In this document: positions 1 to 64,000 of the stretch, piece by piece | Position numbering within the stretch: position 1 is the stretch's first letter | Layout of the letters: the number at the start of each line of letters is the position of its first letter | Source: Candidatus Binatia bacterium | GTDB taxonomy: Bacteria; Desulfobacterota; Binatia; HRBIN30 | Assembly (NCBI GenBank): GCA_038245295.1 | Contig: JBBRSP010000009.1 | Coordinates: 168,241 to 232,240 of the forward strand | Direction: 5' to 3' | DNA: 64,000 nucleotides | The notes under the pieces: model-generated | What the model was told of the DNA's origin: nothing | Databases searched by the model: none | What the model saw: only the letters and a program-made list of their open reading frames with translations | Position numbers and translations under genes: made by a program

Positions 1-825
1 CGCATCTGTTACGCGCGCGAGCTCAACGACATCGATCGCGCCTTTGATCGACTCGACGATTACTTCGCCGGTCGCCGGCCGCGTCTCTACTCGACACCCG
101 CCGCAACCAATATCGGGCCGTCGAGACACGGTGTGCGGCGCGCCGCCGTCGCCACCCTGCAAAGCCTGGCGCGCCTGGCGCTGGCGCGACACCATCCGAA
201 GGTCATCGCCATCGCCGGCGGGCATGGCAAAACCGTCCTCAAGCGTTCGCTCAGCGAAGCTCTATCGCAGCGGTATCGCGTCCGCGCCAATCCGTTGTCC
301 TACAACACCGATATCGGCCTGCCGCTGGCGATCCTCGACACCGTCGTCGAAGACATGCGCCCGGCAACGCTGCTGCGACGCGGCGCGCGCGCCGTGGCCA
401 ATGCGTTGCAGCCGGCCCACGAGGATATTCTGATTCTCGAGTTTGGAGCGCGGCAGCCCGGCGATATGCAGCGGCTACTGCGCATCGTCGAGCCGTCGTT
501 GATCGTTGTCATGCCACTGTCGCCGGAATACTCGGAAGAAGTTGAAGGGCTGGCTGTGCAACGCGCCGAGATCCGTGTCCTCGTCGACCACGCCGCCGCC
601 CGCAACATCCCCGTCGTCGCCTGCAGCGACGACAGTAGCGTCGCCGAGCTGGCCAAAGGTCCGCAGGCCCACCTGTTTGGTCGCGACAATCTCAAGAACG
701 CCGATGGCCGGAACTTCGCCGATCTGGGTGGCGTCCTTGTGCCCGTCGAGGATGAGCTGGTCGGCGACAGTGCGGTGCACGCGGCGATCGCGACCGCGAT
801 CGTCCAACGCCTTCTCGATACCTGA
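1..825 (+). CDS. 3' part of a protein ending in a Mur-ligase (MurF-like) central ATP-binding domain; the N-terminal part visible here resembles the C-terminus of a class I/II PLP aminotransferase
   Basis: Frame is open from base 1 (RICYARELNDIDRAFDRLDDYF...) into ORF 133..825. Mur motifs: IAIAGGHGKT, SYNTDIGLPLAIL, ILEFGARQPGDMQRL. Confidence 0.7.
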   Translation, partial: RICYARELNDIDRAFDRLDDYFAGRRPRLYSTPAATNIGPSRHGVRRAAVATLQSLARLALARHHPKVIAIAGGHGKTVLKRSLSEALSQRYRVRANPLSYNTDIGLPLAILDTVVEDMRPATLLRRGARAVANALQPAHEDILILEFGARQPGDMQRLLRIVEPSLIVVMPLSPEYSEEVEGLAVQRAEIRVLVDHAAARNIPVVACSDDSSVAELAKGPQAHLFGRDNLKNADGRNFADLGGVLVPVEDELVGDSAVHAAIATAIVQRLLDT

Positions 826-867
826 CGTTTTGGATAAGGCCCGCCACGGTGCATGCATCTCACCCTA

Positions 868-901
868 CGGCGGATCGGTAGGCGCAAGCTTCAGCTTGCG
901 G
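868..901 (+). repeat. GTAG-type REP palindrome, single variant copy
   Basis: GGTAGGCGCAAGCTTCAGCTTGCGG at 877-901 between convergent genes; same family as 4212-4291 and 16460-16544. Confidence 0.8.
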
Positions 902-931
902 CGTGCAACCCCCACCGAGCCGCGGGCAATG

Positions 932-3199
932 CTACGCGTAACGCGCCGCATTCAACGCCGACCCTGAGCGGAACCAATCGAGCTGCGACCGGCTATAGGT
1001 ATGGCGCAGAGCCAGCCGTTCCGTCGTCCCATCCTGATGTCGGATCAGGCACTCGACATCCTTGCCCGGCGAAAGCGCGGCGAGATCGACCAGACTGAGA
1101 CGGTCGGTCTCGCAGATGCGCCCGTAGTCAGCCGGATCGATAAACGTCAGCGCCAGCAAACCCTGCTTCTTCAGATTCGACTCGTGAATCCGCGCAAAGC
1201 CGCGCGCGATGACCGCGGCACCACCGAGAAGACGCGGGCTCAGGGCGGCATGCTCCCGGCTGCTGCCTTCACCGTAGTTCTTGTCGCCGATGATCACCCA
1301 CTTCAGCCCGGCAGCCTTGTAGTGTCGCGCCACACGCGAGATCGATTCGCCCGTTTGACCAGTGACGACGTTGATGCCCTTGCCCACTTCGGTGGTGAAC
1401 GCGTTCACCGCACCAAGCAGGAGGTTGTCGCTGAACTTGTCGAGATGGCCGCGATAACGCAGCCATGGACCGGCCGGTGAGATCTGGTCCGTCGTCGTCT
1501 TGCCGCGCGTCTTGATGAGCACCGGCATATCGATGAAGTCTTTCCCATCCCATGCCGGCCACGGCTCCATCAGCTGGATACGTTCACTGTGCGGATCCAC
1601 GGCGAGGCGGACACTTTGCCCATCCGCCGGCGGAGCAATGTAGGCAGAGCGGCCGCGCTCGAACCCCTTGGCGGGAACCTCCGGTGCCGGCCGCGGCGCC
1701 TCCAGTCGGAACGATTCGCCGTCGGCGCCGGTGAGTGCGTCGGTCAGCGGATTGAAGCTCAAGCGGCCGGCCACGGCGAAGGCGGTGACGATCTCCGGAC
1801 TAGCGATGAAGTTCATCGTCGTCGGTTTGCCGTCATTACGCCCCGGGAAGTTGCGATTATACGATGTGACGATTGCATTGGTCTCGGCGACCTCCTGGCT
1901 GCGCCGCCACTGGCCGATACAGGGGCCGCAGGCATTGGCGAGAACCAGACCGTTGATGTCCTGCAGCGATTGCATCTGGCCATCGCGCTCGATCGTCGCG
2001 CGCACCTGCTCGCTCCCGGGTGTGACAAAGAAGGGAGCCGCGGTCTTGAGCCCGTGGGCTTTCGCCTGCTCCGCAACATCGGCGGAACGGCTCATGTCTT
2101 CGTAGGAAGAGTTGGTGCAACTGCCGATGAGGGCAGCGGACACGCGCTCCGGGAAATGGTTCGCCGCAACCTCGGCGGCAAAACGCGAGATTGGACGAGC
2201 GCGATCCGGTGAATGTGGCCCGACAACGTACGGCTCGAGCTTCGCGAGATCGAGATACACAACACGGTCATAGTGTCGCTCCGGATCGGCTTCGACCTCG
2301 GCGTCGGGTTCGAGAAGATGCTGGTGACGCCTTACGTGTTCGACCAATGCGCCACGCCCGGTTGCTTCAAGGTATTTGAACATCCGTTCGTCAGCGGCGA
2401 ACAACGAGGTCGTAGCGCCAAGCTCGGCTCCCATGTTGGTGATCGTTGCTTTGCCGGTAGCGCTGATCGTGCGCGCGCCGGGGCCGATGTACTCGACGAT
2501 GGCGTTCGTTCCGCCCGCTACCGTCAGCTGCTCCGCGACATACAAGATGACGTCCTTGGGCGCCGTCCAGCCGCTCATCGCACCGGTCAAGTAAACCGCG
2601 ATGTGCCGTGGGTAGAGCAACTCCCATGGCAGTCCGGAGATCACTTCAACCGCGTCAGCACCACCGACGCCGACGGCGCATGCCCCCAGGCCACCCGCGT
2701 TTGGCGTGTGTGAATCGGTGCCGATGATCATTGCTCCGGGAAAGGCGTAGTTCTCCAGGACCACCTGATGAATGATGCCGGCACCGGGAGCCCAGAAACC
2801 GGCGCCGAAACGCGCCGCGGCCGAGCGTAGGAAGTCGTAGACCTCGCTATTTTCCGCCAACGAGGCGTTGAGATCGTCGCCAGCTCCAGTGCGTGCCTGG
2901 ATTAAGTGATCGCAGTGGATGGTAGTCGGGACGGCGACGCTGTCGCGCCGCGTCTGCATGAATTGCAACATGCCGGTCTGCCCGAGAACGTCCTGGAACA
3001 CGACGCGGTCCGGCCGCAGCGAAAGATAACTGTCGCCGGGAATCATCTCCTGTGTTGCGGGATCGTCGAGATGCCCGAGGAGGAGTTTGTCGGATAGCGT
3101 CAGCGGCCGCTTCAGGCGGCGCCGGACGACGTCGAGATTGTGCGCCATGGTCTCGTAGACGTTGGCGACCATCTCCGGGGTGGATGCGATTGTGACCAT
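932..3199 (-). CDS. acnA: Aconitate hydratase (mitochondrial-like AcnA type)
   Basis: Motifs HCDHLI, GTDSHTPN, IGSCTNSSYED, NACGPCIGQW, TTTDQISPAG, NYGEGSSREHAA. GGAGG RBS precedes ATG 3199 (the track starts at 3214). Confidence 0.93.
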   Translation of the reverse strand: MVTIASTPEMVANVYETMAHNLDVVRRRLKRPLTLSDKLLLGHLDDPATQEMIPGDSYLSLRPDRVVFQDVLGQTGMLQFMQTRRDSVAVPTTIHCDHLIQARTGAGDDLNASLAENSEVYDFLRSAAARFGAGFWAPGAGIIHQVVLENYAFPGAMIIGTDSHTPNAGGLGACAVGVGGADAVEVISGLPWELLYPRHIAVYLTGAMSGWTAPKDVILYVAEQLTVAGGTNAIVEYIGPGARTISATGKATITNMGAELGATTSLFAADERMFKYLEATGRGALVEHVRRHQHLLEPDAEVEADPERHYDRVVYLDLAKLEPYVVGPHSPDRARPISRFAAEVAANHFPERVSAALIGSCTNSSYEDMSRSADVAEQAKAHGLKTAAPFFVTPGSEQVRATIERDGQMQSLQDINGLVLANACGPCIGQWRRSQEVAETNAIVTSYNRNFPGRNDGKPTTMNFIASPEIVTAFAVAGRLSFNPLTDALTGADGESFRLEAPRPAPEVPAKGFERGRSAYIAPPADGQSVRLAVDPHSERIQLMEPWPAWDGKDFIDMPVLIKTRGKTTTDQISPAGPWLRYRGHLDKFSDNLLLGAVNAFTTEVGKGINVVTGQTGESISRVARHYKAAGLKWVIIGDKNYGEGSSREHAALSPRLLGGAAVIARGFARIHESNLKKQGLLALTFIDPADYGRICETDRLSLVDLAALSPGKDVECLIRHQDGTTERLALRHTYSRSQLDWFRSGSALNAARYA

Positions 3200-3271
3200 T
3201 GCTCTGTCCTCCATGCCTTGGAGTTTGCAAAAGTTCGGTAGCTACGTAAAATGCATTTATTATGCTGATTG

Positions 3272-3286
3272 ATGCGTTTTCCGCAT
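3272..3286. promoter_or_regulatory. Probable LysR binding site (T-N11-A dyad ATGC-N7-GCAT) overlapping the lysR start codon
   Basis: ATGCGTTTTCCGCAT in the AT-rich acnA/lysR divergent gap. Confidence 0.6.
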
Positions 3287-4196
3287 GAAACTAGACACAC
3301 TCGGCGTCGAGGCTTTCATCGCGATTGCCAACCAGGGCAGCTTTCAGAAGGCGGCTGATGATCTGTTCATCACGCAGACGGCATTGTCGCGGCGTTTACA
3401 GAACCTCGAGGGCCTGCTCGGCGTAAAGCTAATCGAGCGCACGACGCGTTCGGTGGCGCTGACCAACATCGGCCGCGCCTTTCTGCCGCAGGCACAGCGA
3501 TTACTCACCGATCTCACCAGTGCACTCGTGGAGATTCACGAGACCGGCAAGGCGCAGCGTGGCGACGTGTCGATCGCCTGCGTGCCGACGGTGGGCGTTC
3601 ACTACCTGCCGCGCATCATCCAGGAATATTCGGCGAAGTATCCGAACAACCGGATCAAGATCTACGACCACGCGTCTTCCGGGGTGGCCGAGGCGGTGCT
3701 GCGACGCGAAGCGGAGTTCGGCATCAACATCGCCGGCACGCACCACAGCGAGCTCGTTACGAAGCCGTTGCTGCGTGATCGCTTCGTCCTGATCTGCCGC
3801 GACGATCACGCGCTGGCCAAGCGAAAGCGGCTCTCCTGGAAACAGCTCGAGCCTCATGTGCTGATCTTTGCCGGTCAGGCGAGCGGCAATCGGCCGTTGC
3901 TCGACTTTGGGTTGGCGGACGACGCCCCGAAGCTGCAAGCTCACTATGAAGTGCAGCGTAGCTCAACAGCCGTTGGTCTCGTTGCGGAAGGTGTCGGGGC
4001 CGCCGTAGTCCCGAGCCTGGCGATGCAGAAAGGGGCTCATCCGACCATCCGGGTCATCCCCTTGATCGATCCGGTCATTTCGAGAAGCCTCGTGCTCGTT
4101 TCACGCAAAGCCGCCCAGCTCTCGCCGGCGGCGCAGGCGCTGTACGACCTGATCGGGCGCAGGGCCAGTGCCCCCTCTCCCGGCTTTGCACACTAA
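3285..4196 (+). CDS. LysR-family transcriptional regulator, divergent from aconitase
   Basis: N-terminal HTH GSFQKAADDLFITQTALSRRLQNLE...LIERTTRSVALT; ~300 aa with substrate-binding domain. Confidence 0.95.
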   Translation: MKLDTLGVEAFIAIANQGSFQKAADDLFITQTALSRRLQNLEGLLGVKLIERTTRSVALTNIGRAFLPQAQRLLTDLTSALVEIHETGKAQRGDVSIACVPTVGVHYLPRIIQEYSAKYPNNRIKIYDHASSGVAEAVLRREAEFGINIAGTHHSELVTKPLLRDRFVLICRDDHALAKRKRLSWKQLEPHVLIFAGQASGNRPLLDFGLADDAPKLQAHYEVQRSSTAVGLVAEGVGAAVVPSLAMQKGAHPTIRVIPLIDPVISRSLVLVSRKAAQLSPAAQALYDLIGRRASAPSPGFAH

Positions 4197-4211
4197 TTCG
4201 CATTGGAGCAC

Positions 4212-4291
4212 TCCGCAGGCTGAAGCCTGCGCCTACCGCGCTGAATTCGAAGCGGAACGGGGAGGGGTAGGCGCAGGCTTCAGCCTGCGGA
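4212..4291. repeat. REP doublet (REPIN-like), 26-bp perfect inverted repeat
   Basis: TCCGCAGGCTGAAGCCTGCGCCTACC (4212-4237) and its reverse complement (4266-4291). Confidence 0.9.
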
Positions 4292-4431
4292 CAGCCGAGC
4301 ACAGCCGGACCGTTGGTTTCATGTGCAAAGCAGGGTGAGAGCCCGCATCGGTGCTGAGTCTCGCCGATCCGACGTCGCCCCGTCTTGTTTGAGATGCCTA
4401 TCAGCGTACGATAATAGAAGAAGTCCACAGT

Positions 4432-5928
4432 ATGCCCTTGGCCCCAACAACAGACGCAAAACCACCGCGCATTCTCCTGACCGGCGCTACCGGCTACGTC
4501 GGCGGACGTCTGCTGCCTCAACTGCGCAAGCTCGGCTACCCGGTTCGTTGTCTGGCACGCCACCCGGAGTTTCTGCGCAGTCGCACTCATGCGGATGTCG
4601 AGATTGTCGCCGGCGATTGCCTTGATCGCGACTCCTTGAGCGCGGCGCTGCAGGGTATCAACGTCGCGTACTATCTCGTCCACTCGATGGGCTCGAGCGG
4701 CGACTTCTCCGAACAAGATCGGCGGGCGGCGGACAACTTCGGCGCCGTCGCGGCAGCCGCCGGGGTGCGACGCATCATCTTCCTCGGTGGCCTGGCGGCG
4801 ATGGACGAACAGTTGTCGCCGCATCTGCGCAGCCGCCTCGAGACCGGCGATGTGTTGCGCCGCAGCGGCGTGCCGGTGATCGAGCTACGCGCGTCGATCA
4901 TTCTCGGTTCGGGCAGCCTATCCTTTGAATTGATTCGCTCGTTGGTCGAACGGTTACCCATCATGATCTGTCCGCGCTGGGTGCGTACGCCGGCGCAGCC
5001 GATCGCCATCGAGGACGTGATTGCCTATCTGCTCGCGGCGCTGCGTCTCGACGGAACGGACAACCGCATCTTCGAGATCGGTGGCAGCGACCAGGTCTCC
5101 TACGCCGACATCATGGCCGAGTATGCTCGTCAACGCGGTCTGCACCGTGTGATGATTCCGGTGCCGCTTCTGACGCCGCGCCTGTCGTCGTTATGGCTTG
5201 GGCTGACGACGTCGCTGTATGCGCGCGTCGGTCGCAAGCTCATCGAAAGCGTCCAGAATCAGTCGGTCGTGCACGACACCTCGGCCCTGCAGGCGTTCTC
5301 CATTCGCCCGCTTGGGCTGCGCCAGGCAATCGAGCGCGCCATCCGCAATGAAGACAACGAGTTTGCGGCGACCCGTTGGTCAGATGCCATTTCGTCGGCC
5401 GGTGCCCTGCCGACCTGGGGCGGCATGCAGTTCGGCACGCGTCTGGTGGATTCCCGCACGGCTCATGTTGCCGCGCCGCCGGCTCAGGCGTTTGCACCGA
5501 TCCGTCGCATCGGTGGCAATGCCGGCTGGTATTATGCCACGTGGCTATGGCGCTTGCGTGGCTTCATCGACTTGTTGTGCGGTGGGGCGGGCATGCGACG
5601 CGGTCGGCGTGATCCAGAGAGCGTCGTAGTCGGCGACACACTCGACTTCTGGCGCGTCGAGGCCTTCGAGCCGGAGCGCCGCTTGCGGCTCGCGGCCCAG
5701 ATGAAAGTTCCAGGCCGTGCCTGGCTCGAATTTGAAGTTTTGGCCGAGGCCGGTGGTTCGACGATTCGCCAGACCGCCGTGTTCGATCCGGCAGGGTTGC
5801 TCGGGCTGCTCTATTGGTATGGCGTCTATCCGCTGCATGCCCTCGTGTTCCGCGGCATGTTGCGCGGAATTGCGGCGCAAGTCGGGGCGCAGCCCGTTTG
5901 CGCCACTGACGCACCATCCGCACGATGA
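4432..5928 (+). CDS. NAD(P)-binding atypical SDR with C-terminal DUF2867 domain (YbjT-like)
   Basis: ILLTGATGYVGG, AYYLVHSM, RASIILGSGSLSFE; C-terminal GGNAGWYYATWLWRLRG...GDTLDFWRVE...MKVPGRAWLEF. Confidence 0.88.
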   Translation: MPLAPTTDAKPPRILLTGATGYVGGRLLPQLRKLGYPVRCLARHPEFLRSRTHADVEIVAGDCLDRDSLSAALQGINVAYYLVHSMGSSGDFSEQDRRAADNFGAVAAAAGVRRIIFLGGLAAMDEQLSPHLRSRLETGDVLRRSGVPVIELRASIILGSGSLSFELIRSLVERLPIMICPRWVRTPAQPIAIEDVIAYLLAALRLDGTDNRIFEIGGSDQVSYADIMAEYARQRGLHRVMIPVPLLTPRLSSLWLGLTTSLYARVGRKLIESVQNQSVVHDTSALQAFSIRPLGLRQAIERAIRNEDNEFAATRWSDAISSAGALPTWGGMQFGTRLVDSRTAHVAAPPAQAFAPIRRIGGNAGWYYATWLWRLRGFIDLLCGGAGMRRGRRDPESVVVGDTLDFWRVEAFEPERRLRLAAQMKVPGRAWLEFEVLAEAGGSTIRQTAVFDPAGLLGLLYWYGVYPLHALVFRGMLRGIAAQVGAQPVCATDAPSAR

Positions 5929-5951
5929 TGCATTTTTTTGGGGGGGCAACG

Positions 5952-5982
5952 GCCACATGTCACCCAGAGGATGACATGTGGC
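5952..5982. terminator. Hairpin between convergent genes, possible bidirectional terminator
   Basis: GCCACATGTCA-N9-TGACATGTGGC between stops at 5928 (+) and 6002 (-). Confidence 0.45.
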
Positions 5983-6001
5983 GATCTCATTGGAAGTGGT
6001 T

Positions 6002-6859
6002 CTAGTTGCTGTTGCTTCCTGCCAGAGCGCGACGCCCGATGAACAGAAGCATGAAGGCAACGGCAACGATCCCGGGCCACGACATTGCCGGTGCGGCCGA
6101 CGGGGCCAGGCTCACACACGTGCCAACGCTACCCGCGGCATCACAGACTTGGTTGGGACCGGTGCAAGCGGTGTCGCAGCAAACTCCGTCGGCACAGAAT
6201 GTCGATGAGCATTGCGTACCGGACATGCACGGGTCGCCATTGTTCTGGGTCAGATCGTAGTCAATGGTAATCACCATGGAGTCGACGAAGGCACCCGGGT
6301 TGTTCGTGTCGCCGTTGGTGATCGTGACCGATTGAGCGACGCCGAAACCGGCGTTGTTGATGTCCGCAGCCGTCCAGGTCGTGCTCCACAGGTCCGACGA
6401 GCTGCCATATGTTCCCGTAAATGTGGAGCCGCTCCACGTCGTAGCGCTTGCCTTGTTGTCGGTTTGCAGCACCGTGGCCTTCAGGAGTTTCACATCCACG
6501 TCGACTTTATTGGAGTCGGCTCCGAGTTTCGTGATGGCAACGGTAATGCCGTTGATGACCGCATTGGCGGGAATGGAAAATCCGTAGTTGGTGCACTGCA
6601 GCCGGGTGGACGTTTGCCCAGGCGCCAGATCGACCGCTGCAAAGGCGGAATCGGCTGTACCCTGGGCACTGGTGGTGCTGCCCCAGATCATGATCATGCC
6701 GCCCGCGGCGGCATCGTTCGCGCAGGCGCCGCCGCCAAGCGTTTGAGTGAGCGCGTTTGCCGTCCCCGTGGTGCTTGCCGCAAGGACGCTCCCAACCGCA
6801 ACAACCACGGCAGCGCGGCAAACTGTCGCCGCGACTCCACGCAACCAAAGTCGATTCAT
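6002..6859 (-). CDS. Secreted surface protein with Cys-rich module and IPTL-CTERM-like sorting signal
   Basis: Signal peptide ending ANA; Cys-rich NGDPCMSGTQCSSTFCADGVCCDTAC; C-terminus APAMSWPGIVAVAFMLLFIGRR. Confidence 0.8.
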   Translation of the reverse strand: MNRLWLRGVAATVCRAAVVVAVGSVLAASTTGTANALTQTLGGGACANDAAAGGMIMIWGSTTSAQGTADSAFAAVDLAPGQTSTRLQCTNYGFSIPANAVINGITVAITKLGADSNKVDVDVKLLKATVLQTDNKASATTWSGSTFTGTYGSSSDLWSTTWTAADINNAGFGVAQSVTITNGDTNNPGAFVDSMVITIDYDLTQNNGDPCMSGTQCSSTFCADGVCCDTACTGPNQVCDAAGSVGTCVSLAPSAAPAMSWPGIVAVAFMLLFIGRRALAGSNSN

Positions 6860-7163
6860 TTCCCTTACCTCCCCATCGACGCGACCGACACGTCGACGCT
6901 GTTAAGCCGCCCCTGTAACAGCTAGGGGTCGAAGTCCGATCGGTTAGTCCCTTTTCTGGGTCGAGTCAAACGGATCTTTGGGTTGAACCGCTTACTGATT
7001 CTCATTTTTGGTGAGGCGATCGCGTGCTTCCGATCTATCATTCGATGTAGTACGGAGGGGAGTAGGCGAGGATGGGGACGGTACACGGACATGGGGCAGT
7101 CTCTCGAAGCCCCCGGCGGACCGCCGACCACGCTGAGCCAACCGGCCGCTAGGAATCGAACCG

Positions 7164-8216
7164 ATGAGCTTCCTCCGAATGATCCTCCACGGGACGGCCG
7201 CACCAGACCGGATTCTCATTCTTGGTACGGGCCCCGAGGCCCACACCTTGGCCGAGGTGATCCGCGGTCAACCTGGAGATTACGTATTCCTCGGCCTTGT
7301 CGATCCTGGCGGCAACAGTACCGCGTCCGATAGAGTTTTGGGTGTACCCGATCCTCGCCTGATTGTCGGGACCCTCGAACAGCTGCCAGAAATTATCACT
7401 CACCGACAGCCTGACCGGATTATTATCGCGGCGGTCGCGGACGCCGATAACCACATCTCGGCACCCGACATCATAGCTGCCCAGCTCAACGGCGTGATCA
7501 TTGAGACAGCCAGTGCGGCGCAACATCACCTGACCGGCCGATTGACCGCCGCAGCGATGAAGAGCTCGGTCTTCACCAGATCATCGCGCTCCATGAGCGT
7601 CAAACGTGTCTTCAGTATCATCGCGGCGACGGCTGGACTTCTGATCTCTGCACCGCTCATGATCGTCATCGCTCTTCTCATCAAGCTCGACTCGCGTGGC
7701 CCGGTGTTCTTCGTTCAAGAACGCATCGGCTTGCGCGGCCGTCGCTTCCGCTTGCTCAAGTTTCGCTCGATGGTTCCCGACGCCCAGCGCACTTCGGCGT
7801 GGGCCGGCGACAATGCCGACCGTATCACCGGGGTCGGTAGATGGCTGCGTCACTATCACCTCGACGAGCTGCCGCAGTTCATCAACATCTTGCGTGGTGA
7901 CATGGACCTCGTCGGTCCACGCCCTCATCCGCTTTCGAACTACGAACTGTTCGACCGGGAGATCCCGCACTATTCCTTGCGCTCCGAGATCCGTCCGGGC
8001 TTGACGGGATGGGCACAGGTGAGGAATGGCTACGCCGACGACCTCGTCGGTGAGATGGCGAAGATGCAGTACGACCTCTACTATTTGATGCATCAGTCCT
8101 TGGCGTTGGACCTGTGGATCGTTCTTGAAACCTTCAAGATCGTCGGCTTCGGACGCGCCCCGGTAAACACGCGGCGTCCACAACGACGCACTCTGCGCCC
8201 ATCCTCTTCCGCATGA
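7164..8216 (+). CDS. Polyprenyl glycosylphosphotransferase (priming sugar transferase), lacking the N-terminal TM block
   Basis: KLDSRGPVFFVQERIG, KFRSM, DELPQFINILRGDMDLVGPRP, RPGLTGWAQV, YDLYY. Confidence 0.92.
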   Translation: MSFLRMILHGTAAPDRILILGTGPEAHTLAEVIRGQPGDYVFLGLVDPGGNSTASDRVLGVPDPRLIVGTLEQLPEIITHRQPDRIIIAAVADADNHISAPDIIAAQLNGVIIETASAAQHHLTGRLTAAAMKSSVFTRSSRSMSVKRVFSIIAATAGLLISAPLMIVIALLIKLDSRGPVFFVQERIGLRGRRFRLLKFRSMVPDAQRTSAWAGDNADRITGVGRWLRHYHLDELPQFINILRGDMDLVGPRPHPLSNYELFDREIPHYSLRSEIRPGLTGWAQVRNGYADDLVGEMAKMQYDLYYLMHQSLALDLWIVLETFKIVGFGRAPVNTRRPQRRTLRPSSSA

Positions 8217-8267
8217 CCGCCGTGTCTGCCCTGCGTTCCTGCAGACCGTGCCGGCACCCCGCGACGA

Positions 8268-9737
8268 ATGTCACTCGCTGGTGAGACGTTTCACTCGGCG
8301 GCGTGGAACCTGTCGACGACCCTCGGTGGTCGCGCGGTTACCGTCATCGGCACCTTGGTACTGACACGCTACCTGGCCCCGGAGGCGTATGGCGAAGTCA
8401 TGGTGGCCTCGACTCTGGTGACCACCGCCCATCAGGTCCTGAATCTCGGCGTCGGACACTACATCGTTGCCAAACCGTCGGCGAGCCGCCGGGTCGTATT
8501 CCATGCCACGGTATTCTACCTACTCAGCGGCGTCGCGATTGTGGCGTTGCTCCTCGCCTGCCGCGACCACCTTGGTCTGCTCTTTGATCTCCCCCAGATG
8601 GGGCGTTTGATTCCCGGTCTCGCCCTGTCGTTGTGGCTCGAACGTATGGCGTTCATCCCGGAAAAGATCCTCATCCGCGATATGAGATTTCGCCGTCTCG
8701 GGCTGATCCGCAGTTTGGGCGAGCTGACATACACTTTATTTGCCGTAGTACTCGCCGCCGCCGGTTGGGCCGGGCAGTCCATTGTCGCCGCAAACGTCGC
8801 GCGTTCTTTGTGGCGCAGCGCTGCCATCATCGGCAGCGCCGAACGGCGCGCCTGGCTGTCGCCGTACCAACTGGATCGACGCGTTACCGCAGAGCTCTTC
8901 GCCTTCGCCATGCCCATGTGGTTGAGCAACGCCGCCGCCTTCGCGGCTCGTCGTTGGGACAACCTGCTTGTCGCGAGGCTATTCGGACCCAGCGCCGCGG
9001 GCTTCTACAATCTCGCGTATAGCCTCGCCGAGATCCCGGCAATCCACGTTGGTGAGCAGGTCGGGGATGTGCTCCTTCCCTCCTTCGCACGCGCCAGCCC
9101 CCAACGGCGTCCGGAGGCACTGTTGCGGTCCATCGGCTTGCTCGCCCTCCTGGTCTTCCCCATGGCGGTCGGTTTAGGAGCCATCGCACCGACCCTGGTC
9201 GCCATGATTTTCGACTCGCGTTGGCAGACGATCGCGCCACTCCTCACGGTGCTGTCCGTCCTCTCCATCGCGAAACCGATCGCCTGGGTGCTGGTGAGCT
9301 ACCTGCAAGCTCAGAATCGTCCGTGGACGACTCTAGCCCTCGAGCTCTTTCTGGTGGCGATGCTCGTGACGTCGATCGCAACCCTGGGGCGTCTCGGCTT
9401 GCTCTGGGTGTGTGTCGCCGCCGGGCTTTGCTACGTCGTCTACGCCGCGGCGGCGTTGCTCATCGTAGCCCGAGTGGATCGCTTTGGTTGGAAGGAGGTC
9501 GTAACCCAGATTGGCGGACCACTGGCGGCGTGTGCACCTATGGTCGCCTTGATCCTGGCGGCGCGCAGCGTCATGAACGCCGCATCGATGCCGAAGGGAT
9601 TCGCCTTGCCAGTCGAAGTCGTGATTGGCGCAGCCACCTATGCTGGCGCCGCCCTGCTTCTGACACCTCATCTCGTGCGTGAAGCGAACGCCTTGGTCGT
9701 ACAAGCGCTGCGGCGTAGGGAGGCCGCGCAACGATGA
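8268..9737 (+). CDS. wzx: Wzx-type oligosaccharide flippase (WzxC-like)
   Basis: Multi-TM protein; LTRYLAPEAYG, RWDNLLVARLFGPSAAGFYNLAY, VLLPSFAR. Confidence 0.88.
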   Translation: MSLAGETFHSAAWNLSTTLGGRAVTVIGTLVLTRYLAPEAYGEVMVASTLVTTAHQVLNLGVGHYIVAKPSASRRVVFHATVFYLLSGVAIVALLLACRDHLGLLFDLPQMGRLIPGLALSLWLERMAFIPEKILIRDMRFRRLGLIRSLGELTYTLFAVVLAAAGWAGQSIVAANVARSLWRSAAIIGSAERRAWLSPYQLDRRVTAELFAFAMPMWLSNAAAFAARRWDNLLVARLFGPSAAGFYNLAYSLAEIPAIHVGEQVGDVLLPSFARASPQRRPEALLRSIGLLALLVFPMAVGLGAIAPTLVAMIFDSRWQTIAPLLTVLSVLSIAKPIAWVLVSYLQAQNRPWTTLALELFLVAMLVTSIATLGRLGLLWVCVAAGLCYVVYAAAALLIVARVDRFGWKEVVTQIGGPLAACAPMVALILAARSVMNAASMPKGFALPVEVVIGAATYAGAALLLTPHLVREANALVVQALRRREAAQR

Positions 9738-10816
9738 GTCTCAAAGTGGCCATCGTTGGCTGCGGCAAGATCGCTGATGCTCATGTCGAAGCGATCCTGA
9801 CGATGCCAGACATCGGCCGCGTCGTAGCGGCTTGTGATCGCGAAATCCTGCTCGCCGAACAGCTGGCGACTCGCTACGGCATCGGCAAGTACTACGACGA
9901 CCTGGACCAGATGTTGGCGCACGAAAAGCCAGACGTGGTGCACGTCACAACACCGCCACAGTCGCACTTCGAGATTGCTTGTCGCGCCGTCGACGCGGGC
10001 TGTCATCTGTATGTGGAAAAGCCGCTGACGCCGCGGCACCCCGAGGCGGTCGACCTGATCGATCGCGTCGTCGCGGCCCAGCGCAAGTTGACCATCGGCT
10101 ACGCGCCGTTCTTCGACCCACCGGCGCTCGAGATGCGTCAGCTGATCCGTGATGGGGTTCTCGGAACACCAGTCCACGTCGAGAGCTTCTTCGGCTATCC
10201 ATTGACCGGGCCGTTCGGCAGCGTGATCCTCGGCGACGCCGGCCACTGGGTCCACGGGTTGCCGGGAAACCTTCTGCAAAACAATATCGACCATCTGCTC
10301 AACAAAATCGTCGAGTTTGTCGACGACGCCGCGCCGAAGCTTCAGGTCGCTTTCTATCGGCGCAACCCAACTCGTTTTTCGGATGCACGCGACAACCTCG
10401 TCGACGAGATGCGCCTTTTAGTCGCCGGCGAAAAGGTCTCTGCCTATGGTACGTTCTCCGCCCACGCGCAGCCGATGAGCCATTTCGGGCGTATCTTCGG
10501 GACCAGGAACACCATGACGGTCGACTACATCGGGCGCAGTGTGACGCTCGAGAGCAGCCCGTCCGGATTCGGCGCCCTCAGTCGTGCGATCTTGCCGTTT
10601 GCCCACGCGAGCCAGTACGCACGCGCCGGATTCCGCAACCTGTCGCGCTTTGCACACTCCGACTATCACTACTTCGCCGGCCTGCGACATCTGATCCGCT
10701 TGTTCTACACAAGTATTGTTGACGATGGACCGCTGCCGATCGCCTATCGCGACATCTTGCGGATCTCGGCCATGACCGCTGAGATCATCGCCCAGTTGCC
10801 AGTGAGTCGCTCATGA
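9734..10816 (+). CDS. Gfo/Idh/MocA-family oxidoreductase
   Basis: VAIVGCGKIA, DVVHVTTPPQSH, LYVEKP; 4-bp overlap with wzx. Confidence 0.9.
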   Translation: MSLKVAIVGCGKIADAHVEAILTMPDIGRVVAACDREILLAEQLATRYGIGKYYDDLDQMLAHEKPDVVHVTTPPQSHFEIACRAVDAGCHLYVEKPLTPRHPEAVDLIDRVVAAQRKLTIGYAPFFDPPALEMRQLIRDGVLGTPVHVESFFGYPLTGPFGSVILGDAGHWVHGLPGNLLQNNIDHLLNKIVEFVDDAAPKLQVAFYRRNPTRFSDARDNLVDEMRLLVAGEKVSAYGTFSAHAQPMSHFGRIFGTRNTMTVDYIGRSVTLESSPSGFGALSRAILPFAHASQYARAGFRNLSRFAHSDYHYFAGLRHLIRLFYTSIVDDGPLPIAYRDILRISAMTAEIIAQLPVSRS

Positions 10817-11847
10817 GTGTCCTGGTCACCGGTGCCACCGGCTTCGTCGGCACAACCCTCGTCCGCAAGCTCCTTGCCGCCGGCGAGCCGACGATTCGCT
10901 GCTTCGTCAGGCCGGCCAGCAATGTCGCTACGCTCGACGCCTTGCAGGGGCAATATCCCGACCAACGCCTGGAGATCTTCACCGGGAACCTGGCGGTAAC
11001 CGAGGATGCGCGCCGCGCCGCCGCAGGCGCCACAACGATCTATCATCTGGCCGCCGGTATGCGTGGCGCCCCGGCCGAGCTCTTCCTCAATACCGTGGTG
11101 ACGTCGCGTCACCTGCTCGACGCGGTTGTGCAAACGCGGCCCCAACGTATCGTCCTGGTGAGCTCGTTCGCTTTATACGGTGTCGCCAATGTTCATCCCG
11201 GGCACGTCGTTACGGAATCCACGCCACTCGAGCCACATCCGGAACGCCGCGATCCGTACTCCCACGCCAAACATCGGCAGGAGAAACTGTTTTGGGAGTA
11301 CCAACGGGCGCACGATTTACCGCTCGTCGTGTTGCGACCGGGTGTCATCTACGGCCCGGGCGGGCCGGCACTTTCCAGCCGCATCGGCCTCACTCTTCCA
11401 GGCCTCTTTCTGCATCTCGGCGGCAACAATCCGCTGCCATTGTCATTTGTCGACAACTGCGCCGACGCGATCATCCTGGCCGGCCGCGGCGCCGGACCGG
11501 ACGGCGAGATCTACAACGTCCATGACGACGATCTGCCAACCTGCGCCGCGTTCCTGCGGCGCTACCGGCACGAGGTGGAGCGGTTGCGTGTCTTGCACAT
11601 TCCGTCCTCGCTGCTCAACGGCCTGTCCCGGCTGAGCGAAATGTATAGCGAGTACTCACAAGGTCAGATGCCGGCGGTGCTGACTCCCTACCGCACGGCA
11701 GCCACATGGAAGCCGACGCGCTTCGACAACAGCAAACTCAAGCGACTGGGTTGGCGCCAAGCCGTGTCGACGGCCGAAGGCATGCAGCGGACCTTCCAGT
11801 ACTTGCATGCACAACGCCTCGCCGAGCGGGCAGCTAAGGCAGCGTGA
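10813..11847 (+). CDS. NAD-dependent epimerase/dehydratase
   Basis: VLVTGATGFVG, YHLAA, YSHAK (YxxxK), LRPGVIYGPG. Confidence 0.9.
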   Translation: MSVLVTGATGFVGTTLVRKLLAAGEPTIRCFVRPASNVATLDALQGQYPDQRLEIFTGNLAVTEDARRAAAGATTIYHLAAGMRGAPAELFLNTVVTSRHLLDAVVQTRPQRIVLVSSFALYGVANVHPGHVVTESTPLEPHPERRDPYSHAKHRQEKLFWEYQRAHDLPLVVLRPGVIYGPGGPALSSRIGLTLPGLFLHLGGNNPLPLSFVDNCADAIILAGRGAGPDGEIYNVHDDDLPTCAAFLRRYRHEVERLRVLHIPSSLLNGLSRLSEMYSEYSQGQMPAVLTPYRTAATWKPTRFDNSKLKRLGWRQAVSTAEGMQRTFQYLHAQRLAERAAKAA

Positions 11848-11848
11848 G

Positions 11849-12973
11849 ATGATCGCTGCACCCAGCTTGTTGCGTGTCACGCATGTCGTGCAGGCGCTCG
11901 AACTCGGTGGACTGGAACGACAAGTCATCGAGTTGGTGCGCCGCACCGATCGTCGCGTCGCCACACCAAAAATCGTTTGCACCGATAGCCTCGGCGGCTT
12001 GGCTGCTTTGGCGCCTGGTGCACCATTGTTGTGTATCGACGCGCATCCAGGATTCGACGGGCGAGCCGTCCTGCGTCTGGCGCGCCATCTTCGTCAAACA
12101 CGGGCGGATATTCTCCACTCGCATAATCAACGGGCTCATTATCTTTCGCTGGTGGCCGGTCGACTGGCCGGCGTGCCGGTACACATCAACACGCGACACG
12201 GCCCCTACCTGCCGGTGACCCGCCGCGGCATTCTGCGGCGGCGAATGTTGGCGGCGTTGTCCGACGCAGTTGTTGCGGTGTCCACGGACGTCCGCGATGC
12301 GGCGCTTCGCGTCGACCACATCGCACCTGCCAAAGTGCACACCATCTTCAACGGCACCGACATCACGGCCACGCGGCTCACACGCCAACAAGCGCGTCAG
12401 GCACTCGGCGTGTCCGACGACGTCTTGGTTGTCGGCGCCGTCGGCAGGCTGGCCGCGGAAAAGGACTATGGCACTCTGGTCGCGGCACTTGGGCAGCTCG
12501 GCACGACTCACCCCCACGTGATGGCGCTGATCATCGGTGACGGGCCGCTCTTGGCTGATTTGACGGCGAGCGCGCAGGCACAGGGTTGTAGCCGGGTGCG
12601 CTTCTGCGGTTACCGCCAAGATGCCGTGTCGTTGCTCCCGGCGTTCGACATCTTTGTGCAGCCGTCGCTTAGAGAAGGTATCGCCCTCGCCGTGATCGAG
12701 GCCATGGCGGCGGGCCTACCGGTCGTCGCAACTTCCGTCGGTGGGAATCCCGAAGCCCTTGGTGGCGGTGAGGCCGGGATCCTCATTCCGGCACGTGACG
12801 TCGACGCGCTGAAGACTGCCGTCGCGACGCTAGCCGATGACAGCACACGGCGTCGGCGATTCGGCGAGGCTGGCCGCGCGCGCGTGACCAGGCTGTTCTC
12901 GATTGCGGCAACGACGCAAGCGTACGAGCGGCTCTACATGGAACAGGCGCGCCACAAGGGGCTCGCGGTATGA
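11849..12973 (+). CDS. Glycosyltransferase family 4
   Basis: LELGGLERQV, VGRLAAEKDY, PSLREGIALAVIEAMAAGLPVVATSVGGNPE; ATG 11849 follows the previous stop. Confidence 0.92.
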   Translation: MIAAPSLLRVTHVVQALELGGLERQVIELVRRTDRRVATPKIVCTDSLGGLAALAPGAPLLCIDAHPGFDGRAVLRLARHLRQTRADILHSHNQRAHYLSLVAGRLAGVPVHINTRHGPYLPVTRRGILRRRMLAALSDAVVAVSTDVRDAALRVDHIAPAKVHTIFNGTDITATRLTRQQARQALGVSDDVLVVGAVGRLAAEKDYGTLVAALGQLGTTHPHVMALIIGDGPLLADLTASAQAQGCSRVRFCGYRQDAVSLLPAFDIFVQPSLREGIALAVIEAMAAGLPVVATSVGGNPEALGGGEAGILIPARDVDALKTAVATLADDSTRRRRFGEAGRARVTRLFSIAATTQAYERLYMEQARHKGLAV

Positions 12974-14166
12974 GGATTGTCATCCTGTCGAGCTTGCTGC
13001 CGGCGACCGGCCTCAGCGATCGGCCGCCGGACGTGTGGCTGACGACGCGCGCCCTCATCGAGCGCTGCGAGGCTGTTGTCATCGGCCCCGTGCCCTGGGC
13101 TCCGCGGCTACCGCTCAAGACACCCTGGGAACGATACGGTTCGATTCCGCGCTCCGAAGTTCTCGACAACGTGACGATCCGCCATCCGCGCTACCTGGTC
13201 GTCCCCAAGACCGCGCGGTCCCTGCAAGGGCGCTCCTACGCGCGCCAGCTCGAGATCGAGCTTGCCACACTCCAGGGCAGCTTCCGCCCCGACGCGATCT
13301 TCGTCACCTGGGCCTACCCCGACACCTATGCGGCGGTACGCGTCGGCGCCAAATTGGGACTTCCGGTGATTGCCAAGGTGGTCGGATCAGATGTGAACCT
13401 CCTTCCGGAGGTGGGTCTGCGGCGCGACATCGGATACGCTCTTCACAATGCCGACCGCGTCGTCGGCATCTGCCAAGACCTGTGCACCAAGGCGATTGCC
13501 CTTGGGGCTCGGCCGGATCGTTGTGTCGTGGTCAAGAATGGCCTCGAGCTGCAACAGTTCCCGATGCGGCCGCGCGACACATGCCGCACGGAGCTGGCGA
13601 TTCCTCTGACGGCCGACCTGATGGTATACGTTGGCAGCCTGAAACACGTGAAGGGCCCTGACCTCTTGATGACTGCTTTCGCCTCGATAGCGACTCAACG
13701 CCCCGAAGCTCGCCTCGTCCTGATCGGTGAAGGCCCCCTACGTGCGTCGTTACAAACTCAAGCGCAGGCGCTCGGTGTCGGCGAGCGCGTGTTGTTCCTC
13801 GGTCGAAGGCCCCACACGGAGGTGGCGGCCTGGATGAACGCGGCCGATCTCCTGGTCCTCCCGAGTCGTTCCGAAGGACTGCCCAACGTTGTGACGGAAG
13901 CCTTGGCGTGCGGCACGCCCGTCGTTGCGACGCGTGTCGGTGGCGTCCCGGAAGCATTCGCAGCCGGCGTCGCCGGCGTCCTGGTCGAAGCGGAAAACAG
14001 CGCGGCGCTTGGCCAGGCAATTGTCTTCGCGTTGCAGCAGCCGTTCGCGCGCGACACGGTTCGTTCTTCCCTGAAGCCGCGGTCATGGAGCACCGCCGCC
14101 GCCGAGCTCTTGCAGGTGATCGAAGGTGCGGTGCACGAGCGCCGAAGTGGGGCGGGCGCGTTGTGA
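12970..14166 (+). CDS. Glycosyltransferase family 4 (TuaC-like)
   Basis: WAYPD, GSDVN, PSRSEGLPNVVTEALACGTPVVATRVGGVPE. Confidence 0.92.
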   Translation: MRIVILSSLLPATGLSDRPPDVWLTTRALIERCEAVVIGPVPWAPRLPLKTPWERYGSIPRSEVLDNVTIRHPRYLVVPKTARSLQGRSYARQLEIELATLQGSFRPDAIFVTWAYPDTYAAVRVGAKLGLPVIAKVVGSDVNLLPEVGLRRDIGYALHNADRVVGICQDLCTKAIALGARPDRCVVVKNGLELQQFPMRPRDTCRTELAIPLTADLMVYVGSLKHVKGPDLLMTAFASIATQRPEARLVLIGEGPLRASLQTQAQALGVGERVLFLGRRPHTEVAAWMNAADLLVLPSRSEGLPNVVTEALACGTPVVATRVGGVPEAFAAGVAGVLVEAENSAALGQAIVFALQQPFARDTVRSSLKPRSWSTAAAELLQVIEGAVHERRSGAGAL

Positions 14167-15338
14167 ATCCTTCCGTTGCCGTCGTCGCACAGGTGGTCTT
14201 CTGGTCTGCCGCGCTGGCGTTCGTACACAGCTACCTCCTCTACCCGCTCATCGTCTTCCTTCTGGCACGCCGTGGCGCCGCGTCGGCGTCGACGGACCGG
14301 CAGAACAGCGCCCATCCCAAAGTGTCGTTGCTGGTTGCCGCGTACAACGAAGAGCTGGTCATTCGACGCAAAGTCGAGAACTGCCTCGCCTTGCGTTACC
14401 CAGGCGAACGAATCGAGATCGTCATCGCCAGTGATGGTTCGACCGACCACACAATGGCAATTGCCGAAGAGTACAGCTCGCGCGGTGTCCGCGTCCTCGC
14501 GTATCCGCTTCGCCGCGGCAAACCCGCCACCCTCGATCGTGCCGTGCTGCAGACCGACGGCGACATCCTGGTTTTCTCGGATGCCAATACCTTGCTCGAT
14601 GCCGACGCCATCGAGATGCTGGTGCGGCATTTCGCCGATGAGCGCATCGGTGCGGTCTGCGGCGAGCTGATCCTTGAGAGTCCGGGTGGCTCCGGACGCG
14701 AAGAGGAGCGCTATTGGCGTTACGAGCAGCGACTCAAGGCGACGGAAAGTGCCGCCGGCACCGCGCTGGGAGCCAACGGTGGTATCTATGCCATCCGGCG
14801 CGGGCTCTTCGAGCCGCTTCCTGACAATCTTTTGATTGACGACTTCGTCATCCCGATGCGCGCCGTCGAGAAAGGCTTTCGTGTAGCGTACGACCGCCAG
14901 GCGGTGGCGCGCGAGGAGACGGCGCCCGACGCGGCCGCGGAATTTCGTCGTCGTGTCCGCATCGGCGCCGGCGGCTTTCAGGCGATCTGGCTGCTGCGCC
15001 GCTTGCTGAACCCACGGCGCGGCTTCGTTTGCTTCGCCTTCTTCTCGCACAAGGTATTGCGCTGGCTCGGGCCGTTCCTGCTGCTCGCCGCCTTCTTGTC
15101 GTCCCTCTTGCTCGCCTCGCGACCTATCTACGCACTTGCGGTGATTCTGCAGTTGGGATTCTACGGTGGCGCAACCGCCGGAGCGTTGATCGAACAATCG
15201 GGCCGTTCCTGTCGCCTGCTGCGTCCACTCTACTACTTCGTCATGATCAATCTGGCATTGGCCGTCGGGTTCGTCCGCTGGCTGCGTGGTACGCAACACG
15301 CGGCGTGGGAACGTACGGCGCGGCGCCAAGCGAACTAA
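14163..15338 (+). CDS. Membrane glycosyltransferase family 2
   Basis: VSLLVAAYNEE, ASDGSTD, FSDAN, IDDF, EFRRRVRI; GTG start overlaps the previous stop. Confidence 0.9.
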   Translation: MNPSVAVVAQVVFWSAALAFVHSYLLYPLIVFLLARRGAASASTDRQNSAHPKVSLLVAAYNEELVIRRKVENCLALRYPGERIEIVIASDGSTDHTMAIAEEYSSRGVRVLAYPLRRGKPATLDRAVLQTDGDILVFSDANTLLDADAIEMLVRHFADERIGAVCGELILESPGGSGREEERYWRYEQRLKATESAAGTALGANGGIYAIRRGLFEPLPDNLLIDDFVIPMRAVEKGFRVAYDRQAVAREETAPDAAAEFRRRVRIGAGGFQAIWLLRRLLNPRRGFVCFAFFSHKVLRWLGPFLLLAAFLSSLLLASRPIYALAVILQLGFYGGATAGALIEQSGRSCRLLRPLYYFVMINLALAVGFVRWLRGTQHAAWERTARRQAN

Positions 15339-15343
15339 CAACG

Positions 15344-16441
15344 ATGCTGCCGCGAAACGTCGAGCTTTGGCTGCCCGGTCTGCTCGCCTCACAACGCCGA
15401 CGCGGGGTGAGCGCCGCAACACCGATTGAAGTCTTCTTTTGCATCGCCGATCACTTCGAACCAGCCCGCGGTGCGGCCCCGCTGAACGTACAACGCACCC
15501 GCGTTGCTGTCTGGACGGAGCATTACCCGCGCCTGGCCGAACAGTTCCGCGACGTAGACGGGCGGCCGCCACAGCACACCTTTTTCTATCCGCAAGAGGA
15601 ATATCATCCGGAGCACCTCGACGCCCTCGCCGGCCTTTGCCGCGCCGGCCTCGGTGAGGTCGAGATTCACCTGCATCATGACGCCGACACGGCGGCCGGA
15701 CTGCGGGGCAAACTGGAACGCTTCAAGACCCAGCTGCACGGCCACGGGCTGCTGTGCCGCACGCGTCACGACGACACGCTGCAGTATGCGTTCATCCATG
15801 GCGACTGGGCGCTCGACAACTCACGCCGCGACCGCCGCCTGTGCGGCGTCAACAACGAGCTCTCTGTGCTCAAGGCAACCGGCTGTTACGCCGACTTCAC
15901 CATGCCCTCGGCTCCGAGCGAGACGCAAACGGCAACCGTGAATCGGATCTACCGCGCTACCGACGATCCGCAAAAACCGAAATCCCATGATACCGGTATT
16001 GCCGTCGAGACCGGGCGGCCGGGCCAGGGCGACCTGCTGCTCATCCAAGGCCCGTTGCGGCTCGATTGGCGTTCGCGCAAATGGGGGCTGCTGCCGCGAC
16101 TGGAAAACGGCTCGTTGCACGCGTCGAATCCTCCGACCGCTGATCGCTTTCAGCTGTGGCTCGACGCCGGAGTCGGCGTGATCGGTCGTCCCGAATGGAT
16201 CTTCGTCAAGGTGTACACACACGGCGCCGTCGAGGAAAACGCCGCCGTGCTTCTCGGACCAGCCATGCAGCGCTTTCACGCCGACATCGCGCGGCGCTTC
16301 AACGACGGCTCACGCTACCGGCTGCACTACGTAACGGCGCGTGAGATGGCAAACCTGGTGCTCGCCGCCGAAGCCGGAGAGCGTGGCGATCCGAATCAGT
16401 TCCGAGACTACCACTTGCTGCCCGTAGCGCAGGGTCGTTGA
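15344..16441 (+). CDS. Conserved hypothetical protein of polysaccharide loci, possibly metal-dependent deacetylase-like
   Basis: Coupled to the GT2 gene; His/Asp motifs ADHFEP, EIHLHHD, FIHGDWALDNS, CYADFTMPSAP, VKVYTHG. Confidence 0.65.
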   Translation: MLPRNVELWLPGLLASQRRRGVSAATPIEVFFCIADHFEPARGAAPLNVQRTRVAVWTEHYPRLAEQFRDVDGRPPQHTFFYPQEEYHPEHLDALAGLCRAGLGEVEIHLHHDADTAAGLRGKLERFKTQLHGHGLLCRTRHDDTLQYAFIHGDWALDNSRRDRRLCGVNNELSVLKATGCYADFTMPSAPSETQTATVNRIYRATDDPQKPKSHDTGIAVETGRPGQGDLLLIQGPLRLDWRSRKWGLLPRLENGSLHASNPPTADRFQLWLDAGVGVIGRPEWIFVKVYTHGAVEENAAVLLGPAMQRFHADIARRFNDGSRYRLHYVTAREMANLVLAAEAGERGDPNQFRDYHLLPVAQGR

Positions 16442-16459
16442 CGTCGCGGCACTACACGT

Positions 16460-16544
16460 CGCAGGCTGAAGCCTGCGCCTACCGATCCGCCGCACCGTGA
16501 TCCGCCGCACGGTGAAATGGTAGGCGCAGGCTTCAGCCTGCGGA
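16460..16544. repeat. REP doublet (REPIN-like) with internal 15-bp tandem duplication
   Basis: CGCAGGCTGAAGCCTGCGCCTACC (16460-16483), GATCCGCCGCAC(C/G)GT x2, then the inverted copy at 16519-16544; between convergent genes. Confidence 0.9.
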
Positions 16545-16554
16545 CGACCAATCG

Positions 16555-17856
16555 TTACCCCGAGAACCGCGCGAGCAAACGTACCAGAACGTAGGTGCCA
16601 ATGATCCCTCCCATCGTCAGCAATACGATGTTGCGGACAACCGCCAGCGAGATCCTGAGATCCGGCGCCGGTTCATACTCACGCGCCAGGGAAACGTGAC
16701 AGGCGCCCATGCCGACCAATGTGAAGAGGACCATGCCGTATTGGCGCGACAAGAAGCAGCAGCTGGTCAGGACTCCAACAGCGCAGGTGAGAAGCGACTT
16801 GCGCCAGCGTTCAATTTCGATCGGAGCGCCCTCGGGTGATACCGACAGAACTCCCTTGAGCAGCCAGTAGCAAATCCCCGTGAAGAAGAAGGCGCCGAAA
16901 AAGCCGAGCTCGGCGAAGGTATGCACGAAAGAATTGTGGGCGACGCGTTCATGGAACTCCATGAAGCGGCCGTACCCGACGCCGAACAGTGGGTGCCACT
17001 TGAACATCAGCAGAGCAGCGCCCCACGCTTGCAGTCGGTCCTGAGCCGACGCTTCGGAGCTCGTGAGCATGCTCAAGCGGGATGGACCGAGGGCAACCAC
17101 AGCGGCAAACATCCCGGCCGCGACAACCGCGCCGCTGAGCCGGCCAAGGCGGCGAACCGCTTGCAGCGCCACGACTACGGCGAGGCCGACCATGCCGCCG
17201 CGCGAGTTGGTGTAGAACAGAGCGGCAATGATCGGCACCAGAAGGGCGGCGGCGAAGGCACGTCGCGGCATCCTCCAGGCTTTCTCGGTTGCTTCATCGA
17301 TGAGAAACGGCACGGCCATGAGCAGTGCCATGGCGAGATCGTTCGGATCGTTGAAGATGCCGGTGCCGCGAATACGTCCGTCCAGCAGCGGACGCACGCC
17401 GCCGAAACCGAACCTCGTGTGGAACTGTATGACGCCGCTCAACGCCAGGAATACGGTTCCCAGAATGACGGTGCGCACGAAACCCTCGAACTGCCGCCCA
17501 TCACGGATCGCGAAGCGCATGAGAAAGTAGTAGAAGACCACTTTGAAGAAATCGGCGAGACCAAGGAAGGCGCCGCCAAACCATCCCCAAGCGAGATTCG
17601 AAGCAACAATCGCAAGCCAGAAACCCAGGACGAATTTATCGTGCGGCAGATCCCAGAATTTGCGCGGTTTGGCGAGATACGACAGGCCGGCCAAGGCGAC
17701 GGAAATCGCCGCGAGCAACTCGACGACCGGGAACGACGCCAATGCCGGCACGAGCTCGCCCGGGCGTACGTAAATCGCCGCCACGTAGGCGAGCAGGCAG
17801 AGGTAGACCACGTCGTTATCCCGCCTGAGATATGGCAGATTGTCGCGAGGCGGCAA
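16555..17856 (-). CDS. O-antigen ligase/Wzy-C family membrane protein
   Basis: Multi-TM; GIFNDPNDLA, TNSRGG, HPLFGVGYGRF, VAHNSFVHTFAELG. Confidence 0.88.
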   Translation of the reverse strand: MPPRDNLPYLRRDNDVVYLCLLAYVAAIYVRPGELVPALASFPVVELLAAISVALAGLSYLAKPRKFWDLPHDKFVLGFWLAIVASNLAWGWFGGAFLGLADFFKVVFYYFLMRFAIRDGRQFEGFVRTVILGTVFLALSGVIQFHTRFGFGGVRPLLDGRIRGTGIFNDPNDLAMALLMAVPFLIDEATEKAWRMPRRAFAAALLVPIIAALFYTNSRGGMVGLAVVVALQAVRRLGRLSGAVVAAGMFAAVVALGPSRLSMLTSSEASAQDRLQAWGAALLMFKWHPLFGVGYGRFMEFHERVAHNSFVHTFAELGFFGAFFFTGICYWLLKGVLSVSPEGAPIEIERWRKSLLTCAVGVLTSCCFLSRQYGMVLFTLVGMGACHVSLAREYEPAPDLRISLAVVRNIVLLTMGGIIGTYVLVRLLARFSG

Positions 17857-17894
17857 ACCGACGGGCGATGCAGCGTAACAAGGTTCGCCAATCC

Positions 17895-19088
17895 ATGAGC
17901 CCGCGTCGACGCCGATCCTTGCAGGAGGCCGGCAGCACCAGCCGCTGGAAAGTCTGGCTCACGCGGCTGTCCCTTCTCGTTGTTGGCGTCCTGCTCGCCG
18001 GCACGAGCCTCGAACTGGCGGTTCGCGTGTTCAGGCCGATGAATCTCGACTTCTACAACTGGCAGAAGATCAAACGGGTGTCGCAACGACCTGGGCAGGA
18101 GTTCGAGCTCATCCCGGGCGCGCACAGTGACTTCTACGAAGGCGTCCCCGTAACGATCAATCAACTCGGTTTGCGTGATGCGGAGATTGCCATCCCGAAG
18201 CCGACCGGTACGGTGCGCATCCTGGGCATCGGCGATTCCGTCGCCTTCGGATACGGAGTTCCTCTCTCGGATACATATCTCAAAGTGCTCGAGTCGGACC
18301 TCAACGGCGACGCTGCCGGCGCCCGCCACTACGAGGTCGTCAACGCCGGCATGGAAGCAACCGGCCTGGACTACTACTACCGCTTCCTCGAATCGTCGGC
18401 GGCGGCGCTCGAACCCGATCTCGTCCTTGTCGGCATCACCCTCAACGATATCGCCGACTACCACCACCGCGGTACAGAGCCCGATGCGCGCGCTTTCTCG
18501 GACCGCTCGCTGATTCGCCGCGTCAACACCTTCCTGCTCTTTCACTCACAGGCCTATTTCTCAGGCTATGTAAGCCTGAAGTCGTTGCTCTACCGATCCG
18601 GCGTTGTCGATTTCAATCAGGAACATTGGTCGGACATTGCGACCTTGCAACCGCCATCGCCCGAGCAGCGCGAAGCGTGGGACTCCAGTCGCGAGATGCT
18701 GGCCAACATCACAACCTCGGCGCGTAACCACGGCTACCCGTTGGTGTTCGTCGTCTTCCCCATGGAAGTGCAGTTGGATCAGCGCTCGCTGGAGTTGTAT
18801 CAGCACCAGCTGCATCTCGCGGTCACCACAGAGGCCCTGCGCGGCGTGCCGCAGGAAGAAGTGTTGCGATTCGGCGCCGCTTCCGGCGTACCCGTGGTTG
18901 ACCTCCTGCCGGCGTTCCGTGCCGCCGGATCCAATGATCTGTTTCTGCGCGGCCGCAGCATGAGCGCCGATCCGGTGCATCCATCACCCAACGGACATCA
19001 CGTCGCCGGCCACGAGTTATTTCGCTTCCTCAAGCAGGAGTCGTCCCTCACGACGATCATCCGTCACGGGAGTACCTCGGATGGGTAG
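17895..19088 (+). CDS. Membrane-anchored SGNH/GDSL-family protein
   Basis: N-terminal TM; INQLGLRD, RILGIGDSVAFG, EVVNAG, LND, DPVHPSPNGH. Confidence 0.88.
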   Translation: MSPRRRRSLQEAGSTSRWKVWLTRLSLLVVGVLLAGTSLELAVRVFRPMNLDFYNWQKIKRVSQRPGQEFELIPGAHSDFYEGVPVTINQLGLRDAEIAIPKPTGTVRILGIGDSVAFGYGVPLSDTYLKVLESDLNGDAAGARHYEVVNAGMEATGLDYYYRFLESSAAALEPDLVLVGITLNDIADYHHRGTEPDARAFSDRSLIRRVNTFLLFHSQAYFSGYVSLKSLLYRSGVVDFNQEHWSDIATLQPPSPEQREAWDSSREMLANITTSARNHGYPLVFVVFPMEVQLDQRSLELYQHQLHLAVTTEALRGVPQEEVLRFGAASGVPVVDLLPAFRAAGSNDLFLRGRSMSADPVHPSPNGHHVAGHELFRFLKQESSLTTIIRHGSTSDG

Positions 19089-20154
19089 TCGACCGCTCCT
19101 GCAACGCCTGCTCTTGGTCGCAGGAGCCCTGGTAATTTCCCTCGGCGGCCTCGAGGTCGGTCTGCGCGTGTTCTCGGCGCTGGCGTTCTCGAAGATGATG
19201 GTGTTGGATGACACGTTGGGTTGGAAGCATGTCGCCAACGGCACCAAGACGTTCCACGATCCACTGGGCGAGTCAGTCCGTATGAGCGTCGATAAGGACG
19301 GTCTGCGTGGGCCGCCGCGCGCCGAAACCAAACCGCCGGGAGTGTATCGCATTCTCGCCCTCGGCGATTCGTTTGCCGAAGGTGCACAGGTCAACAACGA
19401 CGAACTATTCAGTGCCCGCCTCGAGAATAGTCTACGCCAAACCGAAGTGCTGAATGCCGGTATTGGTGCCTACTCCACCGTGCAGGAATATCTCTACCTG
19501 CAACAACAGGGATTGCGCCTGCAACCCGACCTCGTCCTGCTGTTGTTTTTCGACGACAACGATCTCCCCGAGAACACCATGCCCTACTATGCCGGTTTCG
19601 GGCCGCGTCCATACGCAAAGATTGTCGACGGTGCGGTCCAACTCGTGCTCAACCCCGATCCGACGGACTACTTGAAGTACACTCTCCCAGCTCCGTTCCG
19701 TCTCGAGCTCAATCGCCACAGCTACCTCTATTACTTTTTGAATCGGCAGATCTATCAGCGCTGGCGCGCCACGGAGATGCAGCAGTGGGAACAAGACGAC
19801 GCTCACAAGGTGAATGGGTCCGATCAGTTCCGCATTCTGTTCTGGTTGGTGGACGACATGCAGAAGCGTCTCGCGGAGCGTGGGATCGATTTCGTTCTAG
19901 TCCTCGTGCCGGCCAGTCAGGAGGCGGCCTCCGGACGATCCGCCACCATCGATCGCGTTGAATCATTTTGCCAGCAGACCGGTATGCGTTGCTTGTCCCT
20001 GCTCGAACGTTTCCACCACGAGCCTGACGCCGGGCGGGCACTCTATTTCCTCAACGACATCCACTGGACCAAAGAGGGCCATCGTGTCGCCGCCGACGAG
20101 ATCCGCCGTTACCTCGCTTCCCATATTCCCCCGCTGGCCGAGGCTGAGCACTGA
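19081..20154 (+). CDS. Membrane-anchored SGNH/GDSL-family protein
   Basis: RILALGDSFAEG, VLNAGIGAYSTVQE, NDL, NDIHWTKEGH. Confidence 0.88.
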   Translation: MGSRPLLQRLLLVAGALVISLGGLEVGLRVFSALAFSKMMVLDDTLGWKHVANGTKTFHDPLGESVRMSVDKDGLRGPPRAETKPPGVYRILALGDSFAEGAQVNNDELFSARLENSLRQTEVLNAGIGAYSTVQEYLYLQQQGLRLQPDLVLLLFFDDNDLPENTMPYYAGFGPRPYAKIVDGAVQLVLNPDPTDYLKYTLPAPFRLELNRHSYLYYFLNRQIYQRWRATEMQQWEQDDAHKVNGSDQFRILFWLVDDMQKRLAERGIDFVLVLVPASQEAASGRSATIDRVESFCQQTGMRCLSLLERFHHEPDAGRALYFLNDIHWTKEGHRVAADEIRRYLASHIPPLAEAEH

Positions 20155-20176
20155 TGCGCCGCCGGCATTCACACGG

Positions 20177-21208
20177 GTGTCGCGCGTGATCGCCTATCGC
20201 CCCTATGTGGGAGCCGACCACGATGCAGTGCTGGCGCTGCTGACCGAAGGTATGCCGGCGGCCCATGCGGCTGCGAAGCGCGCCATGTTCCATTGGCAGT
20301 TCTTCGAAAATCCTCACGCCGACGGGCATAGCCCCTTCCTCGTGGCGGTTGCCGACGACGCCATTGTCGGGATCAACGCGATGATGCCGGTCCGCATCGT
20401 CTACCACGGGCGTCGGCGTATGGCCGGATGGTCGTGCGATAGCCGGGTCGACGATCGCTTCCGCGGCCGCGGCATCGTGCCGGAGCTGGTGCGTCGGTTG
20501 CAAAGCGACATCGGCATTCTGATGGGCTACGGCATTACCGACTCCATGATGCGGGCGCTCGACAAGGTTCCATGGGAAACCAGCCCCGATCTCACCGGGT
20601 TTTTCTTCTACGCCAACGAGCGCGGCGCGAAAGGTTTGATGAAGAACCTTCACAGTCGTATCTCGCGCCGCATGCGCCAAGCGGCGCGACGCGACGACAT
20701 ACGGATAAGCGTCAACCAGGACGTCGACTTCGGCAACGATGTTGATGATCTTTGGACGCGTAGCGCGCCGACCTACGTCAGCGCCGTCGAGCGCGACGCC
20801 GCCTACCTGAACTGGAAGTACCGGCGACATCCATTGCTGTCCTATTGTTGGTACGCCGCCCTCCGCGACGGGCAGCTCAGCGGAGTGCTCGTGGCACGCC
20901 CGGACGCCTCGACGTCGGTGATTGCCGACTATTGCGGGCCGCGCGGCGACGCCGTGCTTCTGAACCAGCTGCTGCACACCGCCGTCGACGATTTATCCGC
21001 CCGCGGCACGGCACGGATCCGCTGCGAAACGACCGACCCGGACGTAGCCTCGGCGCTGCAACAGAACGGCTTCCGACAATCTGTCGGCGTCTATCGCTTT
21101 CGCTGCGGCTGCAGTGACGGCTCAAGCCCGCACCCCTTGCGCGGCTTCTTCCTGATGACCGGCGACAGCGACAACGACCTGACCGCCGTGCTGCGTGCCG
21201 CGGACTAG
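20177..21208 (+). CDS. GNAT-family N-acetyltransferase
   Basis: FHWQFFENP, WSCDSRVDDRFRGRGI (acetyl-CoA motif), RDAAYLNWKY; start codon uncertain (GTG 20177 or 20186). Confidence 0.8.
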   Translation: MSRVIAYRPYVGADHDAVLALLTEGMPAAHAAAKRAMFHWQFFENPHADGHSPFLVAVADDAIVGINAMMPVRIVYHGRRRMAGWSCDSRVDDRFRGRGIVPELVRRLQSDIGILMGYGITDSMMRALDKVPWETSPDLTGFFFYANERGAKGLMKNLHSRISRRMRQAARRDDIRISVNQDVDFGNDVDDLWTRSAPTYVSAVERDAAYLNWKYRRHPLLSYCWYAALRDGQLSGVLVARPDASTSVIADYCGPRGDAVLLNQLLHTAVDDLSARGTARIRCETTDPDVASALQQNGFRQSVGVYRFRCGCSDGSSPHPLRGFFLMTGDSDNDLTAVLRAAD

Positions 21209-22563
21209 TCCGCCGAAGGCGAATCCTCGTAACCGCGCAGGTAGAGCGCAACCGGCGGGCCGTATCCGCAGCGTGCGATCACTTTCTCCATCGCCGCATT
21301 GGTCTTGTAGGTGTCGAGGTAGGTGACGGGGTGCCCACGCTGAAGCAGGGCGTTGATCGCCGACGACAGGGCCAACGTCGCCAGGCCGCGGCCGCGGTAT
21401 TCAGGATGCGTCCACGCCGGCCCGATGACCGCGTCTTCCGGCTCGACACGGTAGTACGCACACCGACCGTAGGTGATCCAGCCGTCACCGACGATGCGCT
21501 CGTCGGCGATCACGCAGTAGTAGGCACGCCGCGGTGTGAGCAATTTGGCGGCGACCTTGATCAGCTGCGGCCATGAAAAGTGACGCCGCGCCGCGTCTCC
21601 GATGGCAAGCAGCGCACCCACCGTCGGGACATCATGATAGACCGCCCCGGGCACGCGCCGAAGCGCCAGCGGCACGACGCGGCGCTGCCGGTATACCTTC
21701 TGAAACGTCAGGTTGGCGGGAATCTCGAGCGTGACCTGCAACGGCTCCGAATCGTTTGAGGGCAACGCGGCTGAACCACGATCTTCCATCATTTCACCCA
21801 AAACCCAGTCAACTCGGTATGGTACGAATGCCATCTTCTTCTTGAACCGCCGCATCGTCGGCGACGCGCCGAAGAAGTTACCGTAACGGTAGTACCTGAC
21901 TTGCGGATGATTGCGGTACATCGACTCTGCGATATCAATGATGAGCATCGGCACGATGCCGTCTGATTGGTGCGCCGCGTGGCCGAGAATGTGGCTGATG
22001 CTGCAAATCTCGCCGGCGACCAGGCAGCCGGCATACGCAACCAGCTTGTCGTCACGCAGAATTCCGAACCACGGATAGTCGTGTGTCGGGTTCCGCGTCG
22101 GCGGATCGGTGCACAACCCTATCCCGTTGCGCAATAATTCCTCGGGAAGCTTGCCTTGGCGAACATCGGCCGATCGGCAGATCTCGCGAATGCTGTCCTG
22201 GTGCGCGTTGATATCGATGCGCTCGCAGCGATACCCAAGGCGGATCGCCTTCCTGTAGTTGCGCCGCGCCGACGCTTCGATCAGCTCGAAATACTCGCCG
22301 AAGGTCAGCGGCAGCGGGCATACGCTGACCCCATGGCGCTCGCGCCGCACGAGCGGTAGCCGCGGGTGGAAGCGCCGTGATTCCTCGTAGAATTCACGTA
22401 CGACGCCAGCGAAAAACGGATCGTTGTCGGCCGTCGCGGCATAGTTGAGGTTGATGCGAACATGCGGCAGTCCGAGTAGGAGCCAGAGGTCCTGCAGAAC
22501 AGGATGTTCGCTGAGCCGACGGCTCTGCCGTTGATCAATCGGGTCGGGTGGTGGTGGGTGCAT
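21205..22563 (-). CDS. Two-domain GNAT protein (FemAB/BioF2-like domain plus classical GNAT)
   Basis: N-domain SARRNYRKAIRLGY...ILGHAAHQSDGI...MRRFKKKMAF; C-domain IGPAWTHPEYRGRGLA...NAAMEKVIARCGY. Start uncertain (22563-22704). Confidence 0.75.
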   Translation of the reverse strand: MHPPPPDPIDQRQSRRLSEHPVLQDLWLLLGLPHVRINLNYAATADNDPFFAGVVREFYEESRRFHPRLPLVRRERHGVSVCPLPLTFGEYFELIEASARRNYRKAIRLGYRCERIDINAHQDSIREICRSADVRQGKLPEELLRNGIGLCTDPPTRNPTHDYPWFGILRDDKLVAYAGCLVAGEICSISHILGHAAHQSDGIVPMLIIDIAESMYRNHPQVRYYRYGNFFGASPTMRRFKKKMAFVPYRVDWVLGEMMEDRGSAALPSNDSEPLQVTLEIPANLTFQKVYRQRRVVPLALRRVPGAVYHDVPTVGALLAIGDAARRHFSWPQLIKVAAKLLTPRRAYYCVIADERIVGDGWITYGRCAYYRVEPEDAVIGPAWTHPEYRGRGLATLALSSAINALLQRGHPVTYLDTYKTNAAMEKVIARCGYGPPVALYLRGYEDSPSAD

Positions 22564-22818
22564 AACAGCGAGAGCCCATCTGGGCTGCTGCATGCCATAA
22601 ATGAATGCGACCTCACAGGAGTCAAGCGGTCGATCGCTGTGATGCTTGCCTCGCCGCGCGAAGTATGACCGAATCCGCCCGCCATCGCCCCGCCGATGAG
22701 CCACGGAGCATTGTGCTTATGGACGCAACGCCACGGTATGCCTGAGCGAGATCGCGTCATCTCGACGCCACCGAAGATATCCGTGGCAACGTCGGAATCG
22801 AGTCGGTTGTTGACGGTC

Positions 22819-24294
22819 ATGAGGCCCGTTGCCGACACGATTCTGCTGACGACACTCGTCTTCTTCGCCCTGCAGGTCGTCTTTGCGTTCCAATTGCACC
22901 GTCCGGCAATCTTCACGATCACCTTTGCGGGAGTCGCCGTTGGCGCGGCGGCGATGCGCTTTCTTGGACCACCCGTGGGACGTATCAATGCGGCCTTGCT
23001 CCTTACCCCGCTGCTGATCGGCATCAGCCTCTTTGAGATCTATTTCGCGGTCATGCACCCACGCGACGGCACGGCAGCCTGGCTGGCGGGACGACCCTTC
23101 GACAGCCGAACTCTCATGGAGTGTCTTAAGGAGGAGCGCCGCCAGGACCCGTCGGTAGTTTCCTACCTCATCCCGCGAGCTCTGCTGACGCACCATCTCT
23201 TGCTCGAACCGTGGGAGCCGGAAGCCCTGGCCCACACGGTGCGCCCCGACTGGGGGGTTACGGTCGATGGCGTTCGCACTCTGCCACTAAGCGGCGTCGC
23301 GAACCGACGTACGGTATTCAGCAACGAAAGTGGCCAGCGGATCTACTACGAAAGCGACGAACACGGGTTCAACAACCCACATAGTATCTGGGGCGCCGGT
23401 GACTTGCAGATCGCCATCCTTGGGGATTCATACTCGCACGGCGCCGGTGTGGCGCCGCAAGACATCACCGCCGCGCACATCCGCGAACGCTTCCCAAGGA
23501 CTCTAACACTCGGCATGGCGGCGAACGGGCCGCTGATGGAGTACGCCAGCCTCAAAGAATACGTCGTGGATTTGAAGCCACACATCGTTCTCTGGGCGTA
23601 CTATATGAACGACCTCTCCGATTTGGATGTCGAGAAGCAATCGCCGCTGCTGCGGCGGTATGTCGACGACGATGATTTCCGTCAGGGCCTGGCCGCGAAG
23701 CAGCCGAAGGTTGATGAAGTCCTGACGGCCTACCTGGAAGATGTCGAACGCCAAGCCCCGCAGCATTGGTCGCCAAGGCTGGACGCCGTTGGTCTGACAC
23801 GACGCTCGACGCCGCTATGGCTCCAGGATCTCATCACGACGGAAGCGCACTCGTCTGTCGCCGGAGCCCTGCGGCTCGACGGCTCGATCTGGACGGTGAC
23901 GAAGCGCTTCCTCGAAGTAAACTACTTCGAGCAGCCACCGGACTACGAGCTATTCGAACGCATTTTGGGGAAGGCCAGGGATACCGTCGCATCGTGGGGC
24001 GGACGACTGTACTTCGTCTATCTCCCCGCGGTGTCCTATCTCGGTCGCCGCGGCAATCCAGTGGTCTTGGATCGCGCCGAAGTGCTGGCTGTGGTGCAAC
24101 GTCTCGGCATTCCGTTGATCGACGTCCACAAGGTTTTTGCGGAACGACCTGACTCGTACCGTCTGCGTTTCAACGATGAGTCGCACGCCACCGAAGAAGG
24201 GTATGCCCTACATGCAAAGGTCATCCTCGATGGTCTCGCCGCGGCGGTAGAACCAGCGACACTGACGGGCATACCCGACCAACGATCGAACTAA
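22819..24294 (+). CDS. Membrane protein with SGNH-hydrolase-like domain
   Basis: Three N-terminal TM segments; SDEHGFNN, ILGDSYSHG, NDLSD, DESHATEEGY. Confidence 0.82.
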   Translation: MRPVADTILLTTLVFFALQVVFAFQLHRPAIFTITFAGVAVGAAAMRFLGPPVGRINAALLLTPLLIGISLFEIYFAVMHPRDGTAAWLAGRPFDSRTLMECLKEERRQDPSVVSYLIPRALLTHHLLLEPWEPEALAHTVRPDWGVTVDGVRTLPLSGVANRRTVFSNESGQRIYYESDEHGFNNPHSIWGAGDLQIAILGDSYSHGAGVAPQDITAAHIRERFPRTLTLGMAANGPLMEYASLKEYVVDLKPHIVLWAYYMNDLSDLDVEKQSPLLRRYVDDDDFRQGLAAKQPKVDEVLTAYLEDVERQAPQHWSPRLDAVGLTRRSTPLWLQDLITTEAHSSVAGALRLDGSIWTVTKRFLEVNYFEQPPDYELFERILGKARDTVASWGGRLYFVYLPAVSYLGRRGNPVVLDRAEVLAVVQRLGIPLIDVHKVFAERPDSYRLRFNDESHATEEGYALHAKVILDGLAAAVEPATLTGIPDQRSN

Positions 24295-24386
24295 TGGCGC
24301 ACATGCGGAGCTTCCCCGTCCGGTTCGTCGTCGTGCTCAGGAGTATCCGGTATCTGATTGATCGTTTGAAACGGCGCAAACACCTC

Positions 24387-24467
24387 CGTCATACCGGCGA
24401 AAGCCGGTATCTCGCCAGCTTCCGAGGCTTCCAGCAGGGGGAGATCCCGGTTTTCACCGGGATGACG
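24387..24467. repeat. CGTC-type REP doublet (VIPAKAGI/IPAFAGMT-type palindromic element)
   Basis: CGTCATACCGGCGAAAGCCGGTATCTC ... GAGATCCCGGTTTTCACCGGGATGACG, inverted, between convergent genes. Confidence 0.85.
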
Positions 24468-24582
24468 TTGCTCCACTTTGGTTTTGCGACAGTCTCGTTC
24501 GCCGGAATGAAGAACCCTCGCCGCCTCGGTCTTCAAATGCACCCACTACCGAGGATCCTGTTCACCCTGACAATGTCGGAGG

Positions 24583-26007
24583 TCATCCTGCATCTGACGA
24601 CGAGGCTTCGAGGATCGCTTTGCCCACCATATGACTTGGCTTCGCAACACCGAGCATGGCGAGCAGCGTCGGCGCAACATCGATCAATGACACTTTGATC
24701 GGCTCCACGTTGTGGCGCCGGTCCGGTGTGCGAATCCACAGCATTCCGTCAGGGTGGTGCATGCCGCTCTTCAGGCCGTCGACTCGGTAGAACAGGTCGA
24801 AGAACGGAATCGGACGATCGACGCCGGCGAGGCGAAGCGAAGTGTCCGCGGGAAGCTCACCCGACAGGTAGCAGGCAGCACGGATCTGCGTCCCGGTGCG
24901 CTCAACGATCAGGACCGGCTTGTCGTCGGCCGTGCGCACCAGCCGGAGCTGCGCCTCGGCGCGCCGCGCCTCTGCCTCACTGTCGAAGTCGATGCAGAAC
25001 TCGTGCGCCATGATCGGTGCGATGCGATACGGTCCCGCAACACCGCTCGTGCTCAGCAACACCTCGAAGTGGCGCGGGCGGTACCATCTCTTCCCGCCGG
25101 CCTGTTCATAGGTCACACACGGTTGCTGACTGAGAGCCGTGCAAAACACCAGCGTCGTGTCATCGCCGACGAATTCGAGGAAGCGGCCCAGCAACTTGTC
25201 CATCTGTTGGTACCCGTAGAGAATTGCTTTCTCGTAGATCACTTGTTCGTCCCGGCTCGGCTTCACATGGAAGGCATCGGGTTGCATGTTACGCCAGTAC
25301 AGATGCTGGAAGTGTGCTGTACTATTCGAAAAGAACGTCGAGAAGTCGGGACGCTCGCGACGGTAGACCCAACGGAACAGATCGAACTGTAGCCTGTCGA
25401 GCAGCACGGCACGCTTCCAGCGTGCTCCCGGTTGTGTCCTTTCGATCAGTAACTGCGTGACAAGCGCCTTGAGCGTTTCAGCCGACAGCCCATGGTGGGC
25501 CATGAAGCGGACGAACTCGAGCTTTTGCCGGGCGCGTAGCGGCACATGATCGAGAGAGCGGCCGATCACATAGGCCGAAACAAATCGAGTGTACGGTGCC
25601 AGCTCATCGGCTGGTTGCGGCGCCACCTTGGTCATCCATGGATCCGGCAAGACCCAACCGCGGATCGGCGATTGATACTGCAGATTCATCGAGCCACAAA
25701 GCCAGACTTTGCCGCCGTGGTCAGACACCACATCCCACACGGCCTTGTCGGACAAGGCGTGAGCGTCGCCAAGAATCCGCACGTCGTGGGCGCCGTGAGA
25801 CAGTCCCGTGTGAACGGTGATCCATTGAATCCACGGCTCCAGATCGGGCGCCACCGCTTCGGCGTCGGTCGTGAACACCTGCGCCTGGTGATAGAACCGC
25901 GAAAAGCTCGGCAACTTCCCCTCTGCCATGAAGCGCTGCATAGGCTCCGGGCTGAGCTCGTTGAACTCGAGAAGAACAACACGTCTTGACGGCATAGATG
26001 ACGTCAT
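24583..26007 (-). CDS. Alkaline-phosphatase/sulfatase-superfamily protein
   Basis: LLEFNEL, EPWIQWITVHTG, NSTAHFQHLYW, KSGMHHPDGML, LIDVAPTLL. Confidence 0.7.
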   Translation of the reverse strand: MTSSMPSRRVVLLEFNELSPEPMQRFMAEGKLPSFSRFYHQAQVFTTDAEAVAPDLEPWIQWITVHTGLSHGAHDVRILGDAHALSDKAVWDVVSDHGGKVWLCGSMNLQYQSPIRGWVLPDPWMTKVAPQPADELAPYTRFVSAYVIGRSLDHVPLRARQKLEFVRFMAHHGLSAETLKALVTQLLIERTQPGARWKRAVLLDRLQFDLFRWVYRRERPDFSTFFSNSTAHFQHLYWRNMQPDAFHVKPSRDEQVIYEKAILYGYQQMDKLLGRFLEFVGDDTTLVFCTALSQQPCVTYEQAGGKRWYRPRHFEVLLSTSGVAGPYRIAPIMAHEFCIDFDSEAEARRAEAQLRLVRTADDKPVLIVERTGTQIRAACYLSGELPADTSLRLAGVDRPIPFFDLFYRVDGLKSGMHHPDGMLWIRTPDRRHNVEPIKVSLIDVAPTLLAMLGVAKPSHMVGKAILEASSSDAG

Positions 26008-27239
26008 CGCTCCTGTGCCAAACGCTGCGCGCTTTTCGAATCGGCGACGACGCGAGTAAGGATAGCCGCGAAATCGGCGGCAACGCGACGCCAGCTGTAG
26101 TTGGTTTCGACCAACGAAAGCGCCGCTCTTCCCAGCGCCGCGCGCCGCGCCGGCTCACCAAGCAACGCCGCCACCGCGGTGGCGAACTCCTGCGGCTCGT
26201 CCGCCAATACAATGTTCTCACCGTGCTGCACCGGCAGGCCTTCGGCGCCGATCGTCGTCGAGACGACGGCCTTGCCCATTGCCATAGCCTCGTAGATCTT
26301 GAGCCGCGTGCCGCTACCGACGCGCAGCGGAACCATACACACGGCGCTGCGCGCCAGATAGGGACGAATGTCCTCGACCCATCCGGTGAGTTGCACACAC
26401 TTCTCGCGGGCCGCCAGCTCGCGCACGCGCGCCGACGGATCGCGCCCAACGATGCATACGGAAATGTCGGGAACCTGATGCTTGAGTAACGGCAAGATTT
26501 GTTCACCGAAGTAGAGAATGCCGTCGTCGTTCGGCATCCAGTCCATCGAACCCGTGAAGACGATGGAGTTGGGTTGCTCCGGCTCCGTGCTTGGGCGAAA
26601 GAATTCGATATCAACGCCGGTTTGAACGACGCTGACCTTGGTCGGATCTACCCACTCCACGAAGACGTCGCGATCGATATCCGACACGGCGAGCACGTGA
26701 TCGGCGAGATCCAGGTAGCGGCGCTCGGTGGCGTGCGTCGTGCGCCACTCACGTCGACACAGGGCGCGCCAAATGGGGTTGGTGGCGACGTCATAGTGTC
26801 GTTTCCAGATCTGCGCTTCCACATTGTGTGTGAACAGAACCTTGGGCGTCGCAACCTCCCACGGGATCACACCGCCGGCCACCATGAAGTCGCAAACGAT
26901 GACATCGAAGCTTTCCTCGCGCAGGACCTGTCGCACCCGTGCCGACACCTCCGGACGACAGTACTTGCGAATCGCATACGGCTCGGACGCAAACAGGTGG
27001 CGCGCCAACTGCATCATCTCGGCAAAGCCCCGTTGCGCCGGGAGCTTCAAGGGCACCGATTCAACGCGATCGAAGATTGTTCGGAGCCCGGGGTGTTCAT
27101 CGCCGGCGTGCTCGGCGTGGAAGGAAACAAACGTCACCGAGTGCTGACGCGCCAGCTCTTTCAGAATGTTGTAGCTGCGGATCTTGCCACCGGTGTCGGG
27201 GGGGACCAGGCCACCAGCTTTTACCCACAGGATGCGCAC
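26004..27239 (-). CDS. Glycosyltransferase family 4 (type common in PEP-CTERM-associated loci)
   Basis: PPDTGGKIRSYN, HNVE, FTGSMDWMPNDDG, VPLRVGSGTRLKIYEAMAMG. Confidence 0.92.
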   Translation of the reverse strand: MRILWVKAGGLVPPDTGGKIRSYNILKELARQHSVTFVSFHAEHAGDEHPGLRTIFDRVESVPLKLPAQRGFAEMMQLARHLFASEPYAIRKYCRPEVSARVRQVLREESFDVIVCDFMVAGGVIPWEVATPKVLFTHNVEAQIWKRHYDVATNPIWRALCRREWRTTHATERRYLDLADHVLAVSDIDRDVFVEWVDPTKVSVVQTGVDIEFFRPSTEPEQPNSIVFTGSMDWMPNDDGILYFGEQILPLLKHQVPDISVCIVGRDPSARVRELAAREKCVQLTGWVEDIRPYLARSAVCMVPLRVGSGTRLKIYEAMAMGKAVVSTTIGAEGLPVQHGENIVLADEPQEFATAVAALLGEPARRAALGRAALSLVETNYSWRRVAADFAAILTRVVADSKSAQRLAQER

Positions 27240-27251
27240 CGTCGGATCCGC

Positions 27252-28577
27252 CTACCAGCAGAGCCCGTCGTAGTGTGGATGCGCGCCGAGGCGGCGTGAA
27301 CGTTCGACGTTGACGAGGTCGATGACCACCTGCTGCGGGCGCAGCAGTGTTTCCATCACCTGACGATCGACACCGCGTGTACCGATGACGATCGTCTCGG
27401 CGGATTGAACAACGTCTTCCAAACGCGGGCGTAGCAAGGATGCGAGGTGGGGAATGACCTCTTCGATGTATTGCCGGTTTGAGCCGATGAGTTGTCCGAG
27501 AGCGACGTTCTCATCCCAGATCTGCAGCTGGCAGCCCTCGCCCAGGAGGCGCTTGACGAGATGCACGGCCGGGCTTTCGCGCAGATCGTCGGTCGCTGCC
27601 TTGAAGGCCAGACCGAGCATGCCGACCTTCCGATTACCCGTGCGCAACACGAGCTCGACGGCGCGCTCGAGATGCTCCTGATTGCTCGGCATGATCGCCT
27701 CGAGCAACGGTAATCGCAGGTCGAGCTCATTAGCGCGGTAGGTGAGCGCGCGCAGATCTTTGGGCAAACACGAGCCACCAAAGGCAAAGCCGGGGCGCAG
27801 ATAGGCGGGGGAGACGTTGAGGACACGATCGGCGAGAAAGACTTCCATCATCGGCTCGACATCGACGCCGAACTGTTTCGCCAACGTGCCGACCTCGTTG
27901 GCGAAGCCGACCTTGAGCGCGTGCCAGGAATTACAAACATATTTGACCATCTCGGCGGTAGCGATGTCGGTCTCGAAGAGACGTCCGGGGGTCCAGGTGT
28001 AGAGGGCGCACAGCTGGGCACGGTGAGACGGGTCGGTCGCACCGACGACCGTTATGGCCGGCCGCAGGAAGTCGTCGACCGCCGTGCCTTCGCGCATGAA
28101 CTCCGGATTGACACAAACGCCGAACCCCTTCCCCAACGATTTGCCGCTGGCGCGCTCGAGCGCCGGAATGACGACGGACTCGGTCGTGCCGGGCAGGACG
28201 GTGCTGCGCACGACCACCAGGTGGAACGCGTCTTTGACCTTGAGGGCCTCGCCGATCTCCTGGCAGGCGTGTTCGATGTGGCTCAGCTCAAGCTTGCCGT
28301 TGCGTTGCCCCGGCGTGCCGACACAAAGGAAGGAGATGTCGGTTTGCGCCACAGCCGCTTCCGTATCGGGGGTCGCGTGCAAGCGCCCGGCGGCGTGGGC
28401 GTCGGCGATCAGCGCTTCCAGACCGGGCTCTATGATGGTGCTGCGACCGGCTTCCAGCGATGCCACCTTGGCGGGATTGACGTCGACCCCAATCACCGTA
28501 TGTCCGAGGTGCGAAAGACAACCGGCGGTCACCGATCCGACATATCCCAATCCGAAAATGCTGACTGACCGGCTCAT
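27252..28577 (-). CDS. GDP-mannose/UDP-glucose 6-dehydrogenase (AlgD-like)
   Basis: SIFGLGYVG, CVGTP, RSTVLPGT, NPEFMREG, GFAFGGSCLPKD, FKAATDDLRESP. True start is ATG 28577, not 29159. Confidence 0.93.
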   Translation of the reverse strand: MSRSVSIFGLGYVGSVTAGCLSHLGHTVIGVDVNPAKVASLEAGRSTIIEPGLEALIADAHAAGRLHATPDTEAAVAQTDISFLCVGTPGQRNGKLELSHIEHACQEIGEALKVKDAFHLVVVRSTVLPGTTESVVIPALERASGKSLGKGFGVCVNPEFMREGTAVDDFLRPAITVVGATDPSHRAQLCALYTWTPGRLFETDIATAEMVKYVCNSWHALKVGFANEVGTLAKQFGVDVEPMMEVFLADRVLNVSPAYLRPGFAFGGSCLPKDLRALTYRANELDLRLPLLEAIMPSNQEHLERAVELVLRTGNRKVGMLGLAFKAATDDLRESPAVHLVKRLLGEGCQLQIWDENVALGQLIGSNRQYIEEVIPHLASLLRPRLEDVVQSAETIVIGTRGVDRQVMETLLRPQQVVIDLVNVERSRRLGAHPHYDGLCW

Positions 28578-28873
28578 GCTCGCCCTTCTTCCACAACCCG
28601 TGAAGAGACTTTGTACGGGATGCGCAACACGGTCGTCTCGCACAGCTTCCCCGGCCGACGCAACCGGCCAAGGGAAGGTCGCGGAATTTGTGAGCCGAGG
28701 GCGTCGGGGAGACTTCCGGAATTCCCGGTTCTCGTTCTGGCTTCTGGGTTTGCGGTCCTCGATGCGTTCAGACCTCTCGAGGGCGGCCCGTGCAATGAGG
28801 GGCTTATCGGCTTCAACGCATCGAGAATGGAGGACCCTGAACTCAGAAGACGTGACGAGAATTAAGACGTAGG

Positions 28874-29263
28874 TCAGGCAGGGGACACGACTGGGAAGCC
28901 CAGAAGCGCCGCGCCTTCTGCCATGCGCCCGTCGTAGGTCACCAGGGCCGTCAGCTCCGGCGCGATAAGGGCTGCGGCGGCAAGGTGGATCGCATCGAGT
29001 GAGCGCATCTTCATCGGGTCCAACATGGCTGCGGCATCGAGTAGCGTATCGCTGAGTTGGACGAGCTGAAGGGTTTGAAGCAAGGCCCTCGCTCTTTCGA
29101 GAGCTGCCGTGCCGTGTTGCCGGGTGGCGCGAAGAACCTCGGTGCGTGCCAAGGCGCACGAAACACGGTCCGCCGGTTCGCGCTTGAGAAAACTCAGCAG
29201 GGCGTGCGATTCCTTCTCGGCGATGACGAGCTTCAACAGGGCGGACGAATCAAGGTAGAGCAT
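28874..29263 (-). CDS. vapC: VapC PIN-domain toxin
   Basis: MLYLDSSALLKL...E...RSLDAIHLAAA...TYDGRM. Confidence 0.92.
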   Translation of the reverse strand: MLYLDSSALLKLVIAEKESHALLSFLKREPADRVSCALARTEVLRATRQHGTAALERARALLQTLQLVQLSDTLLDAAAMLDPMKMRSLDAIHLAAAALIAPELTALVTYDGRMAEGAALLGFPVVSPA

Positions 29264-29535
29264 CAGCGTTCGTGCGCTCGCATTTTCGCAAGAGTAACCG
29301 ACGGCGGCTCAAGGCCGCGCCGTAGTTTCAGCGGCGGACCCAACTCGAGCAAGTTGCCCTTTCCGCGCTTGAGCTTGCCTGCGGCTTCCAACTGATCGAG
29401 GAGGGAGCCGGCGACCGGAACCAACCGTGCCACCGGGCGTCCTCGGACGGTAACTTCAATGCTCTCGCCGAGACGGACTCGTTCCACCGTGGTGGCGGCG
29501 TTCTGCTGCAGCTGTCTGACCCCGATGCTACCCAT
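29263..29535 (-). CDS. vapB: Phd/YefM-family antitoxin
   Basis: IGVRQLQQNA...GESIEVTVRGRPVARLVP; 1-bp overlap with vapC. Confidence 0.88.
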   Translation of the reverse strand: MGSIGVRQLQQNAATTVERVRLGESIEVTVRGRPVARLVPVAGSLLDQLEAAGKLKRGKGNLLELGPPLKLRRGLEPPSVTLAKMRAHER

Positions 29536-29764
29536 GTGCGGCAAGGTAGCACGAGCCTAGGTTGACCGCCAAGTCGTCTCTTGTCGAGCTGAGACCTCCC
29601 TCGTCGCAGAGCGGCCCAAAAGGGACGGAGCGCCCGTTGCCCGGAACACCCAACCGCCGAGGCTTCTTTGCCCGAGCTGCTGGAAATAGGTGCGGCCATG
29701 CCGTACGACTCCGCTAGACAGAGCCGTGCCGCGCGTGGTGGCGCTGATGGTCAGAGGAGGGTTC

Positions 29765-31081
29765 ATGTCGGTGTCGCTCAAGAAGGTTCGGGCTCGCGTT
29801 GCCTCGCAAAAGAAGTTGCTGCCGTCGCTCTATGGGAAGATCGACTTCCGCCGTATGCCGGAGCGCTTCACCGAGGATGCGTCGCAAGCCATCGTCAAAG
29901 ATCGCGCCCCGATGGGCGTGGCGATGACCGACCACGAGCTCGAGCTGGTGCGCGCCTACACGATGCTCGGCGACATTGTGGCGGACGCCTATGCGGCGCT
30001 GATGCCGAAGTACAAGTTTCGCGACTTGATCCGCATGCTGGGTGAAGCGTGCGACCGCGGCATAGAGAATGTCGCCGGCGCGCCGCCCGAGCTGGCTGCC
30101 TTTGTCCACGACATGGAGCGCAAGCCGGATTGGCTCGACATGGACCTGGTGCGCGAGGGGGCGCGGTTGGATCTCAACGCGACCGCCAACGTCGCGCCCT
30201 ACGCCATTCGCGGCGCCTTCATCGCAACGTTCCTCAACAAGTACTCGGCCCTGCCGATGGCCATCACGGGAACGCTCAGCAACGAGACCGCAGCGCGTCG
30301 CGTGCGCGAGACGGCGCACTTCTTCGCCTGCACGGTGTTGCCCGGAGCGCTGGAGCGGTTCGGCGAAGGCTTCAAGGCGGCCGCGATGGTGCGCCTGATG
30401 CACTCCATGGTGCGCGTCAATGCGCTGCGCTCGGGGCGGTGGGACGCCTCGGTCTACGGTGTACCGATCCCCCAGGTCGACCAGATGCCGGCCGGCTTGA
30501 TCCCGATTTTCCTGCTCGCCTTCCGCATGCTGCGCGAGGGGAGGCGGACGTTCACACCAGGCGAGCGCGCCCAGGTCGAGCTGGCGCGTTATCGTTGCTT
30601 CCTACTCGGACTCCCCGAGGACCTGCTTGCCGATACGCCGGAGGGCATCGTGCGCATGATGACGGCGCGCAACACCACCCTGCGCGACGGCTTCGACGAC
30701 GAAACCTGCGGCCCGCTCATTCGCGCCACGCTGGCCGCCTATCTGCCGCAGGACCACAGCCTGGCGAATCAGGTCTACGACCAACTCGAGCGCCGCTTCG
30801 CGAAGCTGGTGTTCGTCGAAGCCTTTCTGGGCGGCAACCGCGACCTGGCCAAGAAAATGGGCGTCGAGATCGGCACCGACGACGTTGTCGTCGGCGCGCT
30901 CGTCGGTGCCGGCATCACGCTGCAGATGAAGGCCTTCGAGCTCGCCGAGTGGATCCCCGGCGTACGCGAGATCGCCACCTCGATCCTGGTGAAAAAGGTC
31001 GAGCAACAACTCGCCGACTACGGCCATGCGCGCTTCACCACCGACGCCTCGAGGTACCGGCCGACGGCGGCGGCCGCTTGA
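29765..31081 (+). CDS. MpaB/Lcp (DUF2236) family oxygenase-like protein
   Basis: GDIVAD, KPDWLDMDLVREG, RRVRET, VRLMHSMVR, GVPIPQVD; GGAGG RBS before ATG 29765. Confidence 0.82.
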   Translation: MSVSLKKVRARVASQKKLLPSLYGKIDFRRMPERFTEDASQAIVKDRAPMGVAMTDHELELVRAYTMLGDIVADAYAALMPKYKFRDLIRMLGEACDRGIENVAGAPPELAAFVHDMERKPDWLDMDLVREGARLDLNATANVAPYAIRGAFIATFLNKYSALPMAITGTLSNETAARRVRETAHFFACTVLPGALERFGEGFKAAAMVRLMHSMVRVNALRSGRWDASVYGVPIPQVDQMPAGLIPIFLLAFRMLREGRRTFTPGERAQVELARYRCFLLGLPEDLLADTPEGIVRMMTARNTTLRDGFDDETCGPLIRATLAAYLPQDHSLANQVYDQLERRFAKLVFVEAFLGGNRDLAKKMGVEIGTDDVVVGALVGAGITLQMKAFELAEWIPGVREIATSILVKKVEQQLADYGHARFTTDASRYRPTAAAA

Positions 31082-31169
31082 TCCGCGTTCCCCTGCTGCG
31101 TTTTGCCTCCTGCCTCTTGCCTGCTGTTTTTGGTTCCCGGCGACCTTGTAGGGCGCCTGCTCTGAACGG

Positions 31170-32270
31170 TCAGCGCACGCTGTCGATCTGGAAGAGCGGC
31201 ACGGGCCTGCTGAGGCCCTTGAATTCGTGGTCGCCCAGGCTCGATGCCGCTACCCGATCGTCGACCGCTGCATGCACGCGATGGGTGACGAGAATCTGTC
31301 CGCCGCGCGCCATGGCGCACACGCGGGCGGCGAGGTTCACCACGGTGCCGATCGCCGTGTACTCGGTGCGACCCTCGAAGCCGATCTCGCCGCACGTGGC
31401 GTAGCCTACGGCGATGCCGATGCCGAGCGTCAGGTCGTGGCCACGCCGCCGCCACTGCTGCGACAGCGCGGCGGTGCGCTCGCGCATCGCGATGGCCAGT
31501 CGCACCGCGTTCCACGCCGGGTCGTCGAGCTGCACGGGATCGTTGAAGAACACGAGCATGCCGTCGCCGGTGAACTGGGCAATGGTGCCCTCGTGTTCGA
31601 AGATCATCGGGCCGACCGCGTGATGGAACTCGCGCAGCACGGCCATGACCTCCTCCGGCTCGGCCGTCTCGGAGAACGCGGTGAAGCCGCGCAGGTCGCA
31701 GAACAACACCGTGATCTCACGGCGGTGACTGGCGAGGATCGAGTCGCCGCCGGCGGCGATGGCCTCGGCCAACTGCGGGGTGACGAAGCGCCGCAGCATG
31801 TTGAGCCGCTCCACCTCGCGCACCTTCTCGTCGACGCGCTCGCTGAGCCGCGTGTTCCACTGCACCAGCTCGTCGGTCATCCGCTTCTTGTCGAGGCAGG
31901 CGCCGAGCCGGGCGTGCAGCAGGACGGGATCGAATGGCTTCGGTAGGTAGTCCTCGGCGCCGAGCTTGATGCAGGCGATGATCGAGTCCATCTCGTCGAC
32001 GCCGGAGATGACGATGAACGGGATGGTCTTCAAGCGGGCGTCGCCGCTGCGGTGCGTCAGCAGCCCATAGCCGTCCATCTCCGGCATCTCGATATCGGTG
32101 AGCACCACGTCGATCGCCTGTTCGGTGAGAACCGCGATGGCTTCGCGACCGTTGGCTGCCTCGCGCACCCGGTGCCCTTCGGCTTCGAGTGACATGGCAA
32201 GCATGGTACGGTTGAGCGGATCGTCGTCGACGACGAGGATCGTGGCGGGTTTCGTGGGCATTGCGTCCAT
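31170..32270 (-). CDS. Response regulator receiver-adenylate/guanylate cyclase
   Basis: REC (VVDDD, DIEMPEMDG, DYLPKPF) plus class III cyclase (LFCDLRGFT, GDG, YTAIGTVVNLAAR). Confidence 0.93.
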   Translation of the reverse strand: MDAMPTKPATILVVDDDPLNRTMLAMSLEAEGHRVREAANGREAIAVLTEQAIDVVLTDIEMPEMDGYGLLTHRSGDARLKTIPFIVISGVDEMDSIIACIKLGAEDYLPKPFDPVLLHARLGACLDKKRMTDELVQWNTRLSERVDEKVREVERLNMLRRFVTPQLAEAIAAGGDSILASHRREITVLFCDLRGFTAFSETAEPEEVMAVLREFHHAVGPMIFEHEGTIAQFTGDGMLVFFNDPVQLDDPAWNAVRLAIAMRERTAALSQQWRRRGHDLTLGIGIAVGYATCGEIGFEGRTEYTAIGTVVNLAARVCAMARGGQILVTHRVHAAVDDRVAASSLGDHEFKGLSRPVPLFQIDSVR

Positions 32271-32592
32271 CCTCGCGTCACCAACGCATCATCTGGGCAC
32301 ACGGCGATGTCGGCCGGATCATCCAGCCGCGGCAGAATCACATCCCCATCCTCGAAGCGATAGTTTGATGATCCCGCTCGCTCGCAAGTTCACTTCCTAT
32401 TCGGCACCGACGAACTCGCGCCGCCGAGCCGCGAGGCCTATTCGAAGGTGTCCTATCTTGACCGCGGAATGATGTCCAGATCAGCCAAGGTGGGATAGCG
32501 CTCCAGTTCACGGTCGTTGACTCTCGCGCTCCAAGTGGTCCAGGATGCCGACGCGCGCGGGATCGCGCTCGCACGGCGAGGAGGGAATCATC

Positions 32593-34413
32593 ATGGGGCG
32601 ACGACGGCTCGGCCAGTTTTGTCTCGTATTGGCACTGCTCAGCGCGAGCCTCGCGCCCGAGGCCTTCGCGCTCTCTACGGCGTTCACCTACCAGGGACAA
32701 TTGCAGAAGGATGGCGGTTCCTCCAACGGGGCCTGCGATTTCCGCTTCCTGCTGTTCGACGCGGTCGGTAGCGGTGCACCGCCGGCGGGCGGCACCCAGA
32801 TCGGCAACACCGCGGCGCGAGACGCTGTCGACGTATCCGGCGGTGTGTTCACGGTGCCGCTCGACTTCGGCGCCGCCGCCTTCAGCGCGGGGAACGATCG
32901 CTGGCTGCAGATCGCCGTGCGCTGTCCGGCCGGGAGCGGGTCGTACCAGACACTGGCCCCGCGACAGCCGCTCACGCCGGCGCCGTTCGCGCTCTTTGCC
33001 AATGCCATCGCTGACGGATCCGTGAGTACGGCGAAGATCGCACCGGGCGCGGTCACGGCGTCAAATCTCGCGAACAACGCTGTCACCGCGGCGCAGATCG
33101 CCGACGGAAGCGTTACCACCAGCGAGCTCGCCAACGGCGCGGTGAGCACGGCGAAAATCGGTGACGGCCAGGTCACCAGCGCCAAGCTCGTCGCACCGCT
33201 GCGTCTGACGTCGTCGGTGGCGAACACCAAGATCGGCGCTTTCGACGGCACTTCAACCGGCTCGGACGGCATCGGGGTGAGCGGCACGGCCGGCAGCGGC
33301 ATCAATTCAGTTGGCGTGTTCGGCTCCGCGAATGCAGGCACCGGCGTGGTCGGTGAAAGTAACGACGGCGACGGTGTGCGGGGTACGAGTCGTGACGGGG
33401 CCGGCGTCTACGGTGAGAGTCTGAGCGCTCCCGGCGTCTGGGGCGAGAGTGCTGATGACGGAGTGTTTGGAGTTTCGACCGGGTCTGGCGTTGGAGTCAG
33501 CGGGGTGGCCATGGAGGGCGCCGGCGTGTACGGCGAGAGTATCAACGGGACTGGCGTCCTAGGTGAGGGCAAAGCATCCGGGGTCAGGGGATTCAGTGCC
33601 ACGGGCGAGGGGGTCATTGGAGTGTCCGTAAAGCTCAGCGGCGTCGGCGTGCACGGGATTGCGAACGTCAGCGGCGACTTGGGTCTGGCGAGGGGCGTGT
33701 TTGGCGAGAGTAACGATGGAGTTGGCGTGGTCGGCCTGAGTCACGACAACGTTGGTGTCGCAGGTGCTGGCAGGATCGGCGTGGCCGGTACCACTCTAGC
33801 AGAGGACGGCGCCGGCGTTGGTGGAGAGAGCCTGAGCAACAACGGCGACGGCGTGCGTGGCAAGGCCACGTTTGGCATCGGCGTGCGCGGCGAAAGCGCC
33901 TCGGGCCTCGCCGGCTTGTTTGTCGGTCCCGTAGCAGTGTCTGGCGTGCTGACGGCGGGCCAGAAGCTGTTCAAGATCGATCACCCGCTCGACCCGGCGA
34001 ACAAGTACCTCATGCATGCCGCCGTCGAGAGTCCCGAGCTGAAGAACATCTACGACGGCGTCGTCGTGCTCGACACGAACGGCGAGGCCCTGGTCGAGCT
34101 GCCGCAGTGGTTCGAGGCGCTGAACCGCGACTTCCGCTACCAGCTTACGTGCATCGGTGGTGTCGCGCTCGTATACGTGGCTGACGAGATCAGCGAGGGC
34201 CACTTCCGCATCGCCGGCGGGACCCCGGGGCTGAAGGTCTCGTGGCAGATCACCGGCGTTCGCAAGGATGCGTTTGCCGTCGCCCATCCACTCGTCGTGG
34301 AAGCGGAGAAGACGGCCGACGAGCGTGGGCGCTACCTCTATCCCAGGGAACTGGGCATGCCGGCCTCCCTGTCCGTCGATCGCACCAGTGGTAAATCGAT
34401 CCCGTTCCCCTAG
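32593..34413 (+). CDS. Secreted repeat-rich fibre/adhesin-like protein
   Basis: Signal peptide (AFA), TAFTYQGQL domain, 10-aa (I/L)AxGxVTxxK repeats, many GVxGxS repeats, C-terminal FKIDHPLDPANKYLMH domain. Confidence 0.75.
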   Translation: MGRRRLGQFCLVLALLSASLAPEAFALSTAFTYQGQLQKDGGSSNGACDFRFLLFDAVGSGAPPAGGTQIGNTAARDAVDVSGGVFTVPLDFGAAAFSAGNDRWLQIAVRCPAGSGSYQTLAPRQPLTPAPFALFANAIADGSVSTAKIAPGAVTASNLANNAVTAAQIADGSVTTSELANGAVSTAKIGDGQVTSAKLVAPLRLTSSVANTKIGAFDGTSTGSDGIGVSGTAGSGINSVGVFGSANAGTGVVGESNDGDGVRGTSRDGAGVYGESLSAPGVWGESADDGVFGVSTGSGVGVSGVAMEGAGVYGESINGTGVLGEGKASGVRGFSATGEGVIGVSVKLSGVGVHGIANVSGDLGLARGVFGESNDGVGVVGLSHDNVGVAGAGRIGVAGTTLAEDGAGVGGESLSNNGDGVRGKATFGIGVRGESASGLAGLFVGPVAVSGVLTAGQKLFKIDHPLDPANKYLMHAAVESPELKNIYDGVVVLDTNGEALVELPQWFEALNRDFRYQLTCIGGVALVYVADEISEGHFRIAGGTPGLKVSWQITGVRKDAFAVAHPLVVEAEKTADERGRYLYPRELGMPASLSVDRTSGKSIPFP

Positions 34414-34452
34414 GCAGAGCTTATGTGAGCTGCCGTCGGCGCGGAGAAGAGC

Positions 34453-37400
34453 CTAAGGTTTCGCGAGTGCGGCGCGCGCTCCGTCGAATTCCTTGGCGAT
34501 GCGACTTACCGCCTCGGCGGCGCCGCCGAGCTCGCCGGCGCGGGCCCGCGCCTCGAGTGCCGCGCACAGCTCTCCCAGCTCGGTCGCTCCGAAACTCGCC
34601 GCATTCGATTTCAGCGTGTGGGCGTGGCGGCGAAGCGCGTCGACGTCGCCCGCACCCGCAGCCTCGGCCATCTTTGCGATCAACACCACCCCGTTGTCGA
34701 GGAACGACGCCACCAGACGGGCGAGCGCCTCGGGCTTCGGGGCGATGGTCTGGAGCCGTGCGAGGGCCTTGGGGTCGAGCACCGTGACGGTCGGACGATC
34801 CGCAGCTCGATTCGGCGTCGCCGCCAGCGCCGCGGCAAGCTCCTCGGTGCGGATCGGCTTGGCGAGGTAGTCGTCCATGCCGGCGGCGAGACACGCTTCG
34901 CGATCGCCTTGCATCGCATTCGCGGTCATCGCAACGATGCGCGGCTGCGGGCTCGGCCCGTCCGAACGGATACGACGGGTGGCCTCCAAGCCATCCATCT
35001 CGGGCATCTGCACGTCCATCAGTACCAGGTCGTACGGCAAGCGGTTCACCGCCTCGACCGCCTCGACGCCGTTGGCGGCGACATCGGCGCGATACCCCAT
35101 CGATTCCAGCAGCAGGATGGCGAGCTGTTGGTTCACGTTGTTGTCCTCGGCGAGAAGGATGCGCAGCGGATGTCGCTCGCCGAGTGATGTGGCCGATCCT
35201 TCGTCAATAGTCGCACGCTCGATGGTACCATCGCTCAGCAGCGAGACGAGCACGTCGAAGAGCTGCGACTGCTTCACCGGCTTGGCGACGACGGCGGCGA
35301 ATACCGGATCGACCTGCTCGGCGCCGCCGAGCGAGGTGTACAGCACCAGCGGCAGCTCGGGCCGTAGCGCCCGCAGCCGATGCGCGAGCTCTAGGCCGTC
35401 CATGCCGGGCATGTGCATGTCGAGGATCGCCAGGTCGAACAGATCGCCGCGCTCGACGAGCGCCAGCGCCTCCTCGCCCGTCTCCACCGAATGACCGTGG
35501 AGGCCCCAAGCTTCGGTCTGGAGATCGAGGATGCGCCGGTTGATGGCGTTGTCGTCGACCAGCAGGACGTGCTTGCCGGTCAGCTCGCTCGGTACACCCG
35601 CCGCCGCCGCCCGCGACGGAACGTCCGCCGCTGCCGCGATGACGGTGAAGTGGAATGTGGAACCCTCGCCCGCGACGCTCTCCACCCACATGGTGCCACC
35701 CATCAGCTCGGCCAGACGCTTGCTGACGGCGAGACCGAGGCCGGTGCCGCCGTATTTGCGCGTCGTCGACGAGTCGAGCTGGCTGAACTCCTCGAACAGG
35801 CGGTGCACGCGATCGGCGGGGATGCCGATGCCGGTGTCGCGCACGGCGAGGTGCACCTGATTGGGCTCGCTGCCGGGCTCGGCGCTGAGCACCACCTCGC
35901 CGGTTTCGGTAAACTTCACCGCGTTGCCGAGTAGGTTGACCAGCACCTGACGGAAGCGCGTGACGTCACCGCTCAGACCCGCGGGCAGGCCCGGATCGAT
36001 GAGAAAGGCGAGCTCGAGTCCCTTACGCGCCGCCGGCTCGGTGACGAGATCGAACGCCGACTCGATACAGGCCCGCAGATCGAACGGGTGCGTCTCCAGC
36101 TCCAGCCGGCCGGCATCGATCTTCGAGAAGTCGAGGATGTCGTTGATGATGCCGAGCAGCGACTCGCCGCTCGAGCGAATGATCTCGGCGAACTCGCGCT
36201 GGCGCGGCGCGAGGGCGGTGTCGAGCAGCAGGCCGCTCATGCCGATCACGGCGTTCATCGGCGTGCGGATCTCGTGGCTCATCGTCGCCAAGAACGACCC
36301 CTTCGCCGCGTTCGCCTCCTCGGCGAGGCGCGTCTGCTCCTCGATCTCGCGCAGCAGGCGGGCGTTGTCGACGGCAATCGCTGCCTGGCCGGCGAAGGTC
36401 TGCAGCAACGACACCTGTTCCTCCGAGAATCCGCCGGCGCGATCGCCGACGAAGCCGACGACGCCGACGGTCACCCCGTTGCGCACCATCGGCACGACGA
36501 GCGAGCTGCTGCGACCCGCGCCGCGCGCCAGCGAGCTCGGGTAGACGTCGGCGGGCAGCGCGCTCCAATCGCGCACGTGGATCATCTCGCCGCTCATCGC
36601 CGCGTCGCCGAGGGGCGAGGAGTCGTCGATGGCGAAGCGGTCACCGGCCACCGAGGTCGCCGGACCGGCCTGGGCGACGGCAACCAGTTCATCGCCGTCG
36701 CGCACGACGATGAGGGCACCCGCCCCACCGCCGAGGCGGTCGGCGTGGTGGACGACCGCGTCGTAGACCGGCTGGAGATCGAGGCGCGAGGTGCTGACCG
36801 CATCGAGCACCTGCGTCATTGCCGTTTGTCGTTCGAGCGCGGCGTCCAGATCGTTGAACAACCTGGCGTTGCCGATCGCGATCGCCGCCTGTTCGGCGAA
36901 GACCTGGGCGATACGACCGTGCCGCGGCTCGAACGGCCGCACCTCTCTCCGCGTCAGGGTCAGGATGCCGTAGGGCTCGCCGTCGACGATCAAGGGCGCC
37001 AGCAAGCAGCTCCGGACTTCCGTCGGCACACCCGGCATGAGGGCGGTCATGTCGTCAACGAACCGCACGGTGGTCGACCAGTCCTGCGCTGGTGGACTCG
37101 ACGATCGAAAATGCCCGACGTTTCCCTGGAGGTGCTCGTAGCTCGTCGCCTGGAGCACGAACTCCTCACCTTCGAGGCGACTGATGCTGGCGCCGTCGGC
37201 ATCGCCCAGACGAGCGGCCTGGGCGACGATGCCGGCGAACACCTTGCGCAGATCACCGGGGTTGGCGCTGATGAGCGCGAGGACCTCGCTGGTGGAGGTC
37301 TGCAGCTCCAGCGACTCGCCCAGCTCGGCGTTGCGCTGTTCGATCTCGACCAGGAGGTGGGCGTTGTTCACGGCGACCGCCGCCTGATCCACGAAGGTCT

Positions 37401-40400
37401 TCAGCAGGGAAACCTCGGCATCGGTGTAGCCGCCGCTCGTGAAGCGGGAGAACGCGACGACGCCGACGGCGACGTCGTCGCGAATCATCGGGATGGAGAG
37501 GGCGCTCTTGGCGCCGGCTCGCCGGCTCGGCGCGTTCGGGTAGCGATCCGCCGGTTCGTCATCCCAATTTCTGATGTGGACGATCTCGCGCCGGTGTGCA
37601 CTGGCTCCGAACAGGGTGCTGTCGTCAATCGGCATGATTCCGAACGCCGACGAGGCATCAGGCACCCCCGCCTTCGCCACAACGACGAGTCCATCGCCGC
37701 GACGCATCGCCACCAGCGCGCCGGTTCCGCCGCAGAGGCGGTCGGCATGGCGGGCGAGGACGTCGAACACCGGCGTCAGATCGGTGCGCGCCGTGCTGAC
37801 CGCGTCGAGTAGCTCGGTCATCGCCTCTTGTCGGGCGAGCGACTCGGCGAGGTCGTTGAACAGACCGGCATTGGTGACGGCGATCACCGCCTGGTCGGCG
37901 AACGCTTGCAGGATGGCTGCTTGTGCGGAGGTGAACGGCCTGACCACGCGCCGGCCCAGGAGGATGTTGCCGAGATGCTTGCCCCGCCCGACGAGCGGGA
38001 CGATCATCTGGCTGCGGTTCCCGGTCTCGCGGACGAACTCGGCGATGGACGAGTGATCATCGGCCGTGACCAAGCTCAGCACGTCGTCGGCCATCAGTGG
38101 CTGATCGATGTCCCAAAGTGCCTTGGTGGCCGGCAGGACACGGCCCGTCATGGATCCCGTTGGGTTGTCGTCGGCGGCGACGGTGACGGTGTCGTCGTCG
38201 CGCAGGAGGAGGAAGATGAGACCCTGGTCGGCGTCGCACAGCCGGTGCGCCTGGGCCAGGATGCCCTGGAGCACGGTGCGAAGCTCGCCCGGATGCTCGC
38301 TGATCAGCCGCAACACCTCGGCCATCGCGGTCTGCAGCTCCAGCGCCGCATCGAGGTCGTTGAACAGTTTGGCGTTGCCGATGGCGATCGCTGCCTGCTC
38401 GGCGAAGACCTCGACGATGCGACCGTGGCGCGGCTCGAACGGGCGGATCTCGGTTCGGTTCAGGTTGAGGTTGCCGTACACGGCACCGTCGACGAGCAGG
38501 GGCGCGGTCAGCATGCTGCGCACTTCCGGCAGCGACGGGTCGAGGGCTGAATAGTCGTCGATGAACTGCGTGACGGAGAGATTCGCGACCGTACGGATTG
38601 GAATGCGATACCGCCCGACCAGACCCTCGTGCGCCGGATTGCTCGTCGCCTGCAACAACAAGTGATCACCGTCCAGCACGGATATGCCCGCCCCATAGGC
38701 GTCGCACAGACGCGCGGCTTGGCCGACGATACCGTCGAAGACCTTGCGCAGATCACCGGGGTTGGCGCTGATGAGCGCGAGGATCTCGCTCGTCGCGGTC
38801 TGCAGTTCCAGAGACTCGGCGAGATCGCTGTTGCGCTTTTCGATCTCGCGCAGCAGCCGAGCGTTCTCGACCGCGATCGCCGCCTGGTTGGCGAACGCCT
38901 GCAGCAGCGAGACCTCCCCTTCGCTGTAGCCACCTCGCATCAAGCGCATCACGCTGAGGGCGCCCACGGCCGTGCCATCACGCAGCATCGGGACACACGC
39001 CACCTCCGCGCCGGTCGTGCGTAGCACCGGCGAGTTGGCAAAATACTCGGCGGGGCGGCTGTCCCAGTCGTCGATGGTGATCGCCTTCTCGGACAGGATC
39101 GTGGCGCCACTGACCGAGGTATCGTCGAGATCACTCCACTGCCAGTCGAGGCTCGATGCGACACCACCGTCGATTGCCGCGACCTGTACCCGGTCACCCT
39201 GCCGCAGCACGATCCCGCTAGACTGACTGCCGCACAAGCGGCTCGCATGTCCGACGATGCGGTCGAACACCGGCTGCAGATCGAAGCGGGCGGTGCTCAC
39301 CGCGTCGAGCACATCGGTCATCGCCCGTTGCCGCGCCAACGCCGCATCGAGGTCGTTGAACAGCTTGGCGTTGGCGATTGCGATCGCTGCCTGCTCGCCG
39401 AAGGCATTGAGGATGTTGGCTTCCCGTTCGTCGAACGGGCGCACCTGGTGGCGATACCCCCCCAACATACCGTACAGCGCGCCGTCGATGTGCAAGCCGA
39501 CCGCCAGAAAGCTGCGGACGTCTTCCGGTATCGTACGCTCCGGCGCCGAGAGCGCAGATAGGTCGTCCACACGGATGGTCTCGCCGGCGCTCAGCGCCAC
39601 GATAGTCGTGCGCACTGCCGGCCACGACAAACCCACCGTTTCGGGATGGTGTGGATTCGCCAGGAACGTCATCGAGTCACCACCATCGAACCGACAAACG
39701 ATCCCGGCGTCGGCGTCGCACAGGCGAACCGCCCGTTCGATCAGGCCGTTCATCACCGCGATGAGGTCGCCCGGATGGGCGCTGATGAGCGCGAGCACCT
39801 CGCTGGTGGCGGTCTTGAGCTTGAGCGACTCGTCGAGTTCGTTGTTGCGACGTTCGATCTCGCGCAGCAGGCGGGCATTGTCGACGGCGATCGCCGCCTG
39901 GTTGGCGAACGTCTGCAGCAGCGCGATCTCCGCATCCGTGTAGCCGCCCCGTTGCGGGCGGCTGAAGGTGATCGCGCCGAGGGCCGTTCCATCGCGCAGC
40001 ATCGGCACCGCCACCACCTCGCCGTCGTACGATCGCGCCACGGGCGACAAGGGGTACTGGTCGGCCGGTCGAGCAGCCCAATCGGGGATCGAGATCACTC
40101 GCCCGGTGAGGATGCTTTCACCGCTCGCCGACGTGTCGTCGAGCGGGCCGTGCTCCCACAGCGCGGGGGCGGCGCTGCTCGTTGCCGCCAAGAGCACGCC
40201 GTCACCCTCTCGCACGAAGATCATCGCACCGCTGCCGTTGCACAGGCGGCCCGCATGCGCGGCGATGCGCTGGAACACGGGCTGCAAATCGACCCGCGCG
40301 GTGCTCACCGCGTCGAGGACATCGCCCATCGCCTGTTGCCGCAGCAACGACTCCTCGAGGTCGTTGAACAGGCGCGCGTTGGCGATGGCAAGCGACGCCT

Positions 40401-40947
40401 GTTCGCCGAATGCGGCGAGTGCGGTGAGCTCGTCGTCGCTGAACGGCCGCACCTCGTGGCGGTACATGTGCAACCCGCCAACGCCGACGCCGTTGGCCGT
40501 GAGCGGCACGGAGGCATAGCTGCGCACGCGGGCAACGGTCACCAGTTCCTCGAAGTAGGCGATGCCCTTGGTCGCCTCGGCAAAATCGTCGACGTGGATC
40601 GCGCCGGATGGCGAAAGGGAAAAGCGCTCCGGCTCGGCCGAATCCCGCTTCACCCGCGTGCCGATGTACGGCGCCATCGCCGGCCCGTGCGAGGCCACGT
40701 AGCGGAGGAAGTCGCCCTCATCGAGCGTGATCGAACCGGCCTCTCCCCCGCACAGCTCGGCCGCCTTGGCGAGGATGCCATGGAGCACGGTCGTCAGGTC
40801 CCCGGGGTGGGCGCTGATCAGCCGCAGCGTCTCGGTCGTGGCCGAGAGCATGGCGCGGACGAGCTGCGAGCTCGACGAAGCTTTTCGGGTCGGACGCTGC
40901 CGCCGACCCGCCGGCCCCTTCTTATCTGGGGCGTCAGTGGCGCTCAT
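34453..40947 (-). CDS. Cytoplasmic hybrid histidine kinase: 9 GAF + HisKA + HATPase + 2 REC + Hpt
   Basis: Nine QAAIAxxNAxL GAF ends; [31 protein letters not shown]; two REC domains; AHTLKS Hpt. Probable start ATG 40947. Confidence 0.93.
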
Positions 40948-41067
40948 GCGGGAATGTGGATACGCCGTGCTGCTGCGGCGGTCAATCGTCAGTCGGACAG
41001 CCTCCAACGGCTTGGGGATCTCACGCAGAGTCGCAAAGGCGCAGAGAGAACACGAGGGCGTTTGCCC

Positions 41068-41163
41068 GGACACCCACCCTTGAGCGGCGTCGCTTATGTT
41101 GGCTCGCTGCGTAGTTGAGCGACCTCTGCGGGAAAGCGTTATCTTTGACGGGGGTGGGTGTCC
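41068..41163. repeat. Inverted pair of GGACACCCACC motifs (REPIN-like) at the BVMO truncation point
   Basis: GGACACCCACC at 41068-41078 and GGTGGGTGTCC at 41153-41163. Confidence 0.65.
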
Positions 41164-41176
41164 TCCTGGTGTCCTC

Positions 41177-42844
41177 TTCGTCGATGATCCGTATGTCGAG
41201 CCTGGGTTCACGCGCCCGCCGCTGACCGACGAAGTCGAGGTGGCCGTGATTGGCGGCGGCTTCGGCGGACTGCTGGTCGGGGCGCGACTGCGTCAGCTCG
41301 GCGTCAAGGACATCCGCGTCATCGAAAAGGGGGGCGACTTCGGCGGCACCTGGTACTGGAACCGATATCCAGGCGTGGCGTGCGACATCGAGTCGTACGT
41401 GTACATGCCGCTGCTTGAAGAGGTCGACTACATTCCCAGGGAGAAGTACAGCCGGGGATCCGAGATATTCGCTCACTGCAAGGCAATCGCCGAGAAGTTC
41501 GACCTCTACCGTAACGTTTGCTTCCAGACCGAAGTGACCGAGCTGCGATGGGACGCGCCCGGTTGTTGCTGGATCATCGCGACCAATCGCGGCGACGCCA
41601 TGAAGGCGCGGTTCGTCTGCTTGTCGAATGGCTTCCTACAAAAGCTGAAGCTGCCCGGCATCCCCGGAATCGAAACGTTCCAGGGGCATTCCTTCCACAC
41701 CAGCCGCTGGGACTATTCGTACACGGGCGGCGACTCGAACGGCAATCTGACAGGTCTCCACGGCAAGCGTGTTGGCATCATCGGCACCGGCGCGACGGCG
41801 GTGCAATGCATCCCTCACCTCGGTGCCGGCGCCTCTCACCTCTACGTCTTCCAGCGCACGCCGTCGTCCATCGACGTACGGGCCAACCGCCCGACGGATC
41901 CCGAATGGGCGAACCACCTCGAGCCCGGCTGGCACCAGAAGAGAATGGACAACTTCCAGATCCTCACCGCCGGCGGCTTCCAGGAAGAAGATCTGGTGAA
42001 CGACGGTTGGACGGACATCATGCGCAAATTGCTGTCGATGATGACGTCGACGGAACATTCCGACATCGGCCCGGAGACGCTGAGTCGAACCATGGAGATG
42101 GCCGACTTCCTCAAAATGGAGCAGATCCGGGCGCGTGTCGACGCGATCGTCAAGGACCCGGCAACGGCCGAGTCGCTAAAGCCCTACTACCGCCAGTTCT
42201 GCAAGCGCCCGTGCTTTCACGACGATTACCTGAAGACGTTCAACTAACCCAACGTCACGCTCGTCGATACCAACGGCAAGGGCGTTGAGCGCATCACGGA
42301 GAAGGGAGTCGTCGTCGATGGCAGGGAGTACGGACTCGATTGCCTCATCTATGCCACCGGCTTCGAAGTCGGGACCGACTATACGCGCCGTGCCGGCTAC
42401 CAGATCAACGGACGAGATGGCGTGACGTTGACGCAGAAGTGGAGCGACGGAGCGACGACGCTGCACGGCATCCACATCCACGGCTTCCCCAACTGCTTCA
42501 TGATGAGCATCGCCCAGTCCGGCTTCACCGTGAACTTTCCCTACCTGATCAACGAGCAGGCCAAGCACATCGCCTACGTCGTCGATCGCGCGCTCGAAAA
42601 GGGGCTGCGATCGCTCGAGGTCACGCAAGAGGCGGAAACCGAGTGGGTCGAAGCGGTCGTCGAGCGTTCGGGTCTGACCACCGACCTCAGCGAGAATTGC
42701 ACCCCAGGTTACTATAACAATGAAGGAATGCCCGGAAGAATCGGCCGGCAGAACGGTTTCTACTTCGGCGCACCGACGGAGTTCGTCGAAATCCTCGCGC
42801 AATGGCGAGCCGACGGTCGGTTGAAGGGTTTGGAATGCCGCTAG
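41177..42844 (+). pseudogene. Baeyer-Villiger monooxygenase pseudogene (in-frame TAA, N-terminus apparently lost)
   Basis: [29 protein letters not shown] fingerprint, GTGATA. TAA at 42245-42247 lies within KTFN*PNVTLVDT and the same frame continues (ATGF...CTPGYYNNEG) to 42844. Confidence 0.88.
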
Positions 42845-42872
42845 GCACACGTGCCGCCAAGGAGAGCAGACG

Positions 42873-43340
42873 ATGAACCGAAGCTTCCTCGATCTCGACC
42901 GCTACAAATGGCGGGAAGTTACCGGCGAGCCCGGTCAGTCCTTATTGATCCGCCACGACTACACCATTCTCGGCTGCGATCTGGCCGCGGGTACGCTCGA
43001 CATGTTGGTGCGCTGGAGGGGCGACGGCGGCCACTGCCCCATTCATCGACACGTCTCGACTACCACCGTCCTGGTGATCGCCGGCGAGCAACACCTGTGG
43101 GACCTGTCTCCGGACGGCACGCGTGGCGCGCATCGGGTGCGGCGTACCGGCGACTACGCACTCACGGTCGGCGACGACACGCTGCCGCATCTCGAGCGCG
43201 GCGGTGCGGAGGGCGGTGTCACCTTCTTCGGCAATCACTCCCGCGACGGGCGGCTCTACGAGATCTTCGACGAGGAGGGGAAGCTCGTTATGGACGTCAC
43301 GATGGAGTTGCTACTGGCAGATTGGCAGGCGAACAGCTGA
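42873..43340 (+). CDS. Cupin-like hypothetical protein
   Basis: HCPIHRH...GEQH...PHLE His pattern; GGAGAG RBS; coupled to the downstream ACAD. Confidence 0.65.
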   Translation: MNRSFLDLDRYKWREVTGEPGQSLLIRHDYTILGCDLAAGTLDMLVRWRGDGGHCPIHRHVSTTTVLVIAGEQHLWDLSPDGTRGAHRVRRTGDYALTVGDDTLPHLERGGAEGGVTFFGNHSRDGRLYEIFDEEGKLVMDVTMELLLADWQANS

Positions 43341-43341
43341 A

Positions 43342-44517
43342 ATGGAGTTAGATTTCACGGCGGAGCAGCGCAAATTCCGCGATGACCTGCGCGCCTATCT
43401 CTCCGAGTTGATGACCGGAGCGCTTGCGTGCGAAGTTGCCGGTGGGTTTGAGGGTGGTGGCCCGGAGTTTCGCAAGGCGATGAAGCGCATGGGCAAGGAC
43501 GGGTTGCTCGGTCTCAGCTGGCCGAAGCAGTACGGCGGCCAGGAGCGCTCCGCCATCGAGCAGTTCATCTTCGCTGACGAGATCCAGGCGGTCGGCTTTC
43601 CTCTCCCGTTCCTGACCCTGAACACGATCGGGCCGACGCTGCGCAAGTATGGAACCGAGGAACAACGGCAACACTTCCTGCCGAAGATCCTCGCCGGCGA
43701 GATCTTCTTTTCCGTCGGTTACTCCGAGCCCGGTGCCGGAACCGACCTCGCCGCCTTGCAGACCCGCGCCGTGCGCGACGGCGACGACTGGGTGATCAAC
43801 GGCCAGAAGATGTGGACCAGCCTGGCCGAATACGCCGACTACGTCTGGCTTGCCGCGCGCACGGATCCCGCCGCAGAGAAGCACAGCGGCCTCTCCATCT
43901 TCCTCGTGCCGACCGCGTCGAAGGGCTATTCACGGCAGCCGATTCTTACCGTCGGCGGCGTTTCCACCAATGCAACTTTCTATGACGATGTTCGCGTCCC
44001 CGCCGAGAACCTGATCGGCGGCGAGAACAACGGTTGGCGCCTGATCGTCGGGCAGCTCAATCATGAACGGATTTCGGTCATGACCGTCGGGCTGTTGCGA
44101 CGAAACCTCGAGGCGGTGACGCAGTGGGCCAGGGAAACCCAGATGGATGGCCGGCGCGTCATCGATAAGGATTGGGTACAGCAGAACCTGGCTCGCATCT
44201 ACGCCAAGGCCGAGGTGCTGCGTCTGATGAATTGGAAACAAGCCTGGGCGGCGGCGAAGGGGCAGCCGAACGTGGCGGATTCCTCGTCGATCAAGGTCTA
44301 CGGCAGTGAGCTGAATATCGAAGCCTATCGCGCCATGCTGGAGGTGACGGGCGCGGCAGGCATCCTGACCAATGGCAGCCCGGGGGCCGTGCTGCGAGGC
44401 AAGATCGAGTCTTCGTATCGCAACGGACTGATCCTCACGTTTGGCGCCGGGACGAACGAGGTCCAGCGCGACATCATCGCCATGGCCGGCCTCGGCCTAC
44501 CTCACTACAAGTACTGA
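43342..44517 (+). CDS. Acyl-CoA dehydrogenase (FadE26/FadE29-like catalytic subunit)
   Basis: GYSEPGAGTDLAALQTRA, NGQKMWTS, QLNHER, FGAGTNEVQRDII. Confidence 0.92.
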   Translation: MELDFTAEQRKFRDDLRAYLSELMTGALACEVAGGFEGGGPEFRKAMKRMGKDGLLGLSWPKQYGGQERSAIEQFIFADEIQAVGFPLPFLTLNTIGPTLRKYGTEEQRQHFLPKILAGEIFFSVGYSEPGAGTDLAALQTRAVRDGDDWVINGQKMWTSLAEYADYVWLAARTDPAAEKHSGLSIFLVPTASKGYSRQPILTVGGVSTNATFYDDVRVPAENLIGGENNGWRLIVGQLNHERISVMTVGLLRRNLEAVTQWARETQMDGRRVIDKDWVQQNLARIYAKAEVLRLMNWKQAWAAAKGQPNVADSSSIKVYGSELNIEAYRAMLEVTGAAGILTNGSPGAVLRGKIESSYRNGLILTFGAGTNEVQRDIIAMAGLGLPHYKY

Positions 44518-44558
44518 GCGATCCCGCATCAGCACTACAAAACGAGATGGATTGAGCC

Positions 44559-45692
44559 ATGGACTTCGGCATTCGAGAAGAAGAGCAGACAGTGATTGAC
44601 CTGGCGCGCAAAATCCTCGTGGACCGCGTGACCAACCAGCGGATGAAGGCACACGAGGCGAGCGGCGACGCCTACGATGCCACCCTGTGGCAGAGCCTGG
44701 TGCGATCGAATCTGCTCGGGACGGCAATCCCCGAGGCCTACGGTGGAACCGACCTCGGTTTCCTGGCGCTGTGCTTATTCCTGCAGGAGATCGGGCGGAC
44801 GGTGGCCCCGGTCCCCGTATTCCCCTCGCTCGTGCTCGGTGCCCTCCCGCTCGCCGAATTCGGCAGCGAGGCGCAGAAGCAAAAATGGTTGCCCGAGATT
44901 GCGCGCGGCGAGCGGATTGTGACGGCCGCGCTGAGTGAGTTCGAGTCAAGCGACCCCCGGGCGCCAAGGACTCGGGTCGAGTCGACGAGCGACGGATACT
45001 GTATCACCGGAATCAAAACGAATGTTCCGAGTGCCGAGCAAGCCTCGCAGATCCTCGTGCCGGGACGCTTTGACGACGGCTCGATCGGGTTGTTCTTCGT
45101 AGAGCCGCGAAGCGACGGCGTGACGCTGGCGACCCAGACGACGTCGGACCGCCAGCCGCACGCCCAGCTGCAACTGGTCGGCGTTCGCGTCACCGAGGAT
45201 GCGCGACTCGATTCGGAAGGGCGGGGAGCCGAGGCTCTGCGCTGGCTGTTCAACCGGGCCACGGCAGCGCGATGCATGATGCAGCTCGGCGTGACGGAGC
45301 GCGCGCTCGAGATGACCGCGGAGTACAGCCGCAACCGAATCCAGTTCGACCGTGCGCTCGGCAGCTTTCAGGCCTTCCACCAGCGCGCCGCCGATGCCTA
45401 CATCAACGTCGAGGCTGTCCGACTCAGCGCCTTGGAAGCGGTCTGGCGCCTCTCCCGGCAACTGCCTGCCGATGAACATGTCGCCGTCGCCAAGTTCTGG
45501 GCCGCTGAGGGTGGACAGTCGGCTGCCTTCGCCTGCCAGCATCTGCACGGCGGCATCGGCATCGACGTCGACTACCCCCTGCATCGCCATTTCTTGTGGG
45601 CCATCCAGATCGAGCACGAGCTCGGGTCGGCGCGGCACCAACTCGAGCGCCTGGGCAGGCAGATGGCGGCGAGCGGGTTGCCTACGGGCTAG
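44559..45692 (+). CDS. Acyl-CoA dehydrogenase (FadE27/FadE28-like partner subunit)
   Basis: RIQFDRALGSFQA, AKFWA, HLHGGIGIDVDYPLHR; degenerate N-terminal FAD motif. Confidence 0.88.
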   Translation: MDFGIREEEQTVIDLARKILVDRVTNQRMKAHEASGDAYDATLWQSLVRSNLLGTAIPEAYGGTDLGFLALCLFLQEIGRTVAPVPVFPSLVLGALPLAEFGSEAQKQKWLPEIARGERIVTAALSEFESSDPRAPRTRVESTSDGYCITGIKTNVPSAEQASQILVPGRFDDGSIGLFFVEPRSDGVTLATQTTSDRQPHAQLQLVGVRVTEDARLDSEGRGAEALRWLFNRATAARCMMQLGVTERALEMTAEYSRNRIQFDRALGSFQAFHQRAADAYINVEAVRLSALEAVWRLSRQLPADEHVAVAKFWAAEGGQSAAFACQHLHGGIGIDVDYPLHRHFLWAIQIEHELGSARHQLERLGRQMAASGLPTG

Positions 45693-46554
45693 AAATGTCT
45701 CTTAGCGGGTTGCCTGTGAATCGGTCACCAACCTCGCCGCGAAACCCGAAGACGAATGGGTGCGGCGAGTGCAAGAGGTGAACCAGCGTCTAACTTCGAC
45801 CCCGATCGGCGTCCAATCGAGACTCCGAGTGACGTCGTGGATATCCAATGTTCCCTGCGGCTTGTTTGATCTCTGGTGGGTCAATCTTGGATGCCGATCA
45901 GGCAGCAGACCTCAAGCCGATTGACAGACAGAGACGCAGATCAAAATGACGGATGTGTTCTTTTCTTCGATCTCTACCGCCATCGGATCCGTTGGGTTGG
46001 CACGGGTTGCTGCTGCGACCGATACTCTCCGACGGCTCGATGCAGGTGAAGTGATCGGGCGCCGCAAGCTAATCTGGAGGAACCTGGAAACATCTTACGA
46101 TCTGAGCGTTGGACCGTCCTGCTCTTGGCGTCCGCGACCGCGGCGATTTGTATCCTGCCCACCTCCGCAGGCCAACAAGTCGCTGAGCGGTGTCTTCATC
46201 CAAGGCGCTGATCTCATGGCACAATCGCCGGGTCTTATGGGTGGGTGTCCCACACGTACTCCCTCGTCGGGAGGGGCGTACTGGCTCAGGGGGTTCGGCG
46301 AGGAGTCCCATCGATGGCGAGAATTGCGGTAGTGTAGATCGGTCCCACGATTTTGATCGGAGAGTTGCGAAAGTTCGAACAATGGAACGGATTGAGGCAC
46401 CGGCACACGGCGAAAGCCGCCGGCAACAGCTACTCCCCGCGTCCTGTCGCCACCGCGCTTACCTTCGACTCTACGCGATTCTCACGATTGCCGGGAGAAT
46501 TGCGAGAATCGCAACCGCGTCCCTTAATCGGCCACGCCTCGACACGGCGCGAGC

Positions 46555-47192
46555 TCAAGCCTCGCCAGTCTGGTTTCCGCGCGGGTGTTGGCGGACGAAG
46601 GCCAGGCCGCGATTGCCGAAATGCCCGTGCCCTGCCATGCGCCGGGCCTGTTGGCTCAGCGCCCGGTCGAGGAGAAAGCCGCAGCGGGCCAGCGCTTCGA
46701 CCCAGTATTCCTCGGGCTGGCAGTTGACGTGGTGCCAACCCGGCTGACCCGGGGCGGCGTAGGTCATGAACACGTACTTGCGGCTGGAGGCAAAGGTGGC
46801 CAGAAAGTGGTCCGCGAAGCGCTCCTCGACGTGCTCGACGAACTCACAGCTCCACACCACGTCGAAGGTCCGCCGCGGGACGAACGGGCCGCGCACGAAG
46901 TCGTGTACGATATGTGATTCCGGAACGACACTGTCGCGCTTTGCCTGTGGACTTCCATCAACCGCGAGAACCTCGCAACCGGCATCACGAAAGAAGCGGG
47001 CGCAGTGACCTTCTCCACAGCCGACGTCGAGAAGCGTGCGTGCCCCGAGCTCGGCGACCATCCAGCGCCACATCTGCGGGTACCACGTGGCGGGATCGCC
47101 GTGTCGCAACGACGAAACCTCGGGGTCGGCGCGGATGTAACCGCCAAGGTGGCCTGCGTCGATGTTGGTTACGGGGGTGATGACCGAGTCAC
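46555..47192 (-). CDS. Class I SAM-dependent methyltransferase; the 5' end appears frameshifted
   Basis: LLDVGCGEG, VWSCEFVEHV, GWHHVNCQ. Upstream GHLGGYI...GDPATW is in frame but lacks a start; the coupled GTG 47192 is one base out of frame. Confidence 0.75.
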
Positions 47193-48916
47193 GCCGGCGC
47201 CCCGAGACCGACCGCGGCTTCCCACGCCGCCACCGTGCGCAGCCGTCCCAACCCGTACCGACCGAGGGTGCTCGGATCGCCGCCGACGTAGAACAACGCC
47301 TGGAGGCGGCGAAGCATTTCCTGCGTGCGCTCCGTCTGCCACCGAGTGCTTTTTGCTTCCCAGACCTTGTGCCGATTGCCGTCGGGATAGTTCGCGTAGT
47401 CGAGATGCCAGACCTGAATGTCGTCCGGCAGGTACATGTCGTAACCGTGTGTGAACGTGCGCAACGCGAGCGGCGCCTCGTGCCCCGCGTGGATCATCGC
47501 CGCGTCCTCCGGCACCTCGCGAATCCATGCCCCGTGGGTGAAGACGAAGTTGCAGCAGATGAGCCCGGTGCTCTGGTGACGGTCGGACTTACGCTGCGGG
47601 GACATCTGGATGTCAATCCAGCCGTCGGGCTCGATGCGCCTGCAGGTCAGCAAGGGAACGCCGTCGTACTCCGTGCCCGCCCACGGCAGAACGACGCGAC
47701 CCTGCGCATCGAAGGTGAAAGGGGGCGAGCTGGTGGTGAGCAGCGGCTTGCGTCCCGGCTTGCCTTCGAGTTGGTCGATGAGGTTCTCGTCCCAACCCGG
47801 CGCCAGATAGCTGTGCGAGTCGAGGAGCAGGTGATACTCCTCGCCGGCGTAGAGCTTCTGTATGTCGGCGCGAGCCCAGCCGTAGCCGAGACTGGCGTAG
47901 TACGGATAGCGGCGAATGCGGAAGCGTGGGTCGTCGCCATAGTCGTCGAGCTGCTCGTCCTCGTCGGCTTGCCAACAGATGCCGAAGGTCAAACGCTCCG
48001 GGTGTTGCGCTTGCCGGAGCAGGGAGTCGATCGTGAAGGGGAGGAACTGATCTCGGTAGGAGGCGATCGAAACGAAGATGCGCGGCCGAGCCGCTGGCTG
48101 GGGCGCGCGCGCCTTGAAGAAGCGTTGGTGGAACTCGAGGATGTGGTCGGCGCTCAAGCTGCGGAAATGGTAGTGGAAGGCGTTGGGCACCGGCCGATGC
48201 TCGTGCGGCGGCGCCTTCACATAGTCCACCGTGCCCTGTGGGCAGGGGAAAAAGATGTGGTCGGGGGTGAGCGGCCGTTGCTGCGCGATGTCCTCGAGGA
48301 AGGACGCCAGTCGAATCCGGCTCATGTGCGCCGCGATCCAATGTCCCATCGTGACATCGTCACGAAATCCGAAGGCGTTGCCTTCGATGATCTCGTTCCT
48401 GTGGCGCCCCAGCTCGCGCGCAACGTCGACCGACAGGATCATGGAGGCGCCGCTGACGAACGGCCCCGTCCCCGACACGTCTATCCCGATAGCGCCGGCC
48501 ACGACGCGCTGGGGAGACAGCGAATCTGCATAGCGGGCCAAGGTGTGCTGATCGACGTAACTAGCAGCACACACCGTGTAGATCAGGTCGTACCTGTCGG
48601 TTGCGGCGAGATGCGCGAAGGCGATCAGGCGTTTGCGTAAGATACAATCCACCTGCCGGCTCAACTGATCGGCGCAGCCGGCGATCAGCACGCCATCGAT
48701 CTCGCAGATACCGTCGTCCGCAACGACCGGTACCGCTCCACCAATGTGGCGCGATAGCACGTCGTACGCCTGTGGATCGCCGGGGTTGCCGTAGAGGTAG
48801 TAGATATCGAGGCCAGGCACCGTCGTACTGCCCCAGGTGCGCCGGATCGCCTCGATCAGCTCATCGTACGGGGGTGAAGCGCATGCGAGTACTACGATGG
48901 CGATGCGGTTCGACAT
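47189..48916 (-). CDS. Bifunctional glycosyltransferase: GT31-like N-domain plus GT60 (Skp1-hydroxyproline GlcNAc-transferase-like) C-domain
   Basis: N: AIRRTWG...FVSGASMILS...DDVTMG. C: IFVSIASYRD, PERLTFGICWQ, SLGYGWAR, EEYHLLLDSH, LRTFTHGYD. Confidence 0.78.
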   Translation of the reverse strand: MSNRIAIVVLACASPPYDELIEAIRRTWGSTTVPGLDIYYLYGNPGDPQAYDVLSRHIGGAVPVVADDGICEIDGVLIAGCADQLSRQVDCILRKRLIAFAHLAATDRYDLIYTVCAASYVDQHTLARYADSLSPQRVVAGAIGIDVSGTGPFVSGASMILSVDVARELGRHRNEIIEGNAFGFRDDVTMGHWIAAHMSRIRLASFLEDIAQQRPLTPDHIFFPCPQGTVDYVKAPPHEHRPVPNAFHYHFRSLSADHILEFHQRFFKARAPQPAARPRIFVSIASYRDQFLPFTIDSLLRQAQHPERLTFGICWQADEDEQLDDYGDDPRFRIRRYPYYASLGYGWARADIQKLYAGEEYHLLLDSHSYLAPGWDENLIDQLEGKPGRKPLLTTSSPPFTFDAQGRVVLPWAGTEYDGVPLLTCRRIEPDGWIDIQMSPQRKSDRHQSTGLICCNFVFTHGAWIREVPEDAAMIHAGHEAPLALRTFTHGYDMYLPDDIQVWHLDYANYPDGNRHKVWEAKSTRWQTERTQEMLRRLQALFYVGGDPSTLGRYGLGRLRTVAAWEAAVGLGAPA

Positions 48917-48974
48917 TCTGGTTGGGCTCACGGGCGCAAGAATGCCATCGACGGGGGAGCGGCGCTCGCCTCGC

Positions 48975-50114
48975 TCATGCCGGCTCCAGGTCCAGCGCTC
49001 CGACGTTGTGGAGCTGATCGATCACCGACTGGAGGCTGCCGCCCAAGGCGCCGGGCGCCAACTGGAAACGGTTTTCGAGTCGGCCCTGGAGGTCCGCCAG
49101 GTCGAGCTTACCGTCACAGAGCTCCCAAATGGCGGCCGCAGAGGGGTTTAGGGAGAGCGTGTCGGAGCGACCGGGTATCTCGAGCAGGGTGCGGTCGAGG
49201 ACGCGGCCGACACGCACGCCGGGACGCCGCCGCGGCCGCAGCATAGCGTGGTCGCCACCTGCCGCGCGCCGCGCGCAGTACTCTTCGAGCAGGGCAAGGA
49301 CCTCGTGTCCGCTTCCGGAGCTCGCGCGTCCGGGGTCGACGCTTGTCCACGGCTGGTAGAGATGCTGGTTCCACACACTGTCGCCGTCGGCCGACTCGAT
49401 AGGCTGACCGTAATGGATCAATACCGCCTGGCTTGGGCCCGCCCCCGTGTCGACGCCGAGATCGGTCACGGCGTGCGCGATACGAGCCTCGGCGGCGGCG
49501 ATCGCATAGGCCATGTCGGCAACGCGGTCGCTCTTGCCGTCGACTCCGGCCGCCATTTCCGCCCGGATGATGCTCATTAGCTCCAGCCACCTGGCAGCCA
49601 TCCGGCGCAAGTCGCTGGCGTGGATGAGCACCGGCAGGGTCACGGGCGGGAGCGCCAGCCTGCAGTCGACGCAGAAGTTCTCGAGGAACGCCAGGTTGGG
49701 CCCCAACCCGAAGTGCTCCGACCCTGATACCCCGCTGCCGTTGTCAGGCAAGGCCGGCCAGGCGGTCGCCCGCGCTTGCCCCGGCCCGACCTCGGTTTCC
49801 ACCGAAGCGCGGAACACGCTATCCGGCCGGACCAGCAGGATCGTACCGTCGATGCGCTCCGTGAACAGCCACTCGAGCAGCGCCGCGGCGGTGTTGTAGG
49901 GTGGGTAGCTGTCGCCGGTGTACGGGTGCGGCGACCAGCACGAGGTGGCAACGACACGCGCGAGGCGCTGGCGCGGGAGCGGCTCTCCCGGTGCGACGGC
50001 GGTCAAGCGGACCAACTCCCCCGGCTGCCGAACGCGGCCCCACGAGTACTCGAGGAGCTCGGAGCGCCACTGCGCCGCATCGTCGGCTATCGTGCAGAAG
50101 ACGGTGTAGATCAC
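48975..50114 (-). CDS. HPAT/SERGT (GT95/GT96)-like glycosyltransferase domain with C-terminal PqqD/RRE domain
   Basis: YTVF...QW...YSW..VRQPGELVRL...WSPHPYTGDSYPPYN...LEWL; C-terminal SLNPSAAAIWELCDG...QLHNVGAL. GTG 50114 overlaps the previous stop. Confidence 0.75.
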   Translation of the reverse strand: MIYTVFCTIADDAAQWRSELLEYSWGRVRQPGELVRLTAVAPGEPLPRQRLARVVATSCWSPHPYTGDSYPPYNTAAALLEWLFTERIDGTILLVRPDSVFRASVETEVGPGQARATAWPALPDNGSGVSGSEHFGLGPNLAFLENFCVDCRLALPPVTLPVLIHASDLRRMAARWLELMSIIRAEMAAGVDGKSDRVADMAYAIAAAEARIAHAVTDLGVDTGAGPSQAVLIHYGQPIESADGDSVWNQHLYQPWTSVDPGRASSGSGHEVLALLEEYCARRAAGGDHAMLRPRRRPGVRVGRVLDRTLLEIPGRSDTLSLNPSAAAIWELCDGKLDLADLQGRLENRFQLAPGALGGSLQSVIDQLHNVGALDLEPA

Positions 50115-51061
50115 CCGCCGCCTCCTGCTGCGACGGGAAGACCCACGAACTGAGGGGCGACCACACCACCGCGGAAATGGCCCCAGCCGAGGCGCGTGTC
50201 GGGATCGGGCTGGGCGGCGCGGTGTAACCACGTCGTGACGGCGAAACGACTGTCGGCAAACTCGCCGGACGGACAACGAACCGGCATCGCCTCGTGAAAC
50301 TCGGCGCTGCGGAAGACCACCATGCGATTGGAAATCGGCTCGACGCTCTCGAAGGTTGCGGCCGCTCGTCTCTCGCCGTCCTCCTCGATGCAGTCGTACA
50401 GTCGCAGCTCGCCCCCGGCGAAGCCGCGCGGCTGGCGGTGGACGTAGTAGATACACGACAGTTCTCGCGGGCACGTCGGCGACTCATCGGCATGCACCTT
50501 GTAGAACTGGCGGCTGCGCGCCGCGGTGAGCTGCGACTCCACCCCGCTCAAAGGTACAACAGGTACACCCAAGGTCCTGGCCAGCAGCGGATACCAGACG
50601 AGCAGCCGATTCTGCAGCATGCGCGCATGAGCCGAGTCGCCGAAGCGCGGAATCACGAGGTTCTGCCGGTGCCCTGCCGTGTCTCCGGCGACCGTGCCGG
50701 TCTCGAACTGTTCCTCCGATGCCACCGCAAGGACAAGCATGTCCGCGTGTTCCGCCGGGCTCAAGAAGTCATCGATGGCCATGTAGTGGGCGCGGCGAAT
50801 GATGATCGGTTGTGCCCCCCCCGTCGCGTGAGGCTGCACCAGCACCGGGGGTTCGCTGATCACCGAGACGACCTGGTCGGCGCGGAACGTGCACGCCACG
50901 GTTCCCTCTTGCAGCGGCAATTGGATCAGGTCGCGCGACGTCGGGGACGCCAGCGCCGCAAACAGGGCGCGCAGCTCGGCGGCGTCCTCCGCCAGTGCCA
51001 CCTCGTGGGTGTGGCCGCCGGCGAGCTGGACACGCAGTCGAATGGTGCGGACAGCGTTCAT
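50111..51061 (-). CDS. 2OG-Fe(II) oxygenase, prolyl-4-hydroxylase-like, with extra N-terminal domain
   Basis: FYKVHAD, SCIYYVH, GGELRLYD, PISNRMVVF, HEAMPV, RFAVTTW (HxD...H...R). Confidence 0.85.
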   Translation of the reverse strand: MNAVRTIRLRVQLAGGHTHEVALAEDAAELRALFAALASPTSRDLIQLPLQEGTVACTFRADQVVSVISEPPVLVQPHATGGAQPIIIRRAHYMAIDDFLSPAEHADMLVLAVASEEQFETGTVAGDTAGHRQNLVIPRFGDSAHARMLQNRLLVWYPLLARTLGVPVVPLSGVESQLTAARSRQFYKVHADESPTCPRELSCIYYVHRQPRGFAGGELRLYDCIEEDGERRAAATFESVEPISNRMVVFRSAEFHEAMPVRCPSGEFADSRFAVTTWLHRAAQPDPDTRLGWGHFRGGVVAPQFVGLPVAAGGGG

Positions 51062-53097
51062 GACCTCACCGTCGGATCGCCCGGATCGTCCAGATCGCGT
51101 ATTCCGTGCAGATCTTGCCAATCCGACAGTAAGCGCACAGCCTCCTGAGCATCGCTGAATCGCAGTTGCGCCGCCGGCCGACGTTCGGCGACCCGGCACA
51201 GGCGCTCGACGGCGCGATTACGGTCGATTTGGAAGTCGAGTGATGCAGTGATCAGTTCCGCAACCGCTGCCGCGGGTGACAGCGACACGAGAGCCGTGCG
51301 CCCGCACAGCTGCTGGACTGCAATCACGATGCTCGCCAGCGGAGTGGGCGTCGGGCGGCGGCCGCCGTCACCGGCGCTAGAGTCCTCGGCGCCGAACGGC
51401 AGCACCAGGTTGTCCTGGACGCGAATGCCGACCACGTCCGACTCGAGCAAGTCCCAGCCCGCGGACTGCATGGCACTGCCGATCGAGTCGTCGCCGTCGG
51501 CGAGATCGCCGACGATCACCAGTGCCTCCCCGGCGCGCGTAAAGGCAGCCCCGTGCAACCACGCATGCCGCGGCCGCGCTCGGGTCAGGATCGGTACGGC
51601 GAGGCGCTTCACAAGGCCGCCGAGCTGGGCTGCGTCCGCTACCTCGCCAAGGTGTTTCCCGTCGTGCACGACGACATGGTTGGTGGTGCCGGAGACGATT
51701 TCGAATTCGGTGATGACATTGCACGGTAGCTGCCCCGGACCGCCGTCGAAGCTTGCGCCGACCCGAGACAACACATGCGGAGTGCGGCTGCGGATGGCGA
51801 TCTGCAGGTTCTCAAAGGTCAAGTAGACGCTGTCCAGCGCTGCTGCTCCGGAGTGAGCGCGTATGACCAAGGGCGGGTGGGCGGATATATTCGCCGGCGC
51901 GCCGGTGGCGAGGCTCTGCGGGGTGAGGAAACTCTCGGGCCACTCGCGCATCCACGCCGGGTTGATGCGCTGGGTGACGCGATTCCAAGAATACGGCCCC
52001 TCGGACTCTTCGATCATGACGCCGCGATCGAGCCCGACGCAGTCGCTGATGGCGTGTCGACCACGCTGGAGCGAAACACCGGTGGCGGGTATCTCGTTCC
52101 ACAGAAACCGGAAGGGCTCGTGCTTGCCGCGATTACCCCGGTAACGCTGGATGAGCGAGGTGAACGTGCTGGTCATCGTTCCGATGAAGTTCTTCGACTC
52201 GGCGGCGACCAGTTGCGAGAGGTAGGCCAGGCTCAGGCTGTCTTGCTGCGGCAGCTGCGTGAAGTCGGCCGCGTAGGCATCGAGAATGTGCCAATCGATG
52301 AAGAAATGACGCGGATAGGCGAGCGTCAGCGGTCGGAAGAAGGGATCGTCACGCTCGTCGGTGACGATGACGAGGGGATCGTTGCGGTCGAAGATCTGGT
52401 CGAGCGCCTCGATCGCGTCCTCCGGCTGCCGGTCGAGCGTGGTGACTCCGTAGGTGACTTTGAAATCGCCGCGCCGCATATGCACGGCGTTGAACGAGCC
52501 GAGGTCCGCCGCCACTCGTTTGGCCAGATCGGCGAACGGTGGCTTGGGGCGCATGTTTTCGAGAAGGCGATGTACCGAACGCCGCAACTCGGCGTCGAGA
52601 TAGAACTGGTAAGAGTAGAAGCAAAGATTGTTGCGGCGCCGTGGTTGCGACGGATCGGTGCCCGGTACAAACGGACTCTCCGAGAGCCTCAGCACGGGGA
52701 ATCGGTCGAGGTCTTCGCCGACGGTGAGCCAGTGCTCGCGCCCCCGGGCGAAGCCGCGTGCCTGTGCAGAAGACAGGTCCAGGGTGCACGGGAAGTAGAA
52801 GGCCACATCGCCGAGAGAGTGGTCGGTGAGCTCGAGTGCCTCGAGACCCTCCAGATCGACCGACGCGCTGTCGGCCCACGGCACCGGCAGGTCGATGAGG
52901 TCGGTGATCCGGCTCGGGCGCTCGTTGCTCACCCGGCCGTTGTAGGAAACGATGTTGGCCGGAGGAGAGATGTTCCCTTCGAGCACCAGAAAGCGATTGG
53001 TCAGGTGCGCCAGGATCACGCCGATCTCGATCGACATGACGCCGTTGCTCAGTCCGGCGTTGCCGGACATGTAGTTGGTGTAAGAGAGATGTCTCAT
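51058..53097 (-). CDS. O-fucosyltransferase-like (GT-B) domain fused to a degenerate HprK-like domain
   Basis: GLSNGVM..LAHLTNRFLVL, AVHMRRGDF, IVTD, FIGTMTSTFT; C-terminal WLHGAAF...ALVIVG...GWDLLESDV. Confidence 0.75.
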   Translation of the reverse strand: MRHLSYTNYMSGNAGLSNGVMSIEIGVILAHLTNRFLVLEGNISPPANIVSYNGRVSNERPSRITDLIDLPVPWADSASVDLEGLEALELTDHSLGDVAFYFPCTLDLSSAQARGFARGREHWLTVGEDLDRFPVLRLSESPFVPGTDPSQPRRRNNLCFYSYQFYLDAELRRSVHRLLENMRPKPPFADLAKRVAADLGSFNAVHMRRGDFKVTYGVTTLDRQPEDAIEALDQIFDRNDPLVIVTDERDDPFFRPLTLAYPRHFFIDWHILDAYAADFTQLPQQDSLSLAYLSQLVAAESKNFIGTMTSTFTSLIQRYRGNRGKHEPFRFLWNEIPATGVSLQRGRHAISDCVGLDRGVMIEESEGPYSWNRVTQRINPAWMREWPESFLTPQSLATGAPANISAHPPLVIRAHSGAAALDSVYLTFENLQIAIRSRTPHVLSRVGASFDGGPGQLPCNVITEFEIVSGTTNHVVVHDGKHLGEVADAAQLGGLVKRLAVPILTRARPRHAWLHGAAFTRAGEALVIVGDLADGDDSIGSAMQSAGWDLLESDVVGIRVQDNLVLPFGAEDSSAGDGGRRPTPTPLASIVIAVQQLCGRTALVSLSPAAAVAELITASLDFQIDRNRAVERLCRVAERRPAAQLRFSDAQEAVRLLSDWQDLHGIRDLDDPGDPTVRS

Positions 53098-53699
53098 GGC
53101 GCTGATCGAGTCGGCGCGATCGGGTGGTAGTGGACGAAGATGGCAGCGTAGTAGTCGCCGTGCAGGGGATAAGGCCGCCCATGCGCGAGGCGGGTGCCCT
53201 CGTAGAAAACCAACTCGCCGGGTGCCAGATCGATCTGGCTCACCGTGTCATCGATGGTCTCGAGATGCAGCGGCCACGGGCTGTCGAGTGCGAAGTCGAT
53301 GCAGATTGCCGAGCTGATGACGTGGGTCGAGCGATCCACGTGAGTAGAGAGGAAGGTGCCACGCTGATAGACGCGTATGCCGTAACAATAGGAGACGGCC
53401 AGCCGCATGCCCGCCCAGGCCTCGTGCTCCGGCTGCAGATCCAGGGCGAGCTGTGCGTTGAACTCTTTGTCTTCATAGATGAGGGAAGGAATCGTACCGC
53501 GATCGGCATTGCCGATCTCATCGATCTTGCCCTCGGCACGAAAGCGGTCGGCGTTGATCTGCAGATGGTCGAGCAAGCGGGCGTGGACGGCAGGAGAGAG
53601 GGCGCCCCGGCAAAAGCCCAACCCCCGGTAGTGGGCCGCGGCTTGCATTTCACTCTGCCGTTGCCGGAGGAAGGCAGGGGCTTCGAGCTCGGGAATCAC
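53094..53699 (-). CDS. 2OG-Fe(II) oxygenase-like protein
   Basis: YGIRVY, STHVDR (HxD), WPL, LVFYEG, AHGRP, FVHY; 4-bp overlaps on both sides. Confidence 0.78.
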   Translation of the reverse strand: MIPELEAPAFLRQRQSEMQAAAHYRGLGFCRGALSPAVHARLLDHLQINADRFRAEGKIDEIGNADRGTIPSLIYEDKEFNAQLALDLQPEHEAWAGMRLAVSYCYGIRVYQRGTFLSTHVDRSTHVISSAICIDFALDSPWPLHLETIDDTVSQIDLAPGELVFYEGTRLAHGRPYPLHGDYYAAIFVHYHPIAPTRSAP

Positions 53700-55015
53700 G
53701 ACGCCTTCCTCCTGCCAACGGGACGCCGATGGTGCAGCCGGTTGCGGGCGTCCAGGGCCAGGTCGAAGAAGCGCCGCTCGAGATCGCTCGACGCCCGCGC
53801 CCGGTAGCTCTCGAGATCGGCGCGCAAGAGGTCACTTTGGGCGAAGAGGTGTTTGTGCCATTCCGAGTTTCGAAACGGGCCGCCGGCGCCGTCGTTGACG
53901 TCGCAGTAGTAGTGGTAGAAGGAACCGTCCGGGATCGTCTCCTGCTGCGGCGGCAGCACGGCGAACTGGGGGGTGTCCAACAACTCGTAGTCGATGCCGT
54001 TGGGCGTCAGCGCCATGGCGAAGCACGCCATCTCCGCCACCCAGGTGGCCTGCCCCGGAAGGTCCAGGACCTTGCCCAGGAGGAACAGGATCTGTGCAGA
54101 GCGGAAGCAGTCGCGAATGACCTTCTGGTTGCGCACCGTTTGGCCGGTGACGAACACGGTCACACCGCCTGGCTTGAGCGGCGTTTCGCAGCCGATCGAT
54201 GCCAGCAGCTTGTTCAGGTCGATACCGCGGCCGCACGACAAGCCGCTCATGAAAGGCTGTTCGCCGATCATGGCGTTCCGAGCGAGCGCGTTGCCGCTTG
54301 GAAACAGGTCTTCGCGCAGATTGCCGTAGAGGAAGATATCGGTGTCCATGAGGCACACGACGTCGTCGGCTTCGACGTAGGGGGCGATCGCATGGAGCGC
54401 CTCGACGCGGTTCAGTGCCACGTGGCCGCCGCGGTTCTCCGAGAAGTCGATGTCATGGCTGCGCCCGTGGTTGGTCCCCGTGAGCGCTTGCACCCCGTAG
54501 ACGTTCAAGAGACGGGTGAGCTGCGGGGAGAACGAGGTGTGATCGTTGCACACGACCACCGTGATGTCCCACCCGAGGGGCACCTGGCCTACGAGCGACT
54601 CGAAAAGAATCGCCAACTGCCAATGAAAATAAGCGCGGTCTTCAATGCCGAATACAAACCGAACTGGTGGGCGGCCGGCCACCTCCGCGGCGAGGACGGG
54701 GCTGGAGGCATCGGCACGGCCCGGGAGTGCCGCGGCGCCGGTTTCGATCAGGTTGAAATTGCGAAACGCCAGTAAGGCAGCGGCAACGTCGGCGAGAACA
54801 TCAACCTCCGCTCCCGCATACTGCGCCCGTAACTCCGCAAGCATGCCGGGAAGCGTGTGGGTCCCGTCGCAGAGTTTCCAGATCGCCGCCCCGGATTCGT
54901 TCAACGCATAGGCCCGGCTCCCCTCCGGGAGCAGCAGCACTATCTCGTTGGCAACTTCAAAGGCCTTGATGTCGGAACACCGTCTCGGGCGCTGGGTACG
55001 TGCCAGATCGGTCAC
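53696..55015 (-). CDS. N-terminal PqqD/RRE domain fused to an HPAT/SERGT-like (GT-A) glycosyltransferase domain
   Basis: AYALNESGAAIWKLCDGTHTL...FRNFNLIE; then FVFGIEDRAYFHWQ...ALNRVEAL...LMDTD (DxD)...WVAEMACF...HY. Confidence 0.78.
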   Translation of the reverse strand: MTDLARTQRPRRCSDIKAFEVANEIVLLLPEGSRAYALNESGAAIWKLCDGTHTLPGMLAELRAQYAGAEVDVLADVAAALLAFRNFNLIETGAAALPGRADASSPVLAAEVAGRPPVRFVFGIEDRAYFHWQLAILFESLVGQVPLGWDITVVVCNDHTSFSPQLTRLLNVYGVQALTGTNHGRSHDIDFSENRGGHVALNRVEALHAIAPYVEADDVVCLMDTDIFLYGNLREDLFPSGNALARNAMIGEQPFMSGLSCGRGIDLNKLLASIGCETPLKPGGVTVFVTGQTVRNQKVIRDCFRSAQILFLLGKVLDLPGQATWVAEMACFAMALTPNGIDYELLDTPQFAVLPPQQETIPDGSFYHYYCDVNDGAGGPFRNSEWHKHLFAQSDLLRADLESYRARASSDLERRFFDLALDARNRLHHRRPVGRRKAS

Positions 55016-55024
55016 TCGTTCCGC

Positions 55025-55510
55025 TTACTTCTTTTCGTCCTCTTCTCGGCCTTTCGAGGGCTCGACGTGCTCGTCGTTGGCTGCGGTTGCGTTCTTCGCG
55101 CGGCGCCGCACGGCAGCCGCACCGACGCCGGCCAGACCAGCCGACAAGGCGGCGAGACCACCGGCCGTCAAGGCCGGAGCTTTGACCATCGGAGCCATCG
55201 TCGGGGCCGGCGCCCTCGTCGGCGCCATCATCGTCGGCTCCATCATCGGCGCCATGGTCGGCGGCATGGTCGGCGGCACTTGACCGTGCGCGGTTCGCGC
55301 GCCAATGGCCGCACCAAACGGGATCGATAGGATCACAGGTGCTACCCAGGTGCTGAGTGCCGTTCGGCGTGTGATCGGCCTGGTCAACGCCGGCTGTGAA
55401 GCGGCGGACACACCGTGCTCGGAGTCGTCGCGCCCAGCGAGTTGGCGGCGCAGTTCCTCGATCTCCGCCAGAAGCTGTTTCTTTGACTTGTCGTTGTCGC
55501 CTGACGCCAT
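55025..55510 (-). CDS. Putative RiPP-like precursor: Tat-type leader, Pro/Thr/Met repeat core, C-terminal IPTL-CTERM-like anchor
   Basis: GAGGAGG RBS; ITRRTALSTWVAPVILSIP...TAHG|QVPPTMPPTMAPMMEPTMMAPTRAPAPTMAPMVK-APALTAGGLAALSAGLAGVGAAAVRRR; first gene of the operon. Confidence 0.75.
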   Translation of the reverse strand: MASGDNDKSKKQLLAEIEELRRQLAGRDDSEHGVSAASQPALTRPITRRTALSTWVAPVILSIPFGAAIGARTAHGQVPPTMPPTMAPMMEPTMMAPTRAPAPTMAPMVKAPALTAGGLAALSAGLAGVGAAAVRRRAKNATAANDEHVEPSKGREEDEKK

Positions 55511-55651
55511 GCCACGCCCTCCTCGTCCAGTTTGCCAGGCAATTTCCTATACCGCGGGTGCGGGCATTGCAATGGCTTTTGAAGGGCCCGCACCCGCGCC
55601 GCGGATGGCTCCCGATTCCGCGGCGACCGTGCTAGTGCGAGCCCGCCTACG

Positions 55652-56692
55652 ATGTCCAGTCCACTGATCTTTGTCGCCATCGCGGCCTACAGCGACCCCG
55701 AGTTGCCGCGCACGCTGCGCGACGCGCTCGAGCAGGCACGTTGGCCGGATCGCCTTCGCTTCGGGATTTGCTGGCAAGCCGATCCGACAGACGCGCTGTG
55801 CCTCGACGAATTTCGTTCCGACGCGCGCTTCCGCATCATCGACCGGACCGTCGCCGAGAGCGCGGGCGGGCCATGGGCGCGCAATCGCGCTCAGTCGCTC
55901 TGGCGCGGCGAAGCCTATACGCTGCAGGTCGACTCGCACATGAAATTCGAGCCAGAGTGGGACTCGAAGCTCATCGAAATGCTGGCGGCGCTGCCGAGCG
56001 CCAAGCCGCTGCTGAGCATGAACGCGCCGCTCTTTTGGTTTGACGAAAATGGCGGGCTGCAGCGACGCTTCGACATGGGCGTGCCGACGACCCGGGTGCG
56101 CGGCTGGGAGGCGTCGAGCGGCTGGGCCCCCTGGTTCGATTTCGGCCCGCCGAATCGCCAAACACCCGGCCGCACCCGCTTCGTGAGCGGCGCCTTCGTC
56201 TTTACACGCGGCGAGTGGAACGTCGAAGTACCCCAGGATCCGGACCACTACTATTGGGGCGAAGAGTTCAGCGTCACGGTGCGTTCCTTCACCTGGGGCT
56301 ACGACCTCTTTCTGCCGACGGAGGTCGTCGCCTGGCACCTGATGCACAGAACCGCCCCCCGGCGGCATTGGGAAAAGGGGGAAACGGTCGTTCAACGCCG
56401 CAACGCCGTCGCCTTCGAGCGCCTGCGGCGCCTCGTCTACAGTGCCGAGGGACACTGGCTCGGTCCGTACGGCCTGGGGCGAGTTCGCAACTTGCGTGAT
56501 TACGAAATCTACGCCGGCTTCGATCTGTCCCGCAAGCGCGCTCATCCCGACGTCTTCACGGGCGCCAATCCCGCTCCGGTGACGATCCGCCACGCCGAGG
56601 ATTGGAACTCCTGCCTGACATGGGAGGAAGCGAAACGCCGCGGTCTCGATCGACCCGGCGCCGGGCAGGAACCCACCGGAGAGGCCGGCTAA
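55652..56692 (+). CDS. GT60-like ([Skp1]-hydroxyproline GlcNAc-transferase family) glycosyltransferase
   Basis: IFVAIAAYSDPEL, PDRLRFGICWQ, SAGGPWAR, GEAYTLQVDSH, YWGEE, RSFTWGYD; divergent from the precursor. Confidence 0.85.
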   Translation: MSSPLIFVAIAAYSDPELPRTLRDALEQARWPDRLRFGICWQADPTDALCLDEFRSDARFRIIDRTVAESAGGPWARNRAQSLWRGEAYTLQVDSHMKFEPEWDSKLIEMLAALPSAKPLLSMNAPLFWFDENGGLQRRFDMGVPTTRVRGWEASSGWAPWFDFGPPNRQTPGRTRFVSGAFVFTRGEWNVEVPQDPDHYYWGEEFSVTVRSFTWGYDLFLPTEVVAWHLMHRTAPRRHWEKGETVVQRRNAVAFERLRRLVYSAEGHWLGPYGLGRVRNLRDYEIYAGFDLSRKRAHPDVFTGANPAPVTIRHAEDWNSCLTWEEAKRRGLDRPGAGQEPTGEAG

Positions 56693-57738
56693 CGCTCCAT
56701 GAGATAGCGGTCCAATTGACCGATACGGCTGGTGCCGTATTTGGCGCCGTACCAGGCAGCGGTTCTGCGTACTCCCTCCGCCAGGCTCATCTGCGGCGTC
56801 CAACCGAGCTGCTGGCGGGATTTAGCGAGGTCTGCGGCGCGGCTCTTCACGCCGACGGGTTTGTCGAGTTGCTTGTCGATTTGCATCGGCTGCCAGTCGA
56901 CGGCCCGGAAGATCTCATCCAGCAGTTGCAGGATGGTATGGTGTTGGTCGGTGCCGATGTTGATGACATCGAAGCTCGAAAGCCGCGCACCCGCCAAAGC
57001 CAGGCCCGTGCAGGTGTCCTGCACGTAGGTGAAGTTGCGCGTCTGGAGACCGTTGCCCCAGATGGGGAAGGGGTCCAGACGCGCCATGGCCTTGGCGATG
57101 AGGGCGACCACCGCATGGCTCTCGTTCTCGCGTTCGCCGTAGGCGGTGAAGACACGACAGGCCACGGCGCTGAGCCCATGCTGCTTGACGAAGGCGCGCA
57201 GTTGCAGCTCGCCCATGAGCTTGGCCCAGCCATATTCGCCGTCTGCGAACGCCTTGCCCGGTTCGTCGAAGTTGGCGTCGCTTTCCTTCAGCAGCAGGCG
57301 CTCCGAGTCGCAGGCCTGCAAATGGGTGGGGTAGACGCACGCCGAACTGGCGAACACGATCTTCTCGACGGCGGCGGCCGCGGCGGCCGCGAATACCGTA
57401 TGGTCGAGCAGCATGTTGTTGGTGCACTCGACCGGATGCGTTTCGATGTAACCGCGTCCGCCGTGCATGGCCGCCAGGTGAAAAACGATTTCATGTCCGC
57501 CGGCCGCCTGCCGGGCCATCTCCGCAGAACGCAGGTCGCCCTGCAAGAAACGAATGTCGTGGATTACGTCGGCCAGGTTCTCCCGTGAGCCGCTCGACAG
57601 GTCGTCGGCGACCGTGACCCGCGCGCCGGCCCGCAAGAGCAACTCGGTGAGGTGGCTGCCGATGAACGAGGCGCCGCCGGTCACCAGTACGGTGCGGCCG
57701 CGATAGAAGCCGTCGAATTCGGGGTGCGGTGTTCCCAT
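56689..57738 (-). CDS. NAD-dependent epimerase, GDP-mannose 3,5-epimerase-like
   Basis: VTGGASFIGSH, HLAAMHGGRGYI, FASSACVYP, LKESDA, YGWAK, GVKSR. Confidence 0.8.
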   Translation of the reverse strand: MGTPHPEFDGFYRGRTVLVTGGASFIGSHLTELLLRAGARVTVADDLSSGSRENLADVIHDIRFLQGDLRSAEMARQAAGGHEIVFHLAAMHGGRGYIETHPVECTNNMLLDHTVFAAAAAAAVEKIVFASSACVYPTHLQACDSERLLLKESDANFDEPGKAFADGEYGWAKLMGELQLRAFVKQHGLSAVACRVFTAYGERENESHAVVALIAKAMARLDPFPIWGNGLQTRNFTYVQDTCTGLALAGARLSSFDVINIGTDQHHTILQLLDEIFRAVDWQPMQIDKQLDKPVGVKSRAADLAKSRQQLGWTPQMSLAEGVRRTAAWYGAKYGTSRIGQLDRYLMER

Positions 57739-57959
57739 GTCGAGACGCGTTCAAACCCGCGGCACCGCCGCAATACCCAATTCCTGCCAGGAGCCGCCAT
57801 TGCCGCTCGCCTGCCTTGGAAACATCAGCGCCTCCCGTTATTACCCAACAAGATACCAGCTTGCCCAACGCCTTTCGAGCCGCGCGGCTTGGGTGTGGGT
57901 GTCCCGCCATTCACTAACTGTCCGCTTCGCTGTCGTCCGCAACCAACTGGAGTCCTTCA

Positions 57960-59177
57960 TTGCGCCAAATTTCCTTTTGCTTACTGATTCTCTCGCTGTG
58001 CTGCTCAATCGCAGTCGCGGCGGCTCCTCCGCTACCGCAGGATCTCGCCTTCCCGGAAGCCATCACCGTCGACGCGACCGTCGGCAACTGGCTAGAGTTC
58101 ACCGAAGCGTCGGTTACGGTGAATGCCAGCGACGACAAGCGCGTGGTGGCCGGTCAGCTCTGGACGAGCAAGTTGGCCTACGTCGGACTGCCTGACTCGG
58201 CCGACAATGTCGCTGTGCTCGACGGGGTGATCGCAGCGATGCAGGCCACGGGCTTTACGCTGCTCAAGCGCTACGATTCGCTGCCGCCGTCGGCCGCGTT
58301 TCACCTCTTGAAGGATGGCCACGATTACTGGGCCGACGTCGCCGTGGCCTTTGCCGACGACATCCATCTCCGCGTGCTGATGACGGCGCCGAACACCGTG
58401 AAGGTGAAGCTCACGCCGCCCGCCGTACAGGTGGAGCCGATGCCGACCGCCGCGCAGAACTTTGCGTTCCTTCGCCAGATGCCCGGCTCCGGAGGACCGG
58501 AGACTTCGTCCCTCGGGTCGCCGTTCATGCTCGCGGTGCCCGAGCATGTGGAGGAGGTGCAGGTCGTTGCGTCCGATGCGATCGTCAAGTCCTACACCCG
58601 CCCGTCTCTCTCGAACGCGCAGCTGCTTGCCGTCTACCACCCTGCTCTCGTCGAAGCCGGATGGATCATTACGCATGAAGTTACGGAGGCGGCCAACATC
58701 GATGCCTCGATCGAAGCGCACTTCACGAAGAACGGGCGCGACATCTGGCTTGAGATACGGCGGGTAGGAGATAGCAACTACCAGATTCGCGTCGCCGATG
58801 TCGGGTCGCGAGACTTCAGCTCGACCCTTGTCAAGGACTGCCATGTGGCGCTCGACGGTGTGCTTTTCGACTTCAACAAGGCCACGCTCCAGAAGGAATC
58901 AGACGCGGTGCTCAATCAGGTGCTGCTCGCGGTGCGCCGGAACCCGACCCTCGTACTTGAGGTGCAAGGGCACACTGATTCCGTAGGGAACGACAACTCA
59001 AACCAGAAGTTATCCGAGGCCCGCGCGAAAGCGGTACTGGAATGGCTCGTCGCGAAGGGAGCAAGCGCGCAGCAACTCACTTCGAAAGGATACGGGGAGT
59101 CGCAGCCTATCGACGACAACGCCCGGCCCGAGGGTCGGGCGCGCAACCGGCGCGTCGAACTCGCCTGCCGAAAGTGA
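57960..59177 (+). CDS. Secreted OmpA-C-terminal-domain protein
   Basis: Signal peptide; GVLFDFNKATL, EVQGHTDSVG, NQKLSEARA, GYGESQP, GRARNRRVE. Confidence 0.9.
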   Translation: MRQISFCLLILSLCCSIAVAAAPPLPQDLAFPEAITVDATVGNWLEFTEASVTVNASDDKRVVAGQLWTSKLAYVGLPDSADNVAVLDGVIAAMQATGFTLLKRYDSLPPSAAFHLLKDGHDYWADVAVAFADDIHLRVLMTAPNTVKVKLTPPAVQVEPMPTAAQNFAFLRQMPGSGGPETSSLGSPFMLAVPEHVEEVQVVASDAIVKSYTRPSLSNAQLLAVYHPALVEAGWIITHEVTEAANIDASIEAHFTKNGRDIWLEIRRVGDSNYQIRVADVGSRDFSSTLVKDCHVALDGVLFDFNKATLQKESDAVLNQVLLAVRRNPTLVLEVQGHTDSVGNDNSNQKLSEARAKAVLEWLVAKGASAQQLTSKGYGESQPIDDNARPEGRARNRRVELACRK

Positions 59178-59428
59178 TCGGCGATCAGTTCGGCGTGTTC
59201 AATGAGAGGGAATTGGGGACGTGTAGGCGACTCGGGTGATTCGTCAGGGAATCGCCCATACGTCTGGATTCCGTCGCGCGTCGTGAGCATGGACCGATCG
59301 AAGAGTTGAGAAAATTCTCACAACGTCCCGCCCGTGCCTCTGCCAGAGCTCGCACGCAAGCAGTGGAAGATCGTCGCGCTCGATTGCGGCACGGGCATCT
59401 GCGTCAGTCGATGCGATTCTACCGTACG

Positions 59429-59711
59429 TCAGGTGAGCAGGCGTTCACAGCGCCAGTCGAGCGCTTCCTGAGTCGGGCTGAACGCGCCCTCCTTTGGCGG
59501 CAGCCGTTGTTGTCCGCCGAGCTGCGCCAATTCCTTTTCTCCTTGTGAACGATGTGGGATCAGCCCGGGGCGAGGCTCGCCAGGTACCGTCAGCGGACGG
59601 CGCGATGAGGTACCGATGCATCGCCCAGTGGTGATTCTTGCACAGGGCAAGTCCGTTGGTGGGATGATCGTTGCGGCTCTCGGAGAATGGGATCAGATGG
59701 GCGGCATCGGT
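59429..59711 (-). pseudogene. C-terminal relic of an HNH (restriction-type) endonuclease
   Basis: DAAHLIPFSESRNDHPTNGLALCKNHHWAM, then a frame change to ...PPKEGAFSPTQEALDWR; no N-terminal part. Confidence 0.72.
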
Positions 59712-60061
59712 GAACGTCACTGATCCAGCGAGACGGCGCTTCCGCCGGTCGCTGCCTGGTCGGGGGAGCGGCTTGGGAGGCGGTTGGCGGTTATGCTGTA
59801 CGCTGGTCGACGGTGATCCCTCCGAGTAGAGCCACCGAACCGCTAACCGCGTAGCCCCGGGCGAGAAGCGCCTAACCGCTTGACCGCGTAACCCCTGGGC
59901 CGGGCGTATAGCGGCGTGGTCTCGGACCGACGGACGTTTCATGCGGAGGCGCGGAGCCGCGGAGGGGAGAGTTGCCTAACCGCTCAACCGCTTGCTCGGG
60001 TGTAGCCGCATGTATGCTCGGCAGTCATTGCGGCTCGGTGGACACCGGGTAGCTTGTTCGC

Positions 60062-60916
60062 GTGCCGTCACCATTGCATGAGGCGCTGCTGTATCTGTTC
60101 CGTGAGCGCCCAGCGCTGGCGCCGGAGCTGCTGCGCGATGCGTTGCACGCGCCGTTGCCTGAGTACAACGAGGTGCGCATCGAGTCGGCCGACTTCGCCA
60201 ACTTACAGGCCGCCGAGTATCGGGCCGATCTGGTGATCCTCCTGAGCCACGGTAAACCGGTGCTGGGCATCGTGGTCGAAGTCCAACTCCAACCGGACAG
60301 GGAGAAGCACTTTTCCTGGCCGCTTTATGTGGCCGGGCTGCGGACGCGCTTTCGTTGCGACGTTGTGCTCCTGGTAGTGACGGTTGACGAGAGTGTCGTG
60401 CGTTGGGCCTCGCAGCCGATCCGTCTGGGCGGCGGCAACATCTTTGTGCCGTTGGTGTTGGGCCCGTCGGGAGTGCCCGAAGTCACAGATCAACAGCGCG
60501 CACACGCGGATCCTGAACTGGCGGTATTGTCGGCCATGGCGCATGGTAGAGATACGGATGCAGGCAAGGCCGTGCAGATCGCCCTGGCGGCAATGAGCGG
60601 CACCATTGGACTCGACGATGCGCGATCGAAGTTGTATTTCGACCTGGTGCACATGTCGCTGAGCAGGGCGGCGCAGGAGGCGTTACAGACTATGGACCCC
60701 ACAAAGTACGAGTACCAAAGCGACTTCGCGCGGCGCTACGTCGCCGAGGGACGGGCCGAAGGTGAGGCGAATCTGGTTGTAAAACTCCTGACGTCCCGAT
60801 TCGGCCGTCTCAGCGGCGAGATCGAAGGCCGCATCCGCTCTGCATCGATCGAACAACTCGATCAAATCGCCGAGCGTGTGCTCACAGCGACCAGTCTCAA
60901 CGAGGCGCTCGGTTAG
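60062..60916 (+). CDS. Rpn-like PD-(D/E)XK protein with C-terminal DUF4351-like tail
   Basis: HEALLYLFRERP, YRADLV, VVEVQ, PELAVLSAMAHG, EGRAEG...LLTSRFG...IRSASIEQLDQIAERVL. Confidence 0.8.
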   Translation: MPSPLHEALLYLFRERPALAPELLRDALHAPLPEYNEVRIESADFANLQAAEYRADLVILLSHGKPVLGIVVEVQLQPDREKHFSWPLYVAGLRTRFRCDVVLLVVTVDESVVRWASQPIRLGGGNIFVPLVLGPSGVPEVTDQQRAHADPELAVLSAMAHGRDTDAGKAVQIALAAMSGTIGLDDARSKLYFDLVHMSLSRAAQEALQTMDPTKYEYQSDFARRYVAEGRAEGEANLVVKLLTSRFGRLSGEIEGRIRSASIEQLDQIAERVLTATSLNEALG

Positions 60917-61032
60917 TTTCGAGCGGATGGTCGGGCGTAGTCTTGGACCCGATGAACGTTCACGCTCCGCAAGCCATCGGGCGTATGGTGCGGGACTTGA
61001 GAGAAAGTTCTTACCACGTCAAGCTTCGGCGT

Positions 61033-61746
61033 CTACAATCCCTTGAGCACCTCCGCCTTTTGGGTTTCGTACTCCTGCTTCGTGATTAGCTTGCGGTTGA
61101 ACAGGTCCTGCAAGTGCATGAGCTTGGCGTCGATTTCCGCATCATGCGCCGCGCCCGCAGGGCTTTCCTTGGGCGGTTCTGGTGCAGCGGCCGCGACCGG
61201 TTTCAATTCACGCGTGAAGGCGTCAGACGTGAACTCGGCTTTCGCTTTGTTGGCGAAGTCGGCGAGGGCATTTTCGAGAATGTCCTGGACGTACTTCTGT
61301 CCGAACCAGAAGCTCGCGCCGCCCGCTCCGCCGCGGATCTCTTTTGACCAGGACGACTTGTGATCGGAGTTCTGCAGCGTGTAGTTTACTGTGACCGTGC
61401 CGCGATAGCCGATGTATCCCGCGACCCAGAAATAGCCCACCCTGGCGACGAGGGTGCGCGGCGCGTCAGGCTGCACCGCAATCCCCGCGTGGCGAAGCGC
61501 GTCGGTGGTGGCTTCCGTAATGCTGTTCACGATGATTTCCCGGTCTGCATCCGTGGCGTTCTTGGCAACCGACGCCGTTGTGCCGCCGGTATCCGCCGGG
61601 CGCTCATTCAAAACCTTCAAGCCAACAGTGGCCCACGACTCATCGGTGCCACCCGTCATTGGTCGATATCGAATCCGTGTACCACATCCGCTGGCGACGG
61701 TCGCAACCGTCAGCGCAACCAACGTGTTGGAAAGCAATCGATTCAT
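61033..61746 (-). CDS. Lipoprotein with C-terminal SHOCT domain
   Basis: Lipobox VASG-C; C-terminal KLMHLQDLFNRKLITKQEYETQKAEVL. Confidence 0.82.
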   Translation of the reverse strand: MNRLLSNTLVALTVATVASGCGTRIRYRPMTGGTDESWATVGLKVLNERPADTGGTTASVAKNATDADREIIVNSITEATTDALRHAGIAVQPDAPRTLVARVGYFWVAGYIGYRGTVTVNYTLQNSDHKSSWSKEIRGGAGGASFWFGQKYVQDILENALADFANKAKAEFTSDAFTRELKPVAAAAPEPPKESPAGAAHDAEIDAKLMHLQDLFNRKLITKQEYETQKAEVLKGL

Positions 61747-61980
61747 CCGTGCTCCTCTTGAGCCTCTGCCTGGCTAGGTTGACTAGTTGAAAGGGACCGG
61801 AGTGTCGCGCGTCGTTACCTCATCGAGTGTGACCTTGTCGAGTGATGCGGGCCGGTTTGACGTTTGGCGCACTCGGACTTGTCGACTGACGAGAGCTTCG
61901 ACCGTTGCGGCGCACGAGGGGCCTCCGGTTCGAGACGATGCATCCTGGCCGCCCGACTGAACCGGCGCGATCGAGCTTCG

Positions 61981-62170
61981 GGCTCGGGTTGCGGGACATC
62001 CACATCCTGGCCCGCCCAATCCTACCATCCGGCGCGCCGAGCGAAGGTTATCGAAGTGAGTCGTTGCCTGGGCTCACACGGAGTACACGTGAACTGCTTC
62101 GCCCCGGCCTCGCCATGCGGCAGGAGCCCGGGCCGACGCCTCCGAATGTGGATGTCCAATGAAGGTGCCC
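61981..62170. repeat. ~190-bp MITE/REPIN-like element, copy 1 (12-bp inverted repeats near its ends)
   Basis: Near-identical to 63190-63380; GGACATCCACAT at 61994-62005 and ATGTGGATGTCC at 62146-62157. Confidence 0.9.
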
Positions 62171-62192
62171 GCGTCCCGAAATCACCCGTCTA

Positions 62193-62221
62193 TTGATCGA
62201 TTCACCTTACAGGTGTACGGT
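62193..62221 (+). promoter_or_regulatory. Sigma70-like promoter of the TA operon with operator palindrome
   Basis: TTGATC-N17-TACGGT; CACCT-tac-AGGTG dyad (62203-62215) in the spacer; start codon ~8-11 nt downstream, probably leaderless. Confidence 0.6.
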
Positions 62222-62231
62222 GCTCTCGGTG

Positions 62232-62510
62232 ATGATCCACCGCGTTCACATCACCAAGCGCGCCGAGCGGCAGATCGAGAAGGTTCCGCGGCACATTCGG
62301 GTGAACCTTCTCCTCTGGGTTGCGACGGTTGAGGCTGACGGGTTGGAGGAAACACGAAAGATCCCGGGGTACCACGATGAGCCATTGCGGGGTGACCGAG
62401 CGGGGCAGCGATCGATTCGGCTCAGCCGAAGCTACCGGGCCATCTATGAGATCCGGGGTGGGGCGGTTGAATTCGTCTCTGTCGAGGAGGTCAGCAAGCA
62501 CCACTACTGA
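62232..62510 (+). CDS. RelE/HigB/YafQ-superfamily toxin
   Basis: VHITKRAERQIEKVP...GYHDEPLRGDRAGQRSIRLSRSYRAIY. Confidence 0.85.
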   Translation: MIHRVHITKRAERQIEKVPRHIRVNLLLWVATVEADGLEETRKIPGYHDEPLRGDRAGQRSIRLSRSYRAIYEIRGGAVEFVSVEEVSKHHY

Positions 62511-62519
62511 GGTAAGGCT

Positions 62520-62840
62520 GTGAAAAAACCAACTGCAAAAAAGAGCGCAGCGATCCAACTTCTAGAGCGACTCTCCGGTGGCCCGCTAACGCTTGGCGGC
62601 GCCATCGAAGCGGTGCGCAAGTGCGAAGAGCTTTCCTTGAGTATCTGCGCCGAGAAGCTCGGAATCTCCCGCTCGCACCTGTGCGACGTCGAGAAGGGTC
62701 GTAAGACGGTGAGCCCGGAGCGCGCCGCCGCCTGGGCGCAGATGCTGGGCTACCCGGAGTCCACGTTCGTCCGCCTGGCGCTCCAAGCCGGCTTGGATGC
62801 AGCCGGCCTCAGATACAGGGTTGATATCGAAGCTGCCTGA
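62520..62840 (+). CDS. XRE/HigA-like HTH antitoxin
   Basis: AEKLGISRSHLCDVEKGRKTVSPERA; toxin-first arrangement. Confidence 0.85.
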   Translation: MKKPTAKKSAAIQLLERLSGGPLTLGGAIEAVRKCEELSLSICAEKLGISRSHLCDVEKGRKTVSPERAAAWAQMLGYPESTFVRLALQAGLDAAGLRYRVDIEAA

Positions 62841-62968
62841 GCCGCGCAGGGATCTTCCGCCTACTGCCTACTGCGTCCTTCCGCCTGCTTTGCCGCCAGC
62901 CGGTTGAGCGGTTTCCCAACTCCCCTCCGCGTCCGCGTGAAACGTACGTCGGTTCGAGACGACGTCAA

Positions 62969-63164
62969 AGGATGGCTGATTGGACACCCACCGAGGATGG
63001 CTGATTGGACACCCACCGCGAACGCGGCCGAAATCACTAGTCGGTTCGATGCCTCTCGCCGGCTGCGGTGCCGCGGGTAGCGGCACGGCTGGCGTGGGTG
63101 TCCCTTTCTGGGCGGCGGGAACTTGATGGACATGCGATGGGACACCCGGGAACTTGATGGACAT
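62969..63164. repeat. Cluster of short repeats carrying the GGACA(C/T)CCAC motif
   Basis: 25-bp perfect tandem AGGATGGCTGATTGGACACCCACCG x2 (62969-63018); 18-bp CGGGAACTTGATGGACAT x2 (63116-63133, 63147-63164); inverted GTGGGTGTCC near 63094. Confidence 0.85.
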
Positions 63165-63189
63165 CCACTCTCGGGTGGCTCGCGTCGAA

Positions 63190-63380
63190 GGCTCGGGTTG
63201 CGGGACATCTACATCCTGGCCCGCCCAATCCTACCATCCGGTGCGCCGAGCGAAGGTTATCGAAGTGAGTCGGTGCCTGGCCTCACACGGAGTACACGTG
63301 CACTGGTTTCGCCCCGGCCTCGCTATGCGGCAGGAGCCCGGGCCGACGCCTCCGAATGTGGGTGTCCAATGAAGGGGCCC
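63190..63380. repeat. ~190-bp MITE/REPIN-like element, copy 2
   Basis: Direct repeat of 61981-62170 with about nine substitutions and one indel by manual alignment. Confidence 0.9.
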
Positions 63381-63940
63381 ATGAGTGGACGGGCCATGCG
63401 GTGCTGATGGGTAATCGTTCCTATGCGGCACAAGATACCGATTCAGTATTGTCGTTGTTCGCCAACGATCGCGGCACCGCACGCAACGCTTACCGCCTGT
63501 CGGTCGCCGACCGCTTGGCCAGTCCCCGGCCGGTTGACCTCGAAGGCGGCGGTCTCAAGCGCAGCCTCGGCTGCTGGGAGTCGCGGCCGCAGCTCAAGCG
63601 CAGTCGTGAGCGCTGGGCCGCGGACGAGCGCATTCTGGGTGACAGCGACTTCGTCAATCGGATGCTGGTCGAAATCGAGGCGCGCGAACCGTCGTTGGTG
63701 CGAGTGCACGCGGCCGACGTGGTGCCCCAACTCTGCACCTTGGTCGGTACCCAGTTCGGCATCGGCGCCCCCGTTGTCATGAGCAGAAGCTGCCTACCCG
63801 CCGCCGTCGCCGCCCGCGCGATCGTCTCCTGGCTCGCCGTCGCACGCCTCGGCGCGATCCCAGCCCAGGTTGCACGGGCTCTCGGCGTCTCTGTGCCATC
63901 TGTGCTGCGCGGCGTGAGCCGAGCCCCGACGAGGGCGTAG
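63381..63940 (+). pseudogene. 3' remnant of a Y1 (IS200/RAYT-like) transposase gene; catalytic HUH domain missing
   Basis: WTGHAVLMG...VLSLF...ARNAYR...DLEGGGLKRS...DERILGDSDFV plus a C-terminal HTH (VARALGVS); begins abruptly at the repeat end. Confidence 0.7.
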
Positions 63941-64000
63941 CGTTTCGCCATCGACCTCGAGCAGATCGCTGGGGAGTACATCTCCCATCTCAACTCAGTC

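What the first reader, a model, noticed from the sequence alone, without database searches (positions are those of the whole stretch)
48975..50114. Plant SERGT1/HPAT-like glycosyltransferase domain fused to an RRE, with a degenerate DxD
YTVF...QW...YSW..VRQPGELVRL...SCWSPHPYTGDSYPPYN...LLEWL closely parallels, from memory, plant peptidyl-serine alpha-galactosyltransferase (HTLF...DWQ...HSF..SGQPGPITRL...SWSRHPKTGDWYPAINKP...WL). Where the DxD is expected the sequence reads LLVRPD, so it may be an inactive scaffold or substrate-delivery subunit. It carries a C-terminal PqqD domain.
Basis: partly seen in the sequence, partly recalled or inferred. Interest (0 to 1): 0.8.

Follow-up and report, generated by a model that had tools for sequence, protein, structure and literature searches.

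The report
Leader-guided plant-type protein glycosyltransferase
A bacterial enzyme related to the plant enzymes that put sugars on cell-wall proteins is fused to a peptide-docking domain and sits in an operon that probably hydroxylates and sugar-coats a proline/threonine-repeat protein, although its usual metal-binding site is gone.

Summary
Window 48975..50114 (minus strand) encodes a 379-aa protein. Residues 1-288 form a GT-A glycosyltransferase domain homologous to the Pfam HPAT family (PF23452, the plant/algal HPAT and SGT1 kind): profile-profile probability 100%, E 1.3e-58. Residues 292-379 are a PqqD-type RiPP recognition element. At the family's D-[PA]-D column the protein reads R-P-D.

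The loss is clade-wide. D96, D98 and H234 are kept together in 66 of 72 non-RRE relatives but in only 3 of 17 RRE-fused ones. Q30, H63, D68, H165, D168, R175 and E209 stay nearly invariant.

The gene ends a translationally coupled five-gene core: an RRE-GT, two P4H-like 2OG oxygenases, an O-FucT-like GT and the target. Flanking it are two GT60-like GTs and a conserved 161-aa protein with an N-terminal helix, an RR/hydrophobic segment and xxPT repeats.

Best reading (about 0.5): a leader-guided, probably metal-independent glycosyltransferase in a bacterial pathway that glycosylates hydroxyproline and/or threonine. Main rival (about 0.3): a non-catalytic, RRE-bearing adaptor for the adjacent GT60. 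My searches found no description in print.

The parts
48975..50114 (-). Target gene, 379 aa: HPAT/SGT1-like GT-A domain plus C-terminal PqqD/RRE
49251..50114 (-). GT-A glycosyltransferase domain (residues 1-288), GT8/GT6-like fold
   Evidence: AF2 model pLDDT 92.6, pTM 0.89. Foldseek top hits are GT6 at E about 1e-7. VIA-align: glycogenin 1zcu Z 15.3, Skp1 GlaT 6mw8 Z 15.1, BoGT6a Z 14.7, LgtC Z 14.4. hhalign to PF23452-positive proteins E 1.3e-58.
49821..49829 (-). R96-P97-D98, at the family's D-x-D column
   Evidence: In the 106-sequence family, position 96 is E 66, D 24, G 8, A 5, R 2, N 1. Position 98 is T 28, D 22, H 17, N 11 and others.
49488..49490 (-). E209 of the AAAE motif, invariant in 106 of 106 family members; candidate catalytic-pocket residue (inferred)
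48978..49241 (-). PqqD-type RiPP recognition element (residues 292-379)
50111..51061 (-). P4H-like 2OG-Fe(II) oxygenase (316 aa from the ATG at 51061; ATGA overlap with the gene before it, GTGA overlap with the target)
   Evidence: Pfam 2OG-FeII_Oxy_3 E 6e-16. Best PDB sequence match is 6t8m 'Prolyl 4-hydroxylase subunit alpha', E 4.7e-7. Junctions. A homologue is present in 28 of 30 loci.
51058..53097 (-). 679-aa O-fucosyltransferase-like GT with an extra C-terminal region
   Evidence: Pfam O-FucT E 4e-6, below the cut-off. Residues 509-568 resemble HprK-related kinase A, E 5.8e-6, far below the cut-off. Present in 27 of 30 loci.
53094..53699 (-). 201-aa probable 2OG-Fe(II) oxygenase (no Pfam hit)
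   Evidence: Invariant H120, D122 and H173 in 25 homologues. Language-model neighbours are named prolyl 4-hydroxylase, scores 0.92-0.94, a lead only. Present in 26 of 30 loci.
53696..55015 (-). 439-aa second RRE-bearing GT: N-terminal PqqD plus a GT-A domain with invariant D224-T-D226
   Evidence: Present in 24 of 30 loci.
55025..55510 (-). 161-aa candidate substrate: conserved N-terminal helix, TRR plus hydrophobic segment, xxPT repeats, C-terminal hydrophobic stretch followed by RRR
   Evidence: tblastn finds a homologue in 18 of 30 loci. Two more were read directly upstream of the RRE-GT in L016 and L018.
55652..56692 (+). GT60-like glycosyltransferase (Pfam GlcNAc PF11397)
   Evidence: E 3.5e-45. 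Present in 21 of 30 loci.
47189..48931 (-). 580-aa protein 43 nt downstream of the target: unassigned N-terminal domain plus a second GT60-like domain
   Evidence: PF11397 E 3e-41 at residues 337-576. The C-half orthologue lies directly downstream of the target in 17 of 24 loci. The N-half is a separate gene in L005, L015, L018, L020 and L028.
56689..57738 (-). NAD-dependent sugar epimerase/dehydratase
   Evidence: Pfam Epimerase E 7e-42. Present in 15 of 30 loci.
46555..47109 (-). SAM-dependent methyltransferase
   Evidence: Present in 8 of 30 loci.

Best explanation
The gene encodes a two-domain enzyme with no signal peptide or membrane anchor. Its N-terminal domain is a GT-A glycosyltransferase of the HPAT/SGT1 superfamily, with a GT8/GT6-like fold (the retaining type). 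Its C-terminal domain is a PqqD-type RiPP recognition element.

The gene is the last of five translationally coupled genes. Together with two GT60-like enzymes, a sugar epimerase/dehydratase and a methyltransferase, they act on the 161-aa protein encoded directly upstream.

Proposed course (inferred, none of it shown):
1. The RRE docks on the conserved N-terminal part of the substrate.
2. The two P4H-like oxygenases hydroxylate prolines in the xxPT repeats.
3. The GT domain transfers a sugar from a nucleotide sugar to hydroxyproline or to the neighbouring threonine. The plant models are HPAT, which acts on Hyp, and SGT1, which acts on Ser only beside Hyp.
4. The other GTs start or extend further glycans.
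5. The modified protein is exported through its internal RR/hydrophobic segment.

The canonical metal ligands are lost across this clade while the rest of the pocket is kept. I therefore take the enzyme to be active without the usual DxD-bound metal, as in bacterial GT6.
For: Homology and fold.

RRE.

Operon: four consecutive 4-nt overlaps, GTGA, ATGA, ATGA, GTGA. Synteny in 30 loci from several phyla: oxygenase 28 of 30, O-FucT-like 27 of 30, second oxygenase 26 of 30, RRE-GT 24 of 30.

Substrate: in 21 homologues L13, R48, R49, W55, P58, L61, P88 and P92 are invariant, followed by PT repeats of period 4.

Functional linkage by fusion in relatives: HPAT+PqqD+2OG, HPAT+GT60+2OG and HPAT+O-FucT+GT60.

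Pocket retained: 35 of 50 columns conserved in 70 non-RRE relatives are kept in the 106-sequence family. Q30, G32, P161, W176 and E209 are kept in 106 of 106; H165 in 104, D68 in 104, D168 in 99.

Pattern at the motif: position 96 is acidic in 90 of 106 and position 98 is free. This parallels BoGT6a, where the first Asn of NXN binds the ribose and the second contacts nothing (passages).

RRE-leader docking: complex prediction gave weak support, score 0.37 against a best control of 0.02. The mark was reached by 116 of 157 solved complexes and 2 of 215 mismatched pairs. At 0.60 or under, however, it was reached by only 18 of those 157 solved complexes and by both of the mismatches that passed. 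The runs agree in at least 84% of contacts and the partner pLDDT is at least 51. I used my own alignments, so these counts hold only roughly. RRE-leader complexes have been solved, so the pass may come from memory.

Literature passages: SGT1 activity needs Hyp, and HPATs are related to GT8. GT60 Gnt1 acts on Hyp of Skp1, and a GT60 of T. cruzi is a polypeptide GlcNAc-transferase.
Against: No biochemical datum exists for any member.

The lost positions are variable rather than re-fixed: position 98 is T 28, D 22, H 17, N 11; position 234 is D 60, H 13; position 250 is P 37, A 18, K 13. That looks like relaxed constraint, not a new conserved solution such as NXN.

Further strongly conserved family residues are also lost: W196, M200, K250, Y13, and N74 in part.

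The window protein's R96 is rare, found in 2 of 106.

The full triad survives only in the three loci (L016, L018, L021) that lack a GT60 paralogue directly downstream. All 17 loci with that paralogue lack it. This fits an adaptor role, although it may reflect a single evolutionary event.

The complex prediction is only weak support.

Proline hydroxylation, the acceptor residue, the sugar and export are all inferred. The RR pair is K-R in the two alphaproteobacterial substrates read, and NCBIfam gave no Tat-signal hit.
Confidence: 0.5

Rival explanations
1. Pseudo-glycosyltransferase adaptor. The GT-A domain has lost catalysis. The protein serves as an RRE-bearing scaffold that holds the leader, and perhaps the repeat region, and presents the substrate to a partner without an RRE. 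The likeliest partner is the GT60-like enzyme encoded directly downstream (47189..48931).
For: D96, D98 and H234 are kept together in 66 of 72 non-RRE relatives but in 3 of 17 RRE-fused ones (Fisher p 3e-7 for DxD, 1e-8 for H234). K250, conserved at 94% in the canonical family, survives in 13 of 106. The lost positions are variable. All 17 loci with a GT60 paralogue directly downstream lack the triad. The 3 loci with an intact triad have no such downstream gene. Neither GT60-like protein has an RRE.
Against: A pure scaffold has no need for the nucleotide-sugar pocket, yet Q30-P31-G32, H63, D68, Y73, H165, D168 and E209 stay invariant or nearly so. The metal-independent GT-A BoGT6a shows that loss of DxD need not end catalysis. 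The correlation with the downstream GT60 may be one event in one lineage (tree). A second RRE-bearing GT already sits in the operon, so delivery alone would not need this protein.
Confidence: 0.3
2. The enzyme is active but the PT-repeat protein is not its acceptor. In this reading the RRE has another role, such as protein-protein contact within the enzyme complex or regulation, and the GT acts on a glycan intermediate or another molecule.
For: No experiment links the enzyme to the protein. tblastn found the PT-repeat gene in only 18 of 30 loci. The docking prediction is only weak support.
Against: The PT-repeat gene lies directly upstream of the coupled operon in the window. It was also found by eye in two of the loci that tblastn missed. 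Several loci are cut by contig ends. The N-terminal region of the substrate is far better conserved than its repeats, as expected of a recognition leader. Both RRE-bearing proteins match leader-binding B1/PqqD proteins.
Confidence: 0.1

Closest known systems
Plant and green-algal HPAT1-3 (CAZy GT95) and SGT1/SERGT1 (GT96), the initiating glycosyltransferases of extensins
   Same: Homologous catalytic domain (Pfam PF23452; hhalign probability 100%, E 1.3e-58). Shared motifs: QPG..RL, HP.TGD.Y.PYN, P..IH..DL, AAAE..H and HY. Like them it is associated with prolyl hydroxylases and with Pro-rich repeat substrates. Eukaryotic relatives were reached by the profile: Raphidocelis, Mesostigma, Coleochaete, Micromonas and Vermistella.
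   Different: Bacterial. No N-terminal membrane anchor (the model begins with a strand at residue 2). Carries an RRE. D-x-D reads R-P-D, and the clade has lost the D, D, H triad. It lies in a separate clade from the eukaryotic sequences. Acceptor and sugar are unknown.
Skp1 hydroxyproline glycosylation pathway of Dictyostelium and Toxoplasma (PhyA, Gnt1/GT60, PgtA, GlaT)
   Same: Cytoplasmic logic: a P4H, then a GT60 enzyme on Hyp, then further GTs including a fucosyltransferase-type step (passages). Two PF11397 proteins and two P4H-like oxygenases sit in the operon. The Skp1 alpha-galactosyltransferase 6mw8 is among the three best structural matches of the target, Z 15.1.
   Different: Skp1 has one target proline and no leader or RRE. 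Here the acceptor is a repeat protein with a recognition leader and an export-type segment. That PF11397 corresponds to GT60 is recalled, not tested.
BoGT6a, the metal-independent bacterial GT6 with NXN in place of DXD
   Same: GT-A retaining-type fold (Z 14.7; Foldseek). The metal-binding motif is replaced. The first motif position is still constrained and the last is dispensable.
   Different: In GT6 the replacement is a fixed NXN. Here the positions vary widely and further conserved residues (H234, K250) are lost too, so retained activity is not assured.
RRE-dependent RiPP enzymes (PqqD, lasso B1 proteins such as TfuB1 and TbiB1), and the RRE-GT2 fusions listed by RRE-Finder work
   Same: PqqD-type wHTH domain. 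A precursor gene with a conserved N-terminal recognition region lies beside the enzymes. One 2025 paper notes RREs fused to PF00535 glycosyltransferases (passage).
   Different: The fused enzyme is of the HPAT kind, not GT2. The substrate is a 126-331-aa repeat protein rather than a short peptide. No leader protease was seen in the cluster.

Membership tests
Pfam PF23452 HPAT superfamily (CAZy GT95/GT96 kind) | Significant sequence or profile match to the family | tested here: met
   The window protein alone is below the Pfam cut-off (16.4 against 23.9 bits). But 58 of 106 family members match at E <= 0.01. Of 63 scanned relatives found by the GT-domain profile, 58 match at E <= 0.001, 55 of them above the cut-off. 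hhalign probability 100%, E 1.3e-58.
Pfam PF23452 HPAT superfamily (CAZy GT95/GT96 kind) | GT-A fold of the GT8/GT6-like (retaining) type | tested here: met
   Model pLDDT 92.6. GT6 at Foldseek E about 1e-7. Glycogenin Z 15.3, LgtC Z 14.4, BoGT6a Z 14.7.
Pfam PF23452 HPAT superfamily (CAZy GT95/GT96 kind) | D-x-D motif after the fourth strand (D 97%, D 99% in 70 non-RRE relatives) | tested here: not met
   R-P-D in the window. Strict DxD in 4 of 106 family members.
Pfam PF23452 HPAT superfamily (CAZy GT95/GT96 kind) | Conserved His of the HY motif (96% in non-RRE relatives), a putative third metal ligand (recalled from GT8) | tested here: inconclusive
   Present in the window protein (H234) but in only 13 of 106 family members. 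Its role as a ligand was not tested.
Pfam PF23452 HPAT superfamily (CAZy GT95/GT96 kind) | Transfer of arabinose to Hyp (GT95) or galactose to Ser beside Hyp (GT96) | not testable with these tools
   No assay was possible. The tree places the protein apart from the eukaryotic sequences.
PqqD / RiPP recognition element (PF05402) | Profile match above the curated cut-off | tested here: met
   37.8 against 23.4 bits. 106 of 106 family members match.
PqqD / RiPP recognition element (PF05402) | Three-stranded sheet plus winged helix-turn-helix fold, as in leader-bound B1 proteins | tested here: met
   6jx3_B Z 12.1, rmsd 2.1 A over 85 residues. 5v1u_A Z 11.9. 5sxy Z 10.1.
PqqD / RiPP recognition element (PF05402) | Binds the leader of a neighbouring precursor | tested here: inconclusive
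   Complex prediction gave weak support: 0.37 against a best control of 0.02. The mark was reached by 116 of 157 solved complexes and 2 of 215 mismatched pairs, but at 0.60 or under by only 18 of the 157 and by both of those mismatches.
RiPP-type leader-guided modification pathway | Precursor gene beside the enzymes, with a conserved recognition region and a variable core | tested here: met
RiPP-type leader-guided modification pathway | Leader removal by a dedicated protease, giving a small peptide product | not tested
   No protease was noted among the conserved genes. An AxA-like site follows the hydrophobic segment. The product is probably a protein, not a peptide.
Metal-independent GT-A of the BoGT6a type | DXD replaced by a conserved uncharged motif, with basic residues taking over diphosphate binding | tested here: inconclusive
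   The motif is variable, not fixed. R175 is invariant in the family, but its position relative to the donor site could not be measured because no coordinates were available.

The most novel reading that the evidence does not exclude
This operon is a bacterial, leader-guided counterpart of eukaryotic hydroxyproline O-glycosylation, and possibly its evolutionary source. It unites in one transcription unit the enzyme kinds that plants use on extensins (P4H, HPAT/SGT1) and that protists use on Skp1 (P4H, GT60, fucosyltransferase-type). They would build an exported, extensin- or mucin-like glycoprotein from a PT-repeat precursor recognised through RRE domains. Within the operon, the target has dispensed with the DxD-bound metal. 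It either works metal-free or has become the RRE-bearing adaptor of the adjacent GT60.
Probability: 0.4. Interest if true: 0.85.

Novelty: new variant of a known kind. Interest (0 to 1): 0.72.

Why it matters
Hydroxyproline O-glycosylation is treated as a eukaryotic speciality: plant cell-wall proteins and peptide hormones, and protist Skp1. Its initiating enzymes, GT95 and GT96, have no solved structure; one deep-learning study predicts a GT-A-like fold for GT95 and a novel fold for GT96 (passages).

A soluble bacterial homologue with a confident model, a defined neighbouring substrate and its own docking domain would be a tractable system for their mechanism and acceptor recognition. It would also extend RRE-guided chemistry from short peptides to repeat glycoproteins.

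The clade-wide loss of the metal triad offers a natural experiment on how GT-A enzymes become metal-independent or turn into pseudo-enzymes.

The cluster is patchy. Among relatives searched it was found in 1 of 40 genomes, and in 0 of 24 of the same family. Yet it occurs across several phyla, which points to an accessory, mobile trait.

Tried and rejected
- The 499-aa ORF (48975..50474) is rejected as the gene. Its first 120 residues overlap the upstream gene in another frame, and no homologue has them.
- PDB sequence searches with the protein and with its family profile found only PqqD-type chains for the C-terminus and nothing for the GT domain.
- NCBIfam gave only sub-threshold PqqD hits for the target, and nothing for the substrate, either oxygenase, or the GT60-like proteins.
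- hhalign of the target's GT profile against the family of the second RRE-GT gave probability 4.3%, E 0.0097. The motifs were colinear, with DxD falling on the invariant DTD. Only 3 of 23 of that family hit HPAT weakly, best E 0.054. Sequence paralogy is therefore not shown. Both models merely share GT6 as the best Foldseek match.
- PDB searches for the 201-aa oxygenase, as single sequence and as profile, and for the GT60-like protein gave nothing meaningful.
- tblastn of the GT domain against 50,697 phage records: no match.
- Own genome: one substrate gene and one HPAT-like gene. The other hits were PT-rich stretches inside large proteins.
- Earlier notes of this scan: none near this place or by sequence.
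- Literature: no paper combined an RRE with glycosyltransferase, hydroxyproline and 2OG (25 papers held 3 of the 4 terms, 15 were listed, none of the listed held 'RiPP recognition element'). None combined HPAT, bacterial homologs, hydroxyproline and PqqD (0 papers). None combined the glycosylated-RiPP and prolyl-hydroxylase terms (0 papers). The RRE survey papers mention only GT2 fusions. These searches cover open-access papers and bioRxiv only.
- I could not measure distances in the model (R96 to D200, R175 to the donor site), because no coordinates are given out.
Full report
THE GENE. On the minus strand, 48975..50114 encodes 379 residues. The start is a GTG whose last two bases, with the next A, form the stop of the upstream gene (GTGA). 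A longer ORF reaching 50474 exists. All 24 homologues taken from public genomes begin at the aligned M-I-x-T-V-F, so the extension is not part of the gene.

TWO DOMAINS. Pfam finds PqqD at residues 314-373 (E 2.4e-9, above the cut-off). It finds only a sub-threshold match to PF23452 'Hydroxyproline O-arabinosyltransferase family' (E 0.0064, 16.4 against 23.9 bits). An AlphaFold2 model built on 106 homologues is confident (pLDDT 92.6, pTM 0.89).

Residues 1-288 form a GT-A fold. Foldseek ranks the GT6 enzymes first (ABO transferases, alpha3GalT, BoGT6a; E about 1e-7, TM about 0.5 on the target's length). A Foldseek-independent scan of 48,161 chains ranks GT8 and GT6 at the top:
- glycogenin 1zcu, Z 15.3, rmsd 3.5 A over 219 residues
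- the Skp1 alpha-galactosyltransferase 6mw8, Z 15.1
- BoGT6a, Z 14.7
- LgtC, Z 14.4

Residues 292-376 superpose on leader-bound lasso B1 proteins (6jx3_B, Z 12.1, rmsd 2.1 A; 5v1u_A, Z 11.9) and on PqqD (Z 10.1).

IS IT OF THE HPAT/SGT1 KIND? Yes, at superfamily level.

A word-indexed search gave 133 relatives at E <= 0.001 among 8,000 scored candidates. I aligned 106 of the 120 listed and left out 14 shorter or partial ones. All 106 carry PqqD, and 58 of 106 match PF23452 at E <= 0.01 (best 4e-11).

A profile of the GT domain alone was built from 25 sequences cut by DNA reference from the window and 24 loci. It found 692 representatives at E <= 0.001 among 1.84 billion (264 at <= 1e-10, 78 at <= 1e-30). 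I scanned 63 of the 150 listed against Pfam. Of these, 58 match PF23452 at E <= 0.001, 55 of them above the cut-off; 5 do not match.

Some of these relatives are eukaryotic: Raphidocelis, Mesostigma, Coleochaete, Micromonas and Vermistella. One metagenomic protein is named peptidyl serine alpha-galactosyltransferase by its source.

Profile-profile comparison of the GT-domain alignment with 18 PF23452-positive proteins gives probability 100%, E 1.3e-58, over 267 columns.

THE DxD. In the multiple alignment and in hhalign, the family's D-[PA]-D falls on R96-P97-D98. This is not a quirk of one protein.
- In the 106-sequence family, position 96 is E 66, D 24, G 8, A 5, R 2, N 1.
- Position 98 is T 28, D 22, H 17, N 11, S 8 and others.
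- Strict DxD occurs in 4 of 106.

I then looked at 89 representatives with a near-complete GT domain, drawn from 151 sequences scanned with a local HMM.
- Of the 72 without an RRE, 68 keep DxD, 67 keep the His of the HY motif (position 234), and 66 keep both.
- Of the 17 with an RRE, the figures are 6, 4 and 3.
- Fisher p is 3e-7 for DxD and 1e-8 for H234, but the sequences are related, so these values overstate.

In a FastTree tree (midpoint root, supports not examined) the degenerate proteins form one clade of 16 tips that includes the window protein. Three RRE-fused proteins with an intact triad sit elsewhere.

Of 50 columns conserved at 60% or more in 70 non-RRE relatives, 35 are kept in the RRE family. 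The kept columns include Q30, G32, P161, W176 and E209 (106 of 106), H165 (104), D68 (104) and D168 (99). The columns lost are D96, D98, H234, K250, W196, M200, Y13, Q117, partly N74 and K75, and a few minor ones.

That D96, D98 and H234 are the metal ligands is an inference from GT8 and GT6 enzymes. The GT6 part was read; the GT8 histidine is recalled.

The window lineage is an outlier even in its own family: R96 together with R-V-A-D, where the family has E96 and D-A-D-[RK]. This apparent charge swap is seen in 2 of 106 sequences, which count as one event. I could not test whether these positions touch.

THE SURROUNDINGS. Five genes are joined by 4-nt overlaps (GTGA, ATGA, ATGA, GTGA):
- the 439-aa protein (N-terminal PqqD, then a GT-A domain)
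- a 201-aa protein
- a 679-aa O-FucT-like protein
- a 2OG-Fe(II) oxygenase (316 aa from the ATG at 51061)
- the target

Upstream, 9 nt before the first of these, lies a 161-aa gene. Downstream, after 43 nt, lies a 580-aa protein whose C-half is PF11397 'Glycosyltransferase (GlcNAc)'. A second PF11397 protein, an epimerase/dehydratase and a methyltransferase lie nearby.

The oxygenase's best solved relative is 6t8m, 'Prolyl 4-hydroxylase subunit alpha' (E 4.7e-7). The 201-aa protein has no Pfam match, but H120, D122 and H173 are invariant in 25 homologues. Its language-model neighbours are named prolyl 4-hydroxylase (0.92-0.94, a lead only).

The 439-aa protein has an invariant D224-T-D226. Its model (pLDDT 77) also has GT6 as best Foldseek match. 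Sequence kinship to the target is not shown.

CONSERVATION OF THE CLUSTER. One scan of 185,579 species genomes gave 48 loci. Thirty of them hold the GT part of a target homologue. They come from Binatia, Polyangia and other Myxococcota, Nitrotoga, Lysobacterales, Halieaceae, Thiohalocapsa, Acidobacteriota and Alphaproteobacteria, and from two isolates (Tepidamorphus sp., Elongatibacter sediminis).

Some of these 30 loci are cut by contig ends. tblastn finds in them:
- the oxygenase in 28
- the O-FucT-like protein in 27
- the 201-aa protein in 26
- the RRE-GT in 24
- the downstream-type GT60 in 22
- the other GT60 in 21
- the 161-aa protein in 18
- the epimerase in 15
- the methyltransferase in 8

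L014 and L030 hold a target relative alone. Among 40 relatives of the window's own genome, the GT domain was found in 1, and in 0 of 24 of the same family. The cluster is thus patchy within a lineage and spread across phyla.

THE CANDIDATE SUBSTRATE. The 21 aligned homologues (126-331 aa) share four features:
- an N-terminal helix (consensus K-T-K-x-x-L-L-A-E-I-E-A-L-R-x-Q-L)
- a segment P-x-T-R-R-x-x-L-x-x-W-V-A-P-V-I-L-S-x-P
- an A-x-A-like site
- a variable run of x-x-P-T repeats (2 to 47 PT dipeptides)

C-termini differ. Some have a hydrophobic stretch followed by basic residues, as in the window. Others end in I-P-V-E-L-x-E-F-E-V-x. The alphaproteobacterial loci that tblastn missed have the same kind of gene directly upstream of their RRE-GT, but with K-R in place of R-R. 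The own genome has one such gene.

A docking prediction of the target's RRE (residues 286-379) with substrate residues 1-72 gave weak support: score 0.37, best control 0.02. The mark was reached by 116 of 157 solved complexes and 2 of 215 mismatched pairs. At 0.60 or under it was reached by only 18 of those solved complexes and by both of those mismatches. The runs agree in at least 84% of contacts, and the partner pLDDT is at least 51. I used my own alignments, and RRE-leader complexes are solved, so memory may contribute.

HOW IT MOST LIKELY WORKS.

Shown here:
- the domain make-up and the fold
- the family relationship
- the clade-wide loss of the triad with the rest of the pocket retained
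- the coupled operon and its conservation
- the architecture of the neighbouring repeat protein

Inferred:
- The RRE docks on the N-terminal region.
- The oxygenases make hydroxyproline.
- The GT domain adds a sugar to Hyp or to the adjacent Thr.
- The other GTs start or extend further chains.
- Modification is cytoplasmic, because no enzyme here shows a signal peptide or anchor in what I read, and export follows.

Passages read support the analogies. SGT1 needs Hyp next to its serine, and HPATs are related to GT8. Gnt1 (GT60) puts GlcNAc on Hyp of Skp1 only after PhyA has acted, and GT60 also holds a polypeptide GlcNAc-transferase of T. cruzi. BoGT6a works without metal, with NXN in place of DXD; only the first motif residue touches the donor.

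Fusion proteins among the relatives tie the enzyme kinds together: HPAT+PqqD+2OG, HPAT+GT60+2OG, HPAT+O-FucT+GT60 and O-FucT+HPAT.

ACTIVE OR NOT? I lean to active (about 0.5 against 0.3), for two reasons. The pocket residues that a scaffold would not need are kept. The pattern at the motif, first position constrained and last position free, is the one seen in a proven metal-independent GT-A.

The other side is real. The lost positions did not settle on a new motif, and K250 and the W-x-x-E-M motif are gone as well. The full triad survives only in the three loci (L016, L018, L021) that have no GT60 gene directly downstream. L039 keeps D-P-D but has T at position 234. All 17 loci with such a downstream gene lack the triad. 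That may be one historical event, but it is what an adaptor for the neighbouring GT60 would look like.

KNOWN OR NEW? My searches found no description of an RRE fused to an HPAT-kind enzyme, nor of a bacterial operon of this make-up. They cover open-access papers and bioRxiv only.

Two earlier notes of this scan, from other genomes, describe related things. One is an RRE-fused, RR-bearing, proline-rich precursor beside P4H and HPAT-type genes (e1-5149439). The other is a phage protein joining HPAT, O-FucT and GT60 domains after a double P4H (e1-5965041). They are unchecked AI notes. I saw the same fusion architecture among unnamed representatives and the same HprK-related-A similarity, but I did not check those loci.

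I rate the finding a new variant of known kinds (RRE-guided modification; HPAT/SGT1-type protein glycosylation), with interest 0.72.

Noticed in passing
window 51058..53097 (-), residues 509-568: The C-terminal part of the O-FucT-like protein resembles NCBIfam TIGR04352 'HprK-related kinase A' (E 5.8e-6, 25.6 bits against a cut-off of 200). Where a P-loop would be expected, the sequence reads G-D-L-A-D-G-D-D-S-I-G-S, without G-K-S/T. It may be a non-catalytic, precursor-binding module.
   Followed up: no
window 47189..48931 (-), residues 9-275; L005 13030-13818, L015 10256-11098, L018 1589-2380, L020 12303-13103, L028 12382-13173: The N-terminal half of the 580-aa protein has no Pfam match and is a separate gene in five other loci, so the window protein is a fusion. 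Its R-R-T-W-G string recalls GT31/Fringe-type enzymes; this is recalled, not tested.
   Followed up: partly
L001, L002, L009, L017, L019, L025, L027, L033, L035 (substrate genes): Substrate C-termini come in at least three kinds. One is a hydrophobic stretch followed by basic residues. One is a terminal I-P-V-E-L-x-E-F-E-V-x with no hydrophobic stretch. The Polyangia have a G-A-A-P-D-S-R...L-G-S-A-R-A ending. Repeat units differ from genome to genome (SPTQEPTR, FPTA, NPTN, TPTE).
   Followed up: partly
L008 (8997-12030 and 14256-21000), L010 (4164-4481 and 17728-18093): Some genomes hold two copies: L008 has a second, nearly complete cluster, and L010 has two substrate genes. In L026 and L035 the target homologue is matched in several pieces in different frames, so it may be frameshifted.
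   Followed up: no
representatives P0137, P0141, P0151, P0201, P0205, P0230, P0124, P0131, P0125: Relatives of the GT domain occur fused to GT60, O-FucT, 2OG oxygenase, radical SAM, FkbM or other methyltransferases, DUF268 and Nucleotid_trans domains. Some of these fusions also carry PqqD.
   Followed up: partly
window 49512..49829 (-), residues 96 and 197-200: The window lineage has R96 and R-V-A-D where the family has E96 and D-A-D-[RK]. This is an apparent charge swap, seen in 2 of 106 sequences. Whether the two sites touch could not be measured.
   Followed up: partly
window 34453..41211 (-): A 2,252-aa ORF with many repeated sensor-like units followed by histidine-kinase, receiver and HPt-like parts, judged from its translation only.
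   Followed up: no
window 57960..59177 (+): A 405-aa protein with a C-terminal OmpA domain (E 3e-23) lies just beyond the cluster. It was not found in the related loci by the searches made.
   Followed up: no
G000 and 40 relatives: The GT domain was found in only 1 of 40 related genomes searched (0 of 24 of the same family), while close homologues occur in other phyla. The cluster behaves as an accessory, transferable unit.
   Followed up: partly

What the first reader, a model, noticed from the sequence alone, without database searches (positions are those of the whole stretch)
55025..55510. Tripartite precursor: Tat/RRE leader, 34-aa Pro-Thr-Met core, C-terminal sorting anchor
Residues 46-76 read ITRRTALSTWVAPVILSIPFGAAIGARTAHG: a twin-arginine motif, a WxxP motif like those RREs recognise in lasso leaders, and a likely signal-peptidase site. 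The core (55181-55282) has 10 Pro, 8 Met and 5 Thr, and every Thr follows a Pro. It is followed by APAL-hydrophobic helix-RRR. One segment may therefore serve as both modification leader and export signal, and the product would be a surface-displayed glycopeptide rather than a diffusible RiPP.
Basis: partly seen in the sequence, partly recalled or inferred. Interest (0 to 1): 0.88.

Follow-up and report, generated by a model that had tools for sequence, protein, structure and literature searches.

The report
Leader-guided Pro-Thr glycoprotein precursor gene
This small gene is real and encodes the substrate of an undescribed but widespread bacterial operon that most likely hydroxylates and sugar-coats a proline-threonine repeat, guided by a leader that looks at once like a lasso-peptide recognition tag and a twin-arginine export signal.

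Summary
It is one member of an unnamed family: 95 cluster representatives match the leader profile, 44 of them at E<=1e-10. The leader is far better conserved than the rest. It has an N-terminal amphipathic helix, [ST]RR in 75 of 83, W-x-x-P-V-I-L in 83 of 85, and an A-x-A site enriched over shuffles. W-x-x-P-x-I fits the published [Y/W]xxPx[LVIFA] motif bound by lasso-type RREs. The gene next door encodes an RRE whose model superposes on TbiB1.

The operon is syntenic in 14 of 15 related loci with downstream sequence. It encodes an RRE-fused GT-A, a PHD2-like prolyl hydroxylase, an O-FucT-like protein, a second 2OG oxygenase, an HPAT-like GT fused to an RRE, and GT60 GlcNAc-transferases.

The core is a Pro-Thr repeat of variable length (about 30-200 aa), so this is not a fixed 34-aa peptide. 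The C-terminal hydrophobic anchor occurs in 15 of 21 full-length members. It is followed by a charged tail and fails the IPTL-CTERM cut-off.

Tat export is plausible but unproven: curated Tat-signal HMMs do not hit the leader. Verdict: partly supported. The system is novel and interesting.

The parts
55025..55510 (-). Precursor gene, 161 aa plus stop. It is the substrate of the operon.
   Evidence: ORF. GGAGG lies 7 nt upstream of the ATG. Family found.
55439..55489 (-). Leader module 1: conserved amphipathic helix, K8-L24 (K-x-x-Q-L-L-A-E-I-E-x-L-x-x-Q-L).
   Evidence: L13, L14, E16 and L24 are invariant; Q12, I17 and L20 are at least 90% conserved in 16 leaders.
55364..55372 (-). T47-R48-R49, the twin-arginine motif.
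   Evidence: Invariant in 16 of 16 leaders. RR in 81 of 83 and [ST]RR in 75 of 83.
55319..55348 (-). W55-V-A-P58-V-I60-L-S-I-P64: the hydrophobic h-region, which carries the lasso-type RRE recognition motif [Y/W]xxPx[LVIFA].
   Evidence: W55, P58, V59, I60, L61, S62 and P64 are invariant. The motif is present in 83 of 85. Motif definition from PMC13381572.
55283..55291 (-). A74-H-G76, a candidate signal peptidase I site (A-x-[AG]) that would end the leader.
   Evidence: A74 is invariant in A1. A-x-[AG] occurs in 76 of 83; A-x-A in 62 of 77 against a shuffle mean of 37.2.
55181..55282 (-). Core Q77-K110: Pro-Thr repeat module with 10 P, 8 M and 5 T. It is the predicted site of prolyl hydroxylation and O-glycosylation.
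   Evidence: Counts read. Variable-length PT repeats across the family.
55109..55180 (-). A111-V134: A-P-A-L followed by a Gly/Ala-rich hydrophobic segment, the candidate C-terminal transmembrane anchor.
   Evidence: Best 17-residue Kyte-Doolittle window 1.76. Conserved in 15 of 21 members. IPTL_CTERM scores 15.8 bits, below the 20.5 cut-off.
55028..55108 (-). R135-R-R-A-K basic cluster followed by the charged tail N140-K161, predicted to be cytoplasmic.
   Evidence: A tail of roughly 22-35 residues, mostly acidic, is present in the anchor-bearing members.
53696..55015 (-). RRE (PqqD, residues about 17-90) fused to a retaining-type GT-A glycosyltransferase. Its start is 9 nt after the precursor stop.
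   Evidence: PF05402 at 5.1e-13. TbiB1 at 4.3e-5 by profile. Model pLDDT 84; 5v1v_A TMt 0.85 and rmsd 1.7; GT6, glycogenin and WbbM for the rest. D224 and D226 are invariant.
53094..53699 (-). Prolyl-hydroxylase-like 2OG/Fe(II) oxygenase, 201 aa.
   Evidence: No Pfam hit. H120-x-D122 and H173 are invariant in 12 sequences. Model pLDDT 71. Top folds are PHD2 and Pseudomonas P4H, E about 1e-6, TM about 0.5.
51058..53097 (-). O-fucosyltransferase-like protein with an HprK-related C-terminal region.
   Evidence: PF10250 at 4e-6, below cut-off. TIGR04352 at 5.8e-6, far below cut-off.
50111..51064 (-). Second 2OG-Fe(II) oxygenase. The start is inferred at about residue 46 of the long ORF.
   Evidence: PF13640 at 6.3e-16. 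tblastn alignments begin at residues 37-51.
48975..50114 (-). HPAT-like glycosyltransferase fused to a C-terminal RRE (PqqD).
   Evidence: PF05402 at 2.4e-9. PF23452 HPAT matches 7 of 7 orthologues below cut-off, best E 2.2e-4. In the Atlas, the best-matching cluster (score 0.98, possibly this protein's own) carries HPAT on 55% of members.
47189..48931 (-). GlcNAc-transferase family protein (PF11397) with an extra N-terminal domain.
   Evidence: PF11397 at 3e-41.
46555..47109 (-). Methyltransferase. Probably the last gene of the operon.
   Evidence: PF13489 at 1.5e-10.
55652..56692 (+). Divergently transcribed second GlcNAc-transferase family protein (PF11397).
   Evidence: PF11397 at 3.5e-45. 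Found beside the precursor in many related loci.
56689..57738 (-). NAD-dependent sugar-nucleotide epimerase/dehydratase.
   Evidence: PF01370 at 6.9e-42.

Best explanation
The gene encodes the ribosomal substrate of a conserved operon that recognises a leader, hydroxylates proline and adds O-linked sugars.

Shown:
- The protein has a strongly conserved 76-residue leader: an amphipathic helix, then T-R-R, then W-x-x-P-V-I-L-S-x-P, then A-x-[AG].
- It has a Pro-Thr repeat core of variable length.
- In most members it has a C-terminal Gly/Ala-rich hydrophobic helix, then a basic cluster, then a charged tail.
- It is always followed by the same enzymes: two RRE-fused glycosyltransferases, two 2OG oxygenases of prolyl-hydroxylase type, an O-FucT-like protein and GT60-family GlcNAc-transferases.

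Inferred mechanism:
1. In the cytoplasm the lasso-type RRE domains bind the W-x-x-P-x-I motif of the leader and hold the core at the enzymes. The enzymes have no signal peptides.
2. The oxygenases convert prolines of the repeat to hydroxyproline.
3. The HPAT-like and GT60 enzymes start glycans on Hyp, and possibly on Thr. The GT-A, the O-FucT-like protein and the methyltransferase extend or decorate them.
4. Release from the RREs uncovers the RR / hydrophobic / A-x-A segment, which then acts as an export signal. Tat is the most likely route, because RR is nearly invariant and the cargo is already bulky.
5. Signal peptidase I cuts after G76.
6. The mature Q77-K161 product stays in the inner membrane. 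Its short glycosylated stalk faces the periplasm, its C-terminal helix spans the membrane, and its charged tail lies in the cytoplasm.
For: Gene and family:
-.

Synteny:
- The RRE-GT gene lies directly downstream of the precursor in 14 of 15 related loci that have downstream sequence. The full enzyme series follows wherever the contig continues.
- These loci come from MAGs labelled Binatia, Thermodesulfobacteriota, Polyangia and Nitrotoga.

RRE:
- PF05402 at 5.1e-13 and 2.4e-9.
- The best solved relatives are the lasso RREs TbiB1 and TfuB1, and PqqD.
- The model superposes on TbiB1 bound to its leader, TMt 0.83-0.86.
- The leader's invariant W55/P58/I60 fit the published [Y/W]xxPx[L/V/I/F/A] motif (passages of PMC13381572).

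Chemistry:
- H-x-D...H triad is invariant, and PHD2 and bacterial P4H are the top folds.
- PF13640.
- HPAT matches 7 of 7 orthologues, below cut-off.
- PF11397 occurs twice.
- The D-x-D GT-A resembles GT6 enzymes and glycogenin.
- P4H followed by HPAT (GT95) or by a pp-alpha-GlcNAcT (GT60) is the known route to Hyp-glycans in plants and protists (passages of PMC5371791, and PMC8724618).

Export signal:
- RR in 81 of 83; the TatP-like pattern in 62 of 83.
- An uncharged h-region in 78 of 83.
- A-x-A in 62 of 77 against 37.2 expected; a basic residue before the site in 44 of 76.
- The enzymes lack hydrophobic N-termini.
- The cluster has no transporter or peptidase gene.
- TatC is present in the window's genome and in 5 of 5 other cluster-bearing genomes.
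- Tat signals combined with C-terminal anchor helices are documented (abstract of PMC10924467).
Against: - Curated Tat-signal models do not match. PF10518 hits 0 of 16 leaders at E<=10. TIGR01409 hits 0 of 13. TIGR01409 finds 17 other sites in this genome at E<=1, 10 of them over cut-off, but not this one.
- Those genuine signals have F after RR-x, where this family has A, S or V.
- RR lies at median position 48, minimum 35, behind a long conserved n-region.
- The h-region is more hydrophobic than this genome's HMM-detected Tat signals: median best 13-residue window 2.05 against 1.65. This leans toward Sec/SRP targeting or an uncleaved anchor.
- Six of 21 full-length members lack the hydrophobic anchor and carry another conserved C-terminal module. 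A third C-terminal type also exists. The membrane-anchored end state is therefore not general.
- HPAT, O-FucT and HprK matches are all below curated cut-offs.
- The P4H-like model is of moderate quality: pLDDT 71, TM about 0.5.
- No modification, binding or export has been observed.
Confidence: 0.55

Rival explanations
1. The pathway is the same, but the RR/hydrophobic segment is an uncleaved signal-anchor. The protein would then be a two-helix hairpin in the inner membrane. The conserved N-terminal helix and the charged C-tail would lie in the cytoplasm, and only the glycosylated Pro-Thr loop would face outward.
For: The h-region reaches the usual transmembrane threshold: best 19-residue window 1.72; family median best 13-residue window 2.05, above this genome's Tat signals. 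Basic residues flank both hydrophobic segments on the proposed cytoplasmic side. The strong conservation of the N-terminal helix is easier to explain if it is kept in the mature protein.
Against: A-x-A is enriched about 20 residues after W (62 of 77 against 37.2). Two invariant prolines lie within a 10-residue stretch of the h-region. Six of 21 members have no second hydrophobic helix.
Confidence: 0.17
2. The precursor is exported by Sec/SRP or YidC rather than Tat. The RR pair would be part of the recognition sequence for the enzymes, or simply an n-region charge.
For: No curated Tat-signal HMM matches. The h-region is relatively hydrophobic. The residue after RR-x is A, S or V rather than F.
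Against: RR, not KR or RK, is kept in 81 of 83, usually after S or T. A basic residue lies in the c-region in 44 of 76. The enzymes appear cytoplasmic, so the cargo should be heavily glycosylated before transport.
Confidence: 0.15
3. The leader is only a cytoplasmic recognition tag. The hydrophobic stretches are enzyme-binding motifs, and the product is not exported by this leader: it either acts inside the cell or is released some other way.
For: W-x-x-P-V-I-L is conserved far beyond what a signal peptide needs, and by itself it matches a known RRE motif. The protist Skp1 pathway, with related enzymes, is entirely cytoplasmic (PMC8724618).
Against: RR, the uncharged stretch and A-x-A keep signal-peptide geometry and spacing across 83 sequences. 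Pro-Thr-rich glycosylated spacers and a terminal helix followed by a basic cluster are typical of envelope proteins; this last point is inference.
Confidence: 0.08
4. The A-P-A-L / helix / basic segment is a true sorting signal cut by an exosortase-type enzyme. The glycopeptide would then be transferred to the outer envelope and the charged tail discarded.
For: The form is tripartite. IPTL_CTERM scores near cut-off in 3 of 13 members, the best at 19.3 against 20.5 bits. There is a weak match to the midcut-by-XrtH family, whose signal is not terminal (E 0.037). Exosortase-family matches occur in the window's genome (3) and in 3 of 3 other genomes with the anchor type. They occur in 1 of 2 genomes without it, and in 1 of 14 control genomes.
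Against: All scores are below cut-off. Six-frame IPTL matches of the same strength are common noise: 11 in this genome, and matches in 9 of 14 controls. There is no sortase gene in or beside the cluster. The 22-35-residue tail is conserved. The genome sample is tiny and the genomes are related.
Confidence: 0.05

Closest known systems
Lasso-peptide precursors and their discrete RREs (TbiA/TbiB1, FusA/TfuB1, PbaA/PbaB1)
   Same: The adjacent RRE is closest in sequence and fold to TbiB1 and TfuB1. The leader carries W-x-x-P-x-I, which fits [Y/W]xxPx[L/V/I/F/A] (PMC13381572).
   Different: There is no lasso cyclase and no B2 protease. The RREs are fused to glycosyltransferases. The motif sits inside a signal-peptide-like hydrophobic region that follows RR. 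The core is a long repeat, not a 15-25-residue peptide.
Linear polyphosphorylated peptides (LPPs; PMC13381572, sections read)
   Same: Both are linear, RRE-guided and non-cyclised. Precursors are 35-200 aa with a conserved N-terminus and a variable C-terminus. Both have a Y/WxxP leader motif, an HprK-type domain in the cluster, and a signal-peptidase-I-type leader removal (a dedicated enzyme there, inferred housekeeping enzyme here).
   Different: LPP clusters are in Bacillota and have a discrete RRE, an active kinase, an NTP-transferase, a dedicated SpI-like peptidase and an MsbA-like pump. Here there are hydroxylases and glycosyltransferases, no pump, no peptidase, and an RR motif.
Skp1 prolyl-hydroxylation/glycosylation pathway of protists (PhyA, Gnt1 and extending GTs)
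   Same: It has soluble cytoplasmic enzymes. A PHD2-type prolyl hydroxylase is followed by a GT60-type GlcNAc-transferase, then by GT-A enzymes related to glycogenin and a fucosyltransferase (PMC8724618). That PF11397 corresponds to CAZy GT60 and Gnt1 is recalled, not taken from a call.
   Different: In Skp1 a single Pro in a folded protein is modified, with no leader and no RRE. Here a repeat is the target, a leader recruits the enzymes, and the substrate looks exported.
Plant hydroxyproline-rich glycoproteins (extensins, AGPs, CLE peptides) made by P4H plus HPAT (GT95)
   Same: A P4H is followed by an HPAT-type enzyme, and the substrates are Pro-rich repeats (PMC5371791).
   Different: The plant enzymes are Golgi membrane proteins acting on secretory cargo. 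HPATs are described as plant-specific (abstract of PMC4738400, seen in the listing). Here the match is below the Pfam cut-off and the enzyme is fused to an RRE.
Tat-dependent tail-anchored membrane proteins (PMC10924467, abstract read)
   Same: They combine an N-terminal twin-arginine signal with a single C-terminal transmembrane helix. Some are then processed by a sortase.
   Different: The known examples have large globular, often cofactor-bearing domains. Here the passenger is a short disordered repeat, and the signal fails the curated HMM.
Tat signal-binding chaperones (TorD, DmsD, NapD) and serine-rich repeat glycoproteins with accessory Sec (both recalled, no call)
   Same: These are analogies only. 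The chaperones bind a Tat signal until the cargo is mature. The serine-rich repeat proteins combine a long signal peptide, a cytoplasmically glycosylated repeat and a C-terminal anchor.
   Different: There is no sequence relation. The window has no accessory Sec genes, and I did not search the rest of the genome for them. RRE binding to the h-region has not been shown.

Membership tests
Twin-arginine (Tat) signal peptide | Conserved consecutive arginines preceded by S/T, at the boundary of the n- and h-regions | tested here: met
   T47-R48-R49 are invariant in 16 of 16 leaders. RR in 81 of 83; [ST]RR in 75 of 83.
Twin-arginine (Tat) signal peptide | Match to curated Tat-signal profiles (TIGR01409, PF10518) | tested here: not met
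   0 of 13 at E<=10 and 0 of 16 at E<=10. TIGR01409 finds 17 sites in the window's genome, 10 over cut-off, and none is this gene.
Twin-arginine (Tat) signal peptide | Uncharged, moderately hydrophobic h-region followed by a c-region with A-x-A, often with a basic residue | tested here: met
   A charged residue occurs in the 10 residues from W in only 5 of 83. A-x-A in 62 of 77 against a shuffle mean of 37.2. A basic residue before the site in 44 of 76. The h-region is somewhat more hydrophobic than this genome's Tat signals.
Twin-arginine (Tat) signal peptide | RR close to the N-terminus (within about 35 residues; this rule is recalled from TATFIND) | tested here: not met
   Median RR position is 48, minimum 35.
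Twin-arginine (Tat) signal peptide | Export depends on TatABC and on the RR pair | not testable with these tools
   Only the precondition was checked. TatC is present in the window's genome and in 5 of 5 other cluster genomes. TatC is also present in 11 of 14 control genomes.
RRE-dependent RiPP precursor | A PqqD-type RRE is encoded in the same cluster | tested here: met
   Two are present: PF05402 at 5.1e-13 and 2.4e-9. The fold matches TbiB1 with TMt 0.85.
RRE-dependent RiPP precursor | The leader carries a conserved recognition motif of the [Y/W]xxPx[LVIFA] type | tested here: met
   W-x-[ASGT]-P in 83 of 85. W55, P58 and I60 are invariant in 16 leaders. Motif definition from PMC13381572.
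RRE-dependent RiPP precursor | Physical binding of the leader to the RRE | not testable with these tools
   Needs binding assays or a confident complex model.
RRE-dependent RiPP precursor | A dedicated leader peptidase and/or exporter in the cluster, giving a small released peptide | tested here: not met
   None was found among the genes from 46555 to 57738. Cores run from about 30 to about 200 residues.
IPTL-CTERM / PEP-CTERM type sorting domain | Profile match above the curated cut-off | tested here: not met
   TIGR04174 scores 15.8 bits against a cut-off of 20.5. Three of 13 family members match, all below cut-off. Six-frame matches of equal strength are common.
IPTL-CTERM / PEP-CTERM type sorting domain | The signal lies at the extreme C-terminus and ends with the basic cluster | tested here: not met
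   22 further residues follow R-R-R-A-K here. Relatives have 22-35.
IPTL-CTERM / PEP-CTERM type sorting domain | A cognate sorting enzyme is present and linked | tested here: inconclusive
   Exosortase-family matches occur elsewhere in the genome (3) and in 4 of 5 other cluster genomes. None is near the cluster.
Hydroxyproline O-glycosylation pathway (Skp1 type or plant type) | A prolyl 4-hydroxylase of the 2OG/Fe(II) class | tested here: met
   H120-x-D122...H173 are invariant. PHD2 and Pseudomonas P4H are the top folds. A second oxygenase matches PF13640 at 6.3e-16. Substrate specificity was not tested.
Hydroxyproline O-glycosylation pathway (Skp1 type or plant type) | An initiating Hyp glycosyltransferase (HPAT/GT95 or Gnt1/GT60) | tested here: inconclusive
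   PF11397 matches twice above cut-off, but that family also includes Thr/Ser-directed enzymes (PMC8724618). HPAT matches 7 of 7 orthologues, but all below cut-off.
Hydroxyproline O-glycosylation pathway (Skp1 type or plant type) | Hyp-linked glycan demonstrated on the product | not testable with these tools
   Needs glycoproteomics.

The most novel reading that the evidence does not exclude
The hydrophobic region of a twin-arginine export signal doubles as the recognition sequence for lasso-type RRE domains. The RRE-fused glycosyltransferases would then both recruit the substrate and mask its export signal until prolyl hydroxylation and Hyp/Thr glycosylation are complete. After that, Tat would export a finished, tail-anchored, mucin- or extensin-like glycopeptide. 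This would be a bacterial hydroxyproline-glycoprotein pathway, a natural case of Tat carrying cytoplasmically glycosylated cargo, and a RiPP-style leader used for proteins of the cell envelope.
Probability: 0.3. Interest if true: 0.9.

Novelty: new variant of a known kind. Interest (0 to 1): 0.78.

Why it matters
If the reading holds, bacteria from several phyla make hydroxyproline- or threonine-linked glycoproteins with enzymes otherwise known from plants (HPAT) and protists (Skp1 PhyA/Gnt1). They would aim those enzymes with the leader/RRE logic of RiPP natural products.

This would link three fields that are usually treated apart: RiPP biosynthesis, protein O-glycosylation and protein export. 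It would also bear on where the eukaryotic Hyp-glycosylation enzymes came from.

It would give a portable leader tag for site-directed Hyp-glycosylation of repeats. A signal peptide that is also an enzyme-recruitment tag would make the following question directly testable: how do cells order cytoplasmic modification before export?

The family is large. The RRE-GT has 191 clusters at E<=1e-5 and the leader has 95 representatives. The members that carry a name are annotated only as 'hypothetical' or 'PqqD family'.

I found no description in six full-text searches. RRE-glycosyltransferase fusions are mentioned only as unexplored predictions (passages of PMC7470986 and PMC12710340).

Tried and rejected
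- Complex prediction of the RRE domain (residues 1-105, 43-row alignment) with the leader (16-row alignment) gave 'no answer': score 0.02 against a mark of 0.32, and the controls were not run. I do not use it either way.
- Sequencing-run search: no RNA holder is listed. I laid no reads.
- Atlas search with the precursor gave one unnamed hit at 0.85, which is not informative.
- Pfam and NCBIfam give no family for the precursor.
- Sequence search of solved structures gave nothing for the P4H-like protein (best E 0.48) or for the second GT60. The fold search was needed instead.
- Paper PMC6883790 (TbiB1 structure) is not held. I took the motif from PMC13381572.
- Row L012 was dropped from alignment A5 because my coordinates contained a stop codon.
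- Loci L008-L010, L025 and L026 match only the coiled-coil-like N-terminal part. I did not count them as family members. L023 ends before the W motif.
- Representatives P0154 and P0214 (9 and 5 repeated weak matches) are repetitive sequences unrelated to the family. P0215, P0217, P0221 and P0223 match only the helix. P0196 and P0216 are truncated or frameshifted. P0208 is coiled coil only. P0218 is a fusion without RR. All ten were dropped before the counts.
- Chance ORF, or a gene on the opposite strand (+ strand ORFs 54857-55330 and 54948-55283): rejected, because conservation follows the - strand frame.
- IPTL-CTERM membership: rejected.
- A lipobox at the Cys of the second C-terminal type: rejected on reading, because R or Q precedes the Cys and the site is far from the signal.
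- Earlier notes of this scan for this place and for this sequence: nothing to show.
Full report
**1. What is there**

Window 55025-55510 (- strand) is an open frame of 161 codons. GGAGG lies 7 nt before its ATG, and the stop lies 9 nt before the start of the next gene.

These are T47-R48-R49, W55, P58 and A74-H-G76. The core Q77-K110 has 10 Pro, 8 Met and 5 Thr, each Thr after a Pro.

**2. It is a real, conserved gene family**

A word-based search found 10 homologues. I then scanned genome and metagenome contigs with an alignment of these. That gave 20 loci holding a family member, after I set aside L008-L010, L025 and L026, which match only the N-terminal helix.

A leader-only profile (16 sequences) searched against 1.84 billion representatives returned 95 proteins at E<=1e-3 and 44 at E<=1e-10. 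Ten of the 95 were dropped on inspection as repeats, helix-only matches, truncations or a fusion.

Counts on the remaining 85:
- 83 have W-x-[ASGT]-P-[VI]-[IV]-L.
- Of those 83, 81 have RR 4-9 residues upstream, and 75 have it as [ST]RR.
- Only 5 of 83 have a charge in the ten residues from W.
- A-x-[AG] follows at a median of 20 residues after W in 76 of 83.
- A-x-A occurs in 62 of 77 windows. Shuffles of the same windows give a mean of 37.2 and a maximum of 48.

The N-terminal helix (Q-L-L-A-E-I-E-x-L-x-x-Q-L) is as well conserved as the W motif. Neither Pfam nor NCBIfam has a model for the family.

**3. The rest of the protein varies**

Among 21 distinct full-length members, the segment after the leader is a Pro-Thr repeat of about 30 to about 200 residues. 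The other positions are M, F, D/E, K or A, depending on the lineage. The Met-richness here is therefore local, and the conserved unit is P-T.

Fifteen of 21 end like the window's protein: P-[AV]-[LV], then a Gly/Ala-rich helix (best 17-residue hydropathy at least 1.55), then a basic cluster, then a charged tail of 22-35 residues. Six end in a different conserved module containing a Cys and no strong hydrophobic helix. A third C-terminal type also appears among the representatives.

**4. The neighbourhood**

On the same strand follow these genes:
- An RRE(PqqD)-fused glycosyltransferase.
- A 201-aa protein without a Pfam hit.
- An O-FucT-like protein with an HprK-related C-terminal region.
- A 2OG-Fe(II) oxygenase (PF13640).
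- A glycosyltransferase with a C-terminal PqqD domain.
- A PF11397 GlcNAc-transferase.
- A methyltransferase.

A second PF11397 gene and a sugar-nucleotide epimerase/dehydratase lie on the other side.

In the 15 related loci that have sequence downstream of the precursor, the RRE-GT follows directly in 14, and the further genes keep their order wherever the contig continues. The fifteenth locus, L024, goes straight to the 201-aa protein and a PF11397 gene.

The named source genomes are MAGs labelled Binatia, Thermodesulfobacteriota, Polyangia, Proteobacteria and Nitrotoga. None of 300 other sampled genomes of the window's own phylum has the RRE-GT at E<=1e-30. The cluster is thus patchy and probably mobile.

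The RRE-GT alone has 191 clusters at E<=1e-5. The members that carry any name are called 'hypothetical' or 'PqqD'.

**5. What the enzymes are**

- **RRE-GT.** The model (pLDDT 84) has an N-terminal domain that superposes on the lasso RRE TbiB1 in complex with its leader (5v1v_A, TMt 0.85, rmsd 1.7 A). Its catalytic domain resembles retaining GT-A enzymes: GT6 blood-group transferases, glycogenin and WbbM. D224-x-D226 is invariant. By sequence profile the best solved relatives are TbiB1, PqqD and TfuB1.
- **201-aa protein.** It has an invariant H-x-D...H. Its model (pLDDT 71) finds HIF prolyl hydroxylase PHD2 and the Pseudomonas P4H first, at E about 1e-6 and TM about 0.5.
- **GT with the C-terminal PqqD domain.** It matches Pfam HPAT (hydroxyproline O-arabinosyltransferase) in 7 of 7 orthologues, always below the cut-off, with best E 2.2e-4. 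In the Atlas, the best-matching cluster (score 0.98, possibly this protein's own) carries HPAT on 55% of members.

P4H followed by HPAT is the plant route to Hyp-arabinosides (PMC5371791, passage). P4H followed by a GT60 pp-alpha-GlcNAc-transferase, then glycogenin-like and fucosyl-transferases, is the protist Skp1 route. GT60 enzymes also start mucin-type glycans on Thr/Ser (PMC8724618, passages).

None of the enzymes has a hydrophobic N-terminus. Their best 19-residue window is at most 1.62, against 2.53 for the signal peptide of the OmpA-family neighbour. I infer that they work in the cytoplasm.

**6. The leader as a recognition tag**

PMC13381572 (sections read) states that discrete lasso RREs recognise [Y/W]xxPx[L/V/I/F/A], that Y/W and P are needed for binding, and that paeninodin-type leaders use W.

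The invariant W55-x-x-P58-x-I60 fits this exactly, and the adjacent RRE is of the TbiB1 type. This is the strongest single argument that the hydrophobic stretch is bound by the RRE domains. It is inference from motif and fold; no binding was shown.

The same paper describes linear, RRE-guided precursors of 35-200 aa with an HprK-type kinase and a signal-peptidase-I-type leader peptidase. That is the nearest published design.

**7. The leader as an export signal**

In favour:
- The order and spacing are those of a signal peptide: RR, an uncharged stretch of about 20 residues, then A-x-A.
- RR is nearly invariant after S or T.
- A basic residue precedes the site in 44 of 76.
- The cluster has no exporter or peptidase.
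- TatC is present in all 6 cluster genomes checked. TatC is common anyway: 11 of 14 controls.
- Tat substrates with C-terminal anchor helices, some of them later handled by sortases, are documented (abstract of PMC10924467).

Against:
- PF10518 and TIGR01409 do not match any of 16 or 13 leaders, even at E<=10.
- TIGR01409 does find 17 other sites in this genome. Those have F after RR-x, where this family has A, S or V.
- RR sits at median position 48.
- The h-region is more hydrophobic than the genome's detected Tat signals: 2.05 against 1.65.

I therefore rate export through this segment as likely, about 0.6-0.65. I rate Tat as the single most likely route, but below even odds.

**8. The C-terminal segment**

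It resembles PEP/IPTL-CTERM signals in form, but it fails the curated cut-off (15.8 bits here; best relative 19.3; cut-off 20.5). It is not terminal, and six-frame matches of equal strength are common.

Exosortase-family genes do occur in all four genomes that carry the anchor type and that I checked. I keep sorting as a minor rival. The plainer reading is a transmembrane helix with a positive-inside cluster and a cytoplasmic tail.

**9. Verdict**

Shown:
- A real gene and a large unnamed family.
- A three-part leader with RR, a lasso-type W-x-x-P-x-I motif and A-x-A.
- A Pro-Thr repeat.
- Fixed synteny with RRE-fused GTs, P4H-type oxygenases and HPAT-like and GT60 enzymes.

Inferred:
- RRE binding at the W motif.
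- Hyp formation and glycosylation.
- Export (perhaps by Tat), cleavage after G76, and tail-anchoring.

Six full-text searches found no description of such a system. RRE-GT fusions are mentioned only as unexplored predictions.

Earlier notes of this scan on other genomes describe the same family and reach a similar reading. They are not independent evidence.

Noticed in passing
L004, L005, L006, L022 and proteins P0010, P0011, P0140, P0150, P0162, P0170: A second C-terminal module replaces the hydrophobic anchor in 6 of 21 full-length precursors. It has a conserved G-R/Q-C-I/V, further P-T repeats, then P-T-L-G-M-x-x-x-P-D-S-R-P and A-L-G-x-A-R-A. Its role is unknown. The operon is the same.
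   Followed up: partly
P0155, P0192: A third C-terminal type ends in I/V-P-V-E-L-x-x-F-x-V/I-D directly at the stop. P0155 is also Met-rich like the window's core and is called as a fusion with an upstream sulfotransferase-like region, possibly a gene-calling artefact.
   Followed up: no
P0194, P0198, P0199, P0202, P0206, P0222: Short proteins of 79-117 aa have the same helix, RR and a W/L-L-A-P hydrophobic motif. They have no Pro-Thr core. A strongly basic amphipathic tail follows the hydrophobic stretch instead. This may be a different cargo on the same leader.
   Followed up: no
L024:1-1491: This is a reduced arrangement. The precursor is followed directly by the P4H-like gene and a PF11397 gene, with no RRE-GT between them. 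The contig is only 1984 bases.
   Followed up: no
window 51058-53097 (-), residues about 509-568: The HprK-related region of the O-FucT-like protein matches TIGR04352 at only 25.6 bits against a cut-off of 200. On reading, it seems to lack the Lys of a Walker-A loop (motif GxxGxGK[ST], recalled). It may be a peptide-binding pseudo-kinase rather than a kinase.
   Followed up: no
window 48975-51199 (-): The listed long ORFs of the second oxygenase and of the HPAT-like GT overlap by about 360 nt and 140 nt with their upstream neighbours. Homology starts later, so the real starts are probably near 51064 and 50114, giving 4-7-nt overlaps typical of translational coupling.
   Followed up: partly
window 61981-62170 and 63190-63380: There is a direct repeat of about 190 nt at 95-96% identity, spaced 1209-1210 nt apart. 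It brackets two small genes at 62193-62510 and 62520-62840 that read like a toxin-antitoxin pair with an HTH partner. I ran no family search on them.
   Followed up: partly
window 34453-41211 (-): A 2252-aa hybrid histidine kinase has nine GAF domain matches, HisKA/HATPase, two receiver domains and an Hpt domain.
   Followed up: no
window 47189-48931 (-), residues 1-280: The N-terminal 280 residues of the first PF11397 protein have no Pfam match. They occur as a separate gene elsewhere in loci L005, L006 and L007. This suggests a fused extra domain, possibly another transferase.
   Followed up: no
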